Assembly: GCA_023954745.1 (NCBI GenBank)
Contig: JAGSHC010000001.1
Span: 14,356-78,355 of the forward strand
Direction of reading: 5' to 3'
DNA from: Deltaproteobacteria bacterium
Lineage (GTDB): Bacteria > Myxococcota_A > UBA796 > UBA9615
DNA length: 64,000 nucleotides
In this document: positions 1-64,000 of the stretch, in pieces
Layout of the letters: each line of letters opens with the position of its first letter
How positions within the stretch are numbered: the first letter of the stretch is position 1
Translations under genes and position numbers: made by a program
The notes under the pieces: generated by a model
What the model saw: only the letters and a program-made list of their open reading frames with translations
What the model was told of the DNA's origin: nothing
Databases searched by the model: none

Positions 1-211
1 CCTTCTCCTTGATCGAGGCGACGAGCTCCGCGAGGGGCTCTTCGGCGAAGTGACGACGAGGCTGGAACGGGTTCGCCCGAATCTCGTCAATGGGGATGTG
101 CACCACCGCACCGGCGGCGAGAGCAGCGCGGGGCCCGCCCTCCATCTCCGCGCCAGCAGCGTCGGGGATGAGGGAGGCGAGACCGCGTCCGAGGGTTCTG
201 CGCTTGTTCAT
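1..211 (-). CDS. parB: Chromosome partitioning protein ParB (5' part only; the gene runs off the window start)
   Basis: Reverse-complement of 1-211 reads MNKRRTLGRGLASLIPDAAG...IPIDEIRANPFQPRRHF, the ParB N-terminal GLGRGL motif. The ATG (revcomp cat at 209-211) lies 13 nt downstream of the parA stop, the classic parAB arrangement. Confidence 0.8.
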   Translation of the reverse strand, partial: MNKRRTLGRGLASLIPDAAGAEMEGGPRAALAAGAVVHIPIDEIRANPFQPRRHFAEEPLAELVASIKEK

Positions 212-224
212 GTCTGCTTCCCTC

Positions 225-1034
225 CTATGCGCTCAGCGCTGCGTTCGTCAGCGTCTGGCGTGACACCTGGATGCCGTGGCGAGCGAGCAGCTCGCGGGTG
301 AGGCCCATGTAGGCCTGGGCGCCCTTGGCGTCGATGTCGTAGAGGATGATTGGCTTGCCGAACGACGGAGCCTCACCAAGGCGCACGTTGCGCGGGATGA
401 TCGTCTCGAAGACCTTGTCGCCGAAGTGGCGCTGCACGTCCGCTGCGACCTGCTGGTTGAGGCGGTTCCGCCCGTCGTAGAGCGTCAGCAAGACACCTTC
501 GAGGACCAGCCTGGGGTTCAGGCGTCTCTGGATGAGCCGGATGGTGCGAGTCAGCTCTCCGAGGCCCTCGAGGGCGTAGTACTCGGTCTGAAGCGGAATC
601 AGCACCGCGTCGGCCGCGGTCAGGGCGTTCACGGTCAGCAGCCCGAGGCTCGGGGCGCAGTCGATGATGATCCAGTCGTAGTCCGACTCGACCGCCTCGA
701 TCTTGTCCGCGAGGACGTGCTCACGCGCGAGCGCGCTCGTCAGTTCGACCTCCGCGCCCACCAGGTCCGTGTTCGAGGGCGCCACGTGCAGGGTGCTGAG
801 CTCCGTCTGCCGAACGATGTTCCGGATCGGCTCGTCGTGCACCAGCACGTCGTAGAGCGAGCCACCGTCACTGTGCTTGTCCACACCGAGGCCGGACGTG
901 GCGTTCCCTTGCGGGTCCATGTCCACGAGCAACACCCGCTGCTCCGCCGCGGCCAGGCAGGCCCCGAGGTTGACTGCGGTCGTCGTCTTTCCGACGCCGC
1001 CCTTCTGATTGGAGATCGCGATGATGCGCGCCAT
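225..1034 (-). CDS. parA: Chromosome partitioning ATPase ParA/Soj
   Basis: ORF 225..1127(-). Internal ATG gives MARIIAISNQKGGVGKTTTAVNL (deviant Walker A KGGVGKT) and the protein ends ...TLTNAALSA. The real start is computed as 1127-31 codons = 1034; the track start at 1127 is a TTG 31 codons upstream. Confidence 0.93.
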   Translation of the reverse strand: MARIIAISNQKGGVGKTTTAVNLGACLAAAEQRVLLVDMDPQGNATSGLGVDKHSDGGSLYDVLVHDEPIRNIVRQTELSTLHVAPSNTDLVGAEVELTSALAREHVLADKIEAVESDYDWIIIDCAPSLGLLTVNALTAADAVLIPLQTEYYALEGLGELTRTIRLIQRRLNPRLVLEGVLLTLYDGRNRLNQQVAADVQRHFGDKVFETIIPRNVRLGEAPSFGKPIILYDIDAKGAQAYMGLTRELLARHGIQVSRQTLTNAALSA

Positions 1035-1236
1035 CGAGCGCCTTCCGTTCGTTGTCTGTGGAGGCAAAACGTGCGCTTGCACGCTCCACACGGTCGGAAC
1101 GTAAAACAGCGCATAATCCCCACGCAACGCTTTTATGGGAAAAAGAGACGCGGACGGCGGAAGGACTCTCGCAAGTCCTGATCACTGCTTGTTTTACGGA
1201 TCACTTGCGCGAGGCAACAAAATCTCGACGGGCTCT

Positions 1237-1875
1237 TTAGGGGACGATCCGGACCAGCAATTCGCGGTGATCGCCCGCCATGTCGGCGCGAAAATTCCCA
1301 TAGACCGACCGCCAGCCTTCTGGTGGCCACTTCTGGGCCTCCTCGATGCGAGCGGAGCTCGTGCTGACGAGGGCGCGTGTGCAGTTCCACGCGGCGGCTT
1401 CCCGCAGCGCATCTTCGGGAGCCGCGAAGGCGCGGGAGACAAACAGGAGATCCGGAAGGTCGACTCCGGATCGCACATCCTCGGACCGACCGTGATGCAC
1501 GGTGACCTGGGCTAGTCCCATCGCACGCGCCGCCTCTCGGAGATAGGCCGCTCGTTTCCGTCGCGCCTCCACCAGGTGAAACGGCACCTCGGGATAGTCC
1601 GCCGCCAACAGCAGGCCCGGAAGGCCCGCGCCCGAGCCCACGTCCACGGCAGCTCCAAAGGACTCTTCTCCAAGCGCAGCCCGACTCAGCCACGAGTCCC
1701 GCAGACCCTTGGCCAGCAGCTGCTCGGGAGTCCGCCAGCCCACGATGCGCTGAGCGCGGGACCAACGCGCCAGCACCTCGGTCCAGGTAGCCAGACGCTC
1801 CGCGGTCTCCTCCGAGATCGGGTGCACCTCGGCGAGCGCCGTCCGGATCGTCTCCACTCCAATGCGCAGGCTCAT
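1237..1875 (-). CDS. rsmG: 16S rRNA (guanine527-N7)-methyltransferase RsmG (GidB)
   Basis: 212 aa with an SAM-binding [12 protein letters not shown] motif. It is positioned directly downstream of mnmG with a 4-nt overlap (mnmG stop 1872-1874), the canonical mnmG-rsmG-parAB order. Confidence 0.85.
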
Positions 1876-3767
1876 GTCCGTCTCCGGTGGGGGGCTAGAC
1901 CACCTCGAATCCGCGCGGCGACCAAGGCGAGGGCCGCCGGCGTCATGCCTGGAATCCGCGCCGCTGCATCGAGCGTCTCAGGACGGACGCGCCCCAGCTT
2001 CTCCACCAGCTCGTGACGCAGGCCGGGAATCCCGTGAAACACGAACTCCGCCGGGATCTTCAGGCCTCCCAGCTGCCGCACGCGCTCCACCTCGATCTCC
2101 TGACGGCGGATGTACCCCCGGTACCGGCACTGCACCACCACCTGGTCCACCTCGTCGTCTGTGAGGGTCGGGAGGGGGAGCTCCGCAGCGTGAGCCAAGG
2201 AGCGCAGCTCGAGGTTTGGCCGGCGAAGCAGCTCCGCCACCGAGCGTCGGTTCGTCACCGGCTGCTCCCCCTGCTCCACGAGCCACGCCGCGAGCCTTGG
2301 ACTCGGCTCCACCCGGGTGGCATCCGCCCACGCGATCCCTTGGTCCACCGCCGCTCGTCGAGCCAGGAAGCGGGTCCACCGTGCCTCGTCCACGAGCCCC
2401 ACGCGGCGGCCCGTGGGCGTCAGCCGCAGGTCGGCGTTGTCCTCCCGAAGGAGAAGTCGGAACTCCGCCCGGCTGGTGAACATGCGGTAGGGCTCGCTGG
2501 TCCCCTTCGTGGTCAGGTCGTCCACGAGCACACCGATGTAGGCCTCGTCACGTCGGAGCACCAGGGGCGGGTCCCCAGTGGCCGACAGCGCCGCGTTGAT
2601 CCCCGCGAGGATGCCCTGAGCGGCTGCCTCTTCGTAGCCGGTGGTCCCGTTGATCTGGCCCGCCAGCCAGAGGCCCTTCACCTCCCTCGACTGAAGGGTC
2701 GCGTCGAGCTGGCGGGGGTCCCCGTAGTCGTACTCGATGGCGTAGCCAGGCCGCACGATGCGCGCCTCCTCGAGGCCCTCCATCGTGTGAATCGCCGCGA
2801 CCTGCACCTCCACCGGCAAGCTCGTGCTGAACCCGTTGGGATACACCTCCCGCGTGGCGAGGCCTTCCGGCTCGAGGAACACCCGGTGGCTCGTCTTCTG
2901 GGGGAAACGGACGACCTTGTCCTCGATGGCCGGGCAGTACCGAGGGCCCACACCGTCGATGCTGGCGTCCGGCCCGTAGATCGGCGAGTGACGAAGACCG
3001 TCGCGGATGGCCTCATGGGTGGCCTCGTTGGTGGCAGTCACCCCGCAGCGAACCTGCGGAAGCGACGACGGAGCCCCGTGGAACGAGAACCGGCCGCCAG
3101 GATGATCACCCTCCTGCGGCGGCAGCCGAGCCCAGTCGATGGTGCGCCCGTCGAGGCGTGGAACCGTTCCGGTCTTGAGCCGGCCCAACCGGTGCCCCAG
3201 CCGCGTGAGTGCCGCAGAGAGACCCTCGGCCGCTGGAGCCCCGTTGCCCCCGCCAGGGCGCGCGTGAGTGCCCGTGTGCAGCCGTCCCCGCAGGTAGGTG
3301 CCGGTGGTCACGATGGCGGTACGGCATGGGATGACGCTGCCATCAGCGAGGCTCACGCCCACGAGCGTGAGATGTTCCACGAGAAACTCACGCGCCTCCC
3401 CCTGCACCACCGTGAGCCCCATCTGCTCACGGCACACCTGCGTCATGCGGCGCTGATACAGGTGCCGGTCCACCTGGCTGCGACTGCTGCGAGCAGCTAA
3501 ACCCTTGCGAGTATTGAGGAATTTAAACTGGACGCTCGTCTGATCGGCGGTGAGAGCCATCTGACCACCGAGGGCATCGATCTCCCGAACGAGGTGCCCC
3601 TTGGCCTGTCCACCGATGGCCGGATTGCATGGCATGCGGCCGATCCCGGACGCCCGGAGGGTGACCAACACCGTGGAACGACCCATGCGCGCCGAAGCGA
3701 GCGCCGCCTCGACTCCCGCATGTCCACCGCCAATCACGACGACATCGACCGTGTCCCGTCCACTCAT
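1872..3767 (-). CDS. mnmG: tRNA uridine 5-carboxymethylaminomethyl modification enzyme MnmG (GidA)
   Basis: ORF 1872..4010(-). The FAD-binding N-terminus [22 protein letters not shown] begins at the internal ATG (residue 82 of the track ORF), giving start 3767. The ~630 aa length is typical of MnmG. Confidence 0.93.
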
Positions 3768-3800
3768 GGCGCGGGAGGGTAACAGCCCGATCTGACGCCA

Positions 3801-3816
3801 TGTTTCACGGGAAACA
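3801..3816. promoter_or_regulatory. parS centromere-like site (TGTTTCACGGGAAACA, 15/16 to consensus TGTTTCACGTGAAACA)
   Basis: Read directly in the mnmE-mnmG intergenic region. It is a palindrome with a single central mismatch. Confidence 0.75.
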
Positions 3817-3818
3817 CG

Positions 3819-3834
3819 CATTTCACGTGAAACA
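3819..3834. promoter_or_regulatory. parS centromere-like site (cATTTCACGTGAAACA; 14-bp core ATTTCACGTGAAAC is 13/14 to GTTTCACGTGAAAC)
   Basis: It lies 2 bp after the first parS, so the two sites form a tandem pair ~2.7 kb from parAB. Confidence 0.75.
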
Positions 3835-3966
3835 AGGCCCCAAGGATCCTGGCCGAGGTACCCCCTGGGTACCCCTCGGAGTGGGTCTCTATTCTCCTTG
3901 TTTTCCTTATCTAAGGAACGAGATCTGCGCGTCCGCCAGAGGGGGGACGACGCGGGGTGTCCCCGC

Positions 3967-5346
3967 CTACTTCCCGATGCAGAAGCGGGCGAAGAGCTCG
4001 TCGAGCACACGCTCGTCGACCCACTGTCCGGTCAGCTCCTCGAGGGCGCGCCCCGCCCGGCGCAAGGCCACCGCCGCCAACACCGGCTCCTCAGGGCCCG
4101 CTCCCAACGCTTCCCCGACAGCACCGTGGGCAGCAACCATGGCGTCCTCCTGACGGGCCGTGTGGAGCACCAGCTCCGCGGGACCTGTCGACACCTCACT
4201 GGCCGTGACGATGGCGTCGCGCACCGCCTCGAGGCCAGTCCCGCCCGGACCATCGACCAGGGTCCATTCCTCGCCCAGCGCTCTACGTTGGGCGTCCGTC
4301 AGGAGGTCTGCGTGGGTCGCCACGGCCACCGTGGGCGCCGTGGATGGCGCGGAAAGGGCAGCATCCTGATGGAGAGAGTCAGCCGGTCTCCGGCCGTCCT
4401 GCACCAGAACGACCACGTCCGCCTCGGAGCGCGCGCGACTCGATCGCTCGATGCCGATGGCTTCCACCGGATCACTCGTCTCGCGAAGGCCCGCGGTGTC
4501 CTCGAGGCGAAAAGCGACCCCCGCCCACTCCACCGTCTCGGAGACGACGTCGCGCGTGGTGCCGGCGATGGGCGAGACGATGGCGCGGTCGTGGCCGAGC
4601 AACGCGTTGAGCAGCGTCGACTTCCCTGCGTTGACGGGACCCGTGATGGCGACTCTGACCCCATCGAGGAGACGCCGTCCAGCGCGTGCGGTGTCGACGA
4701 GTGCACCCATCTCCCGCGAGAGATCGGCCAGCCCGTCGAGGTGATGGGCCACCTCGTCTTCCTCGACCTCATCGGGAAAGTCCACGAGGGCCTCGAGCGC
4801 CACGGCTGCCCCCAGGAGACGTCCCGTCCACCCGTGGAGGCGCTGCCCCAGCTCGCCCCCCAGATGCCGCTGAGCGACCCGTGCGGCGGCCGCGCTGGGT
4901 GCTCGAATCAGCGCATCGACCCCTTCGGCCTGGAGCATCGACAGCTTGCCGTGGGCGAGGGCTCGCCGAGTGAACTCCCCGGGCCCCGCCAACCGGGCTC
5001 CCCCCGCGACACAGGCATCGAGGGCCAAGCGCAGAAGCACGGGGTTGCCGTGCATCTGGAGCTCGACGACGTGTTCGCCGGTGTAGCTGTGCGGGGCTCG
5101 AAACCAAGCGAGAAGAGCGCGATCGAGCGGCCGATTCGCCACGTCGTGCACGGTCACCAGAGTCAGACGACGGTCCTGGGACTCCGAGGGAGTCCGACGC
5201 GTCAGCTGATGGACAATGCGCTCGAGACCGGCGAGCTCGCCCGAGAGGCGCACGACGCCGATGGCTCCACGCCCTTGGGGCGTCGAGACCGCGACAATGA
5301 CGTCGTCCACGAGATGGGCGGCCTGCCCGAGAAGGGAGTCCGCCAC
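3967..5346 (-). CDS. mnmE: tRNA modification GTPase MnmE (TrmE)
   Basis: 459 aa from a GTG start. The N-terminus reads [24 protein letters not shown]-domain motifs [14 protein letters not shown] and DTAG are present, and the C-terminus is the signature CIGK. Confidence 0.92.
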
Positions 5347-5353
5347 CGGGTGA

Positions 5354-6003
5354 CTAGTCGTCGTCGTCCGGCTTGATCTTCACGGACTTGAAGGAGCCTT
5401 CCCCGACGGACTTGCTCTTCACACCCTCGGTCTCCTTGACCATGTTGTGCACCACGTGGCGCTCGTAGCCGTTCATGCGGCGCAGAGTCACGGAGTCACC
5501 GGTGTTCAAGACCCGGTTGATGCCCTCGCGGATTTCGTCCTCGAGCTCCGCCTCGCGGTCTCCGAGGTAGCCGTCGACGTCCAGGGACACCTTGCCCTCG
5601 ACCCCAGACTTCGCCATCACCTTGCCGAACAGGTGCTGGAACGCGGGGAGGTTCTTGCCCTCGCGTCCGATCAGCAGTCGCCCGTCTTCGGCGCCGGCGA
5701 TGTCGATGACGAGACGGTCACCGTGCCGCCAGGTCCGGAGCGCAGCACCGTTGTCGAACCAGCCGAGCAGCTCGCGCAGCCAGGCCTTGCCCGTGCTGGT
5801 GAGCTCTTCGTCGGCCTTTCGGGCCTCGAGCACGGCGGGATCGAGCTCGCGGGCCTTGACCAGAACCGACCAGGCGCCACCACGGAAGTGCTCGCGCTCG
5901 TAGGCCCAGTCCATGTCGTCAGGCGTCTCGACGCCGAGCTTCTTGGCTGCGTCGGCAAGGGCCTCGAAGAGGGTCGTTCCCTCGCCCTGATAGATGGTCT
6001 CGC

Positions 6004-6007
<4 letters not shown>
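5354..6007 (-). CDS. jag: RNA-binding protein Jag/KhpB (KH + R3H domains)
   Basis: The internal ATG (MSETIYQGEG...) inside track ORF 5354..6583 gives a 217-aa protein with a C-terminal R3H-like region. Its ATG overlaps the yidC stop (ATGA), the conserved yidC-jag order. Confidence 0.8.
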
Positions 6008-7739
<1,732 letters not shown>

Positions 7740-7743
<4 letters not shown>

Positions 7744-8045
7744 AGGGTCACCGCCTCAGCGGCGTCGGCGACAAACGCGCTGCCGTGATCATGGTCATGG
7801 GAGTGGTCGTGGCCACAGTCGTGGGGAGCCGGGAGGCTCGGGACCGGGTCGTAGCCGCCCGGGTATCCCGGGTGACAGCGCGCGAGTCGCTTGATGCCCA
7901 TCCAACCACCCCTGAACGCGCCAAAGCGCTCCACGGCTTCCATCGCGTAGACGGAGCAGGTGGGCTCGTAGCGACATGCAGGGGGGAGAGCGGGGGAGAT
8001 CCAGCGCTTGTAGAACCGGAGGGGGACGAGCAACAACCACTTCAT
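7740..8045 (-). CDS. yidD: Membrane protein insertion efficiency factor YidD
   Basis: 101 aa containing [29 protein letters not shown], the YidD signature. It overlaps yidC by 4 nt and has a His/Asp-rich C-terminal tail. Confidence 0.85.
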
Positions 8046-8470
8046 GGCTCGTCCCTACTCCTCTTCGGGGCATTTGATTGCCCCCGACGATTCAACCAGC
8101 TGATGAGCTCGCCCAGTTCGGACTCGACGTCCGCAAGCTTCAGCGTCTGGGCGCCTTGCCTGGCGATGACCACCAGATCCCAGGGATGTGCCAGATCGTG
8201 GCGATGGTGTCGGTACCACTCCCGGAGTACGCGCTTGACCCGCGAACGGACCGGCGAATTCCCGACCTTCTTGCTTACCGTCAGGCCGACGCGCCCACCC
8301 GGATGATCAGGTGTGGATTGCGCCCAGGCGATCAGGAAGTGCTTCGTGCGAAAGGTGCGCGACCGCTTTCGGAGTTCTCGGTAATCCCGAGTCCGATGGA
8401 TCCGCACACTCCGCGGGAAGCGAGCGTCGGTCAGGCTACTTCGAGCTGATGGTCGGCACGAGGCTCTTAC
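8042..8470 (-). CDS. rnpA: Ribonuclease P protein component RnpA (start uncertain)
   Basis: Contains [28 protein letters not shown]...[25 protein letters not shown] (RnpA RNR motif). There is no in-frame ATG near the conserved N-terminus. Candidate starts are GTG codons inside the rpmH 3' end (8470 chosen) or a CTG at 8432-8434 right after the rpmH stop. Confidence 0.75.
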
Positions 8471-8585
8471 GCCCGCGACGACGGCGACGAGCCAAGATGG
8501 CGCGTCCGTTCTTGGTGGCCATGCGGGCACGGAATCCGTGGGTCCGCTTCCGCGAGATGTTCGACGGCTGGAAGGTGCGCTTCAT
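8436..8585 (-). CDS. rpmH: 50S ribosomal protein L34
   Basis: An internal ATG yields [49 protein letters not shown] (49 aa), a near-universal L34 sequence. Confidence 0.93.
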
Positions 8586-8825
8586 CGTTCGGCTCCGCCT
8601 ATTCGGGGTCTGGGTCGAAAGGCGCGCAAACGTATTGGAGGGTCGACGGGGTGTCAAGCATGCTCCGGTCGATCAATACGCCCCCCCGACCCCCCTCCCC
8701 ACGTCCGGTCTGGGCTCGTGACCTTTCGCCTATAGATACTCGCGCGCGAGCGCGCGCCCGCCGCGCGCGCCCGTCATTCGGATCGCTGGGCTGTTCGCTC
8801 GCCGGTCGAGACGACACTCCCTAGC

Positions 8826-8958
8826 GAGGGCGACGATCATCCAGGGGCGATCGCGACGATCGCTCAGAGGCGACGGCGACGATCATCCAGAGGCGATCGC
8901 GACGATCGTCCAGAGGCGATCGCGACGATCGTTCAGAGGCGATCGCGACGATCCTCCG
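8826..8958. repeat. Tandem direct repeat, 5 full + 1 partial copies of a 23-bp unit (consensus GAGGCGATCGCGACGATCGTCCA) in the rpmH-dnaA intergenic region
   Basis: Read directly. Units are at 8826-8843 (partial), 8844-8866, 8867-8889, 8890-8912, 8913-8935 and 8936-8958. Each unit carries GATC twice and a TCGTCCA/TCATCCA core. The overlapping ORF 8821..9369(-) is a repeat-translation artefact. Confidence 0.85.
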
Positions 8959-9416
8959 GACCTGGCCCGCGCGATTCTCTCCGACCGAACTCGGGGGGGT
9001 CCCAGGCCGCAGATCCGTTGAATGCCGGGAGGCTTCAATGATTCTCTGCGTCGTCGACCCACCAGCTCCCTGCGCCCAACCCCAGCGCCGCCCGAGTCGG
9101 TTTCGTCGGATTGTCCCCGCTGCGTCGAGCGTTTCCGGTCGGATCTCAAAAACACGTACAAATGGCGCACGCAAGTACCTGCGGGAGACCACCAAAATGT
9201 CACCCGTCCAACAGGGGTCGATTCCCATCCCCGAGGTGGCATGACTGAGTTTGAACCGGAATCTGGCGCCAGTCCCGGCGTAGATTCCCAGGTTCGCAGT
9301 GCGCTGTTTTCGCCACCGAAATCCAGCTTCAGAGCCGTTGCGGGGGGTGGGGGCCAGGGGTAGCTTCAAATTCCTCGGCGGCCTCCGGGGTCAATCTTCA
9401 AGAAACGGGATGCAAT

Positions 9417-10760
9417 TTGATGCTTCGTTCCACCTGGGACGAGGTCTGTGCCCGCGTGCGTCAGGTCGAAGACCCCTTCTTCCATGACCCGTGGCTGGAC
9501 CGCTTGACGTTCGTCGACGCTGACGAGGACAGGGTGATCCTGGCCACGCCAAATCGGCTCTACGTGGAGTGGATTCAGGAGAACCTCGAGCCGAAGCTCC
9601 TCGAGCATGTTCAGGCCGTCACTGCGCGGCCGTACCTGATCGACTACGAGCTCGATGCATCCGTGGGACCGGGTCGGGGACCCGCCTCCGCGCGCGTCGA
9701 GACGCCCGAACCCATCACTCCGGCCTACGACTCCCACTTGAACATCCGCCACAGCTTCGAGAGCTTTGTGGTCGGCAGTGGAAACCAGTTCGCGACCGCG
9801 GCGTGTCAGAACGTGGCGGACGCACCGGCGCGGAACTACAACCCTCTGTTTCTCTTTGGCGGTGTCGGCCTCGGCAAGACCCACCTCCTCCACGCAATCG
9901 GCAACCGAATCCTCCAGGGGAATCCTTCGGCTCGGGTGCTCTACCTCTCTGCGAACGACTTCACCACCGAACTCATCAACTGCATCCGGTTCAAGCGGAT
10001 GGAGGAGTTCCGGGAGAAGTTCCGGCGGAACTGCGACGTCCTGCTGATGGACGACATCGAGTTCCTTGCGGGCAAGGAGCGGACCCAGGAGGAGTTCTTC
10101 CACACGTTCGAGGCCCTCCACGGCAGCGGGCGTCAGATCGTGGTCACTGCGGACCGCTATCCGAAGGACATTCAGGGGCTCGAGGAGCGTCTTCGCAGCC
10201 GCTTCGACTGGGGGCTGGTTGCGGACATCCAGCCACCGGACACCGAGACCAAGGTCGCCATCCTTCGCCGCAAGGCCGACGAAGAGGCCATCGAGATCCC
10301 CAACGATGTGGCCTTCTTCGTCGCGCGGCATGCCAAGGGCAACGTGCGAGAACTCGAGGGGACGCTCACCCGCCTCCTGGCCATGAGCAGCTTCCACGCC
10401 GCGCCCATCACCGTGGAGTTCGCTCGCAAGAGCCTCAACGGCTACCTGCAGGTGGAAGCCCGGCACACGACCGTCGACACCATCCAGAGCGGGGTCGCCC
10501 GCTTCTTTGGAGTGAAGGTGCAGGACCTCAAGGGTCCTCGACGCACCAAGCAGGTCGTCATGCCCCGTCAGATCGCCATGTACCTGGCGCGCAAGCACAC
10601 TGGACTGTCGCTCCCCGAGATTGGGAAGCGCTTTGGGGGGCGGGACCACACCACGGTCCTTCACGCCGTCCGCAAGGTGAGTCGAGTGCGTGGAGATGAC
10701 CCCAACTACCGCTCGCGTCTCGACGGCGTCACAAGGTCGCTGGGACTACCACTGGAGTAG
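9417..10760 (+). CDS. dnaA: Chromosomal replication initiator protein DnaA
   Basis: 447 aa (TTG-ATG start). It has the AAA+ Walker A GGVGLGKTHLLHAIGN, Walker B LLMDDIEFL, and the C-terminal DNA-binding domain (...QIAMYLARKHTGLSLPEIGKRFGGRDHTTVLHAVRKV). Confidence 0.96.
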   Translation: MMLRSTWDEVCARVRQVEDPFFHDPWLDRLTFVDADEDRVILATPNRLYVEWIQENLEPKLLEHVQAVTARPYLIDYELDASVGPGRGPASARVETPEPITPAYDSHLNIRHSFESFVVGSGNQFATAACQNVADAPARNYNPLFLFGGVGLGKTHLLHAIGNRILQGNPSARVLYLSANDFTTELINCIRFKRMEEFREKFRRNCDVLLMDDIEFLAGKERTQEEFFHTFEALHGSGRQIVVTADRYPKDIQGLEERLRSRFDWGLVADIQPPDTETKVAILRRKADEEAIEIPNDVAFFVARHAKGNVRELEGTLTRLLAMSSFHAAPITVEFARKSLNGYLQVEARHTTVDTIQSGVARFFGVKVQDLKGPRRTKQVVMPRQIAMYLARKHTGLSLPEIGKRFGGRDHTTVLHAVRKVSRVRGDDPNYRSRLDGVTRSLGLPLE

Positions 10761-10787
10761 AGATTCGAGTCGCCTCGAGGGAGGCGT

Positions 10788-10817
10788 CTGGACCCTTCTG
10801 GTCCGGCCAAATTTTTT
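10788..10817 (+). terminator. Candidate intrinsic terminator downstream of dnaA (stem CTGGACC/GGTCCGG, then CCAAATTTTTT)
   Basis: A 7-bp stem with a 5-nt loop is followed within 5 nt by a T6 run, ~30 bp after the dnaA stop. A second short hairpin CGCCTCgaggGAGGCG lies at 10771-10786. Confidence 0.3.
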
Positions 10818-10859
10818 GCCCGCGGAGGTCGTTGGTCGAAGGAACCAATGTCTCCGCAC

Positions 10860-11110
10860 TGCTTTATCCGCATCACCCTGTGTACAAGTCGGTGGACATG
10901 CTGTTGAAGGGTCCGTGGACCAATTGTTAACGTTCGCACCTGCGAGCATCGATCTCGGTTATCCACGGAGATACACACCGGTGAATCCACCGGTTCTTCA
11001 CAGCAAATTACTGAGTCGTTGCAAGGAGTTCGGGGCCGTTTCCACAGAAACGCAGGCCTACAATCAACAACAAGAGATCAAAGAAAATGAGATCTCTTAT
11101 GAAGTGCATT
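10860..11110. promoter_or_regulatory. Candidate oriC: DnaA-box cluster plus AT-rich DNA unwinding element in the dnaA-dnaN intergenic region
   Basis: Seven DnaA-box-like 9-mers were read directly: TTATCCGCA (10864-10872), TGTGTACAA (10879-10887), GGTGGACAT (10891-10899, revcomp ATGTCCACC), GTGGACCAA (10915-10923), TTATCCACG (10959-10967), TGAATCCAC (10982-10990) and GTTTCCACA (11038-11046). Each matches TTATCCACA/TTGTCCACA at 7-8 of 9 positions. They are followed by a low-GC stretch CAATCAACAACAAGAGATCAAAGAAAATGAGATCTCTTATGAAGTGCATT (11061-11110) immediately upstream of dnaN. Confidence 0.55.
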
Positions 11111-11144
11111 GAGCGGCACCGAGCCGCCTGGAGCGTGTGACCCC

Positions 11145-12269
11145 ATGGAATTCCGCATCGCCAAGGATGAGCTGATCCGAGCTCTCTCGAGGGTCCAGGG
11201 CATCGTCGAGAAGCGCTCGACGAACCCGATCATCGCGAACGTGCTCCTCGAGGCCGGAAGCGATGGCATGAAGGTCAGCGCGACCGACACCGAGGTGTCT
11301 CTCGTCGGCCACTACACCATCGAGTGCATTCAGCCGGGCCGTCTGACTCTCGGCGCACGTCAGCTCTACGAGATCGCTCGTCTGGTTCCTACGGACACCG
11401 TCTCGTTCCGACTTCCCGAGGGCTCGTTCCTCATGGAGATCAGCTCTGGGAAGGCGCAGTTCAAGGTCCTCGGTCTGGCTGCAGACGACTACCCACCCAT
11501 CGCCGAAGGCGGTGACGGTGAGGGGCTGCAGATCGAAGCAGCGGACCTCAAGGCGCTGGTCGACAAGACGCTCTTCTCCATCTCTGGGGACGACACCCGC
11601 ACGGGTCTCAACGGAGCTCATGTCGAGGTCACCGAGCTCGCCGGTGGTCGGACTCACCTGCGCTACGTCTCGACGGATGGTCACCGGCTGTCCCTCGCCG
11701 GTCGCAAGTTCTCTGGCAACTGGACCGCGGATCGCAGCGTGCTGCTTCCGAAGAAGGGCCTCGCCGAGCTCCGCAAGCTCGTCGATGTGGGCGATGGCCC
11801 GTGGAGCTTGCTGCTTTCGGACACCCAGGCGGTGTTCAGCCGCGGCTCGACTTCGTTCTCGATGCGCCTGCTCGAAGGGGACTTCCCCGACTACAAGCAG
11901 GTGGTTCCGGGCGGATGGCAGCGCCGCATCCTCGTGCAGCGCGCCCACGTCAGCCAGGCGCTCAAGCGGGTGTCCATTCTCGCCAGCGAGAAGTCGCATC
12001 CGGTGCGGTTCCACATCTCGGACGGCACCCTCATCATCACGGCGAAGCAGCCGGAGACGGGGGAAGCTCGGGAAGAGCTCGAGGCGCAGGTGGAAGGCCA
12101 GGACCTGGAGATTGGCTTCAACGCTCGATACTTCCTCGACGCTCTGAACGTGATGGACACCGACAGCATCGCCATTGAGATCGGTGACTCCCTGTCGCCC
12201 TGCCTCGTGCGTCCCGGCGAAGGCGAAGCCGACGAGCTGTTCGTTGTCATGCCCATGAGGCTCGAGTAG
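11145..12269 (+). CDS. dnaN: DNA polymerase III subunit beta (sliding clamp)
   Basis: An internal ATG gives MEFRIAKDELIRALSRVQGIVEKRSTNPIIANVLLEA..., the typical DnaN N-terminus (~374 aa). The gene order dnaA-dnaN-recF fits. Confidence 0.95.
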   Translation: MEFRIAKDELIRALSRVQGIVEKRSTNPIIANVLLEAGSDGMKVSATDTEVSLVGHYTIECIQPGRLTLGARQLYEIARLVPTDTVSFRLPEGSFLMEISSGKAQFKVLGLAADDYPPIAEGGDGEGLQIEAADLKALVDKTLFSISGDDTRTGLNGAHVEVTELAGGRTHLRYVSTDGHRLSLAGRKFSGNWTADRSVLLPKKGLAELRKLVDVGDGPWSLLLSDTQAVFSRGSTSFSMRLLEGDFPDYKQVVPGGWQRRILVQRAHVSQALKRVSILASEKSHPVRFHISDGTLIITAKQPETGEAREELEAQVEGQDLEIGFNARYFLDALNVMDTDSIAIEIGDSLSPCLVRPGEGEADELFVVMPMRLE

Positions 12270-12294
12270 GCATCGAGGGCCGACGGCCGCGTCG

Positions 12295-13461
12295 GTGAGG
12301 CTCACCTCCCTCTCCCTGCGTGACTTCCGCAATCTGGCGGTGGTCGATTTGGAGCTCCCTCCGGGGATCTCTGTGTTCTTCGGGGACAACGGGCAGGGGA
12401 AGACCAACCTCCTCGAAGCCGTCTACCTCCTCGCGACCCTGAAGAGCTTTCGGGGGGCGAAGAACAAGGAGCTGATTCGGTTCGAACACGTAGATGGGAA
12501 GGCCAAGAAGGCAGCGGACTGCGCGGTCGTCAAGGGTCGCCTGCTCACCGGCTCGCTCCCCCGCGACTACCAGGTCACTGTCGACGACAAAGGCAAGCGC
12601 ATCCGAGTCGACGGCAAGGACCCTCGCGGGCTCCCAAACTACTTTTCGGGCATCAAGGCCGTCTCGTTCGTGCCTTCCGACCTGCGGATGGTCGATGGGG
12701 GTCCAGAGCTTCGCCGGGAGTTCCTCGACCGCGCGGCGTTCACCCTCGACTCCACCTACCTCGGCGTCGCCAGGGAGTATCGGACCGCGCTGCGCCAGAA
12801 GAACGCTCTGCTTCGCGATGGAAAGAGGACAGGGCGCTCCCCAGATCCGGCGCTGCTGGGCGTGTGGAACGACCGACTGGTCTCTGCTGGGACGGAGGTC
12901 ATCGCCCGCCGGGTTGGCTTCTTGGAGCGTTTCGCGCCGACGTTTCGAGGCGTGCACGAGGGCATCACCGGCGCAGCGAAGGGCTATGCCGAGATTCGCT
13001 ACCGCGGCCCAGTGACTGCGTCGGCCCTCGAAGACGGGCGGGAGGGCATCGCTGCCGCCTTGAAGACCAAGGTCGACGACGCCTTCGCGGCTGAGGTGAA
13101 GCGCGGGTTTTCCACGGTGGGTCCGCATCGTGACGACTGGGAGCTGCGCGTCGGAGGGGAGCCCTTGCGAGCCTTCGGAAGCCAGGGCCAGGTGCGAAGC
13201 GCGGCGTTGGCGATGCGCATGGCGGTCATGGAGCTGACGAAGGAGGCGGCGGGGGTGTGTCCGCTCTTCCTGTTGGACGACGTCAGCTCGGAGCTCGACT
13301 CCCACCGCAATCGCCAGCTGATGGATCGACTCCGCGCGCTCGAGGCTCAGGTGCTTGTCACCACGACTTCGTTGTCGAACCTCCAGCTCACGCGCGCGCG
13401 CATGGCGGCGTTTCGCGTCCAGGGGGGTGTCGTGGAATCGCAGCCCTCAGAAGGCTCGTGA
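12295..13461 (+). CDS. recF: DNA replication and repair protein RecF
   Basis: 388 aa starting MRLTSLSLRDFRNLAVVDLELPPGISVFFGDNGQGKTNLLEAVYLL (Walker A) and carrying the C-terminal ABC-type signature/D-loop LFLLDDVSSELD. Confidence 0.95.
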   Translation: MRLTSLSLRDFRNLAVVDLELPPGISVFFGDNGQGKTNLLEAVYLLATLKSFRGAKNKELIRFEHVDGKAKKAADCAVVKGRLLTGSLPRDYQVTVDDKGKRIRVDGKDPRGLPNYFSGIKAVSFVPSDLRMVDGGPELRREFLDRAAFTLDSTYLGVAREYRTALRQKNALLRDGKRTGRSPDPALLGVWNDRLVSAGTEVIARRVGFLERFAPTFRGVHEGITGAAKGYAEIRYRGPVTASALEDGREGIAAALKTKVDDAFAAEVKRGFSTVGPHRDDWELRVGGEPLRAFGSQGQVRSAALAMRMAVMELTKEAAGVCPLFLLDDVSSELDSHRNRQLMDRLRALEAQVLVTTTSLSNLQLTRARMAAFRVQGGVVESQPSEGS

Positions 13462-13538
13462 CGGCGTTTTTGACTCCTCAGCGAGGGGGGGCTCGATCCG
13501 TGGCTTCAACGCTGGAAATAAGGGCTGAAAACCGCTAG

Positions 13539-16043
<2,505 letters not shown>

Positions 16044-16065
16044 TCGCAGAGACTCAGGAGCCCTC

Positions 16066-17073
16066 ATGGCCAACCCAGTAGCGAGCAAGATCATCGGCAC
16101 CGGGCACTACGTCCCGCCCACCGTGGTGACCAACGACGACCTCGCAAAGCGTTTCGACACGTCGGATGAGTGGATTCAGCAGCGCACCGGGATCAAAGAG
16201 CGTCGCTACAGCAAGCCCGAGGACACCACGGCGCACATGGGTGCCCTGGCAGCCCGCGCGGCCGTGGAAGACGCGGGCCTCGAGCTGACCGACATCGACT
16301 GCATCCTGCTCGGCACGCTCAGCCCCGACGTGACCTTTCCGGGCAGCTCGGTGTTCGTGCAGCGCGAGCTGGGCCTCCACGGCATCGCGTGCATGGACAT
16401 TCGGAACCAGTGCTCGGCCTACCTGTACATGGTGGCCACCGCGGATGCCTACGTCCGCGCTGGGCTGTTCAAGAACGTGCTCATCATTGGCTCCGAGGTG
16501 CACAGCACCGGAATCGACTTCTCGGACGAGGGTCGCGACGTGACGGTGCTCTTCGGGGACGGCGCGGCTGCGGCCGTGATTTCGGCGAGCGACGACCCCA
16601 AGGTGGGCGTCCTCCAGTCGTGCCTCCATGCGGACGGTGCTGGCGCCGAGTTGCTCTGGATCCAGAACCCGGGCAGCCGGGAGTTCCCGCACCGCGCGCC
16701 GGAGTCCATGTACGAAGACAAGTCGGTCTATCCCGGAATGGACGGACGCGCAGTCTTCAAGTGGGCCACCCGCAAGCTGCCCGAGGTGATCCGCGAGGCC
16801 CTCGATAAGTCTGGCTATGAGCTGGATGACATCGATGTGCTCGTGCCCCATCAGGCGAACATGCGCATCAACCAGATGGTGGCGAAACAGCTGGGGTTCC
16901 CCCAGGAAAAGGTCGTCCACAACATCCAAAAGTATGGAAACACGACGGCGGCGTCCGTAGGAATTGCTCTCGATGAGGCCCGGAAGGACGGTCGCATCAA
17001 GGAAGGTTCCCTGGTATGTCTCGCAGCCTTCGGCTCTGGATTCACCTGGGGTGCGAGCATTCTGAGGTTCTGA
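16066..17073 (+). CDS. fabH: 3-oxoacyl-ACP synthase III (FabH, KAS III)
   Basis: 335 aa with the catalytic Cys in SAYLYMVATAD..., the VPHQANMRI His motif and GNTTAASVGIAL (Asn) at the C-terminus. It lies 22 bp after gyrB. Confidence 0.9.
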   Translation: MANPVASKIIGTGHYVPPTVVTNDDLAKRFDTSDEWIQQRTGIKERRYSKPEDTTAHMGALAARAAVEDAGLELTDIDCILLGTLSPDVTFPGSSVFVQRELGLHGIACMDIRNQCSAYLYMVATADAYVRAGLFKNVLIIGSEVHSTGIDFSDEGRDVTVLFGDGAAAAVISASDDPKVGVLQSCLHADGAGAELLWIQNPGSREFPHRAPESMYEDKSVYPGMDGRAVFKWATRKLPEVIREALDKSGYELDDIDVLVPHQANMRINQMVAKQLGFPQEKVVHNIQKYGNTTAASVGIALDEARKDGRIKEGSLVCLAAFGSGFTWGASILRF

Positions 17074-17076
17074 ACC

Positions 17077-18009
17077 CTGTCTGACGGACCCGCCAGCTCA
17101 ATCAAGTTCGGCAACAAGCGGGTCTTCTTCCTCTCGGGGAAGGGTGGAACCGGCAAGACGGCGATCTCCGTGGGTCTCGCGCGTGCTCTCGCACGTCGTG
17201 GCAAGCGAGTCCTGATCGTCGAGATCGACGCCCCTCGCCCGAACCTGCCCAACTACTTCGGTGGCCAGATCGACGCCCAGCCTCGCAAGCTGGGCCGGCG
17301 CATCGACGGCTGCAACATCGACTTCTTCTCGGCCCTGCGCTCCTACGTGGAGTCCGTGGTGCCGGTGAAGCGAGTTGTGGGACTCATCCTCAAGAACCGG
17401 GTGGTGAAGATCTTCCTCACCGCCACGCCCGGCGCCCGCGAGCTCGTGCTGATGTCACGCCTGTGGGAGTTCAGCTGGGATCCGCGCTGGGACCACATCA
17501 TCGTCGACCTGCCTGCGTCCGGGCACGCCATGGCGTTGATGCGCTGCCCGACACTGGCCAAGCGCACGTTCGCCCGTGGCCCGCTGCGCAAGCGCGCTGA
17601 CGAGATCATCGACCGCTTCGTCGACCCGTCGGTGGCGGGGCTCTACTTCTGCGCTCTTCCGGGTGAGATGCCCATCAACGAGACCCTGGAGACAAGGCAG
17701 CAGCTGGTTGATCTGGGCATGCCCCAGGTGGGCGGGGTCTTCCTCAACCAGTACCCCGACGAGAGCTTCTCGGAAGAGGAGCAGGGCCTGCTCGACCAGG
17801 TGGCGGCCATGGACGGCGCGCCCCGCTCAGTGGGGGCAGCGGTGGAGTCCGCCATCGAGACGCGCCGGAATCAGGTGGTCGCCGAAGAAGGCGTGGGCAA
17901 GCTGCTCGGCGCCTTCGGTGAGGGCTACGTCGGCCGCTTGCCGGTGCTCCCCGGAACCCACAGTCAGGTGGCGGATGCCATCTCGCTCATCATCACGGAG
18001 TGGCTGTGA
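17077..18009 (+). CDS. ArsA/Get3-family P-loop ATPase (first of an adjacent pair); start codon unresolved
   Basis: The frame is open from the fabH stop and reads ...SIKFGNKRVFFLSGKGGTGKTAISVGLARALARRGKRVLIVEIDAP with the ArsA-like signature DLPASGHAMALM. There is no ATG/GTG/TTG upstream of the P-loop; only CTG (17077) and ATC (17101) are available. The track start at 17170 (GTG) would delete the Walker A. Confidence 0.65.
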   Translation: MSDGPASSIKFGNKRVFFLSGKGGTGKTAISVGLARALARRGKRVLIVEIDAPRPNLPNYFGGQIDAQPRKLGRRIDGCNIDFFSALRSYVESVVPVKRVVGLILKNRVVKIFLTATPGARELVLMSRLWEFSWDPRWDHIIVDLPASGHAMALMRCPTLAKRTFARGPLRKRADEIIDRFVDPSVAGLYFCALPGEMPINETLETRQQLVDLGMPQVGGVFLNQYPDESFSEEEQGLLDQVAAMDGAPRSVGAAVESAIETRRNQVVAEEGVGKLLGAFGEGYVGRLPVLPGTHSQVADAISLIITEWL

Positions 18010-19223
18010 GCCCCCCCATGACCACCCAGGGCGCTCGCCAACGAGAGGCTCAGGAGGCGCTGCTCGACGCCGTGCGCGACCGCAAGCTGGTGGTGTGCGT
18101 CGGAAGCGGAGGAGTGGGCAAGACCACCACTGCGGCGTCCATTGGCATTCGAGCGGCGATCGACGGCAAGCGAGTCATCGTCGTGACCATCGACCCCGCG
18201 AAGCGCCTCGCAAACTCGCTGGGGCTGGAGGCCCTGGGCAACGACCAGCGGCAGATCGACCCCGCGCGGTTCGCCGAGCATGGGGTGGAGCCCAAGGGCA
18301 CGTTGCACGCGATGATGCTCGACACGCGAGCGACCTTCGACGAGGTCATCAGCAAGGTGTCTCCTGACGACGAGACGCGCGACCGGGTGCTCAGCAACCG
18401 CATCTACAAGCACATCTCCGACACGCTCTCCGCCAGTCACGACTACATGGCGTCCGAGAAGCTCTACGACCTGTACACCTCGGGCAAGTACGACCTCATC
18501 GTGCTCGACACGCCCCCCATGAAGAACGCCATCGACTTTCTCGAGGCGGGTGGGCAGCTGGCGCGATTCCTCGACGACTCAATCATCAGCTGGTTCCTCA
18601 CGCCGCACCAGGGTGGCCGTCGCGTGGGGGCCTCGCTGATCTCCGGGACCGGCACCATCGTGTACCGCCTCCTGGGACGGGTGTTCGGCAACGACTTCCT
18701 CGACGAAATCGCGGAGTTCTTCCTCGCCACGAAGGACCTGCTTGCCGGCTTCCGGGAGCGCGCTGAGTTTGTGAGCCAGCTGCTCCACGACAAGAACAAG
18801 ACTCGCTTCTTCGTGGTGTGTACGCCCCGCGCGGTGTCCATGGATGAGGCCCGCTACTTCCACCGGCAGTTGGTGGAGCGCGACATGCCCGGTGGGCTGT
18901 TCATCGTGAACCAGGCGGGTCGCTACGCCGGGTTTTCGCCCGCGCCGGACGGCCAGCCAGGGCAGTATCTCGGCCCCGTCGACCGCGACTGGATGGCCGA
19001 TGCGCTCGAGCGTCCGGTCGGGGGGATGCAGTCGTTCCTGAGCCGATTGGACGCACACTTCGAGCGCAGCGTGGCCCTGGACGACGACGACGCACGCAGC
19101 ATCGAGGGCCTCCGGGCCTTCGCTGGCTCATCGGCGAGGGTGTGTGTCGTTCCCCGTCTCACCACGGATGTCTACGACCTGGACGGGTTGCTCAAGATCG
19201 GTGGTTACGTCTTCGGCGTGTAG
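18000..19223 (+). CDS. ArsA/Get3-family P-loop ATPase (second of the pair)
   Basis: 407 aa with VVCVGSGGVGKTTTAASIGIRAAIDGKRVIVVTIDPAKRL (Walker A and the ArsA-type DPA motif). It overlaps the upstream paralog by 10 nt. A GTG at 18000 or the ATG at 18018 are possible starts. Confidence 0.8.
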   Translation: MAVSPPMTTQGARQREAQEALLDAVRDRKLVVCVGSGGVGKTTTAASIGIRAAIDGKRVIVVTIDPAKRLANSLGLEALGNDQRQIDPARFAEHGVEPKGTLHAMMLDTRATFDEVISKVSPDDETRDRVLSNRIYKHISDTLSASHDYMASEKLYDLYTSGKYDLIVLDTPPMKNAIDFLEAGGQLARFLDDSIISWFLTPHQGGRRVGASLISGTGTIVYRLLGRVFGNDFLDEIAEFFLATKDLLAGFRERAEFVSQLLHDKNKTRFFVVCTPRAVSMDEARYFHRQLVERDMPGGLFIVNQAGRYAGFSPAPDGQPGQYLGPVDRDWMADALERPVGGMQSFLSRLDAHFERSVALDDDDARSIEGLRAFAGSSARVCVVPRLTTDVYDLDGLLKIGGYVFGV

Positions 19224-19281
19224 AGAGTCGTCCTCGGCGTGTTGAGAGTCACCTCTCGCGTGGATGCCCCTCGACGGGCTC

Positions 19282-20526
19282 CTACCACTTCCACCACTTC
19301 TTGCTCTCCCCCGAGTCCTCGCCAGGTCCCAGCTCGTGCGGGCCGTCGCCCTCACGTCGGGGTTCGGGGACTGCCACCGGCTCGACCGCGCTCATGCTGA
19401 TGGCGTCGATGGAGGTGTCGCCATCGTCCTCGGCGACTGTGCCGCGGCTGAGGATGACCGTCTCGGACACCTGAGGGCGGCCCGCTGGCTCCAGACTCGC
19501 ATCCGATGCCTGCTCACCGGTGCTCTCCAGATCGCGATCCCGCGCCGTCCTCGTCTCGACCCATTGACGCAGCGCTCCCCGGCCGTGACTGGGCCGGTGC
19601 AGCTCCCAAAGGCCCTCGAGCCGGTCGAACACCTCGCCGCCCTCCTGGGGTCGCTTGTCGGGGTACTGAGCGAGGAGCGAGCTCATCAGGGAGACCAGCT
19701 TCTCCATGGGTCGCCCCTTGTCCTCCAATTCGTACCTACGGGCCAACGCCCAGCGGAGCTCCGGCTCGCGCGGTTCGAAGCGGGCTTTCAGAGCAGCGTC
19801 GAGCGGAGAGACACCGTTGCCCTCCTCCACGCGAACGAATGGCGCGCCGGTGAGGAACTCAAAGGCGATGGCGCCGAGCGCATAGAGGTCGGACCGCCCA
19901 TCGAGAGGCTCGCCGTGGAGCTGTTCGGGGCTCATGTAGAGCGGGGTGCCCTTGGTGATGCCGCCGTCGGTTTCGTTGCCCAACCGGCGCTTCGCCCAGG
20001 CGATGCCGAAGTCGAGGATCTTCACCCGTCCCTCCACTGTCACCACGATGTTCGCGGGCTTCAGGTCGCGATGGACGAGCCCCACGTGGTTGCCGGCGCT
20101 GTCGACGAGGCGGTGGGCGAAGTGCAGCCCATCGGCGATTTCGCTGATGGCCAGGAGTGGGGCCGAGATGGGCAGCGGGTCGAGGCGGGTCCGGTCGTGA
20201 CGCAGGAGCCGCCGGAGCGTCTGCCCCCGCACCAACTCCATCACCAATATCCAGGTGTCCCCCAGAGCGTCGTCGCTGATGGCTCGAAAGTGGCGGGCCT
20301 GGACCACGTTGGGATGCTGCACCCGGCTGAGGATGCGCGCCTCGTTGGCCATGCCAGCGACGCTGGCGGGGTCCTGAGCGGCCTTGACCGCGTCGAGGAC
20401 CTTGACCGCGACCTCCTGCGAGAAGCCCAGGTCGCCGCGGATGATGGCGCGATACACGGACCCGAAGGAGCCGGCTCCGAGGAGCTCGACGAATTCGTAG
20501 CCTTCGATGGTGCGAGGAAGCCGCAT
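19282..20526 (-). CDS. Hanks-type serine/threonine protein kinase
   Basis: 414 aa with LGAGSFGSVYRA (Gly-loop), AVKVL (catalytic Lys), HRDLKPANIV (catalytic loop), DFG and SPEQ. It has a disordered acidic C-terminal region ending in KKWWKW. Confidence 0.88.
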   Translation of the reverse strand: MRLPRTIEGYEFVELLGAGSFGSVYRAIIRGDLGFSQEVAVKVLDAVKAAQDPASVAGMANEARILSRVQHPNVVQARHFRAISDDALGDTWILVMELVRGQTLRRLLRHDRTRLDPLPISAPLLAISEIADGLHFAHRLVDSAGNHVGLVHRDLKPANIVVTVEGRVKILDFGIAWAKRRLGNETDGGITKGTPLYMSPEQLHGEPLDGRSDLYALGAIAFEFLTGAPFVRVEEGNGVSPLDAALKARFEPREPELRWALARRYELEDKGRPMEKLVSLMSSLLAQYPDKRPQEGGEVFDRLEGLWELHRPSHGRGALRQWVETRTARDRDLESTGEQASDASLEPAGRPQVSETVILSRGTVAEDDGDTSIDAISMSAVEPVAVPEPRREGDGPHELGPGEDSGESKKWWKW

Positions 20527-20618
20527 GCCGAAGATCTAGCGCGAGATTCGCCGCTCGGGTTTGCTGTCGGAGATTGCGCGGGGAAGTCCCATGGACGTCG
20601 CCCCGGCCGATCTCTCAG

Positions 20619-21416
20619 CTACCAGGTGACCGTGGCCTCGTCGCAGCTGAGCCACTCCACGGTGACGCGGGTGGTCTCGACGGGGTCGAAGCCCTCGCGG
20701 TACTGGGCGCGCCAGTCGAGGACGCCGCCGATGGGGCCCTCGCAGCCGTCGTCGGTGACGAGGCCTTCGATGGTGCCGTCGAGCCGGAACTGAACAGAGG
20801 TGGCAGAGGGGGATCCGCCGAGGGTCACGCCGGCGAGCCAGGCCATGTCGAAGCTGCCCTCGAGGGTGGTGTCGGTCCAATCGAGCTGGTGAGTCCAGTC
20901 GAGGGTGGTGCCGATCCCGAAGCCCACGACGTTGGCTCCGAAGTCGAGGGCGAGCTCGGAGCTGCTGCTGTTCTCGCTCCACTTGTATTCGCCGTCGGCG
21001 GAGAAACCGATGCTGACGCTGGGGACCTCGACGCCGAGCACGCAGTCGTCGTAGATGACTCCGTCGTCGAGCTCGGTGAGGCACTCGGGCCACTCGTCAC
21101 GCGCGCCCGAGCCGGCGAAGGTCACCTGACGGAGAAGCTCGAGCTCTTCCTGATGAACGATGGCGGCCGAGTTGGACCCGTCGGCTCGGTCCTTGTTGGA
21201 CAGGTACCGCAGCGAGGGCTGAACCGCGGAGATGGCCCCGAGCGAGAACTGCCCGAAGTCCGTCGAGGGTGCGTTGCCCGTCTGGAGGGTGAAGTCGACC
21301 TCTCCCAGCTGCTCGAGCTCGCCCGCATCGGCGTCGTGGGTGGTCCGGCAGCCGCTGGCGGCGAGGGTCAGCGCGAGCAGAAGAAGCATGGATCGCATGG
21401 GCTGAGAATAGGTCAT
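20619..21416 (-). CDS. Hypothetical lipoprotein
   Basis: 265 aa with signal peptide and lipobox MRSMLLLLALTLAASGC. It is Asp/Gly/Thr-rich and I recognise no domain. An alternative start is the ATG at 21398. Confidence 0.5.
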   Translation of the reverse strand: MTYSQPMRSMLLLLALTLAASGCRTTHDADAGELEQLGEVDFTLQTGNAPSTDFGQFSLGAISAVQPSLRYLSNKDRADGSNSAAIVHQEELELLRQVTFAGSGARDEWPECLTELDDGVIYDDCVLGVEVPSVSIGFSADGEYKWSENSSSSELALDFGANVVGFGIGTTLDWTHQLDWTDTTLEGSFDMAWLAGVTLGGSPSATSVQFRLDGTIEGLVTDDGCEGPIGGVLDWRAQYREGFDPVETTRVTVEWLSCDEATVTW

Positions 21417-21638
21417 TTCGAGGCACCTCCTACCAGGTCAAACACCGCCCCAGGCGGGTCGGCACCGAGCATAGATCTGCCCGACCCGTACGCCCACGGG
21501 ATCGGTCTGCGAGCACCCCCTGGATCAACCCCCAGGATCGACCAAAAAAACACAGTATTTCCAACAACTTACACTGCTTGCCAACCGGATCCCGACCCTG
21601 TAGCATCCGGCGTCGCCCGAACCCCCCGGAATCGCTGA

Positions 21639-24245
21639 ATGACCTCGACAGATTTCGCTTACTCCGTCATCGGTACAAACATCGAAGACGAGATGCGGTC
21701 CAGCTACCTGGACTACTCCATGTCGGTAATCGTGGGACGCGCTCTGCCGTCCGCGCGAGACGGGCTCAAGCCCGTGCACCGACGCATCCTCTACGCGATG
21801 TTCCGCGAGGGGTTGCTGAGCAATCGCCGCTACAGCAAGTGCGCTGGTGTCGTCGGTGAAGTGCTCAAGAAGTACCACCCCCACGGCGACTCGGCGGTCT
21901 ATGACGCCCTGGTGCGCATGGCGCAGCCGTGGAACCTGAGGTATCCGCTCGTCGATGGTCAGGGGAACTTCGGCTCCGTCGATGGCGACTCGGCCGCTGC
22001 GTATCGGTACACCGAGTGCCGGATGACGCGCCTCGCTGAGGACCTGCTCACCGACATCGACAAGGACACGGTCGACTTCACGCCGAACTTCGACGGAACG
22101 GTGCAAGAGCCCCTCGTGCTCCCCACCCGGGTCCCGAACCTGCTGATCAATGGTGCTTCGGGCATCGCCGTCGGCATGGCGACGAACATCGCTCCGCACA
22201 ATCTGCGGGAGATCGTCGACGCGACCATCGCGGTCATCGAGAACCCGGAGATCACGGCGGATGAGCTCCTGGAGATCGTTCCGGGGCCCGACTTCCCCAC
22301 CGGTGGCCTGATCTACGGACACGGTCCGTGCATTGAGGCATCGAAGACCGGGCGTGGCCGCGTGATCATGCGGGGCGTCGCGGAGGTCGAGAAGGACGAC
22401 CGCGGTGACGACAAGGCGATCATCATCACCGAGATTCCCTACCAGGTGAACAAGTCCCGTCTCGTCGAGACCATCGCCAACCTGGTGCGGCACAAGAAGG
22501 TCGACGGCATTCGCGACATCCGCGACGAGTCCGACCGCACCGGCATGCGGGTGGTGGTCGAGCTCAAGCGCGACGCCATCGGGCAGGTCGTCCTGAACCT
22601 GCTCTACAAGCACACGGCGCTTCAGAGCACGTTTGGGGTCATCAACCTCGCGCTCGTCGACCGACGCCCGCAGGTTTTGTCGCTCAAGGAGCTGCTCAGC
22701 GAGTTCGTGGCCCACCGCAAGGAGGTCACGATTCGTCGCTGCCGGTTCGAGCTGGCCCAGGCCGAGGCTCGCGCCCACGTCCTCGAGGGGTACCTCAAGG
22801 CCCTGGACCACATCGACGAGATCATCCGGATCATCCGGGCCTCGGCGAACACCGAGGAGGCGCGGAACTCCCTCATCAGTCGCTTCGAGTTCACCCACGT
22901 CCAGGCCCAGGCCATCCTCGACATGCGCCTCGCCCGGCTCACCGCTCTCGAGCGCGAGAAGCTGGAGCAGGAACTTGCGGATGTGAACCAGAAGATCGAG
23001 CGCCTGCGCAGCATTCTCAGCAGCGAGGCCCTGATCTTCGAAGTGATCAAGGGCGAACTCGGCGAGATTCGGGAGCGCTACGGCGACGACCGACGCACCA
23101 AGATCATCGCCGCGTCGGCTGACCTCTCCATCGAGGACCTCATCCCCGACGAGGAGGTGGCGGTCACGCTCTCCAGCCTCGGCTACGTCAAGCGCACTCC
23201 TCTTCGTGAGTACGAGGCTCAGCGCCGCGGTGGCAAGGGCAAGCGCGGCATGAGCACGCGCGACGAGGACTTCGTGCGCGACCTGTTCGTGGCGTCGACC
23301 CACGACAGGCTCATGGTCTTCACGCGCCTGGGGCAGGTCTATCTGCTGCCTGTGTACAACGTTCCGGAGGGCGGTCGCGCAGCGCGCGGACGTCCGATCA
23401 TCAACCTCGTCCCGATGAACGGCGAGGATGAGGTCGCAGGGGTGTTGGCGATTCGCGAGTTCGATCAGCGCTCGGTGGCCATGGTCACCCGGGGCGGCAA
23501 GATCAAGCGCACCAACCTCGAGCGCTACAAGAACATCCGTTCCAACGGGATCATCGCGTGCGGCCTCGAAGAGGGCGACGAGGTCCTCACGATTGGTCTC
23601 ATCGACAAGGAGGGCGCCTCGCTGCTCCTCTCCACATCGGACGGCAAGTCCATCCACTTCCTGGCCGACCAGGCTCGGGAGATGGGCCGCGGAGCCCGCG
23701 GGGTGCGAGGCATCACGCTGGTGGCCGACGACCGGCTCGTGGGCATGGAGGTCGTGGACCCGGGAATCCCGGAGCCCACCATCGACGAGTCCCGTCGTCT
23801 CCAGGAGGGGATGGCGCTGCTGACCCTCACGGAGAACGGCTTCGGCAAGCTCACGCCTCTCTCGGAGTACCGGAAGCAGAACCGTGGCGGCATCGGCCTC
23901 ATCGACATCAAGACGATGGGACGCAACGGCCCGGTCGTGGGTTCTGCTCTCGTGTCATCCAACGACGAGGTCATGATCATCACCGACGGCGGCAAGCTGA
24001 TTCGCACCCGCGTGGGCGAGGTCAGCGTCATCGGCCGGAACACCCAGGGTGTGATGCTGATCCGTCTCGACGACAACGAGAAGGTGGTTGCCTTCCAGCG
24101 GGTCGGCGAGACCCCGGAGTCGGATGACGCCGAGGCCGCCGGTGAAGCAGAGACTGTGGACGGCGAGGCTGAGGCGACTGCCGAGGCTCCCGCTGCCGAG
24201 GCTTCCGCCGCGGACGAGACTGCCGGCGACGGGGACGACTCGTAG
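21639..24245 (+). CDS. gyrA: DNA gyrase subunit A
   Basis: 868 aa. It has the N-terminal catalytic region (...[26 protein letters not shown]...), the active-site Tyr region [12 protein letters not shown] and the beta-pinwheel C-terminal domain plus an acidic tail. A low-GC promoter-like stretch lies upstream (21540-21638). Confidence 0.97.
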
Positions 24246-24250
24246 CCACC

Positions 24251-25078
24251 ATGCGCCTCGCCCTCTTCCTTGTGGGCGCGGGCCTGGTCCTCGGTGCGTG
24301 CAAGGAAGACCCAGGCACCGTCGCGGTGCGCGAGGCCGACCGTCTGTATCGAGAGCAGAGCTGGGAGGCGGCTGCCGTCGCCTATGCGGCGTTGCCAGAA
24401 ACCAGCGGCGACTGGAAGGGCTACGGCGCCTGGCGCGCTGGCGTCATCTACCGGGACCCCCTGGGGGACCCGCGCCGCGCGACCTTGCAGTTCACGCTGT
24501 GCGCTCGCGAGTACGCCGAGACGTCCACCTGGGGGTACACGTGCCTCGTGGAACTTGGCGACCTGGCTCGGGACGAGGGAAACCCGCGCGGTGCCATCGA
24601 CTCCTATCGGAAGTCGCTCGAGCTGAGGCCCTCGGGCCAGTGGTCGGAGCACTGCCTGTTCGAGTCGGGGCGCGCCTACCAGGAGATCGGTGAGTACGAG
24701 CAGAGCCGCAAGGAGTGGACTGAGCTGCTCTCACGATTCGAGCGCAGCACGCGAGCCGCCGTAGTGATGCTGGCTATCGCCCGGAGCTTCGATCTTCAGG
24801 GGCAGGGCAAAGAGGCCCGGCGAGCTTTTCGCGCTGTGCACCGCACCTATCCCAAGCACTCCGTCGCGCCCCTGGCCATCTTCGGGGAGGCCGAGGTGCT
24901 GGAGCAGATGGGTGAGTTCGAGACCGCCCTCAAACTGTACGAGAAGGTGCAGACGTCCCACCCCAACCCCCAGGTCGTCACCCAGAAGATGGACGCCCTC
25001 CGCGAGCGCCGGCAGCGCCGCGACGTGGACACCGGCGCCGGTGAGGTGCGGGACAGCGGGCGGAAGTACCGGCGGTAG
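24251..25078 (+). CDS. TPR-repeat lipoprotein
   Basis: 275 aa with signal peptide/lipobox MRLALFLVGAGLVLGAC and several TPR-like helical repeats (...AIDSYRKSLEL..., ...ALKLYEKVQTSHP...). It starts 6 bp after the gyrA stop. Confidence 0.6.
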   Translation: MRLALFLVGAGLVLGACKEDPGTVAVREADRLYREQSWEAAAVAYAALPETSGDWKGYGAWRAGVIYRDPLGDPRRATLQFTLCAREYAETSTWGYTCLVELGDLARDEGNPRGAIDSYRKSLELRPSGQWSEHCLFESGRAYQEIGEYEQSRKEWTELLSRFERSTRAAVVMLAIARSFDLQGQGKEARRAFRAVHRTYPKHSVAPLAIFGEAEVLEQMGEFETALKLYEKVQTSHPNPQVVTQKMDALRERRQRRDVDTGAGEVRDSGRKYRR

Positions 25079-25080
25079 GG

Positions 25081-26544
25081 CTACCGCGCGCCGTGGACGG
25101 CGAGTACGTGGCAGATGCAGGACGTGAGCTTCTTCGCGTAGGGCACGTGCAGGAACTCGTTGGGTCCGTGGGCGTTGCTGTTGGGGCCGAGGACTCCGGT
25201 CACCACGAACTGGGCGTCGGGGAACTTGTCGTTGAGCATCGCCATGAACGGGATGGTGCCGCCCTCGCCCATGTGCAGGCACGGCTTGCCGTAGAAGGTC
25301 TCGCTCGCAGCGTCCAGGGTCTCCTCCAGCCAGCCCGCCAGTGGCGGCGCGTTCCAGCCCGTGGCGGCGTCCCCGAAGTCTGCGCGCACGTCCGCGTCGT
25401 AGGGCACGTCCGTCGTGAAGAGCTCGGTGAGCACCCCCGCTGCGTCGCCGGCGCTCACGGTGGGAGGCAGGCGAAGCGAGAGCTTCAGCCTCGTGTGGGG
25501 CCGCAGGACGCTGCCCGCAGAGCTCGTCGGAGGCACGCCGTCGATGCCCGTGATGGAGAGCGCGGGGCGCCAGGTTCGGTTCAGGACGCACTCCGCCGGG
25601 GTGGTGTCGGTGGGCTGCATGCCCCCGGCCCAGGGAAACCGCTTGTAGACGTCCTCACCCAGCGAGCTGCTGGACCGCTCGGCCTGGCGGCGCCGGTCCT
25701 CGGGAATGTCGGCCCAGAGCGACTCGGGCAGCACGCGCCCCGTCTCAGGGTCCTCGAGGCGGGACAGCAACTGACGCGCCACCCGGAAGCTGCTCGGCAC
25801 GACTCCGCTGGCGTCGCCGCTGTGCACACCTTCGCGCAGCACGTGCACGTCCAGGGTTCCGCCGATGAGCCCGCGCAGCGACGTGGTGCTCCACATCTGC
25901 TCGTAGTTGCCCGCGCCGCTGTCGAGGCAGACGACGAGGTCAGGAGTGCCGATCAAGTCCTTGTAGTGGTCCACGTACGCGGGGAGGTCGGGGGAGCCGG
26001 ACTCTTCACTGAACTCAATCATGAGCACCACGCGCGACCGGGCCACGCCCTGCTCACCGAGGGCGAGGAGCGAGCACACCGACGCGAAGAGCGCGTAGCC
26101 ATCGTCGGCACCGCCGCGGCCGTACAGCTTCCCGTCCTCGTACTTCGGGATCCAGGGCCCCAGGTCCTCGCGCCACCCGGTCATCTCGGGCTGCTTGTCG
26201 AGGTGGCCGTACATGAGGATGGTGCCTTCCGCCCCGCCGGTGGCGGGGACATCGACGAGGATCATCGGCGTGCGCCCAGGCAGGCGACCCACCTTGACCT
26301 CCATGCCGGGCACCGGGTGCTCCTCGAGCCACGCCAGCGCCAGCTGCAGCGCCTGCTCCATGAAGCCGTTCGCCTCCCAGTCCGCGTCAAAGGCCGGGGA
26401 CTTGTTGGGGATGGTGATGTACTCGGTGATCGTGGGCACGATGTGCTCGTCCCAGAAGGCGTTCACGAAGTCGGCGGTGGTCTTTGAGTCGATCAAGGCT
26501 GCCTCTCGGTGGGGGGCGGGTTTGCCGCGGAGGGCGCAGAGCAT
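25081..26544 (-). CDS. M20-family metallopeptidase (dipeptidase-like)
   Basis: 487 aa with the M20 metal-ligand motifs (...LMYGHLDKQP..., ...GRGGADDGYA..., EFSEESGSPDL, and a C-terminal His). The exact start is uncertain. Confidence 0.8.
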   Translation of the reverse strand: MLCALRGKPAPHREAALIDSKTTADFVNAFWDEHIVPTITEYITIPNKSPAFDADWEANGFMEQALQLALAWLEEHPVPGMEVKVGRLPGRTPMILVDVPATGGAEGTILMYGHLDKQPEMTGWREDLGPWIPKYEDGKLYGRGGADDGYALFASVCSLLALGEQGVARSRVVLMIEFSEESGSPDLPAYVDHYKDLIGTPDLVVCLDSGAGNYEQMWSTTSLRGLIGGTLDVHVLREGVHSGDASGVVPSSFRVARQLLSRLEDPETGRVLPESLWADIPEDRRRQAERSSSSLGEDVYKRFPWAGGMQPTDTTPAECVLNRTWRPALSITGIDGVPPTSSAGSVLRPHTRLKLSLRLPPTVSAGDAAGVLTELFTTDVPYDADVRADFGDAATGWNAPPLAGWLEETLDAASETFYGKPCLHMGEGGTIPFMAMLNDKFPDAQFVVTGVLGPNSNAHGPNEFLHVPYAKKLTSCICHVLAVHGAR

Positions 26545-26670
26545 AACTGCGCTGCTGAACCCGGGCAGCCGCTCAACCGGGCCTTGGTAGTCTCATCTCG
26601 ACGAGGGAGGGAATCGGACCTGCAGACAGCGCAACCAGACGCAGTTGGGACGGCGACACCGGCGGCCACC

Positions 26671-27186
26671 GTGGCTCGACACCGGGCGCCTCGCCTCGCC
26701 GACCTGCTCGCTGCTCTGGAGCACGACGAGCACGCGGTCACCGGCGCGATCTGCGAGGCCTATGGCGCCGGTGACGTCCGACGCGCGCGTCGCGGCCTTC
26801 TCGCCCACCACCGCAAGGAGCCGTTCCCGCCTCGCAAGGAACGCATTGGACTCGCGCTGCGGGACCTTCGGCTGTGGGTCGAGCCGGCCGAGGACCCAGC
26901 AGCCACAAGCATGAGCGGCATCGGAAGCGGCTGGTTCGGGCGTCATCAGCCTCGCCCCGACGGCTCCTCCATCGCCACCCTCTGGGCCACCGTGCTCGGG
27001 CTCCCCTTCTATCCCCTCGGCGCCTACCTCGTGAGCCGCGCCGGCCGCTCCGTCACCGTGCATGGACGCGTTCCCCTGCCGTCCAGGGCGCGTCTGGCGC
27101 GCAGCGCGGCCTGGGTCATCGGGTCGGTTGCCCTGCTGTCCCTGGTGCCCGGCGTGCTCCGCCAGTTGGGCGTCGTCGCCCGGTGA
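26671..27186 (+). CDS. Hypothetical small membrane protein (two C-terminal TM helices)
   Basis: The frame of track ORF 26509..27186 was used. A GTG at 26671 or the ATG at 26911 (MSGIGSGWFG...) are possible starts. Predicted TM segments are IATLWATVLGLPFYPLGAYLV and AAWVIGSVALLSLVPGVL. Its stop overlaps the next gene's start (GTGA). Confidence 0.35.
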   Translation: MARHRAPRLADLLAALEHDEHAVTGAICEAYGAGDVRRARRGLLAHHRKEPFPPRKERIGLALRDLRLWVEPAEDPAATSMSGIGSGWFGRHQPRPDGSSIATLWATVLGLPFYPLGAYLVSRAGRSVTVHGRVPLPSRARLARSAAWVIGSVALLSLVPGVLRQLGVVAR

Positions 27187-28235
27187 GACCCTCGTCGCCC
27201 GAGGTCCTTCGCTTCGCGGTCTGCACCTTCGACCGTGTCTTCGACACCGACCCGAAGCAGGAGACTCTCACCCTTCCCCAGCTGGTCACGGCGCTTCTGC
27301 GCTTCGAGTTGAAGCCCGAGCTGCTGGTGCGCGTCGACCGCACCCTGGGGCAGATCGAGCGGGCTTGGGAGGCCTGGGAGGCTGGCTCGTATCGCTCGGG
27401 AAAGCAGTACGGCGTTCTGCGCAAGGCGGCGGATACGGCGAAGCGGGACGGGAAGGACGCCAACGAGGCCGCCCGGGTCGCCTACGAGCACCTCAAGACC
27501 GACGCCCGTGGCGCGCCGAAGCGGGACCTTCGTCTGTGGGCGCCCACGCTGTATCGCCCGGGGGGGCGTCGCACCCGTGACGACGTCGTGCATCTCTCCT
27601 GCCTGGTGCTCGACTACGACAAGGGTCTGGCCTTCGACGAAGCCCAGGCTCCGTGGCTGGACTGGTTTCACATCGCGCACAGCACGTGGTCGCACACGCC
27701 CGAGAAGCCGAAGTTCAGGATCATCCTGCCGCTGGCGGGCCCCGTCGCTGCGAGCGAGTGGCGCACGGTGTGGGACTGGGCCTTCGGGATCACGGGAGAC
27801 TGGATCGACCACGCCATGAAGGGCATCGCGGTGACCTTTGCGTTGCCCAGCTCACCGAGTCACGACGCAGTGAAGATCGCCGTGCTCAACGATCAGGCTC
27901 CCCTTCTCGATCCGGTCGCCGAGGGCATCGTGCGGCGCTTCGCGGACATGCCGCCCATCGTCTCGGAGATCGATCGCCCGGCATCGCACTTCAACGGAGG
28001 AGTGCAAGGACACACCTACCAGGAATTGGCGCCCATCCAGCCCATCGAGGAGCCGCCGGACACCTTGGATGTGAGCGGCGAGTGGGAGGTGGCGAGAGAG
28101 CCCGACCCTCTCACTGCGGCCCGCGAAGCCGTCCGCCCGGAGCCTCCTGCGCCTGCGCCTTCGGAGCCGCGGGAGGAGGAGCCCGCCTGGGACGAACGCA
28201 GCGATGAGTGGGAGACCCTCTTCGACGACCTGTAG
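27184..28235 (+). CDS. Hypothetical protein with AEP (archaeo-eukaryotic primase) Prim-Pol-like motifs and an acidic C-terminal tail
   Basis: GTG start (VRPSSPEVLRFAVC...). Motif I-like LVLDYD (hhhDhD), motif II-like HIAHSTWSH (sxH) ~30 aa later, then KFRIILPLAG and GDWIDH (motif III-like Asp) ~34 aa later. This order and spacing match pRN1/BT4734-type Prim-Pol domains. The C-terminus is EPREEEPAWDERSDEWETLFDDL. Confidence 0.5.
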
Positions 28236-28273
28236 AGCCTGGGGCGCGGGCCCGAGGCCCAGCCAGTCGTTGC

Positions 28274-28999
28274 CTACTCCTGCTTGCGCTCGGCCCAGAG
28301 CGCCAGCATCTCAATCACGGTCTTGGCGATGACCGAGGGCCGCCCCCCCTTGGCGGAGCCGCCCTGCCGCGGTCGGTAGACCGAGGGCACCTCGACGACG
28401 CGGCCCCCGCTGGCGCGGCATCGCACCAGGATCTCCTCCAGGAAGAACACCCCTCGGGACTTGGGCTCGATCCACTCGAAGATCTCCGTGCGCCACAGGT
28501 GCACCCAGTTGACGTCCTGGAACTGGTGGTCGAAGAGCGAGTTGCACAGCTGGAGGAACACGAACGAGCTGGCCCGGCGATAGAGCGTGTAGTCGTCCCG
28601 GGACAGCCGATGCCCGATGACGATGTCGGCGCCTTCTTCGGCGGCCGCGACGTACATGGGGATCTCGCCGTGGTCGAACTGTCCGTCGGCGGGGACGTAG
28701 ATGACGTACTTGCCGCGCCCGGCCTGAATCCCTGTCCAGATGGCCTGCCCGGACCCCTGATTCGTCCGGTGCTTGAGCAGGCCGACGCGGTGTTCCTTGT
28801 CGGCGTAGCGCGTGGTGATGGCCGCGGACGCGTCCCGGGAGCCGTCATCGACGACCAGCACCTCCCAAGTGAACGGAGCCTCCTTCAACACGCCACAGAG
28901 CTCGTCGAGCGTGGGCTCGAGAGTCTCCTCCTCGTTGAAACAGGGGACGACCACCGTGACCAGCGGTGCGTCCTCCTCACTGGCTGCGGGGTGGGTCAT
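28274..28999 (-). CDS. Family 2 glycosyltransferase (DPM1/GtrB-like)
   Basis: An internal ATG gives MTHPAASEEDAPLVTVVVPCFNEEETLEPTLDEL...VVDDGSRD (GT-A fold with a DxD-type motif). The start overlaps the upstream gene's stop (ATGA). Confidence 0.85.
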   Translation of the reverse strand: MTHPAASEEDAPLVTVVVPCFNEEETLEPTLDELCGVLKEAPFTWEVLVVDDGSRDASAAITTRYADKEHRVGLLKHRTNQGSGQAIWTGIQAGRGKYVIYVPADGQFDHGEIPMYVAAAEEGADIVIGHRLSRDDYTLYRRASSFVFLQLCNSLFDHQFQDVNWVHLWRTEIFEWIEPKSRGVFFLEEILVRCRASGGRVVEVPSVYRPRQGGSAKGGRPSVIAKTVIEMLALWAERKQE

Positions 29000-30744
29000 T
29001 TGAGGGGCTTCCTCAGCACGCAAGGCCCAAGCACCAGACGGTCGAGACCCGTGCTCGCCCAGCAACGAATTGCGTCGTCGGGGGTGCCCACGATGGGCTC
29101 ACCGCGCACGTTGAACGACGTGTTCAGCACCACGGGAACGCCGGTGATGCGCCCAAACTCCGTGATGAGTTGGTGGTACAGCGCATCGCTCTCGGTGCTG
29201 ACGGTCTGAAGTCGCGCGGAGCCGTCGACGTGGGTGACGGCCGCGAGTCTCTCTCTCGCGTCGGCCTTCACCGGATGCACCTTCTGCATGGACGGCACGC
29301 AGTGGTCGCTCGTGCGCCGCTGTGGCAGGTCGAAGAACTCGCCGGCAGCCTCGACGGCCACCGATGGGGCGAAGGGACGGAAGGGCTCGCGAAACTTCAC
29401 TCGTGCGTTGAGCACGTCCTTGTTCTCGGCGCTGCGGGGGTCCGCGAGGATCGAACGCGAGCCCAAGGCGCGCATGCCGAACTCGGCGCGACCCTGGAAC
29501 CACCCCACCAGCTCTCCGTCGGCGAGGGCAGCGGCGGTGTCGGCGGCGATGTCGTCGGGCTCGTCCCAACTCCAACCACCGCGGCGCAGCGCATCTCGGC
29601 ACTCCTCTGCGCTGAACGAGGGTCCAAAGCGATCGTTGGGCCACTCGTGGCGGGCGCCTTCACCCTCGAGCATGTGCCACACGTGCAGCGCGGCTCCAGC
29701 GGCGGTGCCTCCATCGCCGGCCGAGGGCTGAACCCAGAGGTCTGCGAACGGCCCCTCACGCTCCAGCCGGCCGTTGGCTGCGGAGTTCATGGCGACCCCT
29801 CCGGCCATCACGAGGGAATCGAGACCCGTCCTTGCGTGCAGGCGTCGGGCGAGCCCGAGGAGCGCCTCCTCGGTGACCGACTGCATGGCGAAGGCCACGG
29901 CCTTGTGGGCCTCGTTGTGGGGGATGTCGCGCTGAGCGGGGGGACCGAACTCCTCGAGGAAGCGCGCCCCCACGCGGTCTGCGGTGTCCAGGGTGTAGGC
30001 GAACCAGCTCTGATCGATGGAGTACGGCAGCCCGTCACCGCTGCTGTCGATGCCGAGAATCTCCCGGAAGCGCTGCACGAAGCGCTCATCGCCGTAGGGC
30101 GCGAGTCCCATGACCTTGCCTTCGCCGTTGTTGGCTCGAAAGCCGAGCCAGGTCGTCACCGCTGCGTAGACGGAGCCCAGCGACTGCGGGAAGACGAGCT
30201 CCTCGACCGACTCGTAGGAGTAGGCGTCCCCATCCCGGCGAAAGGCGCCCAGGGTGGTGGCGGCGCGCTCCCCGTATCCATCGACCGTCAGGACCGCGGC
30301 TTCCTCGAAGGGAGAGGGGAAGAACGCGGCGGCGGCGTGGGTGCGGTGGTGGGTCACGTAGTGGATGACGAGCGGCTCGCGGCCCTCGAGGTGGATGGTC
30401 TGGGTCGTGTGCCCGGACCGGATGCCGCCCAAGGGACCTCGCAGGGCGCCCAACAACCACGCCGGGGCCATGTGCAGATAGTCGCCGTGGTGGCGGTACG
30501 TGCGGGCTCTCCCTCCCTGGGGGAAGTCGAGCTGGATGGCGGGGTTCCAGAAGAACGCGATGGAGTCGACGTCCATCAGGGACGTGCCAGCCTCTCGCAA
30601 GCAGTAGTCGATGGCGGCTGAGGGCCAGGCGCGGTCGTGCTTGATGCGGGAGAAGCGCTCCTCGAGGGCCGCAGCGACGGTGCGCCCGTCGCGGATCAGC
30701 GCCGCGGAGGTGTCGATGCCAAAACTGATCCCGAGAATGTCCAC
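28996..30744 (-). CDS. Carbamoyltransferase (NodU/CmcH family)
   Basis: 582 aa. The N-terminal Kae1/YgjD-like ASKHA fold starts MDILGISFGIDTSAALIRDG and the C-terminal carbamoyltransferase domain reads ...VLNTSFNVRGEPIV... Confidence 0.85.
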   Translation of the reverse strand: MDILGISFGIDTSAALIRDGRTVAAALEERFSRIKHDRAWPSAAIDYCLREAGTSLMDVDSIAFFWNPAIQLDFPQGGRARTYRHHGDYLHMAPAWLLGALRGPLGGIRSGHTTQTIHLEGREPLVIHYVTHHRTHAAAAFFPSPFEEAAVLTVDGYGERAATTLGAFRRDGDAYSYESVEELVFPQSLGSVYAAVTTWLGFRANNGEGKVMGLAPYGDERFVQRFREILGIDSSGDGLPYSIDQSWFAYTLDTADRVGARFLEEFGPPAQRDIPHNEAHKAVAFAMQSVTEEALLGLARRLHARTGLDSLVMAGGVAMNSAANGRLEREGPFADLWVQPSAGDGGTAAGAALHVWHMLEGEGARHEWPNDRFGPSFSAEECRDALRRGGWSWDEPDDIAADTAAALADGELVGWFQGRAEFGMRALGSRSILADPRSAENKDVLNARVKFREPFRPFAPSVAVEAAGEFFDLPQRRTSDHCVPSMQKVHPVKADARERLAAVTHVDGSARLQTVSTESDALYHQLITEFGRITGVPVVLNTSFNVRGEPIVGTPDDAIRCWASTGLDRLVLGPCVLRKPLK

Positions 30745-30753
30745 GAAGAGAGG

Positions 30754-31040
30754 CTACCCGTCGAACGTGTCGCAGGCGGCGACGGAGCCCGTCTTGAGGC
30801 CGGTGGTGAACCACTGCGCCCGCTGTTTCGCGCTGCCGTGGGTGAAGCTCTCGGGGGTCACGCGCCGCCCTGCGTTGCGCTGCAAGGTGTCGTCGCCGAT
30901 GGCGGTGGCGGCTCGCAGAACACGATGAGTTCGAGCACGACGCCCACGCCACCGATCCCGCCGACGGCCTTGCGCCCGCCACCGCTGCGGCCTCGCCGAT
31001 CCTCGACGTGGGTACTGCGTCGTCCCTTTTCCCAGCGCAT
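30754..31040 (-). pseudogene. ypfJ: Remnant of a YpfJ-family zinc metallopeptidase gene (internal deletion plus frameshift)
   Basis: One frame gives the N-terminus MRWEKGRRSTHVEDRRGRSGGG...VGVVLELIVF (compare E. coli YpfJ MRWQGRRESDNVEDRR... plus TM helix). A second frame gives the C-terminus AIGDDTLQRNAGRRVTPESFTHGSAKQRAQWFTTGLKTGSVAACDTF (compare ...AIGDDRLQ...RVVPDSFTHGTSQQRYSWF...CNTF). Only ~95 codons remain of ~290, and the HExxH core is absent. Confidence 0.55.
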
Positions 31041-31186
31041 CGCGCCCTCCTGTGGTCTGCCCCGAGACGAAAGAATGGCCGATCCGGCGCCCCGTCGTTG
31101 TCGTGACGATCGCTCGGATCCTTCGATCACCCTGGCGCGGGGAGCCCGTCTCGACAAACATGCGCCCGCACTCGTGGAGGCAAGCG

Positions 31187-32827
31187 ATGACCTGGACGCG
31201 ACGACAGATGCTCGAGATGGGCGCCAAGGCTGGACTGCTCGGCGTGGCGCCCGTGGCCGTGGGTTGCCCCACCGAGGCAAACGATGACGACAGCGCGCTC
31301 GACGACGGCTGGCCGGCGCTTGAGCCCTGCGACCCCGAGGTCGTCGACTATGAGTACACCGGTACGCCCGGCCCCGAGGATCTCTTCAGCCACGGCGTGG
31401 CTAGCGGCGACCCTCTCGCAGACTCGTTGATTCTCTGGACGCGCGTCACGCCCGGCTCCGAGGCGGACGTCGAGGTCTATTGGGAGGTCTCGCAGACCTC
31501 GGGCTTCGACACCGTGTACGCGTCGGGCATCACCACCACCAACGCCGACCGCGACTACACGGTCAAGGTCGAGTCCACCTGCCTCGCCCCGGCGACGACC
31601 TACTACTACCGGTTCCAGAGTCTCGGCCGCACGTCGGTCATCGGGCGCACCCGCACCGCGTCGTACGGTCCCACGGCCAGCAAGCGCTTTGCCTTCTGCT
31701 CCTGCTCGTCGATGCCTCATGGCTACTTCCACGCCTACCGCGCCATCGGTGAGCGGGCCGACCTCGAGGCCGTGCTGCACCTGGGCGACTACATCTACGA
31801 GTACGGGAACAACGAGTACGGAGACGTGCGCGACGTGGACCCGCCCTACGAGATCGTGACGTTGTCGGACTATCGCCGTCGCCACGCCTTCTACAAGCTG
31901 GATGAGGACCTGCAGGAGGCCCACCGGCAGCACCCGTGGATCTGCACCTGGGACGACCACGAGACGGCAAACAACAGCTTCTCGGGCGGAGCCCAGAACC
32001 ACAACACGGGTGAGGGCGACTGGGACGACCGCAAGGAGGCGGGCCGGCAGGCCTACTTCGAGTGGCTGCCCATTCGCGAAGGGAACGAAGGACGGCTCTA
32101 CCGTCAGTTCCTCACGGACGACCTGCTCGACATCATCGTCCTCGACACGCGCATCGAAGGGCGTGACGAGGAGGGCAGCACCGTGGACCAGGCCTACGCG
32201 GAGGACCGGCAGCTCCTCGGCGAGGAGCAGGAGAACTGGCTCTTCGAGCGACTCAGCAGCTCACCCTCGCGGTGGAAGCTCCTGGCGCAGCAGGTCGTGA
32301 TGGGGCAGTGGTCCCTGGCCGCCGATGACGAGGGCCGACCTCGACCGCTGAACTACGACGCGTGGGACGGATACCAGGCAGCCCGCCGAAGGCTCCTCGA
32401 GCGGGTGGTGGGTGATGGCGTCGATGGACTGGTGGTGCTGACCGGCGACGTGCACAGCTCGTGGGCCAACGACATCGCCCTCGACTTCCCTTCCTACATC
32501 GGGGCGAGCCAGGAGGGCTCCGTGGCCGTCGAGGCCGTGTGTCCCGGCATCACGTCGCCCGGCGCCGGAGGCTTGTCGGGGGCGCTTCAAGCGCTGAACC
32601 CCCACATCCGCTGGGGCGACTCGGGGCGCCGCGGTTTCGTGCTCGTGGACGCGACCCAGGACGCACTTCAGTGCGACTGGTACCTCATGGACGACGGTTC
32701 CATCGAGCAGAGCGACTTCGTCGAGCCCACGGTGCGCGCCAGCTACCGGGTCATCCCCGGCGACATGCGTTGGGTCGAAGCGTCGGCGCCCATCTCGGGG
32801 TCATCTGGTCCGCCGCTGGCTCCCTGA
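31187..32827 (+). CDS. phoD: PhoD-family alkaline phosphatase/phosphodiesterase (Tat-secreted)
   Basis: An internal ATG gives the Tat signal MTWTRRQMLEMGAKAGLLGVAPVAV. PhoD motifs follow: ...GVASGDPLADSLILWTRV..., ...LHLGDYIYEY... and ...TWDDHETANN.... Confidence 0.85.
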   Translation: MTWTRRQMLEMGAKAGLLGVAPVAVGCPTEANDDDSALDDGWPALEPCDPEVVDYEYTGTPGPEDLFSHGVASGDPLADSLILWTRVTPGSEADVEVYWEVSQTSGFDTVYASGITTTNADRDYTVKVESTCLAPATTYYYRFQSLGRTSVIGRTRTASYGPTASKRFAFCSCSSMPHGYFHAYRAIGERADLEAVLHLGDYIYEYGNNEYGDVRDVDPPYEIVTLSDYRRRHAFYKLDEDLQEAHRQHPWICTWDDHETANNSFSGGAQNHNTGEGDWDDRKEAGRQAYFEWLPIREGNEGRLYRQFLTDDLLDIIVLDTRIEGRDEEGSTVDQAYAEDRQLLGEEQENWLFERLSSSPSRWKLLAQQVVMGQWSLAADDEGRPRPLNYDAWDGYQAARRRLLERVVGDGVDGLVVLTGDVHSSWANDIALDFPSYIGASQEGSVAVEAVCPGITSPGAGGLSGALQALNPHIRWGDSGRRGFVLVDATQDALQCDWYLMDDGSIEQSDFVEPTVRASYRVIPGDMRWVEASAPISGSSGPPLAP

Positions 32828-32831
32828 GTTC

Positions 32832-33773
32832 CTAGGCCCTCTGGCGCTTATAGCGCCGCTTCGCGAGGGCGAAGGAGATGCCCTGGGCGTTCAGGTCGAT
32901 GTCGAGCTCGAGTAGGGCCGTCCCGGGGTGACCGGTCAGGCCGGCGTGCTCGACGTGGTCGCGGAAGACGGCCGCAACGCGCTCCTGGCAGAAGGAGTCG
33001 AGTGCAGGGCCCTGAAGGTCGGCCGCGTCCGCCTCTTCGAGGATGGCGGAGTGCTCGTCGAGCAGTGAGTGCAGCTGCGCTGCGATGGCGTCCAGCTCGC
33101 GCTGCTCGCCGAAGTGGGTGGGGAACGCCCGGCCCATCCCGGTCCCCACGATGCGATCCACCGCTTCGTGGGCGGCGGCGGCATCGAAGTCCGTCGGGCT
33201 GGTGGAGGGGAAGGCGAACACGCCGTGGGACTGGAGGCGCGGGTACTGGATCCCGAAGGCGTCTCCAGTGAACACCGCGTCTGCGTTGGGGGCGACCACC
33301 ACGAAGTGGTGATTGGCGTGGCCCCGCGTGTGCAGGAAGCGCAGGACTCCGCGGCCGAATGGGACCTCGGCTTCGTCCTCGAGGGCCCGGACCCGCGGGG
33401 CAGCGATGGGGGTGACCTCGCCATAGAGCTCCGCAAAGCGCTGGTCCCCGTAGACCGTCGTCGCGCCCGCCACGATGCGGCTGGGGTCGACGGCGTGGGG
33501 GGCAGCCTTGGGGTGGGCCAGCAGCGTCGCGTTGGGGCACGCGGCCATCAGGGCCCCGGCGCCGCCTGCGTGATCGAGGTGGATGTGCGTGATGACCACG
33601 TAGCGAACCTGCTCGCGGGTCAGACCTGCGTCGGCGAGCGCTCCGAGGAGGTGCGGCAGCGACCGGGAGGTGCAGGTTTCGACGAACGCGGCCTCGTCTC
33701 CGTCAACGAGGAGGTAGGCGGCGGCGACCTTGGGGAGGTCGGCGTAGTGGCAGTCGATGGTGTGCACGTCCAT
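32832..33773 (-). CDS. MBL-fold metallo-hydrolase
   Basis: 313 aa with the metal-binding motif ITHIHLDHAGG plus downstream His/Asp ligands. Confidence 0.85.
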   Translation of the reverse strand: MDVHTIDCHYADLPKVAAAYLLVDGDEAAFVETCTSRSLPHLLGALADAGLTREQVRYVVITHIHLDHAGGAGALMAACPNATLLAHPKAAPHAVDPSRIVAGATTVYGDQRFAELYGEVTPIAAPRVRALEDEAEVPFGRGVLRFLHTRGHANHHFVVVAPNADAVFTGDAFGIQYPRLQSHGVFAFPSTSPTDFDAAAAHEAVDRIVGTGMGRAFPTHFGEQRELDAIAAQLHSLLDEHSAILEEADAADLQGPALDSFCQERVAAVFRDHVEHAGLTGHPGTALLELDIDLNAQGISFALAKRRYKRQRA

Positions 33774-33815
33774 CGGTTCGATGTAGCACGCTCCTGGCCG
33801 TCCTCGTCGTGGGTC

Positions 33816-34157
33816 TCAGTCGTCGCCCTTGGAGTCGTCGTCACCCGAGTCGTCATCGTCACCCGAGTCGTCGTCGTCACCCGTCGCGTCATCGTCGTCG
33901 TCGTCGCCCTTGGAGTCGTCGTCGTCGCCCGTCGCGTCGTCGTCATCGTCGCCCGTCGCGTCGTCGTCATCAGTGATCGGGTCGTCGTCTTCGGCCCCCA
34001 CGATGGCGTCCGCCGAGTCGTCGTCGTCCCGTCCCCCAGAGGGGTTTGAGCCCGGAGGTCCAGCGGGGAATGGGTAGCCCGAACCACCGCAGGCCGCGAC
34101 GAAGAGAACAAGGATGAGAAGAACGAAGAACGAGCGCATGGAGGCATGCTGGCACAC
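33816..34157 (-). CDS. Small lipoprotein with a ~70-aa poly-aspartate repeat tail (DDDDATGDDDD-type repeats)
   Basis: Signal peptide/lipobox MRSFFVLLILVLFVAAC (ATG at 34139, or 34157). The mature part is almost entirely D4-5 blocks separated by ATG/SG/SKG, encoded by (GTC)n/(GAC)n trinucleotide runs. It is divergent from the STAND regulator with 23-41 bp between start codons. Confidence 0.6.
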   Translation of the reverse strand: MCQHASMRSFFVLLILVLFVAACGGSGYPFPAGPPGSNPSGGRDDDDSADAIVGAEDDDPITDDDDATGDDDDDATGDDDDSKGDDDDDDATGDDDDSGDDDDSGDDDSKGDD

Positions 34158-34180
34158 AGCATCTTGCTACTTTGTAACAG

Positions 34181-37021
34181 ATGCCCGAACTCATCCTGGG
34201 AGACACGAAGATCGACCTCTCCAACGGTCTCGTGACCGGCCCGGGGGGGGAGTTCACCCTCACTCCCCGAGAGCACACCCTCATCGAGATCCTCGCCTTG
34301 GTGCCAGGCCAGGTGGTGTCCCGCCAGCAGCTTGCTGGGGAGGGGCCAACCCGCGCCGCGGACATGGCGTTGAGCCGGCTTCGTCGTCGGCTCGGCGAGG
34401 CGGGTCGCCACATCGCGACCGTCCGAGGAGTTGGCTATCGACTCGAGCTGGGTGGTGAGGCGGTCCTGGACCTCGGGTGGGGACGGCTGGACCTGCCGGG
34501 TCGCACGGTGCGCGTCGGCGAGAGCCGGACGCGGCTCTCACCTCAAAGCGCTCGTCTGTTGGACCTGCTTGCTCAGACGCCGGGGCGCCCCGTTCCTCGG
34601 ACCACCCTGGCTCGGGAGTTGTGGGGCAGCGCCTCGGAGCAAGCGCGGTTGGACGTCGCCGTGCATCGACTGCGGCAGGGCCTCGAGCTCGACCCGGCGC
34701 AGCCTCGGTTCGTGGTGTCGGTCCCCGAGAGAGGTCTGGTCCTCCTGGATGCGCGGCTCGCCCGACAGAGCCACGTCCGCCCGCGCGCTGCTGCCTTGCT
34801 GGGGCGGGACCAGCTCCTTCGTCGGATCCTCCAGGTGCTGGAGAGCTCCCACGCGCGGCTGATGCTTCAGGGTCCACCGGGAATCGGGAAGTCCGCGTTG
34901 GCGACGGCCGTCGCTGCGCGTTGGCTGCTCCACGCGGGTCGGAGTCATCACGCCATCGACCTGCACGGAAGCGGCTCGGTCACCGAGGCGGAAGCGCGGC
35001 TGGCCGCATCCCTGGGCATGGAGGACGTAGGAGATGACGAGGCGCTCTCCAGGTCCCTGGCAGCTCGGGGCGCGCTTCTCCTCGTCTTCGATGGGGACCC
35101 GCCGGCAGAGTTCGCCGCCCGCCTCGCACGGATCGCCGACCTCACGAAGTCACTGCGCCTCCTGGTGGCCGGACGGCGCACGCTCCCCAGCTACGACACC
35201 CTCGTTGTCGACGGGCTCTCCATCGAAGCGGCGACGACGCTCCTCGAGCGGAGGGCCGGCCGCTCTCTGGTGGGAGTCGACGCGCGACTGGTGGGGCGTC
35301 TCCAGGGCAATCCCCTGGCCATCGAGCTGGTGGGGAGTCGACTTCGGGGCGGCTCTGACGCTCGCCTCGCTCGAGATCTCGACCTGCCACTCATTCCATT
35401 GCGCCGTGCCTGGAGGACCGCGCTCGAGCCTCTCTCGGACGAAGTGCGCCGAGTTGCAGCCCACGCCAGTCGGTTCCACCGACCGTTCAGTGTCGAAGAC
35501 CTTGCGGCGGTCGTGGATCTGTCGCTCGAGGAGGCAGGGCGGCATGCGGGGCACCTCGTGGCCGAGTCGGTGTTCCGGGTCGTGCCAGGGGGCACGCTCG
35601 CCGTTCCTCACGCCGCACGCGAGTTCCTCGCCGGTGAGGCGCGTTGGTTGCCGCGGGCGAGGTACCAGGTCCGCTGTCTCGATGTGCTCGCGCAGCTCGT
35701 CGCGGATGTGCCGAGGCTCGGTGGCGCGGCGATGAGGACCCTCGAGCAGCGATGGCCGGACCTGCGCCGGGGCCTCGACGCCGCGACGGCAGCCAAGGGG
35801 ATGCCGCTCCTGGCGAGCTTGGCCCGGGAGACGGCGGAGCGGATCCCACGGGCCCGCGCCGACGGGTTCGCGGAGCAGCTCCTCTCTGGCGCGGAGGACT
35901 CGTCCCTCTCGGGTCTCACCCGGGCGAGCTGCTTGAGGGGAGTCCACGCGATGCGTTGGTCGCGTCAGAGCCGAGCTGAGCGGGAGCAGCTCCTGCGCAC
36001 AGCGCTCGAGTTGGCCAACCACGATGGGACTGTCGCTGCAGGAGTGGCCGCGGAGTTGGCGAGCATCGTGGCGTTCTCGTGGGGGCTGGACGAGGCGCGG
36101 CGTCTCCTGGATGACCATCCGCTCCCCAGCGACGCCCCCGCTGCCGACCGCGTCGCGCGCTACCGCCACGAGGGCCGGCTCGGGGTCTACGCCGGCAAGC
36201 CCGGTCAGGGGTTGGCCCGACTGCGCGAGGCCGTGCAGCTCGCCTCCGATGAGGAGCTTCCCCTGCTCGAAGCCCGATGCCGGATGGCTCTCGGTCAGGC
36301 GCTGAGCGTGGGAACCCTCGGGCGAGAGGCAGAACACCATCTGCACCGCGCGATGGCGCTGACCCACGACCATGAGCTGCCTGAGCAGCATGTGAGGGCG
36401 ACGCTCCGCCTCGCCCAGCATCTCCTCCGCCTGGGCTTGCGCTCAGACTCCCAGGAGCTGCTGGACTCGGCCCTCGACTCGGCGGTGCGGGCGGGTCTCC
36501 TCCGGCTCGAAGAGCAATGCGCCTCCACGCTCGGCTTCCTGCGCATCGGGACCGAGGACTTCACCGCTGCGCTGGCGAACCTCGACCGCGCAATCACCCT
36601 CAGCGAACGCCACGGCGGGCAGCGGGCGTTGTACGTGGCCCTCGCAAATCGGGGGCTCGCCCTCGCGCTCTCCGGCCGCCCCGGGCAGGCGCGGCAGGAC
36701 CTCGACGCCGCCCTCGGCAGTGCCCGAGGAGGGGGTGGCTGGTATCGCGTCCTGGGGCTGTCGTACCGCGCGGTCGCCGAGCTTCTCGATGGGGATGGCG
36801 CCGCCGCGATCAGCACGGTCGCTGAAGCTCGCGAGACCCTGGTGGAGCAAGAGCACAGCTCGGCCGCATCGCTGGACGAAGCCCTCGGCGTTCTCGACGG
36901 TCTCGCTCGATCCCGTCTCTCTCCCGACCATGTCCAGGCCTGGTGCGGAGCGTGGGGAGGGGGAGCGGAGGTGGAGGGCGTCGTCGCTGGCCTGAGGAGG
37001 GCTGTTACAAACGGAAAGTAG
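34181..37021 (+). CDS. Large STAND-class transcriptional regulator: two tandem OmpR/PhoB-type winged-helix DNA-binding domains + NB-ARC/AAA+ ATPase + C-terminal TPR-like region (AfsR/SARP-like architecture)
   Basis: 946 aa. wHTH 1 is ...LTPREHTLIEILALVPGQVVSRQQL...VRGVGYRLEL; wHTH 2 is ...RLSPQSARLLDLLAQTPGRPVPRTTLARELW...AVHRLRQGLE. The P-loop is LLGRDQLLRRILQVLESSHARLMLQGPPGIGKSALATAVAA, followed by a long helical, Ala/Leu/Arg-rich repeat region. Confidence 0.8.
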   Translation: MPELILGDTKIDLSNGLVTGPGGEFTLTPREHTLIEILALVPGQVVSRQQLAGEGPTRAADMALSRLRRRLGEAGRHIATVRGVGYRLELGGEAVLDLGWGRLDLPGRTVRVGESRTRLSPQSARLLDLLAQTPGRPVPRTTLARELWGSASEQARLDVAVHRLRQGLELDPAQPRFVVSVPERGLVLLDARLARQSHVRPRAAALLGRDQLLRRILQVLESSHARLMLQGPPGIGKSALATAVAARWLLHAGRSHHAIDLHGSGSVTEAEARLAASLGMEDVGDDEALSRSLAARGALLLVFDGDPPAEFAARLARIADLTKSLRLLVAGRRTLPSYDTLVVDGLSIEAATTLLERRAGRSLVGVDARLVGRLQGNPLAIELVGSRLRGGSDARLARDLDLPLIPLRRAWRTALEPLSDEVRRVAAHASRFHRPFSVEDLAAVVDLSLEEAGRHAGHLVAESVFRVVPGGTLAVPHAAREFLAGEARWLPRARYQVRCLDVLAQLVADVPRLGGAAMRTLEQRWPDLRRGLDAATAAKGMPLLASLARETAERIPRARADGFAEQLLSGAEDSSLSGLTRASCLRGVHAMRWSRQSRAEREQLLRTALELANHDGTVAAGVAAELASIVAFSWGLDEARRLLDDHPLPSDAPAADRVARYRHEGRLGVYAGKPGQGLARLREAVQLASDEELPLLEARCRMALGQALSVGTLGREAEHHLHRAMALTHDHELPEQHVRATLRLAQHLLRLGLRSDSQELLDSALDSAVRAGLLRLEEQCASTLGFLRIGTEDFTAALANLDRAITLSERHGGQRALYVALANRGLALALSGRPGQARQDLDAALGSARGGGGWYRVLGLSYRAVAELLDGDGAAAISTVAEARETLVEQEHSSAASLDEALGVLDGLARSRLSPDHVQAWCGAWGGGAEVEGVVAGLRRAVTNGK

Positions 37022-37056
37022 TGGAATCTAGGCTGGTCTCCACCAAGGAGGTACCC

Positions 37057-38652
37057 ATGCTTCGAGTCCATCACATTCCGCTGGCGCTACTGGTTCTGGG
37101 TCTCGGCTGCGTGCCCGAGCCCGCCGAGGTTCCGGAGCCCTACGACGACGGCGAACCCGACGACAGCTACACCGACGACGACGACGCGACTGACTACCCG
37201 ACCGACGACGACGACGCCACCAGCGACGACGACGACATGGCGGGCGACGACGACGACGACGCCACCAGCGACGACGACGACCTGGCGGGAGACGACGACG
37301 ACGACGTCGAGCCGCCACCGGAGGACGGCGACGGCGATGCCTGCCTGGACGCGTTCGAGGCGACGACGACGGCGTTCGTCTCGGCGGACGACAGCAACTC
37401 CCAGGCAGACCCCGTGCACAACCAGGGCCTCGTGTCCGGTGGCGTGCGGCCCTCGTCTGCCAAGGCCTGGGAGTACCTCAACTACGCCGAGTTCGACTTC
37501 GCTCCCGCGTCGGCGGGGAGCATTCGTATTGAGCCCCAGCTCCTGGAGCATCCCTCCGAGCCGGGTCGCTATGACCTGATGGTCGCGGTGGTGGCGCCGG
37601 ACCTCGACCCGACGGCTCGCGAGCCAATGAATCTCGTGTTCGCCGTGGACACGTCCTGCTCCATGAGCGGCTCGAGTCTCGCTGCAGCGAAGCAGACACT
37701 CGAGGCCATTGCTGGAAGCCTCGAAGGCGACGACGTCGTCTCCATCGTGCAATGGAGCTACAGCACGGGCCTGGTCCTCGACTCCCATCCTGTCACGGGG
37801 CCCGACGACATCACGCTCCTCAACGCCATCGACGGGCTCAGCACCGGCGGCGGGACGAACCTCAACGGTGGCCTCATGGCCGGGTTTGAGCTCGCTCAGG
37901 ACAACTACCTGCCGTCCCGGACGAACCGGGTGGTGCTGATCTCCGACGGCGGAGCGAACGCAGGCGTCACGAGCATCGACCTCATCGCCCAGAACGCCGC
38001 CTACGGGACGGACGAGGGGATCTTCCTCGCTGGGATCGGGGTTCCGCCGGCCAACGGCTACAACGACACCCTGATGGACGACGTCACCGACGCGGGGAAG
38101 GGCTCGTACTTCTACGTCGACTCGGAGGGCGAAGCGGAGGCCCAGTTCTCCCCCGAGGGGCTGCTGCGCGCCTTCGAGGTGGCTGCCCTCGACGTGCAGC
38201 TGGCGATCACGCTCCCTCCGGGCTTCGTCATCGACGAGTTCTCAGGGGAAGAGATTGGCTGGACGCCGAGCGCGGTGGAGCCGCAGAACCTCTCGCCCAA
38301 CGACCAGATGCTCTACGAGATGGATGTGGTGGACTGCTCCGCAGACGCGGACTCCCTCGCTCACGAGTTCGTCTTCACCGTGGAGTGGATTGAGCCGGAG
38401 ACGGGCATCGCCCGCGTCGACTCCGTCACGACCAGCCTGGGCCAGTTGATGGCCGAGCCGGGACGCGAGCTCGCAAAGGCGCGGGCTCTGGTGAGTCTCG
38501 CCGAGGTGGCCAACGCTCCATGGGGCGACCAGGGCGGCGAGCTCGACAGCGCGATCAGCGAGCTCCAGACCGCGTCATCGGCGCTGCCGGCAGACCCCGA
38601 CCTGGGCTGGTTCATCGACCACGCCCAGGACTGGCGAGCGCTGATTCCCTGA
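37057..38652 (+). CDS. Lipoprotein with N-terminal poly-aspartate repeat linker and a von Willebrand factor A (vWA) domain
   Basis: The ATG at 37057 is preceded by AAGGAGG. The signal/lipobox is MLRVHHIPLALLVLGLGC. Poly-Asp repeats follow (DDDDATDYPTDDDDATSDDDDMAGDDDDDATSDDDDLAGDDDDD), then a vWA MIDAS region (LVFAVDTSCSMSG...T...LISDGGANAG). Confidence 0.8.
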   Translation: MLRVHHIPLALLVLGLGCVPEPAEVPEPYDDGEPDDSYTDDDDATDYPTDDDDATSDDDDMAGDDDDDATSDDDDLAGDDDDDVEPPPEDGDGDACLDAFEATTTAFVSADDSNSQADPVHNQGLVSGGVRPSSAKAWEYLNYAEFDFAPASAGSIRIEPQLLEHPSEPGRYDLMVAVVAPDLDPTAREPMNLVFAVDTSCSMSGSSLAAAKQTLEAIAGSLEGDDVVSIVQWSYSTGLVLDSHPVTGPDDITLLNAIDGLSTGGGTNLNGGLMAGFELAQDNYLPSRTNRVVLISDGGANAGVTSIDLIAQNAAYGTDEGIFLAGIGVPPANGYNDTLMDDVTDAGKGSYFYVDSEGEAEAQFSPEGLLRAFEVAALDVQLAITLPPGFVIDEFSGEEIGWTPSAVEPQNLSPNDQMLYEMDVVDCSADADSLAHEFVFTVEWIEPETGIARVDSVTTSLGQLMAEPGRELAKARALVSLAEVANAPWGDQGGELDSAISELQTASSALPADPDLGWFIDHAQDWRALIP

Positions 38653-38714
38653 TTCCCGCGGCGCCCACGTTCGCCAGTCACGCCCATTGGGCGCGTCAGC
38701 GGGTCTCTCGTGCT

Positions 38715-39575
38715 CTACCGGGCGGCGATCTCCGGGTTCAACGCGTTGTCGAACGCCGCCTCACCACCGGGTCCCTGGCTCTCGCCGAGATCGCCATCTT
38801 CGCGCCGAATCTCTCGGAGGCGTTCCGCGGCCGTCGGTACGTCGATGCCGTGCTCTTCAATGGCCTTGAGGATCACGTCCTGCATCACCGGGTACTTCTC
38901 GGCGCAGTACTGCTCGCTATCCAGCTCGCGGGTCTTGCCGACCAGCTTTCCGTAGAACAGGCGCCCGTACACGTCTGCGGGAACCCCGAAGACGCAGGTG
39001 GCCTGGGTGTCGAACAAGATGAACTGGCGCTTGAGCTTCTTCTTCCCCGTGATGCCCAGCTCGTCGAGGCGCTGGTCGGACTCGCTCTCCTCGTAGATGG
39101 GAGAGAAGTGCCGGATGCCGTACTCCTGGCTGTAGAACCGGCGGTTGCGCCGAATCACCGACTCCATCTGCTCGGGGATGGTCGACTGGGCGCGAATGGA
39201 CCCGTCCGCCAGGTAGGGGACCTCGTTCTGGAGGCACCAGTAGATGGCGAAGGCGTGCATCGACAGTCGGCACCCGAGGCACACGAGCGAGCTCATGTTG
39301 AAGCCGTACTCGCGCAGGTCCGCCCCCACATCCACTCCCAGGATGTCCTTGATGAAGTGGCGGATGTCGATGATTCGGTGCTCGACGCGGTCGGCGCCGA
39401 ACCGCTCCTGCAGGGCCTCGGCGTGGACCTTGGTGTTGTCGAGGAACAGCAGGTAGCCGGGGTCGAAGGTGAGCAGCGTGACCTTGTCGCACTCGTCCAG
39501 CATCTGAGCGGCGGCGAGGGTCGAGTCGGTGCCTCCCGAAAAGAGGACGGCCGCATGGGCCTTTCGTTTCGTCAC
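38715..39575 (-). CDS. PP-loop superfamily ATP pyrophosphatase (adenine nucleotide alpha-hydrolase fold)
   Basis: A GTG start (codon 208 of track ORF 38715..40196) overlaps the upstream stop (GTGA). The PP-loop is AVLFSGGTDSTLAA and there are Cys motifs CLGC and, later, C...C. The upstream 207 codons of the track ORF are an Arg/Pro-rich antisense overlap with the DegT gene and are not considered coding. Confidence 0.6.
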   Translation of the reverse strand: MTKRKAHAAVLFSGGTDSTLAAAQMLDECDKVTLLTFDPGYLLFLDNTKVHAEALQERFGADRVEHRIIDIRHFIKDILGVDVGADLREYGFNMSSLVCLGCRLSMHAFAIYWCLQNEVPYLADGSIRAQSTIPEQMESVIRRNRRFYSQEYGIRHFSPIYEESESDQRLDELGITGKKKLKRQFILFDTQATCVFGVPADVYGRLFYGKLVGKTRELDSEQYCAEKYPVMQDVILKAIEEHGIDVPTAAERLREIRREDGDLGESQGPGGEAAFDNALNPEIAAR

Positions 39576-40750
39576 GTGACGGCTCCGGTGGAGGTCGAGC
39601 GAGTAATCCCAGGCGGTCGCAGGCTCAGCGATCGCTCGAGGGCAGAGACGGTGCGGTCCACTTCGTCGTAGGTCATCCCCGGGAAGCAGGGCAGCGACAA
39701 CACGTGGTTGCTCAGGTGCTCCGCGACCGGAAGGGCGCGCTCGGTGGGATATGGGGCCATCTGGTGGCAGGGCACGGGGTAGTGGAGTCCGACGCCGACC
39801 TGGTGCTCGTCGATCATCTGGTTGAAGACCCGGTCTCGCACCGAGGCGTCGGTGCCCAAGGTCAGCTCCACCACGAAGAGGTGGTAGACGTGCCGCGGGT
39901 CGTCGGCGGGCAGCTTCATGACGTGGCTGTGTGCGCTGAGGCGCTCGCGGTAGGCGTCCGCGATGGCGCGCCGCTGCTGGGTCCACTGCCGCAGGTGCTT
40001 CAGCTTCACGCGCAGACAGGCCGCCTGAATGTCGTCGAAGCGGGAGTTCACCCCGACCTCGCTCACGCGGTGTTTGCCGGCGCGGCCATGGTTCCGCAGG
40101 GAGCGGATGCGGTTGGCGTGTCGCTTCGTCTTGCTGATGACGAACCCGCCATCCCCGAGGGCCCCGAGGTTCTTCCCGGGGTAGAAGCTGTAGCAAGTGA
40201 GGTCGGTGTCCTGGGACACGTCGGGCGACGCGTGGCTCTGGGCCGCGTCGCCGATGAGCCAGATGTCGTTTCGCTCGGCGGATTCGAGGACTTCGCGGAT
40301 CCCCGCGCAGTCGGCTCGCCGGCCGTACAGATGGATCGGGATGACGGCCTTGATGGCGTCGGCCCCGGGCTCGTCGAGGATGCGCGCGAGATCTGCAGGG
40401 TCCAGGGAGCGCGTCGCTGGGTGCGCGTCACAGAAGACCACCCGCGCTCCGGTGCGCGCGATGGACTCGGGTGTGGCCACGAACGAGTTGGACACGGTGA
40501 CGACCGCGTCGCCAGGGCCGACGTCCAGCGCTCGCAGAGCGAGGTAGAGGGCGTCGGAGCCCGAGCCGCAGCACACACCGGTGCCCCCGCCTTCGTGGCG
40601 GGCGAACTCCGCTTCGAACGCCTCGGTCTCGGGGCCCAGGAGGTAGCGGCTGGAAGCGACCACGCGGGCGAAGGCCTCTCCGAGGTCCTTCGCGATGGGG
40701 TCGTGCATCCGCCGGAGGTCGACCAGCGGGAGAAAGTCGGGACGCGTCAT
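39572..40750 (-). CDS. DegT/DnrJ/EryC1/StrS-family PLP-dependent sugar aminotransferase
   Basis: 392 aa with ...VVASSRYLLGPETEAFEAEFARH..., ...CGSGSDALYLALRAL... and the PLP-Lys region ...FYPGKNLGALGDGG.... Confidence 0.9.
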   Translation of the reverse strand: MTRPDFLPLVDLRRMHDPIAKDLGEAFARVVASSRYLLGPETEAFEAEFARHEGGGTGVCCGSGSDALYLALRALDVGPGDAVVTVSNSFVATPESIARTGARVVFCDAHPATRSLDPADLARILDEPGADAIKAVIPIHLYGRRADCAGIREVLESAERNDIWLIGDAAQSHASPDVSQDTDLTCYSFYPGKNLGALGDGGFVISKTKRHANRIRSLRNHGRAGKHRVSEVGVNSRFDDIQAACLRVKLKHLRQWTQQRRAIADAYRERLSAHSHVMKLPADDPRHVYHLFVVELTLGTDASVRDRVFNQMIDEHQVGVGLHYPVPCHQMAPYPTERALPVAEHLSNHVLSLPCFPGMTYDEVDRTVSALERSLSLRPPGITRSTSTGAVT

Positions 40751-40814
40751 GCGCTGGAAACGTACCCGATCCGTGCTCCGCGCCGTCGCTTCCGGCGACG
40801 CGGAGCGTGTGGAT

Positions 40815-41135
40815 CTACTGGAGCGCTGCCGTGAAGGCCGACGCCTTGGCGGGGTCCTTGGCGAGCTCGAACATGGCCGCCTCGAACTGCTCGAGGGTCA
40901 TGCCCGCTTCGGACAGCAGCTTGTCGGCGTCGCCGGGGTTCGCCCGGAGCGCAGCGGCGAGGCTGATCAGAGCATCCGCCCCTTCGGCCGCCGGCGCGTT
41001 GTTTGCCGGCGCTTCGTCGGCCACCGGGGCCTCCGCTGCGGGTTCTGGCGCGGGGTCAGAGGCCGGCTCGGAGCCGCCACAGCCAGCGAGGGCCAGCAGC
41101 GATGCGGCGAGGAGAGTCGTGAGAGTGCGGTTCAT
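40815..41135 (-). CDS. Small hypothetical lipoprotein (Ala/Pro-rich, helical C-terminus)
   Basis: 106 aa with signal/lipobox MNRTLTTLLAASLLALAGC. It starts 3 nt after the upstream gene. Confidence 0.5.
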   Translation of the reverse strand: MNRTLTTLLAASLLALAGCGGSEPASDPAPEPAAEAPVADEAPANNAPAAEGADALISLAAALRANPGDADKLLSEAGMTLEQFEAAMFELAKDPAKASAFTAALQ

Positions 41136-41137
41136 GA

Positions 41138-41944
41138 CTACTTGCCCCCCTGTCCGTTGTCCGAGCCACCACCGCGATTCGCGTCACGGCGGGCCTTGCC
41201 GGCTGACTCGCTCGGCTTCCCGGCGTTCTTGTCGTTGGAGTCCTTGCGCGCCTTGCCGGCGCTCTCCGGCTTGTTGGCGTCCTTGCGCGCCTTGCCGCGG
41301 GACTCCGAGGGCTTCCCGGCAGAGCGATCGTCGGGCGCCTTCTTCGCGTCGTCCGCCATGTCCTTGCCCTTGGCCTGGCCTTCTCCAGCCATGTCCTTGC
41401 CCTTGGCCATGTCCTTGCCCTTGGCCATGTCCTTGCCCTTGGCCTGGCCTTCGCCCGCCATGTCCTTGCCCTGGCCGCGCCCGGTCCAGGTGCCGGCCTC
41501 CTTTGCGGCCTTCTTCGCCTCGCGACGCACCTGGTTCTCGGCCTTGATGGCCGTCGCGAGGTCCTGGCCCTTCTTCCCCTCGTCGAGCTGGGTCTTCACC
41601 CAACTGCCGAAGTTGCCTTCCCAGGCGTCTCCGTCGCCCTTGCTCTGGGCGGCGTCGAGCACCTCTCCCGCTTCGCTCGCGTCGAGCCCAGCGCCCTTGA
41701 CCGCGTCGATGGCGCCAGCCACCTCGTCGTCGGCCATCCCGCTCTCGCGCAGCTCCTTGGCCTTCGAGGGCAGGTCAATGGCGTCCATCAGGCGCTTCTG
41801 GGCGTCCGCGGACATCGCGGCGCCCTTGGCGCTGGCGTCGGCGGTGGCCTCGGCCTTCTTCTCTTCGTGGTGGTCCGCCAGAGCCGGCGTGGCCCACAGG
41901 GCGGCGGCTGCGAGCAGCCAGAGTCGTGTCTTCATCTTCGTCAT
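41138..41944 (-). CDS. Secreted low-complexity Lys-rich repeat protein
   Basis: 268 aa with signal peptide MTKMKTRLWLLAAAALWATPALA. Tandem KGKDMA/GEGQAKGKDMA repeats (nt ~41354-41470) are followed by AGKPSES(R/A)GKAR(K/R)D(A/S)N repeats (nt ~41177-41323). Confidence 0.5.
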   Translation of the reverse strand: MTKMKTRLWLLAAAALWATPALADHHEEKKAEATADASAKGAAMSADAQKRLMDAIDLPSKAKELRESGMADDEVAGAIDAVKGAGLDASEAGEVLDAAQSKGDGDAWEGNFGSWVKTQLDEGKKGQDLATAIKAENQVRREAKKAAKEAGTWTGRGQGKDMAGEGQAKGKDMAKGKDMAKGKDMAGEGQAKGKDMADDAKKAPDDRSAGKPSESRGKARKDANKPESAGKARKDSNDKNAGKPSESAGKARRDANRGGGSDNGQGGK

Positions 41945-41974
41945 CCTTTCAGGGGTCCTTCTGTGGACCGGGCG

Positions 41975-43588
41975 CTACTTCTTCTTCTTCTTCTTCTTCG
42001 AGCTGCTGGAACTGCTGGAGCCGCTCCCCGTGCTGCTCGAAGACGAGCCGCTCCCCTTGCTGCTCGAGGACGAGCTGCTTCCCTTGCTGGAGCTGCCGGA
42101 GCTGCTCGAACTGGAGGAGCTCGAGGAGCCGGTGGCCTTGCTGCTCGTCTGGTTCGAGGTGGTCGACGTTGTGCCCCCTGCAAGGGGGATGTTGATGGGC
42201 ACCGTGATGGGTCCGTAGCCGGGGTCGATGGAGATCTCACCCATGAGCCGAAGCCCTGTGAAGTCGGGCTTGGCGCCCGTCGCGGCGGCGGACAAGAGGT
42301 TCGTGCCGAGCTTGTCCCAGTTGAACTCGCTCATGAGCTGAAGCTCTGAGCTGCCCTGGGCGCCGATGCTCAGGTGCTGCTGCTTCGTGCTGCCGAGGTT
42401 TGCCCCCATGACCCCGGGGGCGGCGACGCCGATCAGCGCCACCGGCGTGCCGTCGGCCGCGACGATGCCGAGCTTGAACGAGGGCGCGGTCACTGCGAAC
42501 TCGTTGGGGTTCTCGATGTTGAACGGCGTCGAGATGCGGATGCCCTGGGGCAGAGCCGTGGGGATCACGAGGTTCCCGATGGTGGGGTTGTTCTTGAAGT
42601 CGACCCAGCCGGCCTGGAAGTCGTTGATCTTCTTGGCGGCCTTGGGGTCGAGAGTCCCGAGCAGGGTGGTCAGCTTCGGAAGGTCCACCGGAACCTGAAC
42701 CGAGTTGTTCTTGCTGCCGATGGTGGACTTCCCGTTGAGCTGCAGCACGCCGTTGATGGCGGTGAGGGCAGCGCTGGTCAGGTTGCTCGGCACGCCGATG
42801 CGCTCGAGCAGCTCCCCCACGGGGATGTCCACCTTCTGGTTCACGGCGGCGTTCTCGAACTGCTCGAGGAACGCGGCCAAGGGCTCGACCTTGCTGGTCA
42901 ACTCGCCAATGAGGTTGTCCACGTTGGCCGTCTCGGACGTACCCACGAGGGCGACCTCGGGCTTCGCGCCCTCCTTGCCCTTGATCTTGGGGAACTTGGG
43001 GAGCCGCAGGTTGCCTTCGTGGGCGAAGGTCAGCTTCGCCTTGCCGAGTCCCTCCCCAGCGCTCCCCTCGAGGGCCTGGAGCCCGGTGGAGAGCAAGCCT
43101 TCGCCTGCCTTCTTCGCTTCGTCGGAGACCACCTCCGCCCCGGGAATCTGCCCGAGGATGTCGATGATCTCCTTGGGCACGTCCACATTGGCATCGGCAG
43201 TGAACGCGATGGTGGCGTCCTTCCCGAACGCCTTCCCGACGCCGTCTTCGCTTAGGTCCACGCGGAAGTCGTACTTGATGGTCTTCGCGGTGCCAGCGGC
43301 CACGTCGAAGCCCTTCTTCGTTCCCGTGCTGGCCACGTTGGAGCCATCGATCTGGAGGCCGAAGTCATGGCCAGGAACCTTGAGCTTGATGCCGGTGGGG
43401 TTCTTGACCTTGAAGTTGAAGCCGACGTCGAGCTCCACCTTCTGAGAGCCAGGCTCCTTCTGCACGGTCCTCACGGTCATGCCCGCGAAGGCCGCGGAGG
43501 GGATCTTGCCGGTCATGCACCCCGAGCTGAGGCCGAGGGGAAGGACGAGCGCGCAGAGAAGCAGCGCGCGAGCGAAGCGTTGGGTCAT
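41975..43588 (-). CDS. Lipoprotein with two WHy/LEA_2-like domains and a C-terminal Ser-tract ending in Lys7
   Basis: An internal ATG gives MTQRFARALLLCALVLPLGLSSGC. NPTGIKLKVPGHDFGLQIDG... and NPNEFAVTAPSFKLGIVAADGTPVA resemble LEA_2/WHy beta-sandwich domains. The last ~75 aa are S/G/T/K low complexity ending in KKKKKKK. Confidence 0.55.
   Translation of the reverse strand: MTQRFARALLLCALVLPLGLSSGCMTGKIPSAAFAGMTVRTVQKEPGSQKVELDVGFNFKVKNPTGIKLKVPGHDFGLQIDGSNVASTGTKKGFDVAAGTAKTIKYDFRVDLSEDGVGKAFGKDATIAFTADANVDVPKEIIDILGQIPGAEVVSDEAKKAGEGLLSTGLQALEGSAGEGLGKAKLTFAHEGNLRLPKFPKIKGKEGAKPEVALVGTSETANVDNLIGELTSKVEPLAAFLEQFENAAVNQKVDIPVGELLERIGVPSNLTSAALTAINGVLQLNGKSTIGSKNNSVQVPVDLPKLTTLLGTLDPKAAKKINDFQAGWVDFKNNPTIGNLVIPTALPQGIRISTPFNIENPNEFAVTAPSFKLGIVAADGTPVALIGVAAPGVMGANLGSTKQQHLSIGAQGSSELQLMSEFNWDKLGTNLLSAAATGAKPDFTGLRLMGEISIDPGYGPITVPINIPLAGGTTSTTSNQTSSKATGSSSSSSSSSSGSSSKGSSSSSSSKGSGSSSSSTGSGSSSSSSSKKKKKKK
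41978..41998. repeat. (CTT)7 trinucleotide microsatellite encoding the terminal Lys7 of the WHy-lipoprotein
   Basis: Seven consecutive CTT codons lie immediately before the stop (reverse strand AAG x7). Upstream are imperfect (GCT/GGA)n Ser-coding repeats. Confidence 0.8.
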
Positions 43589-43631
43589 GGGATGGGCTCC
43601 TCGGGGCTGCGGATGACCGCGCCCCACGTGT

Positions 43632-46067
43632 CTAGATGCGTCGCGTGACAGGGACCCAGAGGATCCCGAAGTCGCGCAGGTCGATGTCGTTCTTCTCGAG
43701 GGTGACCTGGCGCTCCTCGATCTCCTCGAGGGCCTCGCCGTGCTTCTCCTCGAGCTCCTCGGTGGCCTCCTCGAGCTCCTCGGCGAGCTCTTCCAGCTGC
43801 TCCTGGTAGGTCTCCAGGTCGTCCTCGGCGGCGTCGATCCGTCGCGCGGTGTTGGCCGCCGTCTTTCGCTTGGTGAGCACCGAGCCCATGGAGCGCTTGC
43901 GCCCTACGAAGAAGCTCAGGACGACCTCGCCGATGTTCACCACCTCGGCGGCCTTCTCGGCCTTGGCCTTGCCCTCCAGCTGGTCGATCTGGTTCTCCTT
44001 CTTCCGCACCTTCTCCTCGATGCGTTTCACCTTCGTCTCGTAGCTGCCGTGCAGCTTCCCGAGGGCCGCGTCGACCTTGTCCTCGACGGCCTCTCGGCAG
44101 CGGGCCTCGAACGCTTCGCGGGTCTCGTTGGTCTTGCCGTGCAGCTTCAAGGGCGCGCAGACCCACTGGCCGCGGGTCTCTTCCCGGTAGATCCGGTCGA
44201 CGACGTCGCGCTTCGCGGCCGTGAACTCCTTGCTCTCGTCGAGCCAGGTCGGGAGGGGGTGGAAGCGTCCCGAGGGCGCATCCTGAAGAAGGTCGCGATC
44301 GTCGAGAGGCACCGAGATCGGCTCATCGGGAAGAGAGCGGCCGTCCAGGGGCAGCCACACCATGTGATGGTCCTCGTCCAGCGAGTACCCGTGACGCTCT
44401 TCGTCGAAGCGAAGCCGCACGTTGGCGTACACCGCCGGCGCGTACTCCACAGCGCCGTCGCCCCGGGCCGCCCGGGCGTACCGATCGAAGGCGCCCTCCA
44501 TGCGGGCCGAGAATGCGGAGCGGGGGTCGAGGAAGTAGCTGTTGGTTCCACGTGGAGCAGGCGGCGCCATTCCGGAGAGGCCGTCGTCCATCGTCGGCGC
44601 GGGCGTGGCTGCCGGCGCTGACGTGGCGATCGCCGCCGGGGTGCTCGTGGACGCCACAGCAAGCGCGGCCGTCGAGGCTGGCGGCGTCTCCAGGTTGGGG
44701 AGTCGCTCGATCTCGTGCCGCGTGATCGGGCCCCGCAGGTAGCTCATCACCCATCGGGTGTTGAACAGCGTGGGCTTGTCGTCCTTGACGTCACGAAGCA
44801 GGAACTGGCGCGGCTTCATCTTCCCGATGAGCCCCACGACGTCGTCGCTGGCAGCCCCCGCAGTGCGCATGCCTTCGCTCACGCGCTTGATGTCCTGCTG
44901 GGTCGAGAGGCGACCCAGGAACCAGGTGCCCGCGTTGGTCAGGCCCTTGTAGTCGAGGTCCACGGGGTTCTGGGTGGAGAGCAGCACGCCCACTCCCACC
45001 GCGCGGGCCTGCTTCATCAGGGTCAGGAGCGGCTTCTTCGTTGGCGGGTTCGCCGGATGAGGTGGCATGAAGCCGTAGGCCTCATCGAGGAAGATCAACG
45101 CACGCAGCGAGCTCGTTCCCGACTGGGAGCGAGACCAGGCCACGATCCGCTCGAGCAGGAGCGACGTGAAGAACATGCGCTCACTGTCGGTGAGGTGCGC
45201 CATGTAGAAGACAGAGACCGGAACCCGGCCGTCGGTCGTGTCCGTGAGCGCGACGGGGTCGATGCGCGCGCCCTTGGTCCAGGCCTGGAAGCTCGGGGCG
45301 GCGATGACGCCGTTGAGCTTCATGGCGAGGTCCATGCGGTCATCGGGGCTCCAGAACCGGTCCAGTGGGAAGACCCCCACCTTCTTGAAGGGCGGGTCCA
45401 CGATCTGGAGGATGAGCTTCTCGGGGTCGAGATCCTCCCCCTGCATCCAGGCGGTCTCGATGATCTGGGACACGACGAGGTGCTCGGGGGAGCGCACGGG
45501 GTCCGCGTTCACGCCGATGAGGGACAACAGTCCAGAGACCGTCCCAGTGATCAGCTCGCGGCGGGAGTCCCCGTCCTCCAGGGTCTCCTGGGCCGGACGA
45601 CCGAGGGCGCCGAGCACGTTGACCGGCAGACCGGCCTCGGAGCCGGGAGTGAAGAGGCTGAGGCGCATCTTGTCGCGCAGCGACGCCATGGTGTCCGGTC
45701 CCAGGTCGTATCCAGCGAGGCCGCCCTTCCACATGTCGGCGGTCTTCGTGCCGAGCTCTTCGGTGGAGAGTCCCTTGCGCCGGGCCTCCGCGTCGTCCAC
45801 CCAGGGAGAGAAGTCTGAGCCTCGCAGCTCCGGGAAGACGAGGGCGAGGTTGGCCAGGTCGCCCTTTGGGTCGATGCAGATGACCGGAACGCCTTCGAGG
45901 ACCAGCTCTTCGATGAGTCCGACGCTGAGCCCGGTCTTGCCCGAGCCGGTCATGCCGATGCAGACCCCGTGGCGCACGAAGCGATCGGTTTTGTACTCGA
46001 ATCGATCGTCGGTGACCGACTGATCGTCGGTGCTGACCTTGCGGCCCAAATACAGCTTTCCGGACAT
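43632..46067 (-). CDS. HerA/FtsK-like P-loop NTPase (DUF853/YjgR-like) with ~300-aa C-terminal coiled-coil extension
   Basis: An internal ATG (MSGKLYLGRKV...) gives 811 aa. Walker A is CIGMTGSGKTGLSVGLIEELVLEGVPVICIDPKGDLANL and Walker B is LIFLDEAYGFMP. The C-terminus is heptad-like Glu/Lys-rich (...EELEEATEELEEKHGEALEEIEERQ...). Confidence 0.75.
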   Translation of the reverse strand: MSGKLYLGRKVSTDDQSVTDDRFEYKTDRFVRHGVCIGMTGSGKTGLSVGLIEELVLEGVPVICIDPKGDLANLALVFPELRGSDFSPWVDDAEARRKGLSTEELGTKTADMWKGGLAGYDLGPDTMASLRDKMRLSLFTPGSEAGLPVNVLGALGRPAQETLEDGDSRRELITGTVSGLLSLIGVNADPVRSPEHLVVSQIIETAWMQGEDLDPEKLILQIVDPPFKKVGVFPLDRFWSPDDRMDLAMKLNGVIAAPSFQAWTKGARIDPVALTDTTDGRVPVSVFYMAHLTDSERMFFTSLLLERIVAWSRSQSGTSSLRALIFLDEAYGFMPPHPANPPTKKPLLTLMKQARAVGVGVLLSTQNPVDLDYKGLTNAGTWFLGRLSTQQDIKRVSEGMRTAGAASDDVVGLIGKMKPRQFLLRDVKDDKPTLFNTRWVMSYLRGPITRHEIERLPNLETPPASTAALAVASTSTPAAIATSAPAATPAPTMDDGLSGMAPPAPRGTNSYFLDPRSAFSARMEGAFDRYARAARGDGAVEYAPAVYANVRLRFDEERHGYSLDEDHHMVWLPLDGRSLPDEPISVPLDDRDLLQDAPSGRFHPLPTWLDESKEFTAAKRDVVDRIYREETRGQWVCAPLKLHGKTNETREAFEARCREAVEDKVDAALGKLHGSYETKVKRIEEKVRKKENQIDQLEGKAKAEKAAEVVNIGEVVLSFFVGRKRSMGSVLTKRKTAANTARRIDAAEDDLETYQEQLEELAEELEEATEELEEKHGEALEEIEERQVTLEKNDIDLRDFGILWVPVTRRI

Positions 46068-46280
46068 GCGAAAACCCTCCCATGGTGGGGCGGATCGTAG
46101 AGGAGGCACGAGGATGTGGGGCTGGTGCTGAAAAGGACGGCCGGACCCGCAAGAGGGGATCTGTTGGGGGCCGGGTCCGACCGTCTTCTCTTCAGGAGGG
46201 GCGACCCCATCCCAGGATTGGGATGGGGCCTCCCGGGCCACCGAGTGGGGCGACACGGTGGCTTTTCTTGATGCTTCTTC

Positions 46281-46742
46281 TCAGCCTCCCAGCGCCTTGA
46301 GCGCGGGAACTGCGGCGAGAACCTTCTCCAGGAGGCCATCGCCGGCCTTGTCCTGGACGAACTTGAGGAAGAGCTGGATGAAGGGGCCGGCCTGTTCCTT
46401 GTCGAGCCCGCTCGCGGCGAGCTGCATGACCGCGGCCAGCATGGGGTTGTCCCCGAGACCGCCGCCGAGGGCGCCGCCGAGCATGCCGCCCAGACCGCCG
46501 CCTCCTGGGTCTCCGCCACCGAGGGCGCCTCCGAGCATGCCGCCCAGGGCGCCTCCGAGGCCGCCGCCGTCATCGCCGCCGCCGAGGAGCTCCGCTGCGC
46601 CGGGGAGCGCGCTTGTCAGGGAGCCGAAGTCTCCGCCGTCCATGCCGTCCTGGAGCATGCCGAGGACACCCTTCGTTGCAGCGTTGCCGGTGTCTTCCGA
46701 CACTCCGAGCTGCGAGGCGGCCAGCTTGATGAACTCCTGCAT
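46281..46742 (-). CDS. DUF2780-like small protein (two helical LGVSE-type motifs flanking a Gly-rich linker)
   Basis: 153 aa: MQEFIKLAASQLGVSEDTGNAATKGVLGMLQ...(GGxLGGALGG repeats)...LAASGLDKEQAGPFIQLFLKFVQDKAGDGLL. Confidence 0.5.
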   Translation of the reverse strand: MQEFIKLAASQLGVSEDTGNAATKGVLGMLQDGMDGGDFGSLTSALPGAAELLGGGDDGGGLGGALGGMLGGALGGGDPGGGGLGGMLGGALGGGLGDNPMLAAVMQLAASGLDKEQAGPFIQLFLKFVQDKAGDGLLEKVLAAVPALKALGG

Positions 46743-47058
46743 CAGTCACTCCTGGGGTGCATTGCGTTGCACCGATGCCCAAACCTTTCGCAACCCCCGT
46801 GCCAACTTGGAAAGTGCCCCGTCTTTGGGGTCTCGACGGGTGAAGCGTCGGCAGAACGGGTCAGGCGCGACCCGAAATGGCCATCGAGGGCGGTCCGAGT
46901 GGGTCACCGGTGGTCCACCCTCGTCATGCCGCTGCCCGGGAGGCACTGAGGGCGCGCAATCTCCGACCCGATTTCCCGGTCCGGCATGCGGCTTGCTGAC
47001 ACTCCTCGCGGCCGGCAGCATGCTCCGGTCCGGGTACATGCACCCAAGGAGACCAAGG

Positions 47059-49521
47059 ATGTCCGCTCGCACCTACCTTCTCGCCCTCGTCGCTGGCGCC
47101 GCGCTAGTGATTCCTACGGCCGCTGACGCAAAGGTCCCCACGAAGTCGGAGATCGACACCGCAGTCATGGCCCTCCCGGATGACGCGAAGACGGGGATCA
47201 CCGAGGCCTCCGATCGCCTCACCGCCGCGCAGGCTCAGCTTGAGAACGAGAAAGCCGCTCTGGCTGCCGCGAAGCTACGGCAGGACGCGGAGAAGCTCCG
47301 CCTCAACCAGGGGGAAGGTGAACTGAAGGCCGTCGACGCGGAGTCCCAGGCCGCGGAGCTCGTGGGCGCGACGTCGGAGCTCGAGGCCCTGGCGGTCCAG
47401 CGTGCCCGGGCGACCGCGGACATCGAGTGGCGCAAGTCGCGCATCGACGCCAACCGCCTGGAGATTCAGTACCGGAACTCCCTGGTGAGCACGGCAAAGC
47501 AGCGGGTTTCCCAGCGCGAGGCGGCTGTTGAGCGGGAGAAGCTCGAGGCGATGGCCAACATCGTGGGTTCCGATCCCGACGTGGGGAAGGCTGCGGGCAA
47601 GGCCTTCCAGGTCGCCGCCCGCAAGCGCAAAGCCACCGCGAAGGCCGAGAAGAACAGCGCGAAGGTCGAGAAGAAGTGGGAGCGCGCGCTGCGCGTGGCG
47701 GACAAGCAGCAGCCCAAGGAAACCAGTGATCAGCTGAAGGCCGCCTACGACGCCGCGGGCGTCGAAAAGGACGCGCAGGTCGCCGAGGCCCGCAAGCAGG
47801 TGGAGGTCGAGCGCGAGCAAGTCGCCGAGCTGCAGTCGAAGATCGCCGAGCTGCAGTCGGGACAGGCAGCTCGGGTTGAAGAACTCGAGGAGAAGACCAG
47901 CTCCGTCAACGCCGAGAACGCCGCGCGCCTCGACGAGCTGGACGCGCAGCTGAGCAAGGAGCGAGCTGCTCACGAGGAAGAGCTGGCCAAGGTGCGAGAG
48001 GAGATGGCCAAGGATGCTTCGACGGGCGCGGCCAAGGAGATCGCGGCGCTCCAGTCGGATCTGAAGGCAGCGCGAGAGAAGCAATCGGCCCTCGCATCGG
48101 AGCGGGACTCCACCGCCAAGGAGCGGGACGAGAGTCTTCGGGAGGTGGCGGAGCTCGAGGCAGACCTGGAGAGCTCGAAGAGCGCCGGTGACGCCGACGC
48201 CGAGGAGTGGAAGGCGAGGGCTGAGGGGGCGGAGCGCGAGAAGAAGGCGGCGATCGCCGCCGCCACCGAGGAGCGGGACACCGCCGCGGGCGAGCGGGAT
48301 CGCCTCAAGGATCGGGTCGCCGAGCTCGAGTCATCTCTCGCGGAGGCGGAGAAGGCCGCCGCGGAGGCGGGGGGTGAGGACAAGGAGGACCTCCTGGCTC
48401 TCGTCGCGACCCTGAGGCGTCAATTGTCCTCGCAGAAGGCCAGCGCGGAGGAGCAGACCGATCTCCTCCAGCGGCAGATCACCAGCGCCGAGCGCAAGCA
48501 CGAGTCCCGCATGGAGGAACTCGCGGCCGCGCTCGAGGATGCCCGTGACGACGCCGATGGCTTGGCAACGGTGGCGGTGGACGCGGAGCGTGATCGCGAC
48601 AGTGTCATGGCGGAGCTGGAACGCACGAAGTCCCAGCGCGACGAGGAGTCCGCCCAGGTCACCAAGCTCGAGAGCAAGCTGGCAGCCCAGAAGGGCGAGT
48701 TTGAGCGGCGCATCGACGAGCTCAAGGGGGCCGTCGAGGGTGCGGACGCTGCGAACGCCGAGCTGAAGGCAGTTCAGGCAGAACTCGACTCGGCCAACGC
48801 CGAGTTGGCGGCCGCGACCGAGGAGGCGAAGGCCGCGCGCGGGGCGGCGCAGGAGGCCCAGGCATCCCTCGCGGAGCTCACCAGCAAGGTCGGATCCCTC
48901 GAAGCGTCGGTCGAGAAGGAGATGTCCGCGAAGGAAGCCGCGGCGGACGAAGCTGCTGCGAAGGCGGAACAGGCCGCCCTCACCCTCACGGAGGTGAAGG
49001 ACGCCAACGCCGAGCTGTCGGCGGAGGTGGAGATGCTCCAGGCCCAGGTCGGGGCGGCGGAGGATCGCCGGGGCAAGGAGATCGCGGAGGCCGTCTCGGC
49101 AGCGCGCGCCGAGCAGGCGGGAGACGACGAGCTGCGGGCAGAGATCGAGCTGAGCCTCGCCGCTGCCGAGGCGCGGTCGTCCGAACTCGAGTCCGATCTG
49201 CAGTCCATGACCCTATCCAGCCAGGCGATGGAGCGGGAGATCGCGCAGCTGCAGGACGACCTGGACGCCAACTCCCTTGCCGAGGGCGAGTCGAACGCGA
49301 AGATCGGTGACCTGGCCAAGAAGCTGACTGAGGCTGAGCAGCAGAGCAAGGCACGCATCGCCTGGCTCCAGGCGGAGCTCAGCTCCTCGCGCAACTACGT
49401 GGGCGCGCTGCGCGACAAGCTCGCTCAGCTCGAGGAGGGCCAGCGTGAGCGCGATCGCTCCATCGCCCGCCTGAAGGCCGAGAACAAGGCCCTCTGGGGC
49501 CGCATCGACGGCGAGAAGTAG
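47059..49521 (+). CDS. Secreted long coiled-coil protein (Ala/Glu/Lys/Arg-rich, ~820 aa)
   Basis: The ATG at 47059 (AAGGAGACC upstream) gives signal peptide MSARTYLLALVAGAALVIPTAADA, then ~790 aa of continuous heptad-like sequence (...EKAALAAAKLRQDAEKLRLNQ...). The 267 codons upstream of it in track ORF 46258..49521 overlap the divergent promoter and DUF2780 gene and are rejected. Confidence 0.65.
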   Translation: MSARTYLLALVAGAALVIPTAADAKVPTKSEIDTAVMALPDDAKTGITEASDRLTAAQAQLENEKAALAAAKLRQDAEKLRLNQGEGELKAVDAESQAAELVGATSELEALAVQRARATADIEWRKSRIDANRLEIQYRNSLVSTAKQRVSQREAAVEREKLEAMANIVGSDPDVGKAAGKAFQVAARKRKATAKAEKNSAKVEKKWERALRVADKQQPKETSDQLKAAYDAAGVEKDAQVAEARKQVEVEREQVAELQSKIAELQSGQAARVEELEEKTSSVNAENAARLDELDAQLSKERAAHEEELAKVREEMAKDASTGAAKEIAALQSDLKAAREKQSALASERDSTAKERDESLREVAELEADLESSKSAGDADAEEWKARAEGAEREKKAAIAAATEERDTAAGERDRLKDRVAELESSLAEAEKAAAEAGGEDKEDLLALVATLRRQLSSQKASAEEQTDLLQRQITSAERKHESRMEELAAALEDARDDADGLATVAVDAERDRDSVMAELERTKSQRDEESAQVTKLESKLAAQKGEFERRIDELKGAVEGADAANAELKAVQAELDSANAELAAATEEAKAARGAAQEAQASLAELTSKVGSLEASVEKEMSAKEAAADEAAAKAEQAALTLTEVKDANAELSAEVEMLQAQVGAAEDRRGKEIAEAVSAARAEQAGDDELRAEIELSLAAAEARSSELESDLQSMTLSSQAMEREIAQLQDDLDANSLAEGESNAKIGDLAKKLTEAEQQSKARIAWLQAELSSSRNYVGALRDKLAQLEEGQRERDRSIARLKAENKALWGRIDGEK

Positions 49522-49539
49522 GCCGGCGAGCCCTCGGTC

Positions 49540-50679
49540 TCAGGCCGTCTCGAGGATCCGGATGGCTTCCACGAGGAGCCACTGGATTCGCGCGTCGCCC
49601 GGCTGCACTTCGGCCGCGAGGCGCAGCAGCTCCATTCCGTCGAGTCGTGCGGTCTCCGAGCTCTGGGGGTCGAGCACGTCGACCCATCCCAGCCCGGCCA
49701 TCGCGGAAGGAGCGGTGCGCGGGTCGCGTCGCCCCCGCTGGAACCAGCGCCGGGCCTCCGCGTAGTTCACCTCGTCCATCGCCACCCAGCCCATGCGGAG
49801 GGCCTGTTGGCCCGAGGTGCCCTGGGGCAGCTTCGGGACCCCGCCTCCGGCCTTGAGCCGGTCGGCCGCGTTCTGGACTCGCTCGAGGAGACGCCGGCCC
49901 AGAGCGCGCGCCTCGTCGGTGACGTCGTCGCGCCCCGCGAGGCTGCGGTATCGGTGCTGCATGCGCGCCGAGGCCGCGGCCAGTTGCTCCTCGGTGAAGC
50001 CGGGGCGCAGTCCAAGCACTGCATAGTCGTCCGACTCCTCGAAGAGACTCCACTCCCGCTCCAGACGGCGAGTGACCTCGACTGCCGGGTCGGGGACGGT
50101 GAGTTCGAGAGAAGGCTGACTCCAGCCCGGGAACGAGGCTTCTTCTTCGGGCAGGCTCGGGACCTGCTCGATGCGGATGAACTGCAGTGCAACGAGGGCG
50201 GCGAGGTCATCGGCGACCACGCCGACTCCAATGCCCTCTGCCCGGAGGCCGTCTTCGAGGGTGAGCCCCGTGCGCAGGACCTGCGCGAGCAGCCCTCGAG
50301 TGACCCCGGGGAGGGGCAGGCGGTGCCGAGCCCGGGTGAAGTGCTCGCCCTCGGAGATCAAGACGCGGGTGCGGCCCCGGAACGCCCGTGGATTGGAGAC
50401 CAGGCGCGCGGCCTCGATCAGCAGCCCGCCGATGGGCACCGAGAGGCCGGCGTGTTCCACTTCGCCTTCACGAAAGCTCAACCCCGGGGCGCAGAGGGCA
50501 GCCACCAGATGATCAGGGGCGTCCTGCATTGTGGCCTCGCCAGCGACCAGCGTGATGGGATCACAGATCGGGGAGTGCACCACGCCCGTCGAGCGGGCGG
50601 CCCAGCGGGCGGCCACAGTCCGCAATGCGCTCACGTGCACCTTCGCGCTGACCGGGAGGAGCCGCGCCGGGTCGATCAA
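49540..50679 (-). CDS. Hypothetical protein
   Basis: 379 aa. It overlaps the upstream aldolase-like gene by 4 nt, so the two are probably co-transcribed. The segment DYAVLGLRPGFTEEQL resembles a J-domain start but lacks HPD. Confidence 0.4.
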   Translation of the reverse strand: MIDPARLLPVSAKVHVSALRTVAARWAARSTGVVHSPICDPITLVAGEATMQDAPDHLVAALCAPGLSFREGEVEHAGLSVPIGGLLIEAARLVSNPRAFRGRTRVLISEGEHFTRARHRLPLPGVTRGLLAQVLRTGLTLEDGLRAEGIGVGVVADDLAALVALQFIRIEQVPSLPEEEASFPGWSQPSLELTVPDPAVEVTRRLEREWSLFEESDDYAVLGLRPGFTEEQLAAASARMQHRYRSLAGRDDVTDEARALGRRLLERVQNAADRLKAGGGVPKLPQGTSGQQALRMGWVAMDEVNYAEARRWFQRGRRDPRTAPSAMAGLGWVDVLDPQSSETARLDGMELLRLAAEVQPGDARIQWLLVEAIRILETA

Positions 50680-51539
50680 CCGAGCACCTCAGCGATGGCC
50701 CGCCGGACTTCGCGCTCCAGGGCCACCTGCGACTGCGGCACCACGGGGGTCGCGCTCACCCGGGCGACGCTGAAGGCGGCCCTGGTGGCGAGCCCGCCAG
50801 CGGTGGGAGTCCCGCACCCCGAGCAGTCGATGCAGGCTGCGGGCAGGTCTGCGTGCTCATCGTCGGCGCGGGCGACCGCGGACGGCGGTCCCCCATACCG
50901 CTTGAGACCCATCGAGCGAAGCTTCACCGCTTCGGCCGGATCCAGCGTTTGCATTGCGCCGAGGTCGCGAGCCCACTTCATGATCTGCGCCGTGTGTTCC
51001 ATCGTCTCGAGCTTGCAGAAAGCATCCAGAAGGGAAGTCCCCGCACACACCGCTCCGTGACGGTCCATCATCACAGCGTCGTGGTTGGCGAAGGAGGTCC
51101 CCACGAGGTCAGCGAGCTCGCTGGTGCCTGTCGTCTCGTAGGGGAGGGTCGGAATGCTCCCCAGCGTGAGCACCACCTCGGGGAGCACGCAGCGGGCCAT
51201 GGACACTCCGGCCACGGTGAATGCGACGCACATGGGCGGGTGAGCGTGCACGACCGCCTCGATGTCCGGGCGGGTGCGGTAGGCCGCGAGGTGCATCGCC
51301 ATCTCGGACGTGGGCGAGCCCGCGCCGCGGACCTTGCGCCCGTCCATGTCCACCACGACGAGGTCGGCGTCGGTAAGGAACCCCTTGTGGCAACCGGCCT
51401 TCGTGCAGAGCACGAGTTCGTCCGACAGGCGCACGCTGAGGTTGCCATCCATGGCGACCAGGAGCCGGCGCTCGTAGCAGAGACGGCTGAATCGGATCAG
51501 CTCCTCACGGAGCCGTGCCTCATTGGGGCGATGTCCCAT
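50676..51539 (-). CDS. Class II aldolase/adducin-family protein
   Basis: An internal ATG (MGHRPNEARLREELIRFSRLCYERRLLVAMDGNLSVRL...) gives 287 aa. The metal-binding His region is ...EAVVHAHPPMCVAFT.... The C-terminal extension is unusual, with CIDCSGCG. Confidence 0.75.
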   Translation of the reverse strand: MGHRPNEARLREELIRFSRLCYERRLLVAMDGNLSVRLSDELVLCTKAGCHKGFLTDADLVVVDMDGRKVRGAGSPTSEMAMHLAAYRTRPDIEAVVHAHPPMCVAFTVAGVSMARCVLPEVVLTLGSIPTLPYETTGTSELADLVGTSFANHDAVMMDRHGAVCAGTSLLDAFCKLETMEHTAQIMKWARDLGAMQTLDPAEAVKLRSMGLKRYGGPPSAVARADDEHADLPAACIDCSGCGTPTAGGLATRAAFSVARVSATPVVPQSQVALEREVRRAIAEVLG

Positions 51540-51635
51540 CAGTCCGAAAGTGTAGCGCCCCTGGGCCTCGAGGCGGCTTCGGGAACTTCTCCGCGACTCG
51601 CCGTGTCTAGGCAGAGACCCCACGGAGGAGAGCCC

Positions 51636-54038
51636 ATGTCCATCTCTCGCGCTCGGCGCGCCCGCCACGCGCGCGGGACGTCCTCAGTCCAGGTCGCCCT
51701 CGTTCTTGCCGTTGCTTTGTCCTCAGCTGCCCTCGGCGCCTTTGGTGACCGGATCGTCGAGCGGGCCCGCGAGGTCCTCGACACGGGGGACCTCGTCGCC
51801 CCTGCTTCGCCCTCCCTGTTGGCGGTCGCTCCCACCGAGCCCCAGTCCTTCCCGCGGGAGGCGAAGGCCCTCCGCGCTGCCCTGAAGCGCCCGGCATCCC
51901 CCGCGGTGCTCGCCGAGCTCGTGGGTCGGTTGGGCCTCATGGGTGACAGCAGCGACGTACGGCGCCTCGAGCCCTTTCTCGCCGATCGGTCTCCTCTCGT
52001 GCGTCACGCCGCCCTCGATGCGATGGCCCGGGTTGGTGACGACGACGCCCTCGAGCGCGTCGCTGCGTTCGCCCGTGGCTCCGCCAGCGATCCCGACGTC
52101 CATCCTGCGATTCAGGCCCTGGCGCGCAGCTCCAGCCCCCTGGCGGAGGAGACTCTGCTTGCTCTCGTGGATGGCGCCGAGCAGTGGCGACGGGACGCGG
52201 CCCTCGGTGCGCTCTCGGTGCGAGGGGGTGCGAAGGCTCGGCAGGTGCTCCATCGCGAGCTGCTCTCGGGGCCCGTCGGCCAGTCCTGGAGCGCGGCGCA
52301 CAACGTGGCTCGCTTGGGAGAGGCGGCGGACGCCCGGCTGCTGATGCGCCTCGCTGCGGGCACCGGCCAGAGGTCCGACGCGGCGCTGTCGTCCTTGAGT
52401 TCCCTGCCTGGCGACGATGTCGATGGGTTCCTCATCACCCTGGCGAGCACGGCGACGGGCAACCGCAAGGGGCAGCTTCTGGGGGCGCTGGGGCAGGTGC
52501 GAGACCCTGCCGCCCTCGACGTCCTCGACGAGGTCTTCGATGGGCCCGCTCGCTGGCATGGCTACGCATGGCAGGCGCTCGGGGCGAGCCAGGCTCCCGG
52601 TGCCCTGGAGCTGCTCCTCGACCGGGTCCCCGATGCCCGCACGAGCCAGGCGTCCGAGCTCTGCAACGCCCTCGGCGCCCGCTCCGAGGAGGAGGCGCGC
52701 CTCACGTTGCGATCCCTCGCGCGGGGTGACGACGCCTTCGCCGCGGCCGCCCTGGGGAGCCTCGCCTCCCTCGAGGACTCCAAGGTCACCGACCTGTTGC
52801 TTTCCCGGTACGACGAGGAAGGGCGTCTGCCCCCGCCGGAGTCGCTGATGCACCTCGCCACCCGCGGCGGTGACGAGGGGTGGGAGCTTCTCGAGGAGGT
52901 GCTCGCCGAAGGCAGTCAAAGCGACCGCGGTTCCGTGGTGTGGGCCCTTCAGCAGCGGGGGGACGAGGATGCGAGAGACCGGCTCTTGGCCCTCGCCCGT
53001 GGTGGTGACCCGATGCTCGCCCCCCAGGCGCTGGGGGCCCTGGAGAACATGGACGAAGACGCCCGCGACGCGCTTCGTGGTCTCCTGGTCGAGCGGGTGG
53101 AGGGTGGAGAGGTGCATGACTGGGGTCAGTCGATGCAAACCCTTGCTCGTCTCGGAGGCGAGGACGCGCGGCGGATCCTCACCACGCGCGTGGAGGAGGG
53201 GACCGCCCAGGAGCGAGCCAATGCGCTGGGCGCCCTCGCCCAGATGGATGATCCCCAGGCGCAAGCGACCCTCGCCGGGGTCTTCGAGGAGACCGACGAC
53301 CCGGCGCTGCGGTCCCAGGCGCTGAGCTACATGCTGTGGAGCCCGGACGGCATCGACCCGGACCTCCTCGACGAGGCGTTGGCCGACGACGACCCCATGG
53401 TGGTCTCCCAAGTCATCAGCGCGCTGCCGCAGTCTGGTGGCGAGGACGTGAAGGAGCGGCTCCTGGCCTTTGCCGACGCGGATGACGCCTCCGTCCGCGG
53501 AGCTGCCCTCGGAGCCTTGGCTCAGACTGGCGGCCTCGAGGCCGAAGCGGCGCTGGTGTCTGCTCTCGACGATCCCGATGTCGCCTCCCAGGCAGTGTGG
53601 AACCTCCAGTCCCTTGGCACGCAGGGAGCGCGCGATGCCCTGCGGGGTGCGGCCCGCTCGGACGATCCGACGGTGCGCAGCCAGGCCATCGGCGCCCTGG
53701 GGATGGACCCGTCGGCGGAGGCGGACGAGCTGCTCCGGGAGGGATTGGACGCCGCGGACGAGTCCGTGGTCCTCGCGGCGGTGGGCGCGATGCAGAGCCG
53801 GGGGAACAGCTCGGCGGCGGAGGCGTTGGCGGAGCTTCTGACGAACGTCGCCGATGACGACGAATCCGTGGTGCGGACCCAGGTCGCTTGGGCCTTGCAG
53901 GCCATCGGTGGTCGGGTCGCTGAGGAGCACGCGGACCTCATCGCGGAGGTCCAGGGGGGCCCGATGGGCGAGGACGGGCTCGGACTCGAGTCGTTCGAGC
54001 TCCACCTCGGGCACGAGGGCTCTTGGATCTCGCCTTGA
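51636..54038 (+). CDS. Secreted HEAT-repeat (PBS-lyase-like) protein
   Basis: The ATG at 51636 (GGAGGAG upstream) gives a signal-like ...VQVALVLAVALSSAALGA, then >15 HEAT-like repeats (e.g. DPDVASQAVWNLQSLG, DPTVRSQAIGALG, DESVVRTQVAWALQAIG). The 261 upstream codons of the track ORF are antisense to the aldolase gene and are rejected. Confidence 0.7.
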   Translation: MSISRARRARHARGTSSVQVALVLAVALSSAALGAFGDRIVERAREVLDTGDLVAPASPSLLAVAPTEPQSFPREAKALRAALKRPASPAVLAELVGRLGLMGDSSDVRRLEPFLADRSPLVRHAALDAMARVGDDDALERVAAFARGSASDPDVHPAIQALARSSSPLAEETLLALVDGAEQWRRDAALGALSVRGGAKARQVLHRELLSGPVGQSWSAAHNVARLGEAADARLLMRLAAGTGQRSDAALSSLSSLPGDDVDGFLITLASTATGNRKGQLLGALGQVRDPAALDVLDEVFDGPARWHGYAWQALGASQAPGALELLLDRVPDARTSQASELCNALGARSEEEARLTLRSLARGDDAFAAAALGSLASLEDSKVTDLLLSRYDEEGRLPPPESLMHLATRGGDEGWELLEEVLAEGSQSDRGSVVWALQQRGDEDARDRLLALARGGDPMLAPQALGALENMDEDARDALRGLLVERVEGGEVHDWGQSMQTLARLGGEDARRILTTRVEEGTAQERANALGALAQMDDPQAQATLAGVFEETDDPALRSQALSYMLWSPDGIDPDLLDEALADDDPMVVSQVISALPQSGGEDVKERLLAFADADDASVRGAALGALAQTGGLEAEAALVSALDDPDVASQAVWNLQSLGTQGARDALRGAARSDDPTVRSQAIGALGMDPSAEADELLREGLDAADESVVLAAVGAMQSRGNSSAAEALAELLTNVADDDESVVRTQVAWALQAIGGRVAEEHADLIAEVQGGPMGEDGLGLESFELHLGHEGSWISP

Positions 54039-54148
54039 CCCCAGCCGTACAGCGCGCTCGCGCCGAGGCGCGCTGGAACCTGGGTCTGGACGACGCCCTG
54101 CGCCGCTGAGGTCCTGGGCTGACAGCGGCCTTCTGGTCCGTATCCTGT

Positions 54149-55054
54149 ATGGCGATGTCGTCTGTCGTCATTGCAATTCCCCATGCCGCGACCTCCCTCC
54201 CCGTGGAGGTCCGGGAGGACTACCTGCCCCATGTGACCCCGCAGTTCCTGCGGTCCATGAGCGACGTCGACACCGACATCATCTACACGCTCCCGGGGGT
54301 TCGCTCGGTCCGGTACGACTACACGCGCTTCCTCGCAGACCCCAATCGCGGGGAGCAGCAGGAGAACGAGGGTGGCGTGGTTCCCACGACGGACTTCGCA
54401 GAGGAGGGGATCTACAAGGCCTCCTGCGAGCCTGACGGCGAAGAGATCTGGCGTCGGATCCTCCGCTACCACCGGCCCTATCACGCCCGCGTGCGGGCCG
54501 AGGTCGCCGACCCCCGCACCCTCTTCTTCATCGACGCCCACTCCATGAGCGGGACGGCCCCGGTGCGGTCGCCGGACTTCGGGCGGGCCCGACCCGATGC
54601 GGTGCTCTCCAATCGAGGGGACTTCTTCGGCCTCGAGGTGTCCGGGAACGAGGTGGCGTCCGACCCGAACAAGGGGGGAGGCCCCCTGACGTGCCCCCCC
54701 GACCTCACCCAGCAGCTGTCCGAGCGGCTCAGTCACTGGCTGACCGCGTTGCCGGTCCCGCATCCCCGGCAGGGACGCGCTCCCACTGGGGAGGTGCGCA
54801 TCAACGATCCGTTTCCCGGGGGACACGGGGTGCGGACGCATGCACACCCGCGCGAGGGGATCCCGGGGCTTCAGCTCGAGCTGAACCAGGCGCTGTGGTG
54901 CGAAGAAGACACCTTTGAGCGCATTCCGGGGCGGATCGAGTGGATCCGGAAGGTCATGTCGCATTGGCTCGAGGAGCTCGTGGACCTCCGGGCCGCCTGG
55001 GACGGGGACTTGACCGACACCATCCTCCAGCTGCGGCCCATTCGAGCCGTCTGA
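54149..55054 (+). CDS. N-formylglutamate amidohydrolase family protein
   Basis: 301 aa with the FGase family motif VIAIPHAATSLP near the N-terminus and FIDAHSM. Confidence 0.75.
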   Translation: MAMSSVVIAIPHAATSLPVEVREDYLPHVTPQFLRSMSDVDTDIIYTLPGVRSVRYDYTRFLADPNRGEQQENEGGVVPTTDFAEEGIYKASCEPDGEEIWRRILRYHRPYHARVRAEVADPRTLFFIDAHSMSGTAPVRSPDFGRARPDAVLSNRGDFFGLEVSGNEVASDPNKGGGPLTCPPDLTQQLSERLSHWLTALPVPHPRQGRAPTGEVRINDPFPGGHGVRTHAHPREGIPGLQLELNQALWCEEDTFERIPGRIEWIRKVMSHWLEELVDLRAAWDGDLTDTILQLRPIRAV

Positions 55055-55138
55055 AGCCCGCGGGTCTGGCCCAGCAGTTGAAGGAGGAGTCCCCATACGT
55101 CTGTGCGGGCCCTTGGGCCGCCGATCGGCTTCGCAGCC

Positions 55139-56551
55139 CTAGCTGACGAGCGAACGCATCACCGTCTCGAAACCGGCTCGGGCCTCGCGCCAGCCCGGGT
55201 GGTGTCCGTTGTTGACGACGCGAGCGCCGCCCACCCACACGTCCTGCACCAGCTCCGCGCTGCCGGACAGCGCCATGGCTGCCAAGAGAGAGTGACCTCC
55301 CTCTGCGCCGACGGAACTGCCGACCAGCCGGGGGCTCTCGAGGTCGATGGAGACCAGGTCTGCGCGGCTGCCGGGGTGGATGCGCCCCGCGTCGAGCCCG
55401 CAAGCCCGCGCGCCACCGCGAGTGCCCGCGGCGATCAGCGGTCCGCCCACGGCGCCTCCAGGCCCTACCCCAGCGAGCACGTTGCGCTTGCCGCTGCGTA
55501 GGCGCTCCCCGTTCTCCAGGGCCGCGATCTCCGCGAAGGGGTCGACGTTGGCGTGGGAGTCGCTGCCGATGGAGAGGCTGACGCCTGCGTCCACCAGATC
55601 GCGCAGCGGCGGCAGACCGTCCCCGAGGTTGCGCTCCGTCGTCGGACACACGCAGACCTGGGCGCCACTCTCTCCCAGCAGTCGCACCTCGGCTTCGTCG
55701 ATGTGCGTGGCGTGCACTCCCACGAACTGGGGACTCAGGAGCCCTACGTCGGCGAGCAGCTCGATGGGCCGCAGCCCGTGCTCGGCGAGGCACTGCGCGA
55801 TCTCCTTTGGCTGCTCGTTCACGTGCGCATGCACGACGCCTCCCAGAGCTGCCATCTCTTCGAGGAAGGAGCGGTCGAGGGCCCGGACCGAGTGGGCGGC
55901 CATCCCGACCTGCACGGGGCACCGCCCCAGGTCTGCGAGCTCCCGGGAGCCTGAGAGGGTGTTCGCGAAGGCGTCGGCGTCGCGGTGCAGAAAGCGTCGC
56001 TGCTTCGCGCTGGCCGGAGTGCCCGGACCCCCGCGCTGGTAGGCGACTGGGAGGAGGGTCATGCCGATGCCCGCAGTCCTGGCCGACGCCACCACCCGGC
56101 GGCTCAGCTCCAGGGGGTCGGCGTAGGGAGTGCCGTCCGGCTGGTGATGCACGTAGTGAAACTCGGCCACGTGGGTGTATCCCGCCCGCAGCATCTCGGC
56201 GTAGGCGAAGGTCGTGACGGCTTCGATCTGCTCGGGGTCGAGCCGGGTCGCCGCGTCGTACATCGCTGCGCGCCAGGCCCAGAAGTCGTCGTCCTCGTGT
56301 CCTGGTTCGCGGTACTCGGTGCGCCCGCGCAACACCCGTTGGAACGCGTGGCTGTGGGCGTTGACGAAGCCGGGCAGGAGCGCCTTGCCAGCTAGCCGAA
56401 CGACGGAGGACTCTCCCGTGTCCGAGGGTGCGGACAGCTCCCTCGCCGGGCCAACGGCGAGCACCCGCCCGTCGTCTCCCACCGACACCGCGAGGTGGGG
56501 CTGGAGGACTCCGTCGAAGAGCGTGTAGTCGGCGTGCAGAACGACAGTCAT
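55139..56551 (-). CDS. hutF: Formimidoylglutamate deiminase (HutF)-like amidohydrolase
   Basis: An internal ATG (MTVVLHADYTLFDG...) gives ~470 aa. ...LLPGFVNAHSHAFQRVLRG... is the HutF/guanine-deaminase-type metal site and the TIM-barrel amidohydrolase motifs are present. It is adjacent to FGase, consistent with Hut pathway II. Confidence 0.7.
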   Translation of the reverse strand: MTVVLHADYTLFDGVLQPHLAVSVGDDGRVLAVGPARELSAPSDTGESSVVRLAGKALLPGFVNAHSHAFQRVLRGRTEYREPGHEDDDFWAWRAAMYDAATRLDPEQIEAVTTFAYAEMLRAGYTHVAEFHYVHHQPDGTPYADPLELSRRVVASARTAGIGMTLLPVAYQRGGPGTPASAKQRRFLHRDADAFANTLSGSRELADLGRCPVQVGMAAHSVRALDRSFLEEMAALGGVVHAHVNEQPKEIAQCLAEHGLRPIELLADVGLLSPQFVGVHATHIDEAEVRLLGESGAQVCVCPTTERNLGDGLPPLRDLVDAGVSLSIGSDSHANVDPFAEIAALENGERLRSGKRNVLAGVGPGGAVGGPLIAAGTRGGARACGLDAGRIHPGSRADLVSIDLESPRLVGSSVGAEGGHSLLAAMALSGSAELVQDVWVGGARVVNNGHHPGWREARAGFETVMRSLVS

Positions 56552-56607
56552 GAGGCCCAGGCTAGCCCGGATTTCTGCTAGATATCCGGCCCCATCCCGG
56601 AGCACCG

Positions 56608-58818
56608 ATGAGCAAGAAGTCGAAGAAGGCCAAGGCCCCAGAGCTCACCCCCGACGAGCTCCGTCATGCCTACCGGGTCGCGGTGCGCAACCGGTCCATG
56701 GACGAACGCATCGTGCGGCTGCTCTCCCAGGGGCGCGTGAAGTTCGCCATCTACGGGCCTGGTCAGGAGATGCACGCCACCGCCACCGCTCTGGCGTGGC
56801 ACAAGGCCACCGGCGGGAAGGACTTCGGCTTCTGCGGCCACTACCGCAGCGGCACGCTCGTCTCCATGTGGTCCGAGCTGACCGGCCGTGAGGACTTCGT
56901 CAAGGACGTGCTCCGCCAGCAGCTCAGCAAGGCGACGGACCCCTTCTCAGGTGGTCGTCAGATGGTGAACCACCTCATCGACATCCCCCGCGGGATCCTG
57001 CCCATCCAGAGCCCCCTGGGGATGAACCTCGGCAAGGCCGCGGGTTGGGCCCAGGCACAGAAGCTCATGGGCATGAGCAACGGCTTCGTGGCCGCGACCA
57101 TCGGCGACGGCAGCACCGCCGAAGGCGACCTGCACGACACCATGAACGCCATCAGCGTGTGGTCGCTTCCGATGCTGGTCATGGTCACCGACAACGAGGT
57201 GGCCATCTCGACGAAGCCCAGCGAGGGCCGCGGGATCAAGAACCTCGACAAGTACGCCAAGGCGTTCGACCTCGAGTTCTTCGAGGCCGACGGGAACGAC
57301 TTCTTCGCTTGCTACGAGACGGCCTACCGCGCCGCCCGGTACTGCATCGAGAACCAGCGTGGCGCCATGTGGCACGTGCATGGCCTCTCGCGGCTGAACG
57401 GCCACAGCTCCGCGGGCAACTACCGCTTCAACTTGGAGCAGACCGACCCCCTCGGCGTCTTCGGGCCGGAGCTGGTGAAGCGCGGGGTGCTCGAGCAGAG
57501 CGACATCGTCACGCGGGTGCCCGGAGAGGGCGCCGACTACTTCGCCCACCACGACCTGGGGCGCATCATGGGCGAGGAGGACGCCATCGTCGGGCGTTGG
57601 ATGCAGGAGGTCGAAGCCGAGGCTGACCCTGACCCCAACGGCATCTACGAGTGGACGCGTCCGGCCTTCCCGCAGGTGGACGACCCGGCGGACCTGAGCT
57701 CGCGGCCGCGCACCAACGTCACCTACGCCGGCGCGCTGCGCTCTGCCCACAAGCACATCCTCGAGTCTCGCCCATCCGGGGTGTGGGGGCAGGACGTCGG
57801 TCACCTCGGCGGGGTGATGCAGGCGACGGCAGGCCTCAAGGACTTGTTCCCGGACCGCGTGATCGACGCGCCCATCAACGAGCCACTCATCGTGGGGACC
57901 GCGGTGGGCGCGGGCATGCACCCGGACTTCACGGCGCTGCCGGAGATTCAGTTCGGCGACTACTCGCTCAACGCCTATCACTGGCTCGTGCACATGGGGA
58001 ACCTCTACTGGTCCTCCTTGGGCCAGGCCAAGCCCAGCGTGATCCTGCGGATGCCCTCGGACCCCTTCGGTGGCGGCGCGATGTATCACTCGATGTCTCT
58101 GGACGGCTTCTTCTCGGCCATCCCGGGTCTCGTCATCTGCATGCCGAGCACCAGCTACGACGCCTACGGCTTGATGCTCTCGGCGGCCGACTACGGTGGT
58201 CCCGTCGTGATGCTCGAGCCGAAGTACTGCTACCGCCGCACCAACGGCCCTGCGTTCCCGCAGGAGCCAGACCCCTCCGACAAGGCCGCCGTCAAGGCGC
58301 TCAAGGACCACATCCGACGCGGCGGGATCCCCGAGATCGGCGAGGGCGTGCGCGTCCCGCTCGGCAAGGGAATCGTGCGCCACGAAGGCGGGGACCTCAC
58401 GGTGGTCGGTTGGGGGCGCGGCGCGCTCTACGGCCTCGAGGTCGCCGAGAAGCTCGCTGGTGAAGGCATCGGCATCGACATGATCGACCTGCGCACCATC
58501 GTGCCGCCGGACATGGACCTCGTGTTCGAGTCGGTGCAGAAGACCGGGCGCTTGCTGGTCGTTGCGGACGACCGGCCCTTCGCCGGCTTCCATCGAGAGA
58601 TTCAGGCCCAGGTGGTCGAGGCGTTCCCCGGGGTACCCACGAAGGCCGTCGGCATGAAGAACGTCCCTGCCGTGTCGCAGAACGAGATGATCGAGGAGCA
58701 CACCGTGCTCACCCCCGAGCGTCTCGAGGAGGCGGCTCGCGCCCTGCTCGCCGGAGCAGTGAAGAGCACCGGAGCCGCGGGCTGGAACTGGATGCCCAGC
58801 CGCTACATCACCGGCTGA
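56608..58818 (+). CDS. 2-oxoacid dehydrogenase E1 component, fused alpha-beta (ThDP-dependent)
   Basis: 736 aa. The N-terminal E1-alpha ThDP-binding half reads ...GDGSTAEGDLHDTMNAISVWSLPMLVMVTDNEVAIST...; the C-terminal E1-beta transketolase-like half reads ...VWGQDVGHLGGV....... Confidence 0.85.
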   Translation: MSKKSKKAKAPELTPDELRHAYRVAVRNRSMDERIVRLLSQGRVKFAIYGPGQEMHATATALAWHKATGGKDFGFCGHYRSGTLVSMWSELTGREDFVKDVLRQQLSKATDPFSGGRQMVNHLIDIPRGILPIQSPLGMNLGKAAGWAQAQKLMGMSNGFVAATIGDGSTAEGDLHDTMNAISVWSLPMLVMVTDNEVAISTKPSEGRGIKNLDKYAKAFDLEFFEADGNDFFACYETAYRAARYCIENQRGAMWHVHGLSRLNGHSSAGNYRFNLEQTDPLGVFGPELVKRGVLEQSDIVTRVPGEGADYFAHHDLGRIMGEEDAIVGRWMQEVEAEADPDPNGIYEWTRPAFPQVDDPADLSSRPRTNVTYAGALRSAHKHILESRPSGVWGQDVGHLGGVMQATAGLKDLFPDRVIDAPINEPLIVGTAVGAGMHPDFTALPEIQFGDYSLNAYHWLVHMGNLYWSSLGQAKPSVILRMPSDPFGGGAMYHSMSLDGFFSAIPGLVICMPSTSYDAYGLMLSAADYGGPVVMLEPKYCYRRTNGPAFPQEPDPSDKAAVKALKDHIRRGGIPEIGEGVRVPLGKGIVRHEGGDLTVVGWGRGALYGLEVAEKLAGEGIGIDMIDLRTIVPPDMDLVFESVQKTGRLLVVADDRPFAGFHREIQAQVVEAFPGVPTKAVGMKNVPAVSQNEMIEEHTVLTPERLEEAARALLAGAVKSTGAAGWNWMPSRYITG

Positions 58819-58922
58819 GACGGCGTCGGGGCCTCGATCTCCGCGTCAGCGTCGGTTGTCGGTCGGTGCGACGTGCGGGAGCACGCCTCCCTCCGCTCCG
58901 CCCCTCGCGGCGGCGGTGGCGG

Positions 58923-59024
58923 CGACTCACCGCGCAGTTCGAGCACACGGTCCTGGTGACCGAGTCGGGCCTCGAGGTGCTCACTCGCGCACCTGCGGTG
59001 GATCGGCCTCCGAGGCGTGACTAG
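58923..59024 (+). pseudogene. map: C-terminal remnant (~33 codons) of a type I methionine aminopeptidase gene
   Basis: The frame reads RLTAQFEHTVLVTESGLEVLTRAPAVDRPPRRD*, matching the Map C-terminus (...SAQYEHTIVVTDNGCEILT...). No upstream Map sequence is present in the ~100 bp back to the preceding gene. Confidence 0.45.
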
Positions 59025-59033
59025 TCTGAGGAG

Positions 59034-60770
59034 GTGACTGCCTGGCGCCTCCTCCCGATGCTCGCCCTTCTGGCTCCGCTCCCCGCGGTGGGGCAGGCGG
59101 TCTCGCAGCATTCCGAGCCGGGGCCTGCGGCCAAGTCGAGTGGCCCGCTCCCCACCCTCTCGGGGATCCCCATCACCTTCGAGTGCACCGGCGAGTTGCC
59201 GCCGAACCACCCGGTCCTTGGCCGCTATCCCGGGCAAGACGCCCACTCTCTGGCGGAAGCCGGGGGCCTCTCGGGAGCAGCCGAGTACATCGATCAGTCC
59301 GTCTGTGGCTCGCTCTGGCGCGTCCTCGAGGATGCGGGAGCCCACCGCGCACCCACCGATGTGCGCCTGCCTGCGCGCGGCGTGCTCCAGGCGAGCCTCA
59401 AGCGGATGTGGATCGAGGGAAGCCGCGTGGTCGAGCAACGCATTGGGTCCACGATCATGCCCATGTCCATTCCCCACTGGGCCGTGGCGATGTCGTGGGA
59501 GGTCACGTTCACCGTGGAGTACTCGGGCAGCCTGGAGGGCCGCAGCGACGAGGGGCGCCTGCTCTTCGAGATGGCCGGAGCAGCGGAGCAGGACGACTAC
59601 GCCCAGCTGAACTTGGATTCGCTGTTGCGCGGGGCCGCCCTCGAGACCTTCGCGGACCTCCCCCGGGTCCTGGCCGACGACGGACATCTGGGCGACCTGC
59701 TCTTTGCAGTCGTCCCATCGCCCGAGCAGGCGCCAGAGGAGCTCGAGCTCGCAGGGGAGGCTGCCGAGGGCTTCTGGCAGCTCTTGTCGACCCGTTCGGA
59801 GCAGCGACACGACGCCATGGCCTTCTACCTGGCCAGCGATGCGCTCACTGTCGCCCGTCGCGTGGAGCTGGCCCGCTGGTTTCTCATCAATGACCCGGAC
59901 GTGAGCCTCCGTCGTGACGCCCTCGGCTGGCTGCTCCACCAGGAGAACTCCGACCCCGACGCGGACTTCTCGGCGCCGATGATGGAGCTGCTGTCGTGGC
60001 TCGTCCTCCGGGAGCGGAGCTCGAGGGTCCGGGCTGAGGCAGTGCGGGTCCTCGGGACGCGGCCGGGAGAGCAGACCCGGCTGTTGCTCGTAGCCGCAAG
60101 CACCGACGCCGACAAGAGGGTGGCCGACCGAGCGATGACGGGTCTGCGCAAGGAGCCGCCGCCGACCGCCGCCGACCTCGCGATGGTCCCCGCGGAGCCG
60201 GCGATGCCTGCGATGGCGAGCTGGACCTGGGCCCTGGACGGGCGCGTGGCTCCCAAGGTGCCCTCGGCACAGTCGCTGGTGGGTCTCGCTCTGGCGGTGG
60301 GCGGGCCTGCGGCGGAGACCTGGCTGGCGCGGTGGGCTGTCGGTGGAGAGCTCGGTCGCGGCGACGAGGAGTGGGCGTTCGACGCCTGGTCGCGGATGGT
60401 GCGAGAGGCTCCGCTGCGGGTGAAGGTGCACACCCTCGAGCGGCTCGCGTCTCTCGCTGGGCAGAGCGCGGTCGCCCAGCTCATCGAGGAGCGGATCGAC
60501 AAGGAGAAGCACCCCACTGTGCGGGTGGCGGCCATCTCCGCGGTGCGGCGCTTCGACCGGCCAGGTCTCGACAGCCTCCTGATCGAGGCGTCGCGCGCGG
60601 CGGAGACGGAGGTTCGGATCGCCGCAGTGGACGCCCTGACTCGAGTTCCTGGGCTCAAGGTGGACGAGCGGTTGGAGCGGCTCTCATCCGACGACCCGGA
60701 CAACAAGGTGCGTCGCCGCGCCCGGCGGGTGCTCAGGACCCGGGCGAAAGAAGCCTGGGACCAGGGTTAG
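59034..60770 (+). CDS. Secreted protein with C-terminal HEAT (PBS-lyase-like) repeats; paralog of 51636-54038
   Basis: GTG start with GAGGAGG upstream; signal peptide MTAWRLLPMLALLAPLPAVGQA; C-terminal repeats ...TVRVAAISAVRRF..., ...TEVRIAAVDALTRV..., ...DPDNKVRRRARRVL.... The 569-aa minus-strand ORF covering the same DNA is rejected. Confidence 0.65.
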   Translation: MTAWRLLPMLALLAPLPAVGQAVSQHSEPGPAAKSSGPLPTLSGIPITFECTGELPPNHPVLGRYPGQDAHSLAEAGGLSGAAEYIDQSVCGSLWRVLEDAGAHRAPTDVRLPARGVLQASLKRMWIEGSRVVEQRIGSTIMPMSIPHWAVAMSWEVTFTVEYSGSLEGRSDEGRLLFEMAGAAEQDDYAQLNLDSLLRGAALETFADLPRVLADDGHLGDLLFAVVPSPEQAPEELELAGEAAEGFWQLLSTRSEQRHDAMAFYLASDALTVARRVELARWFLINDPDVSLRRDALGWLLHQENSDPDADFSAPMMELLSWLVLRERSSRVRAEAVRVLGTRPGEQTRLLLVAASTDADKRVADRAMTGLRKEPPPTAADLAMVPAEPAMPAMASWTWALDGRVAPKVPSAQSLVGLALAVGGPAAETWLARWAVGGELGRGDEEWAFDAWSRMVREAPLRVKVHTLERLASLAGQSAVAQLIEERIDKEKHPTVRVAAISAVRRFDRPGLDSLLIEASRAAETEVRIAAVDALTRVPGLKVDERLERLSSDDPDNKVRRRARRVLRTRAKEAWDQG

Positions 60771-60793
60771 TCGCGAGGAGCCCGTACGGGCTC

Positions 60794-61591
60794 CTAGGGG
60801 GCAGCGCTCAGCACGGTCTCACCGGGGGTCTCTGGCGTCTGGGCTGACGGGTCGAGGGTGAGCAGGCCGCTCGCGCCGTCCACTGCCTGCTCCACGCGGA
60901 ACCGGATCTGCCCGCCCTCCCGGCTGAAGCCTGGTGGGATCCGACCCAGCAGCGTGGGGGTGTCTCCCTGGACGAGCCACACATGGTGCAGGTTGCCGTC
61001 CCCGGGGTCGCCGAGAGCCTCGGACGACAGCGTCGCGACGCCACTGGCCGCGTCGAGGAAGATCCTCGCGACGCGTCCCTCTCCAGCCAGGTTGATCACG
61101 TCGGCCCGCGGGCTCGCCGCGGACTGAAGCGTCTCGCTGAGCTGCCCCACCTGGCGCTCCAGGGAGCGCGTGTCGACGGTGCCCATCATCCGGGCTCGGG
61201 CTGCCTCGCCCTCGATCTGCTCGATTCCGTCCGTCTGGGTCTTTCCCCACCACGCGACGGCGATGACAGCGACCGCGCTCAAGGCGGTGAGCACCTTCCA
61301 CAGACGAAGGCGGTCCGTCTCCGGGAAGAGCACGGGAACCTCGTGCTGCTCCTGGGGCGTGCGCGCGATCTCCTCGAGCAAGGAGTCACGGCTGCCCTCG
61401 GGCGCCGACCGCGGAGTCAGCCCCAGGGGAATCGCGTAGTAGGACTCCATCAGTTGCTCGATCTCGACCGCGCAGGCTGCGCAGCCATCGCCGAGATGCA
61501 GCTGAATCCGCATCGCGTCTGCGCGCGAAGCGGAGTCCGCGGCGAAGGCGGCGTACATGGGCCGCAGATCGCGGCAGCGGTCCATCTCCAT
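60794..61591 (-). CDS. Anti-sigma factor (zinc-binding ChrR/RskA-like N-terminus, one TM, periplasmic C-terminus)
   Basis: An internal ATG (MEMDRCRDLRPMYAAF...) gives 265 aa. The H-x3-C-x2-C zinc motif is HLGDGCAACAVEIEQL, the TM is LTALSAVAVIAVAWW, and the start lies 1 nt after the sigma factor stop. Confidence 0.7.
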   Translation of the reverse strand: MEMDRCRDLRPMYAAFAADSASRADAMRIQLHLGDGCAACAVEIEQLMESYYAIPLGLTPRSAPEGSRDSLLEEIARTPQEQHEVPVLFPETDRLRLWKVLTALSAVAVIAVAWWGKTQTDGIEQIEGEAARARMMGTVDTRSLERQVGQLSETLQSAASPRADVINLAGEGRVARIFLDAASGVATLSSEALGDPGDGNLHHVWLVQGDTPTLLGRIPPGFSREGGQIRFRVEQAVDGASGLLTLDPSAQTPETPGETVLSAAP

Positions 61592-61592
61592 G

Positions 61593-62105
61593 TCAGCCCT
61601 CCGCGAGAGCGCGAGCGAAGGCGCGCAGAGGTTCGTCGAGGGTCGCGGGGTTGGGGACCGCCGCGCCCGACTCGTCGATGGGGTGGGAGAACCAGGCAGC
61701 TTCGAGGTGGTCTCGGTGCCCGCTCGCATCGAGGGCAGCGCTGATGTGGCCCGAGGCCTCACGGGCTTCGGCGCGCTCGGCCAGGGAGGGTGGCGTCGTC
61801 GCGGGGCCGCTCGCGTGGGCGCGCCGACGCTCTTCGAGCCACTCCACGCCCAGAGAGCGAGCCATGGACAGAGCCCAAAGAAGCGGCCGACCGACGTGCT
61901 GGTCGTAGAGGGGGGCCGCACGCCACATCTCCACCAGCGTGCGTCGGCTCAGGAGCTCGGCGGCCTCTGGGTCACGGAGCAGGCGCAGCAACGCCGCGTA
62001 CACCCAGGGTGAGACGGCGTCCCACATCTCAGCGGCTGCATCGGAGTCGCCAGACCCCATGCGCTCACAGAGCGCGACCAGGGTTGCGTCGTCGGGAAGG
62101 GACAT
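61593..62105 (-). CDS. ECF (sigma-70 family group IV) RNA polymerase sigma factor
   Basis: An internal ATG (MSLPDDATLVALCERMGSGDSDAAAEMWDAVSPWVYAALLRLL...) gives 170 aa with region 2 and region 4 (...RPLLWALSMARSLGVEWLEERRRA...). Confidence 0.8.
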   Translation of the reverse strand: MSLPDDATLVALCERMGSGDSDAAAEMWDAVSPWVYAALLRLLRDPEAAELLSRRTLVEMWRAAPLYDQHVGRPLLWALSMARSLGVEWLEERRRAHASGPATTPPSLAERAEAREASGHISAALDASGHRDHLEAAWFSHPIDESGAAVPNPATLDEPLRAFARALAEG

Positions 62106-62115
62106 GGCGCGAAGA

Positions 62116-63297
62116 CTACAGTTCGCGCTGCAAGGCCTGCACGATGTCCCAGCGACGCTGGCTGCCCCCGCCGTTGAGGCTGATGACGTAGCGCACGTCC
62201 CCGTGGGAGGTCGTGGTCGCATAGCCCACAACCGACTTCGTGATCTTGAGTGTGCCCGTCTTGTGGGACGAGTCGTGCCGTACACGCAGGAGCTTCTTGT
62301 GGGGCTCGAAGAGCGCGAGCGCCGCGGCGAAGGCGCCGCTGGTGGCCTTGTTGGCGTAGGAGATCCCCGAGCCCTCCACCATCGAGATTCCGGTCAGCTC
62401 GGGGTGCTTCGCGATGAACGCGTTGGCCACCTCGACGCTCTTGTCGAGGGAGGCGGGCGCTCCCTTTGCGTGGGCGCCCACCGCCAGAAACACCTGATTG
62501 GCGATGTAGTTGTTGGAGTAGTACAGCATCGCTGCGCAGACCTCTCCGAGCGTGCGGGAGTTCTGGTGGGTGTGGAGGGGTGCGCCCTCCGGGGCCTTCG
62601 AGTCGGTGACAGCGTCGCCGATCTTCGCGCCGGCGCCTCGCAGCTTGAGGGCGATGAGCTCTGCGGCGTATCGACGTGCGTCGGCAGGTCGCTTGCCGAT
62701 GTTGATGCGGTTCTCCCCCCGCACCCCTTCGCGCAGGGCGACCTCCTTGGCCAACGAGGTCAGCGGAGTCTGGTCCTCGGCCGACGTGACGACGCCGTCC
62801 TTCACCACCACGTTGATGGTGTTGAAGTTCACGGCCGTGGCTGAGTTCAAGGCGTCGTAGGGCTCGGTGGTCGACGTGACCCCGGGGATGGTGATGCCCT
62901 CGATGAACCAGCCGTCATCGATGGCGACACCGGCGAGTGTCTTGCCGTCGAGCTTCGGCGCGAGGTCCTTCACCAGCAAGTCGAGCTCCTCGCTGACGAG
63001 GAAGGGGTCCCCCTTGCCGCGCACGACGAGCATGTCGTCTACGACCCAGAAGTCTGTCTCGAAGCGCGCGTCGAGCCCCAGGGTGTCCGCCGCGAGGAGG
63101 GTGGTCATGACCTTGAGGGTGGAGGCGGGGGTGTATTCAGTGTCGGCGTTGTGGGAGACCAGGACCTCGCCCTGGGCATCGACAGCGAGCACGACGCCGT
63201 CACTGCCAGCCAGCTTGGCGACGGTGTCCTGCACCCCGGCGAGGGCCGGGCTCGCGAAGAGGAGGAGGGCGGAGGCGAGCAACAGGCGATGGTTCAA
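62116..63297 (-). CDS. dacB: D-alanyl-D-alanine carboxypeptidase/endopeptidase (PBP4 / S13 family)
   Basis: 393 aa with signal peptide MNHRLLLASALLLFASPALAG, the SxxK motif PASTLKVMT and a KTG-like KTGT(L). Confidence 0.75.
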   Translation of the reverse strand: MNHRLLLASALLLFASPALAGVQDTVAKLAGSDGVVLAVDAQGEVLVSHNADTEYTPASTLKVMTTLLAADTLGLDARFETDFWVVDDMLVVRGKGDPFLVSEELDLLVKDLAPKLDGKTLAGVAIDDGWFIEGITIPGVTSTTEPYDALNSATAVNFNTINVVVKDGVVTSAEDQTPLTSLAKEVALREGVRGENRINIGKRPADARRYAAELIALKLRGAGAKIGDAVTDSKAPEGAPLHTHQNSRTLGEVCAAMLYYSNNYIANQVFLAVGAHAKGAPASLDKSVEVANAFIAKHPELTGISMVEGSGISYANKATSGAFAAALALFEPHKKLLRVRHDSSHKTGTLKITKSVVGYATTTSHGDVRYVISLNGGGSQRRWDIVQALQREL

Positions 63298-64000
63298 GGG
63301 CTGATCCTTCCGTCGTCGTCGATGGAGACGGCGGTGTCGGGGAAGTCGGCGGCGGAGAGGGAGCGGAGCATGGTGATGGACTCCTTCTCGGGGTCGACCC
63401 GGGGTCCGCCGGGCGGGATCTGACGGCCGGGAATGACGCGCGCGCCAGCGAGGCGGCCGTCGGGGTGCAGGTCGGCTTCGAGGAGCACAGTGAGGCCGTT
63501 GGCTCCCGAGAGGTTGAAGCCCCCATACGTCACGAAGTTCCCGAGGGAGTAGGCGATGAGCCGCTCCTTGTAGATCTCCATCCCCCGAAGCACGTGGGGC
63601 CCGTGTCCGACGACGAGGTCGGCGCCGGCGTCGACAACCGCATGGGTGAACGCCCGCAGGTCGCCACGGTCCTCCCCCATGAACGTCTCGGTGCCTTCGG
63701 GCACGTGCTGAGCCTTCTTGCCCTCGGCCCCCCCATGGAACGAGACGACCACGATGTCGGCCTTGCCGGCCATCTGGGTGACCATCGCGCGGGCGAGGGG
63801 GATGTCCCGCACGTCTCCGCCCAGTGGGGAGGTGGCGAAGCCGAGCACGCCGACTTTGGTGCCGTTGACGTCGAGGATCACCTCGCGATCGAGCGGGCCG
63901 GCTACGGCGATCCCGTTGCTGTCCAGGGCTCCGGTGGTGCTCGACCGGCCCTCAGAGGAGTAGTCATTGGCGTGGTTGTTGGCGAAGGAGACGACATCGA
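63294..64000 (-). CDS. CapA/PGA_cap-family metallophosphoesterase (3' part; the gene runs off the window end)
   Basis: The reverse frame is open to the window end (...SFANNHANDYSSEGRSSTTGALDSNGIAVAGPLDREVILDVNGTKVGVLGFA...GNFVTYGGFN...). It overlaps the dacB start by 4 nt. Confidence 0.7.
   Translation of the reverse strand, partial: DVVSFANNHANDYSSEGRSSTTGALDSNGIAVAGPLDREVILDVNGTKVGVLGFATSPLGGDVRDIPLARAMVTQMAGKADIVVVSFHGGAEGKKAQHVPEGTETFMGEDRGDLRAFTHAVVDAGADLVVGHGPHVLRGMEIYKERLIAYSLGNFVTYGGFNLSGANGLTVLLEADLHPDGRLAGARVIPGRQIPPGGPRVDPEKESITMLRSLSAADFPDTAVSIDDDGRISP

What the first reader, a model, noticed from the sequence alone, without database searches (positions are those of the whole stretch)
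8826..8958. Array of six 23-bp tandem repeats with paired GATC sites in the rpmH-dnaA spacer
Five full and one partial head-to-tail copies of GAGGCGATCGCGACGATCGTCCA sit ~460 bp upstream of dnaA. The 23-bp period is close to two helical turns, so every copy presents the same face. Each copy carries two GATC tetranucleotides and a TCGTCCA/TCATCCA core resembling a DnaA-box half (7/9 to TTGTCCACA). I would not expect this from ordinary intergenic DNA. It looks like a phased protein-binding array, and candidates are auxiliary DnaA sites controlling the dnaA promoter, a second origin module, or a binding platform for an origin-sequestration or segregation factor. Array length could also vary by slippage between strains.
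Basis: seen in the sequence. Interest (0 to 1): 0.6.

Follow-up and report, generated by a model that had tools for sequence, protein, structure and literature searches.

The report
Unstable GATC-rich minisatellite upstream of dnaA
The 23-bp repeat array is real, but it is a fast-changing, species-specific minisatellite in the least-constrained part of the rpmH–dnaA spacer, not a DnaA-box or origin module; the one unusual feature is that this segment is GATC-rich across related species.

Summary
The array is real: window 8826-8958, period 23, five full copies plus one partial, 10 GATC in 133 bp, unique within the 64 kb. It lies 461 bp upstream of dnaA in the rpmH-dnaA spacer of an uncultured marine 'Deltaproteobacteria' MAG.

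It is not a DnaA or origin module.
- Only 2 of 6 copies reach 7/9 to a DnaA box, and the box-like tail is the most variable part of the unit.
- The conserved DnaA-box cluster and AT-rich region lie in the dnaA-dnaN spacer.
- Canonical parS sites lie 5 kb away.

Ten related species share conserved blocks at both ends of the spacer but differ in the middle. The closest relative has no array. One has an 11-bp array (GATCGGCGGGG x14.5) and its sister a different 23-bp array (x2.6). Two have scattered repeats and five have none. A second assembly of the same population has one unit fewer.

Best reading: a slippage-generated minisatellite (VNTR) in the unconstrained middle of a divergent promoter region.

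One point stays open. GATC is the most enriched 4-mer in this segment across the family, even with arrays collapsed (35 vs 10.5 expected). A methylation- or GATC-reader-dependent role at dnaA is therefore possible but untested.

The parts
8826..8958 (.). Tandem array: one partial (c1) and five full 23-bp units, consensus GAGGCGATCGCGACGATCGTCCA. It holds 10 GATC and 7 CGATCG. Columns G.GGCGA..GCGACGATC are invariant; the 5-nt tail (GTCCA/GCTCA/ATCCA/GTTCA/CTCCG) varies.
8756..9155 (.). Hypervariable middle segment of the rpmH-dnaA spacer. It cannot be aligned between related species, ranges from 62 to 400 bp among them, and is GATC-rich in most. The array lies inside it.
8733..8757 (.). Conserved distal module TAGATAC + CGCGCGCGAGCGCGCGC (GC palindrome) on the left edge of the variable segment. 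In relative L122 its centre reads GATC (GCGCGATCGCGC). Role unknown.
8629..8657 (-). Conserved putative rpmH promoter on the minus strand: TTGACA (8652-8657), 17 nt, TACGTT (8629-8634). Inferred from sequence and conservation only.
   Evidence: read from sequence
8436..8585 (-). rpmH (ribosomal protein L34, 49 aa). rnpA, yidD, yidC, jag, mnmE, mnmG, rsmG and parA follow on the same strand.
9150..9419 (+). Conserved ~270-bp dnaA-proximal non-coding block. It contains a putative promoter TTGCGG (9338-9343), N17, TAGCTT (9361-9366) and a leader hairpin with compensatory changes. The array therefore lies ~380-510 bp upstream of this promoter.
   Evidence: promoter inferred
9420..10760 (+). dnaA, 100% identical to MCO4768405.1 from a 'Deltaproteobacteria bacterium' MAG.
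10761..11144 (.). Probable oriC in the dnaA-dnaN spacer. It has conserved DnaA boxes (TTATCCGCA 10864, TTGTACACA 10879 on the minus strand, TTATCCACG 10959 and others) and an AT-rich stretch at 11060-11105 with two conserved GATC. It is not part of the array but is the real DnaA-box cluster.

Best explanation
The array is a lineage-specific minisatellite (VNTR). A short GATC-bearing motif was first duplicated into a 9+14 bp unit, and that 23-bp unit was then amplified by replication slippage or unequal recombination.

It sits in the middle of the divergent rpmH-dnaA promoter region. That position lies between the conserved rpmH-proximal and dnaA-proximal regulatory blocks, where sequence and length are almost unconstrained. 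In related species the same segment is deleted, filled with unrelated sequence, or occupied by other arrays.

The array is not part of oriC, not a DnaA-box cluster and not a ParB site. Its only likely effect (inferred) is to change the length and GATC density of the DNA upstream of the dnaA promoter.

Shown here: the array, its uniqueness in the window, its absence or replacement in relatives, the copy-number difference, the location of the DnaA boxes and parS, and the family-wide GATC enrichment. Inferred: the slippage mechanism and the lack of an essential function.
For: Conserved flanks, variable middle:
- The spacers of 10 related species (DnaA 73-89% identical) align well at both ends but not in the middle. 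Spacer length runs from 374 to 834 bp.

Rapid turnover on the DnaA tree:
- The window's sister L120 has no tandem repeat.
- The sister pair L122 and L131 (93% identical DnaA) carry different arrays: 11 bp x14.5 and 23 bp x2.6.
- L126, L127, L143, L146 and L148 have none.

Copy-number variation:
- L125 (identical DnaA, 0 mismatches in 5.3 kb downstream) has c3-c5-c6, that is, no c4. The junction k-mer spans the diagnostic bases, so a simple repeat collapse cannot produce it. Two SNPs lie just beside the array.
- Short-read contigs of two species end inside their arrays.

Architecture typical of slippage:
- The unit has an internal sub-repeat, the central copies are the most alike, and the edge copies are degenerate.

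No sign of another kind of element:
- The period is not a multiple of 3.
- Folding is unremarkable (z = -0.9 as DNA, -0.8 as RNA).
- There is no Rfam family and no match in plasmids or phages.

DnaA boxes and parS lie elsewhere.
Against: - GATC is the single most enriched 4-mer in the variable segment across the 10 species. This holds with arrays collapsed to one unit (35 observed vs 10.5 expected, P about 2e-9).
- It also holds in species without a TRF-detected tandem array: L136 has 7 vs 1.45 expected, L139 6 vs 1.6, L143 4 vs 1.0.
- All of the most widely shared 6- and 7-mers contain GATC.
- Purely neutral DNA at this divergence should have lost such a signal. It would persist only if arrays are continually regenerated from relics, or if GATC density is selected.
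- Array periods of 11, 23 and 23 bp, plus a 24-bp direct repeat in L139, are near one or two helical turns. This is suggestive, but the arrays are probably homologous and so are not independent observations.
Confidence: 0.6

Rival explanations
1. GATC-density platform. The lineage methylates GATC, or has a GATC-reading protein. The GATC cluster upstream of dnaA would then be bound after replication, like SeqA on the hemimethylated E. coli dnaA promoter, to delay dnaA transcription or re-initiation. Selection would act on the number of GATC sites, not on the sequence, and tandem duplication of a GATC-bearing unit is the easy way to raise that number.
For: - The array holds 10 GATC in 133 bp (75 per kb) against 5.1 per kb for the window. 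It is by far the densest cluster in the 64 kb.
- GATC is the top enriched 4-mer in the equivalent segment across 10 species after collapsing arrays. No longer motif is shared.
- Two GATC in the AT-rich part of the putative oriC are conserved in 10 of 11 species.
- The E. coli dnaA promoter has 9 GATC in 225 bp and is sequestered (PMC5835720).
Against: - Three of the ten species (L120, L126, L127) have only one GATC in the segment and 3-4 in the whole spacer.
- oriC is only 1.7x enriched in GATC, against about 10x in E. coli.
- GATC observed/expected in the window is 0.80, similar to other palindromes.
- There is no DNA methyltransferase among the window's genes.
- A marine metaepigenome study found no methylated motifs in its three Deltaproteobacteria MAGs (PMC8919816). 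Those MAGs are not known to belong to this lineage.
- GATC spacing outside the arrays shows no helical phasing.
- The array is ~380-510 bp from the predicted dnaA promoter.
Confidence: 0.2
2. Array of low-affinity DnaA sites. Weak 9-mers in the units would nucleate a DnaA-ATP oligomer that autoregulates dnaA, titrates DnaA (like datA), or forms a second half of a bipartite origin.
For: - c3 and c4 carry 7/9 matches, TCATCCAGA and TCGTCCAGA.
- The distant relative L139 has GATCGTCCACACG, an 8/9 box, near the same place.
- The 11-bp period of the L122 array equals a 9-mer plus 2 bp, the spacing of E. coli low-affinity arrays (from my own knowledge, not tested here).
Against: - No site in the spacer has <=1 mismatch. 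7/9 matches occur 169 times in the window (2.6 per kb), so one chance match amplified by duplication explains them.
- The box-like tail is the most variable part of the unit, while GGCGA..GCGACGATC is invariant.
- All conserved boxes in this lineage's oriC keep the CCAC/CAC core, which the units lack (CCAG).
- The array is absent from the sister species. The L125 variant lacks exactly the c4 copy with the better match.
Confidence: 0.07
3. Iteron-like or operator array for another sequence-specific protein. One candidate is whatever binds the conserved GC palindrome at 8741-8757, whose L122 version GCGCGATCGCGC matches the GCGATCGCG core of the unit. ParB is another candidate.
For: - The unit core GGCGATCGCGA resembles the conserved palindrome as it reads in L122.
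- The direct repeats have a ~2-turn period next to an initiator gene.
Against: - The units of L122 (GGGGATCGGCG) and L131 (CCGATCGTCTGGG...) share only GATCG with the window's unit.
- The array is absent in about half of the relatives.
- The unit has no resemblance to parS, and canonical parS sites lie at 3373-3834.
- There is no AT-rich unwinding element beside the array.
Confidence: 0.08

Closest known systems
Bacterial VNTR / minisatellites in intergenic DNA (for example MIRU-VNTR loci of Mycobacterium tuberculosis)
   Same: Head-to-tail non-coding units of tens of bp. Copy number differs between close strains. Related species lack the array or carry a different one. Short-read assemblies break inside it.
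   Different: It sits in the rpmH-dnaA promoter region next to the origin. Its units, and the segment in related species, are unusually rich in GATC.
GATC clusters of the E. coli dnaA promoter and oriC (Dam methylation / SeqA sequestration)
   Same: A very high GATC density directly upstream of dnaA: 10 in 133 bp here, 9 in 225 bp in E. coli (PMC5835720). dnaA lies next to the origin.
   Different: The organism is an uncultured marine deltaproteobacterium-like lineage, not a gammaproteobacterium. No Dam or SeqA is known for it. Its oriC is barely GATC-enriched. The cluster is made by tandem duplication and is missing in several relatives. It lies ~400 bp from the predicted promoter rather than over it.
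Iterons of plasmids and Vibrio cholerae chromosome 2 (GATC-containing 11/12-mers bound by RctB)
   Same: Direct repeats with a period near one or two helical turns, each with a GATC, beside an initiator gene.
   Different: Iterons are conserved and essential, sit next to an AT-rich unwinding element, and have a cognate Rep protein. This array is not conserved, has no adjacent AT-rich element, and the initiator here is DnaA with ordinary boxes elsewhere.
DnaA-box clusters outside oriC (datA, DARS, dnaA promoter boxes; bipartite origins of B. subtilis and H. pylori)
   Same: Position upstream of dnaA, and weak resemblance of two units to a DnaA box.
   Different: No site has <=1 mismatch. The box-like part is the variable part of the unit. 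It is not conserved in relatives. The real cluster is in the dnaA-dnaN spacer.
HIP1 (GCGATCGC) of cyanobacteria
   Same: Four of the units contain the octamer GCGATCGC.
   Different: HIP1 is dispersed genome-wide at high frequency. Outside the array this window has only 4 copies against 4.8 expected, and the organism is not a cyanobacterium.

Membership tests
VNTR / minisatellite | Head-to-tail copies of a 10-100 bp non-coding unit | tested here: met
   5.6 copies of 23 bp, TRF score 193. The period is not a multiple of 3.
VNTR / minisatellite | Copy number polymorphic between closely related genomes | tested here: met
   L125 (identical DnaA, 0 mismatches in 5.3 kb) lacks unit c4. Caveat: there is one comparison only, and that contig ends in the array.
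VNTR / minisatellite | Not conserved in related species (absent or replaced) | tested here: met
   None of nine related species has this array. Two have other arrays, two have scattered repeats, five have none.
DnaA-box cluster / origin module | Several 9-mers close to TTATCCACA (<=1-2 mismatches, keeping the stringent TT.T.CACA positions) | tested here: not met
   Best is 7/9 in 2 of 6 copies, with mismatches at positions 2 and 8. There are 0 sites with <=1 mismatch in the whole spacer, against 4 in the dnaA-dnaN spacer.
DnaA-box cluster / origin module | Conserved in related species and next to an AT-rich unwinding element | tested here: not met
   The array is absent in relatives. The conserved boxes and the AT-rich stretch are at 10761-11144.
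Dam/SeqA-type GATC cluster | GATC density far above the genome average | tested here: met
   75 per kb in the array against 5.1 per kb in the window. It is the densest 150-bp window in the 64 kb.
Dam/SeqA-type GATC cluster | GATC cluster maintained across relatives and also at oriC | tested here: inconclusive
   The variable segment is 3.3x enriched family-wide, but three species have a single site. oriC is only 1.7x enriched.
Dam/SeqA-type GATC cluster | Genome encodes a GATC adenine methyltransferase and a hemimethylated-GATC binding protein; GATC is methylated | not testable with these tools
   No methyltransferase among the genes of the 64-kb window.
Iterons | Phased direct repeats bound by a cognate Rep initiator, adjacent to an AT-rich region, required for replication | tested here: not met
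   The period is 23 bp (69 degrees of rotation per unit). There is no adjacent AT-rich element and no rep gene; the neighbours are rpmH and dnaA. The array is not conserved. Protein binding was not testable.
parS / ParB platform | 16-bp palindrome TGTTNCACGTGAAACA | tested here: not met
   The pattern search (<=3 mismatches) found nothing in the array. Three parS-like sites with 1-2 mismatches lie at 3373-3834 (9 strand-hits against 0.41 expected).
Structured RNA / known RNA family | Match to an Rfam model, or folding more stable than shuffles | tested here: not met
   No Rfam hit over the array. Folding z-scores are -0.9 and -0.8.

The most novel reading that the evidence does not exclude
The GATC-rich variable segment upstream of dnaA could be a composition-selected platform for a GATC methylation or reader system. 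That would be a Dam/SeqA-like control of dnaA in an uncultured marine deltaproteobacterial (Myxococcota-like) lineage. Tandem arrays such as this one would be the evolutionary means of tuning the number of GATC sites, which would explain why different species hold different arrays that all carry GATC at the same spot.
Probability: 0.17. Interest if true: 0.6.

Novelty: new member of a known kind. Interest (0 to 1): 0.27.

Why it matters
As a minisatellite it matters little for biology. It does have practical uses: it is a strain marker for this uncultured lineage, and it is a place where short-read assemblies break beside the origin.

It also sets the origin architecture straight. oriC is in the dnaA-dnaN spacer, parS is at the mnmE/mnmG junction, and the dnaA promoter block is proximal to the gene.

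The GATC enrichment would matter more if it proved functional. It would then be a case of replication-coupled, methylation-dependent control of dnaA outside the Gammaproteobacteria, and an example of selection on site density rather than on sequence.

Tried and rejected
- Dispersed repeat. The one-unit pattern RGGCGATCGCGACGATCNNYCA was scanned in 185,579 species genomes. No fetched locus held two adjacent units. These are chance occurrences and do not point to a repeat family. The window itself has no other copy.
- Mobile element. There was no match in plasmids or phages.
- RNA element. There was no Rfam hit and no unusual folding. The AsdA hit at 9855-9916 is below threshold (26.7 vs 52 bits) and lies inside dnaA.
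- Coding repeat. Rejected because the period of 23 is not a multiple of 3, and the overlapping 182-aa ORF on the minus strand (8821-9369) spans unconserved DNA.
- ParB, DnaA and iteron readings. See the membership tests.
- R-M avoidance or enrichment of GATC. Observed/expected is 0.80, which is unremarkable.
- Methyltransferase in the window. None was found.
- Lost to tools. The single metagenome scan with DnaA failed with an error and was still counted. The look-up of the window's RpmH found no record. No further relatives or strains could therefore be fetched.
- Helical phasing of GATC outside the arrays. None is apparent.

Full report
**Observation**

Window 8826-8958 holds a head-to-tail array with a 23-bp period. 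TRF reports 8830-8957, 5.6 copies, 85% matches, score 193. The consensus GAGGCGATCGCGACGATCGTCCA matches five times with <=3 mismatches at exact 23-bp steps. It matches nowhere else in the 64 kb, and none of 100 shuffles gave a match. A partial sixth copy lies at 8826-8843.

The six copies are:
- c1 (partial): ..GAGG-GCGACGATCATCCA
- c2: GGGGCGATCGCGACGATCGCTCA
- c3: GAGGCGACGGCGACGATCATCCA
- c4: GAGGCGATCGCGACGATCGTCCA
- c5: GAGGCGATCGCGACGATCGTTCA
- c6: GAGGCGATCGCGACGATCCTCCG

Four of the six copies have two GATC; c1 and c3 have one. The 10 GATC in 133 bp make this the densest GATC cluster in the window, which averages 5.1 per kb. The invariant columns are G.GGCGA..GCGACGATC.

**Context**

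The window is the canonical origin region: parA, rsmG, mnmG, mnmE, jag, yidC, yidD, rnpA and rpmH on the minus strand, then dnaA, dnaN, recF, gyrB ... gyrA on the plus strand. Its DnaA is 100% identical to MCO4768405.1 from a MAG labelled 'Deltaproteobacteria bacterium'. The nearest relatives come from marine metagenomes. The array ends 461 bp upstream of the dnaA ATG at 9420.

**Where the DnaA boxes and parS really are**

No 9-mer in the rpmH-dnaA spacer has <=1 mismatch to TT[A/G/T]TCCACA. The dnaA-dnaN spacer has four such sites in 348 bp.

That spacer is strongly conserved in all relatives. Its boxes keep a CCAC/CAC core, and it has an AT-rich stretch (CAATCAACAACAAGAGATCAA...AGATCTC) just before dnaN. 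This is the probable oriC.

In the array only c3 and c4 reach 7/9. Matches of 7/9 or better occur 169 times in the window (2.6 per kb), so one chance match copied by duplication explains them.

Three parS-like sites with 1-2 mismatches lie at 3373-3834. That is 9 strand-hits against 0.41 expected. The array is therefore not the ParB platform.

**Comparison with relatives**

I fetched the region from nine related species through their DnaA proteins. I also fetched one further assembly of the same population.

The spacers align well at both ends:
- The rpmH-proximal end has GGTCGAAAGGCGCGCAAA, a TTGACA-N17-TACGTT promoter-like element on the minus strand, and a TAGATAC + CGCGCGAGCGCGCGC palindrome.
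- The dnaA-proximal end is a ~270-bp block.

The middle cannot be aligned and varies from 62 to 400 bp. In that middle segment:

| Locus | Content of the middle segment |
|---|---|
| window | 23 bp x5.6 |
| L122 | 11 bp GATCGGCGGGG x14.5 |
| L131 | 23 bp CCGATCGTCTGGGAACTTTTAAA x2.6 |
| L136, L139 | scattered 57- and 24-bp direct repeats |
| L120, L126, L127, L143, L146, L148 | no repeat |

On a DnaA tree the window's sister (L120) has no array. The sister pair L122/L131 (93% identity) carry different arrays. Shared fragments such as GATCGCTCAGA (window and L122), GATCGT.TGGG (L122 and L131) and GATCCAGAG (L143) suggest a common GATC-bearing ancestor motif, remodelled repeatedly.

**Variation within the species**

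L125 has an identical DnaA and no mismatch in the 5.3 kb downstream. Its contig starts inside the array, reads c3-c5-c6 (no c4), and has two SNPs in the 80 bp next to the array. The c3-to-c5 junction is spanned by a k-mer that does not exist in the window, so this is a real variant rather than a simple collapse. It is, however, a single observation.

Short-read contigs of the L122 species also end inside their array. The short 2.6-copy array of L131 is identical in five assemblies.

**What it is not**

- Not coding: the period is 23.
- Not a known RNA.
- Not unusually structured: z = -0.9 and -0.8.
- Not found in plasmids or phages.
- Not a dispersed family: single units occur once each in >=119 unrelated high-GC genomes and never in tandem.
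- Not truly in helical phase: 23 bp is 2.19 turns, about 69 degrees of rotation per unit.

**Most likely explanation (confidence 0.6)**

The array is a slippage-generated minisatellite in the least constrained part of a divergent promoter region. It is gained, remodelled and lost faster than species diverge.

The predicted dnaA promoter (TTGCGG 9338-9343, N17, TAGCTT 9361-9366) and its leader hairpin, which shows compensatory changes, lie in the conserved proximal block. That places them 380-510 bp from the array, so direct promoter control by the array is unlikely (inference).

**The residue that is not explained**

GATC is the most enriched 4-mer in the variable segment across the ten species, 54 observed against 12.5 expected. 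With each array collapsed to one unit it is still 35 against 10.5 (P about 2e-9). Species without tandem arrays show the enrichment too: L136 has 7 vs 1.45, L139 6 vs 1.6, L143 4 vs 1.0. The most widely shared 6- and 7-mers all contain GATC, and no longer motif is shared.

This pattern resembles the E. coli dnaA promoter, which has 9 GATC in 225 bp and is sequestered by SeqA when hemimethylated (PMC5835720; PMC5145175).

Several points count against a functional reading:
- Three species have a single GATC in the segment.
- oriC is only 1.7x enriched.
- GATC observed/expected in the window is an unremarkable 0.80.
- No methyltransferase is encoded in the window.
- Three marine Deltaproteobacteria MAGs in a metaepigenome study showed no methylated motif (PMC8919816).

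Continual regeneration of arrays from GATC-bearing relics could give the same pattern without selection. I rate the functional GATC-platform reading at about 0.2.

**Verdict**

The DnaA, second-origin and ParB interpretations are not supported. Slippage variability is supported. A GATC-dependent role remains possible but untested. This is a new member of a known kind (bacterial VNTR), of low to moderate interest. One testable lead remains: family-wide GATC enrichment upstream of dnaA.

Noticed in passing
window 3373-3388, 3801-3816, 3819-3834: Three parS-like sites (TGTTNCACGTGAAACA, 1-2 mismatches; 9 strand-hits against 0.41 expected) lie at the mnmE/mnmG junction, upstream of rsmG-parA. This is the likely ParB loading site, about 5 kb from the array.
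   Followed up: partly
window 10761-11144: The dnaA-dnaN spacer is conserved in all 10 relatives. It has at least six DnaA-box-like elements and an AT-rich stretch (11060-11105) containing two conserved GATC (AGAGATCAA, AGATCTC). This is the probable oriC.
   Followed up: partly
window 9150-9419: A ~270-bp non-coding block upstream of dnaA is strongly conserved. Invariant elements are CAAAT.GCG.AC.CAA, two TTCCCA(T) motifs 63 bp apart, and a hairpin GGAAT..GCGCC..GGCGC..ATTCC. It also has a promoter-like TTGCGG-N17-TAGCTT (9338-9366) and a leader hairpin CCTCGG/CCGGGG with compensatory changes in L122 and L126.
   Followed up: partly
window 8733-8775: A conserved TAGATAC + CGCGCGCGAGCGCGCGC palindrome lies on the left edge of the variable segment. 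In this genome it is extended by a local duplication into a 30-bp alternating CG tract (TRF period 2, 15.5 copies). In L122 the centre of the palindrome is GATC.
   Followed up: no
window 8669-8676 and the equivalent positions in L120, L122, L127, L131, L136: A GATC (mostly in the context GATCGA) is conserved about 15-25 bp beyond the rpmH -35-like element (TTGACA on the minus strand) in most relatives.
   Followed up: no
L122 3493-3650; L131 2022-2080: Related species carry different arrays at the same spot: 11-bp GATCGGCGGGG x14.5 with 33-bp variants, and 23-bp CCGATCGTCTGGGAACTTTTAAA x2.6. Logan contigs L123 and L124 end inside the L122-type array.
   Followed up: yes
window 33819-33993, 37143-37310, 41355-41503: There are several coding-type tandem repeats (periods 18, 24, 45 and 69; GTC/CGA-rich, suggesting acidic or low-complexity protein repeats) in genes with no Pfam match or only a partial one. 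One is the 946-aa Trans_reg_C protein at 34181-37021.
   Followed up: no
window 9855-9916 (-): A sub-threshold Rfam hit to AsdA, the antisense RNA of dnaA mRNA (26.7 bits against a gathering score of 52, E = 0.008), lies inside the dnaA coding region. It is probably due to dnaA sequence conservation.
   Followed up: no

Follow-up and report, generated by a model that had tools for sequence, protein, structure and literature searches.

A chromosomal protein with an archaeo-eukaryotic primase fold in Myxococcota and Acidobacteriota, related to the primases of mobile elements

Gene content of the locus

The window, that is, the whole stretch of 64,000 nucleotides that was analysed, contains dnaA (9417-10760), the beta-clamp gene dnaN (11109-12269), recF, gyrB, gyrA (21639-24245), and a gene for a TPR protein. 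These are followed by an M20 peptidase gene (25081-26544, - strand), the pair of genes described here, and the genes of a GT2 glycosyltransferase and a carbamoyltransferase. [quoted passage not shown]

26671..27186, + strand: ORF-A, 171 aa, GTG start, TGA stop at 27184-27186; helical N-terminal part, conserved LRDLRLWxxP, a GxGS...DG...T.W...P..P..YLV segment, and a C-terminal hydrophobic helix
27183..27186, + strand: GTGA overlap, where the GTG start of the AEP gene shares bases with the TGA stop of ORF-A
27183..28235, + strand: AEP-superfamily protein, 350 aa, GTG start, TAG stop, no transmembrane segment

The NCBI gene calls P0121 (171 aa) and P0001 (350 aa) are 100% identical to ORF-A and the AEP protein, respectively. 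A sequence-only reading of this DNA had described a small two-TM protein whose stop overlaps the AEP start through GTGA. The overlap is present, and the start is at 27183, not at 27184. In the relatives, the two genes are separated by 10-13 nt, in contrast to the 4-nt overlap of the window. The gene context also matches the description of a pair near oriC, between a peptidase and glycan-modification genes. The setting is that of a stand-alone protein in a non-mobile part of the chromosome, as had been proposed, with no integrase, helicase, tRNA, or GC anomaly near the gene. The tRNA scan of the window found none, and its GC content is flat (0.66-0.72) and shows no shift. Scans of the locus for Rfam families, promoters, and terminators gave no matches. 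Proximity to oriC was considered as a meaningful feature and rejected, since it is not conserved: other members adjoin pyrG, mrp genes, or cysS.

Fold and family assignment

The AlphaFold model of the 350-aa protein has a pLDDT of 89.5 and a pTM of 0.79. Its best Foldseek match in the PDB is 6zp9, the AEP domain of S-2L PrimPol (E 1.4e-4, probability 1.00; 8e-5 in a second search). The next fold matches are the AEP domains of MPXV E5 and vaccinia D5, LigD-Pol, HHV1 primase, ASFV PrimPol, CAPP, and human PrimPol. Against BFVD, 57 matches were obtained at E<=1e-3, the best at 1.3e-13, and the alignments to phage primase-helicases cover their N-termini over about 250 columns. The top matches in both collections are nearly all AEP domains. 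Sequence comparison gives a match to the PHROGs family phrog_9765, 'DNA primase' (E 1.8e-10), and in BLASTP, residues 101-192 are 32% identical to a part of the Ruegeria phage DSS3-P1 primase-helicase (E 5e-11). The profile search collects 5497 representative proteins, the distant ones being fused to VapE-like, DUF927, AAA_25, or DUF3987 helicase domains.

The fold matches and the PHROGs match bear out the AEP/Prim-Pol catalytic fold that was first suggested from motifs, a fold made up of an N-terminal alpha/beta module and an RRM-like core. The narrower assignment to the pRN1-type Prim-Pol family PF09250 is not upheld: the Pfam scan shows no family at E<=1, PF09250 included, and pRN1-type structures lie outside the top 50 PDB fold matches. 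NCBIfam gave no match to the protein, and searching PDB sequences with the protein alone or with the profile of its family returned coiled-coil or PPR noise only. The nearest relatives are the AEP domains of All3500-like and phage VapE-type primase-helicases, not those of the pRN1 type. The AEP domain of this whole clade, S-2L PrimPol included, is invisible to Pfam and NCBIfam, which is a practical gap in annotation.

Motifs and catalytic residues

Conservation was counted in 120 homologs at about 40% identity. The conserved features of the AEP core are as follows.

27519..27572, + strand: KRDLRLWAPTLYRPGGRR, residues 113-130; K113, P121, and R130 invariant
27603..27620, + strand: motif I, LVLDYD, residues 141-146; D144 and D146 predicted metal ligands, at the end of model strand 135-145
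27678..27719, + strand: motif-II region HSTWSHTPEKPKFR, residues 166-179; conserved block
27795..27848, + strand: motif-III region GDWIDHAMKGIAVTFALP, residues 205-222; D209 predicted third acidic ligand, A220 and P222 invariant
27873..27875, + strand: K231, candidate 'motif IV' Arg/Lys, 22 aa after motif III; 105 R, 6 K, and 7 H among the 120

Four peptides had been named as the AEP pattern, and they are present in the order given: LVLDYD (141-146), HSTWSH (166-171), KFRIILPL (177-184), and GDWIDH (205-210). The acidic triad is likewise present. D144 and D146 occur in 120/120 homologs and D209 in 119/120, with one Glu; the motif-I residues are D144/D146 and not D183/D185. The measured distances are 25 aa from D146 to H171 and 38 aa from H171 to D209, not the approximately 30 and 34 aa first estimated. 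The motif pattern goes beyond chance: the region around it matches primases significantly in both profile and fold searches. The protein is, with high confidence, an AEP-fold enzyme with an intact metal site.

The motif-II region has T168, S170, and R179 in all 120 homologs, H166 in 119, and H171 in 107, the last being replaced by Tyr or Phe in the remainder. The corresponding block in gp81 of Ruegeria phage DSS3-P1 is HTTxSHxPEKPRxR. HSTWSH had been taken for the sxH of motif II, and it is probably not this motif. Neither H166 nor H171 fits the 'sxH' pattern. In an anchored manual alignment to S-2L PrimPol (block T112/K115/S116-I-H118), R179 of the 'basic strand' KFR appears to fall at the His position, and T168/H171 at S-2L T112/K115. 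An Arg or Lys at the motif-II His site is known in the DR0530-like family (PMC5862659).

The hhalign comparison of the family profile with the single S-2L sequence is weak (E 0.25), and places D209 opposite S-2L D146. An Arg eight residues after the motif-III Asp occurs in 81% of a mixed alignment, which comprises 78 distant, mostly Zn-ribbon relatives and seven members of the window's subfamily. This Arg occurs in 0/120 of the window's subfamily, and the window protein has V217. Nucleotide binding may be altered in this subfamily, because the position is never Arg. The concept of a motif IV comes from PMC5862659, and the residue at 231, which is Arg or Lys in 111/120, may be that residue. Y124, which is Tyr in 115 and Phe in 5 of the 120 homologs, may be the steric-gate residue. 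It lies 20 aa before motif I, comparable to Y63 of S-2L PrimPol, which is 22 aa before E85 (PMC8065100).

Other regions of the AEP protein

The core is flanked by three further regions.

27207..27314, + strand: N-terminal beta/alpha module RFAVCTFDRVFDTDPKQETLTLPQLV..., residues 9-44; model strands 10-16, 25-30, and 40-43
27315..27527, + strand: three-helix insertion, residues 45-115; helices 45-66, 74-88, and 93-110, pLDDT >95
28038..28232, + strand: acidic tail, residues 286-350, with short terminal helix WDERSDEWETLFDDL; disordered, pLDDT 50-72, helix 338-349

In the N-terminal module, F11, F16, R18, V19, F20, and P24 are at least 90% conserved, and the module is kept even in Zn-ribbon relatives (P0190, P0202, P0179). 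The three-helix insertion is a feature of the chromosomal group that the short Zn-ribbon and phage relatives lack. In distant relatives, the profile match is limited to positions of about 110-265.

The long acidic tail noticed in the sequence-only reading is confirmed, with 21 acidic and 5 basic residues in positions 286-350. The C-terminus is exchangeable across the family, and consists of an acidic-aromatic tail (as in the window), a SHOCT domain, or a small HAD phosphatase. About 60 of the 120 members end in an acidic W...F peptide, such as xFDLF, FEDLF, FDDPF, FPWD/S, or LFDDL. T7 gp4, T7 gp2.5, and bacterial SSB have acidic C-terminal tails, and beta-clamp-binding peptides have the form QL[SD]LF. 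The tails of the AEP family resemble those of T7 gp4, gp2.5, and SSB in being disordered and acidic with an aromatic or hydrophobic end (EFDLF, FDDLF, FDDPF), a form that replication proteins use for docking. In contrast to the T7, SSB, and beta-clamp peptides, the window protein ends in LFDDL and not in Phe, and many relatives end in FPWD/S. A literature search for QFDLF returned nothing usable.

Distribution and origin of the family

The AEP subfamily is unnamed and occurs in Myxococcota and Acidobacteriota, all of its members coming from MAGs. Its neighbours are gyrA, the M20 peptidase, and GT2 in the window, and CTP synthase, Mrp antiporter, or CysRS elsewhere. All-against-all ORF clustering of 61 loci found no conserved neighbour or operon partner beyond local synteny, and no repair gene as a conserved neighbour. 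No neighbour family is common to more than 12 of the 61. The same housekeeping synteny surrounds the gene in four genomes. The phage and plasmid collections contain no full-length homolog.

Of the ten loci of Zn-ribbon relatives (L054-L063), six contain a large serine recombinase, and in five a DUF927/Cch helicase follows directly downstream. In the window's subfamily (51 loci, 50 of them fetched and one the window itself), a serine recombinase or DUF927/Cch helicase was found in none, the integrase scan of individual flanks being non-exhaustive. Intermediate forms (L054, L062) carry both the insertion and the Zn ribbon. [quoted passage not shown] The window branch looks domesticated, because the Zn-ribbon relatives adjoin serine recombinases and DUF927 helicases, whereas the window branch lies among housekeeping genes. 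It is thus likely that this branch was domesticated from a mobile-element primase. The subfamily would descend from AEP-plus-Zn-ribbon primases of integrative mobile elements, with the Zn ribbon and helicase partner dropped and the three-helix insertion acquired.

The series is visible in the family: mobile forms with a Zn ribbon and helicase, chromosomal forms with the insertion and a Zn ribbon, and the window form with the insertion and a tail, SHOCT, or HAD. Bacterial AEPs outside LigD and Prim-PolC are thought to be almost only mobile (PMC5862659), and the family would be a clear case of cellular domestication. It also offers a natural experiment on what an AEP needs for priming as against extending.

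Proposed role

The best overall explanation, at a probability of roughly 0.55, is that the protein is a chromosomal AEP offshoot of mobile-element primases, and that nucleic-acid repair is more likely than a membrane-tethered primase. The specific role of a repair polymerase is credible at somewhat below even odds. The fold, the triad, the spread of the family, its fusions, and the difference in gene surroundings are observations, while activity as an enzyme, substrate, repair role, and tail function are inferred. The protein would be a template-dependent polymerase for repair or damage tolerance that extends primers, fills gaps, or processes ends, as opposed to a replicative primase. D144 and D146 of motif I and D209 of motif III would hold two catalytic metal ions, and T168, S170, H171, R179, and K/R231 would hold the incoming nucleotide. 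The tail would dock on a partner protein and bring the polymerase to its site of action. In paralogues, a HAD domain of the 3'-phosphatase type would clean the ends. The loss of accessory modules is compatible with a polymerase, because the AEP domain of S-2L on its own, lacking PriCT-2 and helicase, is still active as a polymerase (PMC8065100).

A minimal HAD domain with the motifs DFDGV...S.R...K...DDR is present in 32/120 members, the window protein not being among them. Its best Pfam match is HAD_SAK_2, in 8/10 sequences and below the cut-off; all HAD subfamily calls are below curated thresholds. Among the fold neighbours of this domain are the T4 PNK phosphatase, 5'(3')-deoxyribonucleotidases, and Pnkp1 from the RNA-repair complex Pnkp1/Rnl/Hen1. 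In P0144, an AAA_33 kinase and a PNK3P-type HAD domain are fused to a full-length ortholog, and an ATP-dependent DNA ligase (PF01068, PF04679) is encoded two genes downstream, at a single locus, L066. This is the sole ligase linkage, and neither ligase nor Ku was found in the other 60 of the 61 loci. The HAD link concerns only about a quarter of the members, and the ligase/PNKP association one locus.

A fuller and more tentative proposal, with about one chance in three of being right, is that a captured mobile-element primase was fixed in Myxococcota and Acidobacteriota chromosomes as a new repair-polymerase family, independent of LigD and Prim-PolC. Its priming modules would have been lost, the insertion may replace them, a docking peptide would serve a replisome or repair hub, and HAD end-cleaning would be added in paralogues. 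If the protein is a repair polymerase, it represents a new enzyme family in the genome maintenance of large-genome soil and marine bacteria.

Alternative explanations

Defence: A stand-alone or loosely linked anti-phage AEP, which would act for example through aberrant primers or signals and have SHOCT and HAD as conflict modules, is improbable. The neighbourhoods are variable and some MAGs contain paralogues, the HAD domain is similar to HAD_SAK_2, which comes from RNA-repair proteins reported in conflict settings, and descent from mobile-element proteins fits such an effector. Links to CRISPR or Argonaute systems are known for other AEPs (PMC8211822, PMC11724360). However, no model of PADLOC-DB 2.0 matches the window AEP, a HAD-type member, or a SHOCT-type member, conservation of a partner gene is absent, and the closest clade has housekeeping neighbours and stable synteny.

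RNA repair: Equally improbable is an enzyme that, paired with a HAD 3'-phosphatase, extends or repairs RNA ends (for example in damaged tRNA or rRNA) and does not act on DNA. In Pfam, the fused HAD domain matches the 'Swiss Army Knife' HAD family of RNA repair best, Pnkp1 is among its fold neighbours, and P0144 has a polynucleotide-kinase-like AAA_33 domain with a PNK3P domain. Against this, the HAD matches are all below threshold, the ligase beside P0144 belongs to DNA ligase families, and Y124 is conserved at the position where a steric gate against ribonucleotides would be expected.

Element remnant: The replication primase of a decayed integrated element, selected only within a cryptic element or now decaying, is a still less probable explanation. 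The closest relatives in fold and sequence are phage and mobile-element primase-helicases, and PrimPol-PV1 AEPs are almost entirely confined to mobile elements, as stated above. Near the gene there is neither an integrase nor a helicase, tRNA, or GC anomaly, and the housekeeping synteny is the same in four genomes. The 120 sequences, at about 40% identity, have invariant catalytic residues, and the C-terminal modules, which are new and conserved, speak for a cellular function that is maintained.

Membrane tether: The sequence-only reading ended on a possible membrane-tethered primase-like enzyme. In such an arrangement, ORF-A, described there as a two-TM protein, would anchor the AEP at the membrane, with the two forming an obligate pair. 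Two segments of ORF-A are relevant.

26971..27033, + strand: ORF-A residues 101-121, IATLWATVLGLPFYPLGAYLV; Pro-rich, moderately hydrophobic, Kyte-Doolittle <1.4
27103..27165, + strand: ORF-A residues 145-165; likely transmembrane helix, Kyte-Doolittle maximum 1.9 over 19 residues

Only the segment 145-165 is clearly hydrophobic, the other being weaker, and the two-TM description is therefore only partly borne out. Segment 101-121 is conserved in the small ORF-A family, with T103, W105, P112, P115, Y119, L120, and V121 invariant in the alignment. In favour of a tether, the two genes are on the same strand with the 4-nt overlap, ORF-A lies directly upstream of the AEP gene in the four closest genomes, the peptide (L/K)RDLRLW is conserved in both proteins, and the long AEP tail could dock on a partner. 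However, this shared similarity is short (20 columns, hhalign probability 25%), and a search of 5.8 billion proteins yielded only five ORF-A relatives, whereas the AEP family has hundreds of members. ORF-A adjoins the AEP gene in 4/61 loci (the window, L001, L064, and L005), all from closely related genomes, and its counterpart in L005 is the N-terminus of a 697-aa protein. No ORF-A homologs were found in the flanks (up to 8 kb on each side) of the remaining 57. The distant ORF-A relative P0255 lies in a locus without an AEP gene, directly followed by a two-component system. Pfam and NCBIfam scans and PADLOC models gave no match to ORF-A. Membrane tethering is not supported, because the ORF-A partner is confined to the closest clade, and this explanation is rated as quite unlikely. 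The best reading is that ORF-A is not an obligate partner of the AEP, and is co-transcribed with it in a narrow clade only.

A partial duplication of the AEP insertion was also considered as the origin of ORF-A and rejected, the match being limited to the 20-column motif (E 8e-4, probability 25%). A 19/20-nt identity between ORF-A and the AEP gene is specific to the window genome.

Silent fold: A catalytically silent AEP fold that serves only in DNA binding or as a scaffold would agree with the loss of the post-motif-III Arg, the Zn ribbon, and the helicase, and is very unlikely, as the three acidic and several neighbouring polar residues are invariant, which is unexpected once catalysis is lost.

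Comparison with known systems

S-2L PrimPol: S-2L PrimPol (PDB 6ZP9) is assigned by its authors to the All3500-like family (PMC8065100). This family, named after Anabaena All3500, belongs to the PrimPol-PV1 supergroup (Kazlauskas et al. 2018, PMC5862659; Czernecki et al. 2021, PMC8065100). S-2L PrimPol and the window protein share the order of a Tyr before motif I, an acidic pair, T...basic...(H/R), the motif-III Asp, and a proline-containing strand, and the AEP part of both is unrecognised by Pfam. Their identity in the structural alignment is 12-13%, and S-2L R157 has no clear counterpart. S-2L PrimPol is a phage replicase of 737 aa that includes PriCT-2 and VapE helicase domains. In contrast, the window protein has neither domain, is chromosomal, and has a 70-aa helical insertion and an acidic tail. 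It thus differs from the usual PrimPol-PV1/All3500-like form, being neither on a mobile element nor fused to PriCT/ZnBD and helicase; the Zn-ribbon relatives do fit that form.

Phage and mobile-element primase-helicases: The primase-helicases with VapE/VirE, DUF927, DUF3987, or RepA-type ATPase domains (phrog_9765, phrog_256; DSS3-P1 gp81) have the same core, K..W.P..(Y/F)..G.R...hhhLDYD...H(T/S)TxSHxPEKP+xRhhhPL. They are 650-1000 aa long, contain a Zn ribbon or PriCT with a helicase, and lie on phages or integrative elements, whereas the window protein comprises the AEP domain only.

pRN1 ORF904: The window protein resembles pRN1 ORF904 (PF09250) in superfamily and in the order of the acidic motifs, and differs in the Pfam and fold results given above.

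Prim-PolC and LigD: Mycobacterial Prim-PolC and the LigD polymerase domain fill short gaps or process ends together with ATP-dependent ligases and end-cleaning phosphoesterases (PMC5663958, PMC7442782). They are chromosomal AEPs without a Zn finger or helicase, and the resemblance of the window protein to them is a functional analogy only. It belongs to a different AEP clade from these two, with a Foldseek E to LigD-Pol of only 0.04 and no match to the Pfam LigD or Prim-Pol families, and its gene has no Ku or ligase nearby. The P0144 locus, with its kinase-phosphatase-AEP fusion and ligase, mirrors the logic of Prim-PolC and LigD.

Fold and active site of the 350-aa protein

[quoted passage not shown] Pfam and NCBIfam scans of the protein give no match. 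In PHROGs, residues 118-244 match phrog_9765 'DNA primase' (E 1.8e-10), and other primase/helicase families are matched too. The AlphaFold model, built from a 120-sequence alignment, has a pLDDT of 89.5, and its order spans residue 9 to approximately 285. The best PDB fold match in Foldseek is the AEP domain of the cyanophage S-2L primase-polymerase (S-2L PrimPol, 6zp9, E 1.4e-4), followed by the poxvirus E5/D5 AEP domains, LigD-Pol, herpesvirus primase, ASFV PrimPol, CAPP, and human PrimPol. Among predicted viral structures, 57 match at E<=1e-3 (best 1.3e-13, about 250 columns aligned), all on the N-termini of phage primase-helicases. The sequence-only reading had compared the protein to pRN1-type enzymes, which is not supported: no Pfam family matches at E<=1, and S-2L PrimPol is the nearest fold match.

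For S-2L PrimPol, the literature gives Y63, E85, D87, T112, K115, H118, D146, and R157 as key residues (PMC8065100). Their counterparts below come from a sequence alignment anchored on secondary structure, not from a superposition of structures.

Residues of the window protein, S-2L PrimPol counterparts in the anchored alignment, and conservation among 120 homologs
Y124; Y63
D144 and D146; E85 and D87; 120 of 120 each
T168; T112; invariant
H171; K115; 107 of 120
K177-F-R179; S116-I-H118; R179 invariant
D209; D146, a pairing backed by hhalign; 119 of 120, one Glu
H166; 119 of 120
K113, P121, R130, S170, P183, W199, A220, and P222; invariant

The motif-I aspartates are D144/D146 and not D183/D185, as they had been numbered. 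HSTWSH had been taken for the sxH motif; in the anchored alignment, the motif-II position is probably the invariant R179 instead. An Arg eight residues past the motif-III Asp (D..CKD..RhYF.P) is present in 81% of a mixed alignment of 78 distant, mostly Zn-ribbon relatives and 7 members of the window protein's subfamily, the unnamed chromosomal AEPs with a helical insert and no Zn ribbon. Among the 120 homologs of this subfamily it is never seen eight residues past D209; a basic R/K231, 22 residues past D209, is conserved instead.

The gene pair and its surroundings

The features of the locus are as follows (window coordinates).
9.4-16 kb: dnaA, dnaN, recF, and gyrB
21.6-24.2 kb: gyrA
26671-27186, + strand: ORF-A, 171 aa
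27183-28235, + strand: AEP ORF, 350 aa
27183-27186, + strand: GTGA overlap, in which the GTG start of the AEP ORF shares bases with the TGA stop of ORF-A

The overlap of the two + strand ORFs had been noticed correctly, with the AEP start set at 27184, one base above the correct 27183. NCBI entries 100% identical to the two products (171 and 350 aa) are labelled hypothetical protein. After gyrA, the gene order is a TPR protein, a divergent M20 peptidase, the ORF-A/AEP pair, a GT2 glycosyltransferase, a carbamoyltransferase, and PhoD. The surroundings are as first described, with a peptidase before the pair, glycan-modification genes after it, and no tRNA in the window. GC is flat around the pair (0.66-0.72), the Rfam scan of the locus gives no family at threshold, and the scan for promoter-like and terminator-like sites finds none there. 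The origin-proximal set of dnaA, dnaN, recF, and gyrB, then gyrA (9417-24245), lies 3-18 kb upstream of the pair; this proximity seems incidental, because the rest of the family is encoded away from this set. Long antisense ORFs opposite the AEP gene (27024-27812, - strand, and others) are high-GC shadow ORFs and not genes; 47 of the 61 loci have such opposite-strand ORFs.

ORF-A is a real gene of narrow distribution, with five relatives among 5.8 billion proteins, and contains only one strongly hydrophobic segment. It is directly upstream of the AEP gene in the four closest genomes, and co-transcription of the two is likely in the window's clade. None of the remaining AEP loci in the comparison has an ORF-A homolog in its flanks (up to 8 kb a side). 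An obligate membrane-bound complex of the two proteins is not supported, nor is the membrane tether first suggested. In one of the four closest genomes, a 697-aa protein (L005, 5727-7820) has the ORF-A homolog as only its first 150 or so residues, followed by a long C-terminal region that is helical and TPR-like; its gene stops 10 nt short of the AEP start. A more distant relative is found at a locus without an AEP gene, with a two-component system directly after it. The ORF-A and AEP families have a conserved (L/K)RDLRLW peptide in common, and hhalign between them covers only 20 columns (E 8e-4, probability 25%). RDLRLW is encoded in the window by a 20-nt direct repeat (26859-26878 in ORF-A and 27521-27540 in the AEP gene, 19/20 identical); its codons differ elsewhere, and the 19/20-nt identity is specific to the window's genome.

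Relatives and origin

The word-index search yields 148 homologs, and the exhaustive profile search 5497 representative proteins at E<=1e-3, including 254 at E<=1e-30. Full-length relatives are all unnamed and come from MAGs of Myxococcota (Sandaracinaceae, Polyangia, Nannocystaceae) and Acidobacteriota. No full-length relative is present in the phage and plasmid collections, where the matches are partial and fall on phage 'VapE / DNA helicase' proteins. More distant relatives match the catalytic core only (profile positions of about 110-265) and are of two kinds: one has about 280-360 aa and a Zn ribbon at the C-terminus; in the other, which is 650-1000 aa long, the core is joined to a VapE-like, DUF927, AAA_25, or DUF3987 ATPase domain. 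The same architecture is described by Kazlauskas et al. in the mobile-element PrimPol-PV1 families PrimQH and All3500 (PMC5862659), and S-2L PrimPol is placed in the All3500-like family by the authors of its structure (PMC8065100). Pfam has no model for this clade's AEP domain and, in two experimentally or structurally known primase-polymerases, S-2L PrimPol (L068, 20825-23035) and Ruegeria phage DSS3-P1 gp81 (L067, 2348-5149), recognises nothing but the VapE-like helicase part. Within the known AEP superfamily, the window protein represents a new stand-alone variant without a name.

The ORFs of 61 loci were clustered, comprising 51 of the subfamily (50 fetched plus the window) and 10 of the Zn-ribbon relatives (L054-L063). 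No neighbour family is common to more than 12 of the 51 subfamily loci, and housekeeping genes flank the members where Pfam annotations existed. The Zn-ribbon loci carry a large serine recombinase (6/10) and, immediately downstream, a DUF927 helicase with a Cch-type HTH (5/10). Serine recombinase, AEP-Zn-ribbon protein, and DUF927 helicase form a typical replication/integration module of an integrative element, exemplified by L062 (3039-4646, - strand; 8001-8669, + strand; 8833-11250, + strand). These modules are reminiscent of staphylococcal SCC-type elements, but occur in Myxococcota and other MAGs. The chromosomal intermediates L054 and L062 retain the Zn ribbon and the Arg, and already carry the N-terminal helical insertion.

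The first reading of an AEP/Prim-Pol-like catalytic domain, encoded at a non-mobile place in the chromosome, is borne out by the fold matches, the conserved D144/D146/D209, and the housekeeping neighbours. Domestication of a mobile-element primase as a chromosomal gene is the favoured reading, held with fair confidence, and the most likely origin is among primases of integrative elements, re-used as a cellular enzyme. In the simplest reading, the domesticated primase would have lost the helicase first and the Zn ribbon next, and residues 45-115, a three-helix insertion, would have been added in its branch together with new C-termini.

C-terminal modules and possible role

About 60 of 120 relatives have a C-terminal acidic stretch with a W...F peptide (xFDLF, FEDLF, FDDPF, FPWD/S); the C-terminal end of the window clade is WDERSDEWETLFDDL. 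This acidic-aromatic tail, a candidate docking peptide, is similar to the tails with which SSB, T7 gp4, and gp2.5 bind partners, and to beta-clamp-binding peptides. A C-terminal SHOCT domain is present in about 22/120 relatives, and a minimal HAD domain with all four HAD motifs in 32/120. Pfam matches the latter best to HAD_SAK_2, the family for the HAD domain found in 'Swiss Army Knife' RNA-repair proteins (8/10 sequences, best E 1.4e-4, below the gathering score). In a modelled HAD-type member (pLDDT 81.9), this domain resembles Pnkp1 of the Pnkp1/Rnl/Hen1 complex, T4 polynucleotide kinase-phosphatase, 5'(3')-deoxyribonucleotidases, and TIM50/SCP-type phosphatases (E 0.01-0.1, probability 0.9-0.99). 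Some genomes have a pair of paralogues that differ at the C-terminus (one with SHOCT alone, the other with SHOCT and HAD), namely L033 and L045 in MAG Sandaracinaceae SGMAG-31, and L041 and L051 in MAG Ust_23; L051 has an apparent frameshift after motif II.

Locus L066 (117-3296 and 3425-6165) encodes P0144, in which a full-length AEP ortholog sits behind an aldo-keto reductase, an AAA_33 kinase, and a PNK3P-type HAD domain in a single chain of 1059 aa. An ATP-dependent DNA ligase is encoded two genes downstream, and of the two unknown ORFs between them, one has the acidic-aromatic end DDFDFGMM. The locus looks like a repair operon, as a single instance; the AEP-ligase linkage is unique to P0144 among the loci examined.

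These domain fusions suggest that the proteins act on the ends of nucleic acids or on nucleotides. A role as an extending or gap-filling polymerase is likelier than one as a replicative primase, because the Zn ribbon is lost and the isolated S-2L AEP domain keeps polymerase activity (PMC8065100). A repair-polymerase role for the window protein is put forward tentatively. The protein is not a member of the Prim-PolC/LigD lineage, and its proposed role follows a logic similar to that of mycobacterial Prim-PolC/LigC and LigD (PMC5663958).

Follow-up and report, generated by a model that had tools for sequence, protein, structure and literature searches.

The window, a 64-kb stretch of DNA analysed as a whole, contains a gene for a 946-residue cytoplasmic STAND transcription factor (34181..37021, + strand). 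On the opposite strand, transcribed away from the regulator, lies a gene for a poly-Asp lipoprotein of 107 residues counted from its ATG (33816..34139, − strand). This open reading frame has an orthologue in the same divergent position at 15 of 15 loci. Downstream of the regulator and co-directional with it is a gene for a vWA/MIDAS lipoprotein of 531 residues (37057..38652, + strand), preceded by the Shine-Dalgarno sequence AAGGAGG (37045..37051, + strand) 5 nt before its start codon. Between the start codons of the regulator and the poly-Asp gene lie 41 nt, a distance that falls to 23 nt should the poly-Asp gene use an alternative GTG at 34157, which gives a product of 113 residues. The three genes, the AAGGAGG, the Asp repeats and their positions agree with a first-pass annotation of this DNA, as does its spacing of 23–41 bp between the divergent start codons. 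The gap between the regulator stop codon and the vWA ATG at 37057 is 35 nt, where it had given 36.

The STAND Regulator Carries Two OmpR-type DNA-binding Domains

The domains of the regulator were assigned with Pfam, NCBIfam, PDB profiles, AF2 and Foldseek. The N terminus consists of two winged-helix domains (wHTH) of the OmpR/PhoB type. wHTH1 (residues 4–89; 34190..34447, + strand; NCBIfam and PDB matches) contains the recognition helix RAADMALSRLRRRLG, and wHTH2 (residues 94–189; 34460..34747, + strand; Pfam, NCBIfam and PDB matches) contains the recognition helix ARLDVAVHRLRQGLE. Trans_reg_C was found twice in the protein by Pfam (E 5e-27), and the two domains are 34% identical to each other. 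Few segments of the regulator are as well conserved as the two recognition helices, with a column identity of 0.90 for wHTH1 (15-residue window) and 0.84 for wHTH2, compared with 0.67 for the whole regulator.

The DNA-binding heads are followed by an NB-ARC-like NOD (residues 206–480; 34796..35620, + strand; alignment A1, PDB profile and Foldseek) and an all-helical, TPR-like sensor domain (residues 481–946; 35621..37018, + strand; AF2 secondary structure and Foldseek). In alignment A1, which contains 22 sequences, the invariant residues are G231, P233, G234, G236, and K237 of the Walker A motif GPPGIGKS, D304 and G305 of the Walker B motif LLLVxDG (LLLVFDG in the window), the sensor-1 arginine R332, and G376, N377, P378, and A380 of GNPLA, the GxP/GLPL motif of the helical domain. 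PHAARE is a further conserved segment of the NOD. The PDB profile of the NOD matches the NB-ARC domains of plant NLRs, and Foldseek matched the regulator (AF2 model, pLDDT 87.6) with the STAND-TPR crystal structure 6mfv (E 4e-14) and with the NB-ARC proteins NRC2, NRC4, Apaf-1, CED-4, and Roq1. The sensor domain matched the TPR domains of LGN, and its best-conserved helices span residues 693–707, 714–728, and 740–754. By its P-loop, its Walker B, Arg and GxP motifs, and a NOD fold joined to a repeat sensor, the regulator is a STAND NTPase, predicted to use ATP. Cys-700, His-719, His-720, His-731, and His-747 are also conserved.

Pfam, AF2 and Foldseek bear out the earlier description of a STAND protein with two OmpR-type DNA-binding domains and no BTAD. 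A BTAD (PF03704) had no Pfam match in the regulator at E ≤ 0.01. In the AF2 model a disordered stretch (residues 191–198) separates the end of wHTH2, near residue 189, from the start of the NOD, near residue 206, which leaves no room for a BTAD. On both grounds, the regulator should not be classed as a SARP. Response_reg did not match either, and the matches to MtrA, PhoB, and OmpR span only their C-terminal DNA-binding parts. An anti-phage STAND system (Avs and related) was considered and rejected; the PADLOC matches were at the level of the P-loop only (E > 1e-3), and the effector is a DNA-binding domain.

The tandem arrangement had been set against the usual wHTH + BTAD, but it is not unusual in sequence space. 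All 10 distant proteins that were sampled share this architecture, with two Trans_reg_C stretches. Proteins P0041, P0057, P0076, and P0100 from public metagenomes have the same domain order and size, with an N terminus only 35–45% identical. Judged from these sequences, tandem wHTH + STAND + TPR is a widespread, uncharacterised architecture.

The Divergent Gene Encodes a Small Poly-Asp Lipoprotein

The product of the divergent gene has a signal peptide, a lipobox FVAAC (VAAC at residues 14–17, with Cys-17), and a disordered chain of D4–6 runs separated by short spacers. The lipoboxes of both proteins flanking the regulator were assigned by the pattern [LVI][ASTVI][GAS]C only, and their acylation is predicted. 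The poly-Asp tract (residues 38–107; 33819..34028, − strand) is an imperfect tandem array in which TRF finds periods of 18, 21, 24, and 45. Asp makes up 44% of the mature chain, which has seven runs of at least D4. Its orthologues have 58–129 residues, 34–55% Asp, and 4 to 13 D4 runs.

Within the mature protein, only the peptide I-V-G-A-E-D-D-D-P (residues 46–54; 33978..34004, − strand) forms a conserved block that is not repetitive. In alignment A3 the lipobox Cys, G48, E50, D51, and P54 are invariant. The Cys does not vary across 14 orthologues, and the motif G-x-E-D-x-D-P is present in 15 of 15, doubled in L016 and L019. A DDDDSAR C terminus recurs among the orthologues. Because no copy lacks the signal peptide, the lipobox Cys or G-x-E-D-x-D-P, the open reading frame can be taken as a real gene. 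The lipobox, the motif, the Asp content and the frequent DDDDSAR end contradict the concern, raised in the first-pass annotation, that the poly-Asp region might be unconserved filler.

The poly-Asp protein matched no Pfam or NCBIfam family. A profile search for further poly-Asp lipoproteins gave only five matches at E ≤ 0.01, and its candidate list was swamped by low-complexity words. Asp-rich biomineralisation proteins and synthetic polyaspartate antiscalants have long Asp runs with small spacers, are disordered, and carry a very high negative charge. The protein described here resembles them in sequence; it differs in being bacterial, lipid-anchored, under 130 residues long, and encoded beside a dedicated regulator. 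It is probably a strongly negatively charged, regulated component of the envelope. Its composition suggests that it is most likely a membrane-tethered brush that binds Ca2+/Mg2+ or counters mineral nucleation.

The Divergent Pair Is the Conserved Unit

The poly-Asp lipoprotein and the STAND regulator, divergently arranged, form the conserved unit at all 15 orthologous loci, whose regulators are only 40–75% identical. Loci L007, L011, L012, and L013 were left out of this set as partial paralogues or single-wHTH matches. The genes farther out change from locus to locus in every case, and the pair is constant. The hosts are uncultured, high-GC, mostly marine Myxococcota-like bacteria, all of them represented by metagenome-assembled genomes. 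At the one locus checked for a distant tandem-wHTH STAND protein, that of P0028, there was no divergent poly-Asp gene. A literature search on bacterial poly-Asp lipoproteins, tandem Trans_reg_C STAND proteins and DUF2330 found nothing relevant, and the pair appears to be undescribed so far.

Poly-Asp tethers were found in 7 of 40 genes neighbouring the regulator, compared with about 1 of 16 in control loci and none of about 50 in the rest of the window. Since such tethers are common in these genomes, the poly-Asp theme near the regulator may be partly background.

A Pseudo-symmetric Element Separates the Divergent Genes

The control region between the two genes is about 40–60 bp long, and alignment A2 of these intergenic regions contains a single conserved block of about 19 bp. 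In the window this element reads CTTGCTA-CTT-TGTAAC-AG (34163..34180, no strand assigned) and ends at the regulator ATG. The form CTTGCTA-N3-TGTAAC occurs once per locus, 2 nt before the regulator start codon, in 14 of 15 loci. The element is single copy in the window, where 0.11 occurrences would be expected with up to two mismatches.

The element reads TGcTACTTT on the + strand and TGtTACAAA on the − strand. Across the loci, TGn-TAnnnT is present on the + strand in 13 of 13, with the TG itself in 11, and the − strand has TGn-TACAnn, with the final T in 7 of 13. In 8 of the 13 loci the element is palindromic at 7 of 9 pairs. Neither TG dinucleotide survives in L003 and L005, yet these loci contain the best hexamers, TAGAAT and TACATT, a compensation that is expected of promoter elements. 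A GGAGG situated 7–10 nt before the poly-Asp ATG in L016, L018, and L019 (read by eye) is consistent with a poly-Asp 5′-UTR of 25–41 nt. From these features we infer that the element contains one extended −10 promoter per strand, the two overlapping; it is also possibly an operator of the regulator, in which case it would be bipartite.

Other assignments of the region failed. A scan for canonical sigma-70 −35/−10 sites found none. A sigma-54 reading of TGGCAC...TTGC upstream of the element was rejected, because the offset from GG to GC is 15 and not 12 and TGGCAC is unconserved elsewhere (by eye).

A Two-gene Switch Is the Preferred Interpretation

The best explanation of the locus as a whole, to which we give about an even chance, is a two-gene module in which a STAND switch and a divergent lipid-anchored polyanion share a promoter/operator, with an exchangeable cargo gene downstream. 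The module builds on the anatomy of the genes, their conservation, synteny and the DNA motif, from which we infer the promoter, the link between regulator and target, and cation binding. The cytoplasmic switch would combine an NB-ARC-type ATPase and a TPR sensor with two non-identical OmpR/PhoB winged helices as its output, and the target would be the small, intrinsically disordered polyanion transcribed from the other strand. RNA polymerase would load at the intergenic element in either orientation. The regulator mRNA would begin at its start codon or 1 nt upstream and so be leaderless, and the poly-Asp mRNA would start some 16–18 bp away on the opposite strand. Once the regulator is activated by ligand and ATP, its two wHTH heads would sit in neighbouring major grooves, at the element or beside it, so that one AfsR-like chain does the work of two SARP protomers. 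Binding would bias transcription toward the poly-Asp gene, with feedback on the regulator's own expression. The co-directional downstream gene would be the exchangeable cargo, co-transcribed with the regulator, and the poly-Asp product would form the cation-binding or anti-nucleation brush of the envelope.

The model for this mechanism is AfsR from Streptomyces coelicolor, a "large SARP" whose two OmpR-type domains sit on two 11-bp repeats overlapping the core promoter and fill two adjacent major grooves, whose NOD and TPR regions are autoinhibitory, and whose activation is enhanced by ATP (PMC10936776). Both proteins have an N-terminal OmpR-type output, an NB-ARC-like NOD and a C-terminal TPR domain. 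In contrast to AfsR, the regulator described here lacks the BTAD, and it carries its second DNA-binding head on the same polypeptide, where AfsR relies on a second protomer. It comes from a lineage of Myxococcota-like metagenome-assembled genomes, and its presumed target is the poly-Asp lipoprotein rather than afsS or antibiotic genes. The comparison with OmpR/PhoB response regulators is similar. Both wHTH domains match Trans_reg_C and the solved DNA-binding domains of OmpR, PhoB, KdpE, and RegX3, whereas the regulator lacks a receiver domain and the locus encodes no partner kinase. Its activation presumably depends on STAND nucleotide switching and not on phosphorylation-driven dimerisation, and the covalent tandem would replace the head-to-tail dimer.

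Pseudo-symmetric bidirectional promoters in bacteria have divergent start sites most often 18 bp apart, and mapped separations of about 10, 18, or 23 bp serve as the criterion for the class; RNA polymerase binds in one orientation at a time, and activators of one direction act as inhibitors of the opposite one (PMC12825309 and work cited there). At the locus studied here, −10-type elements on opposite strands likewise overlap in one short symmetric sequence, with predicted start sites likewise less than 20 bp apart, a likeness read from the DNA alone. Both elements are of the extended −10 type (TGn), and one transcript is predicted to be leaderless, which sets this candidate promoter apart from those described.

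Several observations count against the two-gene module. The hexamers overlap by 3 nt, which predicts a start separation of about 16–17 bp and not the modal 18. In the clade of the window the − strand hexamer ends in A (TACAAA), and the poly-Asp gene has no Shine-Dalgarno sequence. In L020, the most divergent member, the motif is degenerate and lies 39 nt away from the annotated start. The centres of the two invariant DNA blocks are about 9.5 bp apart, and the blocks differ from each other, whereas the afs and Pho boxes are 11 bp and AfsR binds two direct repeats. Finally, no wider regulon is visible, because no further copies of the element exist elsewhere in the 64 kb or in any locus flank.

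An alternative, which we consider rather unlikely, is that the synteny reflects no regulatory link at all; the targets of the regulator would be distant, and the pair would be held together only by the compact bidirectional promoter. Read as a core promoter, the element could by itself explain the linkage. A clear direct-repeat operator of the OmpR/PhoB type was not seen, and no second copy of the element was found anywhere searched. Against this alternative, the pair alone is kept while the other neighbours change, between lineages 40–60% identical, as is typical of a regulator linked to its target. Conservation of the helices that read DNA also goes along with that of the DNA element, the two conserved recognition helices being paralleled by the two invariant DNA blocks.

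A stronger form of the two-gene module goes further. In this form, a switched, lipid-anchored poly-Asp polymer controls divalent-cation activity or the nucleation of CaCO3 or phosphate at the cell surface, and it does so from a shared bidirectional leaderless promoter under a single-chain, "pre-dimerised" OmpR-type STAND regulator. We regard this as improbable; if it is true, the genome would in effect encode an antiscalant or cation buffer. In a more radical version the TPR sensor of the regulator may read the poly-Asp chain itself.

If the pairing is regulatory, it offers a first functional handle on the large uncharacterised class of STAND proteins with two fused OmpR-type heads, and the regulator would represent the AfsR/SARP or PhoB dimer in a naturally single-chain form. 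The poly-Asp proteins would be a tiny, apparently unannotated family of tethered polyaspartate that could bear on the handling of Ca2+/Mg2+ by marine bacteria or on mineral encrustation. The intergenic element would be a compact natural pseudo-symmetric bidirectional promoter coupling a regulator to its target, with one mRNA leaderless. No long-standing question is resolved by the module.

The vWA Gene Is Present in Only Some of the Loci

The vWA protein has a lipobox LGLGC (GLGC at residues 15–18) and a poly-Asp tether (residues 40–83; 37174..37305, + strand; sequence and TRF) between Cys-18 and its folded part. As had been noted, a vWA/MIDAS domain lies behind this linker (Pfam VWA, PF00092, E 6.7e-12). 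The MIDAS residues D-x-S-x-S, T, and D (D104, S106, S108, T173, and D203, numbered on a trimmed query) are invariant in 36 homologues, and metal binding is predicted. The name COG2304/YfbK-like comes from the JGI annotation of the homologues, which also uses "Ca-activated chloride channel family". At least 490 homologues were found at E ≤ 1e-5, 38–58% identical and one of them in Nannocystis punicea. The window protein contains the SADDSNS/EYLNY N-terminal block of the family, a complete MIDAS, and a C-terminal extension. PF12450 is recorded for few homologues, and neither PF12450 nor PF12034 (DUF3520) was detected in the window protein. At the position of the tether, at least two D4 runs are present in 37 of 120 homologues and none in the others, so that the poly-Asp tether is shared by about one-third of these homologues.

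The first-pass annotation had proposed that the three genes form one envelope module for cation or surface sensing or adhesion, with a shared duplicated poly-Asp module and both lipoproteins under STAND control. The three genes are indeed adjacent in the window and in L001, L008, L015, L016, L017, and L020, and a rearrangement at L009 has left the vWA gene a neighbour. The 35-nt gap and the strong Shine-Dalgarno sequence suggest co-transcription, and the vWA gene is probably co-transcribed with the regulator. Of the two co-occurrences that it anticipated among relatives, that of the poly-Asp lipoprotein with the regulator holds throughout, whereas the vWA gene is present at only 8 of the 15 loci. 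Among the seven that lack it is the closest relative, L014 (65% identity), where it is cleanly absent and NAGPA directly follows the regulator. Elsewhere the slot is taken by DUF2330, NAGPA or a TSP3-repeat lipoprotein. Whatever the downstream gene, its distance from the regulator is 29–64 nt in most loci and 200 nt in L019. The vWA family is much larger than the set of about 24 regulators, and three poly-Asp vWA paralogues lie in loci without such a regulator. In L009, where the vWA gene is detached from the regulator, the intergenic element is absent upstream of it. The vWA gene is an optional passenger, a facultative member of the locus.

The two poly-Asp tracts of the window are alike as peptides and differ as DNA. 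Their genes are the only ones in the window with at least two D4 runs. The poly-Asp lipoprotein uses 32 GAC and 4 GAT codons for Asp, and the GAC runs are interrupted (TRF period 3 with only 68–71% matches, perfect runs of about five units or fewer), so the long GAC/GTC runs reported earlier were overstated. The spacer codons are GCG ACG GGC in one tract and GCC ACC AGC in the other, and the longest DNA word common to both is 18 nt of (GAC)n; a recent duplication between the two genes was rejected for these reasons. Spacer vocabulary is sometimes alike within a genome (AAG in L017; STPG and STPYG in L020), as a shared module would lead one to expect. The DDDD-x2–3 pattern, however, also occurs in unrelated lipoproteins of L001, L007, L017, and L022 and is patchy among vWA homologues. 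As judged by sequence, the DDDDAT repeat is a generic lipoprotein-tether pattern of this lineage and not a duplicated module, and a single module of three genes is unlikely.

The Poly-Asp Protein as a Conceivable Signal

The poly-Asp protein, or its unexported precursor, could itself be the signal, bound through its acidic tail by the basic, Arg-rich TPR sensor, so that the STAND switch would monitor lipoprotein export or the level of poly-Asp. TPR domains commonly bind acidic peptide tails. The sensor helices within residues 693–754 are very conserved, the small protein has the conserved C-terminal DDDDSAR, and the co-inheritance of the two genes is strict (15 of 15). The signal peptide is normal, however, and the product is expected to exit the cytoplasm, while the conserved helices could equally be an autoinhibitory interface with the NOD. 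This reading is highly improbable.

Least credible of all, to the point of being nearly negligible, is that the small open reading frame is no gene but a stop-free-repeat artefact of a GC-rich genome, with (GAC)n/(GTC)n acting as a DNA-level or antisense feature: every frame of the (GAC)n tract is open, a poly-Ser frame runs on the opposite strand, and the D frame of L001 has an in-frame TAG, but at 15 of 15 loci, whose DNA differs there, a start codon followed by a hydrophobic signal peptide and a lipobox Cys opens the D frame alone, GGAGG precedes the ATG in several of them, and gene callers predict the D frame in L014–L020.

Conservation of the Regulator and a Divergent Poly-Asp Lipoprotein

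The regulator is encoded at 34181-37021 on the + strand of a window with a GC content of ~68%. Its 946-residue product is 100% identical to the NCBI protein P0001 ("MAG: Deltaproteobacteria bacterium"). The divergent poly-Asp lipoprotein gene (33816-34139, - strand, 107 aa) encodes MRSFFVLLILVLFVAAC followed by D4-6 runs spaced by the residues ATG, SKG, or SG. Downstream of the regulator, the vWA gene (37057-38652, + strand, 531 aa) encodes a lipoprotein with the N terminus MLRVHHIPLALLVLGLGC, a DDDDAT(S)/DDDD(M/L)AG tether, and a VWA domain. All three reading frames are where the first-pass annotation placed them. Between the divergent start codons lie 41 nt, or 23 nt when GTG at 34157 is taken as the start. 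The gap between the regulator and the vWA gene is 35 nt, with AAGGAGG situated 5 nt before the vWA ATG, and the two genes are probably co-transcribed. Within the 64-kb window, only the two genes flanking the regulator encode two or more D4 runs.

Genome and metagenome scans, together with contig look-ups, yielded 15 loci with an orthologous regulator, and these regulators are 40-75% identical to one another. The poly-Asp lipoprotein gene is divergent from the regulator and immediately upstream of it in all 15, so the proposed co-occurrence of the two genes holds among relatives. In contrast, the outer neighbor of the poly-Asp gene varies by locus, from an MBL hydrolase in the window to Aldedh, HAD, APH, or hemerythrin elsewhere. 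The retention of the pair while the outer genes change indicates that the linkage is under selection and that the poly-Asp chain is not filler. The regulator and the lipoprotein thus form a conserved two-gene module, in which an intact STAND switch is joined to a double wHTH output.

An alignment of the poly-Asp lipoproteins (A3) shows that all copies share a signal peptide, a lipobox Cys, a short spacer, and the block [ILM]-[VI]-G-x-E-D-[DN]-D-P. Preservation of this Cys and of the G-x-E-D block in every copy likewise argues against unconserved filler. The block is followed by D4-8 runs separated by two or three small residues, and several of the proteins end in DDDDSAR. The mature proteins are 58-129 residues long, contain 34-55% Asp and 4-13 D4 runs, and amount to a disordered polyanion that carries a lipid-anchor signal. 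The whole unit [GL][ML]VGAEDD[DN]P plus poly-Asp is doubled internally in two loci (L016:4506-4943 and L019:4494-4943, both - strand), so that these proteins reach 145-149 aa and 12-13 D4 runs. The family is not covered by any Pfam or NCBIfam model, and a profile search, which is blunted by low complexity, returned just five further members at E<=0.01.

The poly-Asp gene at L001:6700-6990 (- strand) has an in-frame TAG right after the lipobox (LSCDG*GSP...). The same codon is TAC (Tyr) in L015:4664-4975, a locus whose regulator is 75% identical to that of L001. The TAG marks a nonsense mutation or a pseudogene, or it stems from faulty assembly. The source records of L001-L005 are titled "uncultured Rickettsiales bacterium." The ORFs of these contigs have a third-position GC of ~0.8-0.97, as in high-GC genomes, MopE-like repeat proteins are present, and the family of the vWA gene at L001 includes homologues from Nannocystaceae; the label looks wrong or like a placeholder.

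Domain Structure of the Regulator

Pfam matches Trans_reg_C twice in the regulator (E 5e-27), whereas the AAA_16, NACHT, nSTAND, and TPR matches are weak, and neither a BTAD nor a receiver domain is among the matches. NCBIfam and PDB profile searches place two OmpR/PhoB-type domains at residues 4-89 and 94-189, which are paralogues with 34% identity, and match residues 208-471 to plant NLR NB-ARC domains. The Walker A (GPPGIGKS) and Walker B (LLLVxDG) motifs, Arg-332, and GNPLA are invariant in an alignment of 22 orthologues (A1). In the AlphaFold model (pLDDT 87.6), the two wHTH domains are followed by a disordered linker (residues 191-198), an α/β NOD with helical and winged-helix subdomains, and ~25 TPR-like helices. 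Foldseek ranks the STAND-TPR crystal structure 6mfv (E 4e-14) first, then NRC2, NRC4, Apaf-1, CED-4, and Roq1; PADLOC returned only P-loop noise for the regulator.

By its logic, the regulator belongs with the AfsR-like STAND transcription factors. It was described earlier as AfsR/SARP-like with two OmpR-type domains and no BTAD; the domain composition and the likeness to AfsR stand, but the regulator is not a SARP, because the BTAD, which defines that class, is missing. It has its DNA-binding domains in common with the OmpR/PhoB regulators but lacks their receiver domain. The three best conserved TPR helices (residues 693-755, window 36257-36445; column identity 0.87-0.93) carry the nearly invariant residues Cys-700, Glu-718, His-719, His-720, His-731, and His-747, and they could form a ligand or metal site or an autoinhibitory interface.

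The tandem wHTH arrangement had been regarded as unusual. When residues 1-200 were searched against 1.84 billion representative proteins, many proteins of ~950-1050 aa were found with a match spanning both wHTH domains. Two Trans_reg_C stretches are present in 10/10 sampled proteins, a STAND NTPase as well in nine, and TPR repeats as well in eight; two short proteins (241 and 290 aa) account for the missing parts. The tandem wHTH and STAND architecture is therefore already present in databases in large numbers, and no characterized member was apparent in a literature search. In the distant tandem-wHTH STAND protein P0164 (1303 aa), the wHTH pair and the NTPase are separated by an inserted Ser/Thr protein kinase domain, which indicates that the architecture is modular.

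A Pseudo-symmetric Element at the Regulator Start

The aligned intergenic regions contain one invariant block, CTT[G/A]CTA-N3-TGTAAC-NN-[A/G]TG, the final triplet of which is the regulator start codon. This pseudo-symmetric element is single and at a fixed position in 14 of the 15 loci; the copy in L020 is degenerate and lies 39 nt upstream. It is unique in the window, where 0.11 occurrences are expected when up to two mismatches are allowed.

No canonical -35/-10 promoter is present in the intergenic region. On the + strand, the element reads as an extended -10 (TGc-TAnnnT) ending 7 nt before the regulator start codon, which would give a leaderless mRNA or one with a 1-nt leader. On the - strand, it reads TGt-TACAnn, with a final T in 7/13 loci, and this hexamer overlaps the + strand hexamer by 3 nt. 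Seven of the nine pairs in the 19-mer are palindromic in 8/13 loci. Both TG dinucleotides are lost in L003 and L005, yet these loci have the two best hexamers (TAGAAT and TACATT); such compensation is, at the level of sequence, what one expects of promoter elements. The predicted - strand start would leave a 25-41-nt leader on the poly-Asp mRNA, which fits the GGAGG found 7-10 nt before the ATG in L016, L018, and L019; a Shine-Dalgarno sequence before this ATG is missing in the window's own clade. At pseudo-symmetric bidirectional promoters of E. coli, RNA polymerase can take up only one of the two orientations at any moment, and transcription in one direction falls when an activator stimulates the other (PMC12825309). 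The anatomy of the element, judged here by sequence alone, matches that of these promoters. On balance we lean toward a shared bidirectional core promoter with a leaderless regulator mRNA.

The element could also be the operator of the regulator or overlap it. Its two invariant blocks have a center-to-center distance of ~9.5 bp, close to one turn of the helix. They are not alike in sequence, and neither are the two wHTH domains. The recognition helices are among the best conserved 15-residue stretches (0.90 and 0.84 versus 0.67 for the whole regulator). L003 and L005 combine CTTACTA with RGADM, whereas the other loci combine CTTGCTA with RAADM, and both DNA blocks and both recognition helices are altered in L020. 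These cases would fit co-variation of block and helix, as anecdotes of one evolutionary event each. In AfsR, two OmpR-type domains occupy two 11-bp repeats, which have their center at -29.5 and overlap with the core promoter; autoinhibition comes from the NOD and TPR, and activation is stronger with ATP (PMC10936776). This arrangement provides a precedent for an operator at or over a core promoter.

In the mechanism we propose, the regulator would be activated through its TPR/NOD part and then bind at or beside the element, where it would set the balance between transcription of the poly-Asp gene and that of its own gene and cargo. Some regulator-target link within the pair is somewhat more likely than not. 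The module is compact and testable and its product unusual; the host organisms are uncultured, and the function, read from composition alone, is tentatively that of an envelope polyanion that may bind Ca2+/Mg2+ or block mineral nucleation. Neither the lipoprotein family nor the conserved bidirectional element seems to have been described before, and the same holds for the strict pairing of the family with this regulator clade.

The vWA Gene as Facultative Cargo

The first-pass annotation proposed a three-gene module. The vWA gene is present in only 8 of the 15 loci (the window, L001, L008, L015 as a fragment, L016, L017, L020, and L009); it lies across the poly-Asp gene in L009 and downstream of the regulator in the other seven. 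It is missing from L014, the closest relative (65% identity), where NAGPA directly follows the regulator; in L008, NAGPA comes after vWA. Its place is taken by DUF2330 in L004 and L006 and by a TSP3-repeat lipoprotein in L019, and in L017 the order is vWA and then DUF2330. Far larger than the regulator family, the vWA family comprises at least 490 members (E<=1e-5), with homologues named from Myxococcota, Nannocystaceae, and Nannocystis punicea. The MIDAS residues do not vary among homologues, and the JGI name of the family is "Ca-activated chloride channel family" (COG2304/YfbK-like). Three poly-Asp-tethered paralogues (P0192, P0208, and P0199) all lie in loci without a wHTH-STAND gene. The partial presence, the larger family, and these regulator-free paralogues indicate that the vWA gene is facultative cargo rather than a defining part of the module.

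The DUF2330 genes after the regulator or vWA (L004:3089-4783 and 4585-6492; L006:1372-3144; L017:8026-9669) encode an N-terminal ACGG(F/L)FC motif and an internal poly-Asp insert at about residues 105-140. A literature search found nothing on DUF2330.

Origin of the Asp Repeat

The repeat shared by the two flanking lipoproteins had been interpreted as a duplicated module. We reject this, since the Ala-Thr-Gly/Ser spacer codons differ between the two tracts (GCG ACG GGC versus GCC ACC AGC), the longest DNA word in common is 18 nt of (GAC)n, and the pattern is widespread. Inserts of the DUF2330 proteins likewise contain four aspartates plus two or three small residues, as do unrelated lipoproteins of L001, L007, L015, L017, and L022, and 37 of 120 vWA homologues have a poly-Asp tether, the others having different tethers or none. 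Together these observations point to a generic acidic-tether pattern of the lineage. Near the regulator, 7/40 neighboring genes encode such tethers; the figure is ~1/16 for control loci and 0/~50 for the rest of the window. This local enrichment is suggestive only. Long DDDD(AT/AV/SG) tethers directly follow the lipobox Cys in further unrelated lipoproteins encoded at L017:9853-10458 (+), L022:2753-3580 (+), and L007:7059-9080 (-); the first of these proteins has 201 residues, 11 runs, and no Pfam family.

TRF detects imperfect arrays with periods of 3, 18, 21, 24, and 45 and 68-88% matches. The earlier description of long, length-variable GAC/GTC runs is borne out in that length truly varies among orthologues, but "long" is overstated, as perfect GAC runs are short. 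Slippage of the Asp tract is plausible.

Neighboring Genes

A PhoD-family alkaline phosphatase (PF09423, E 1.5e-100) is encoded at 31187-32827 (+ strand), two genes away from the poly-Asp gene. It carries a Tat-like signal and a lipobox, after which comes an acidic stretch; its position beside the module is not conserved in other loci. Convergent with the vWA gene is a gene (38715-39503, - strand) with a PP-loop-like SGGxDS motif (AVLFSGGTDS) and no Pfam family at E<=0.05, next to which lies a DegT/DnrJ/EryC1 aminotransferase gene (39572-40750). Two more low-complexity envelope proteins are encoded 3-5 kb past the vWA gene (41138-43627, - strand): a secreted Lys-rich repeat protein, (KGKDMA)n, and a LEA_2-domain lipoprotein with a long C-terminal poly-Ser tract that closes with KKKKKKK. 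The AT-skew dips strongly at 40-44 kb of the window (-0.28 and -0.20). Genes for polycationic and for polyanionic envelope proteins thus lie no more than 8 kb apart.
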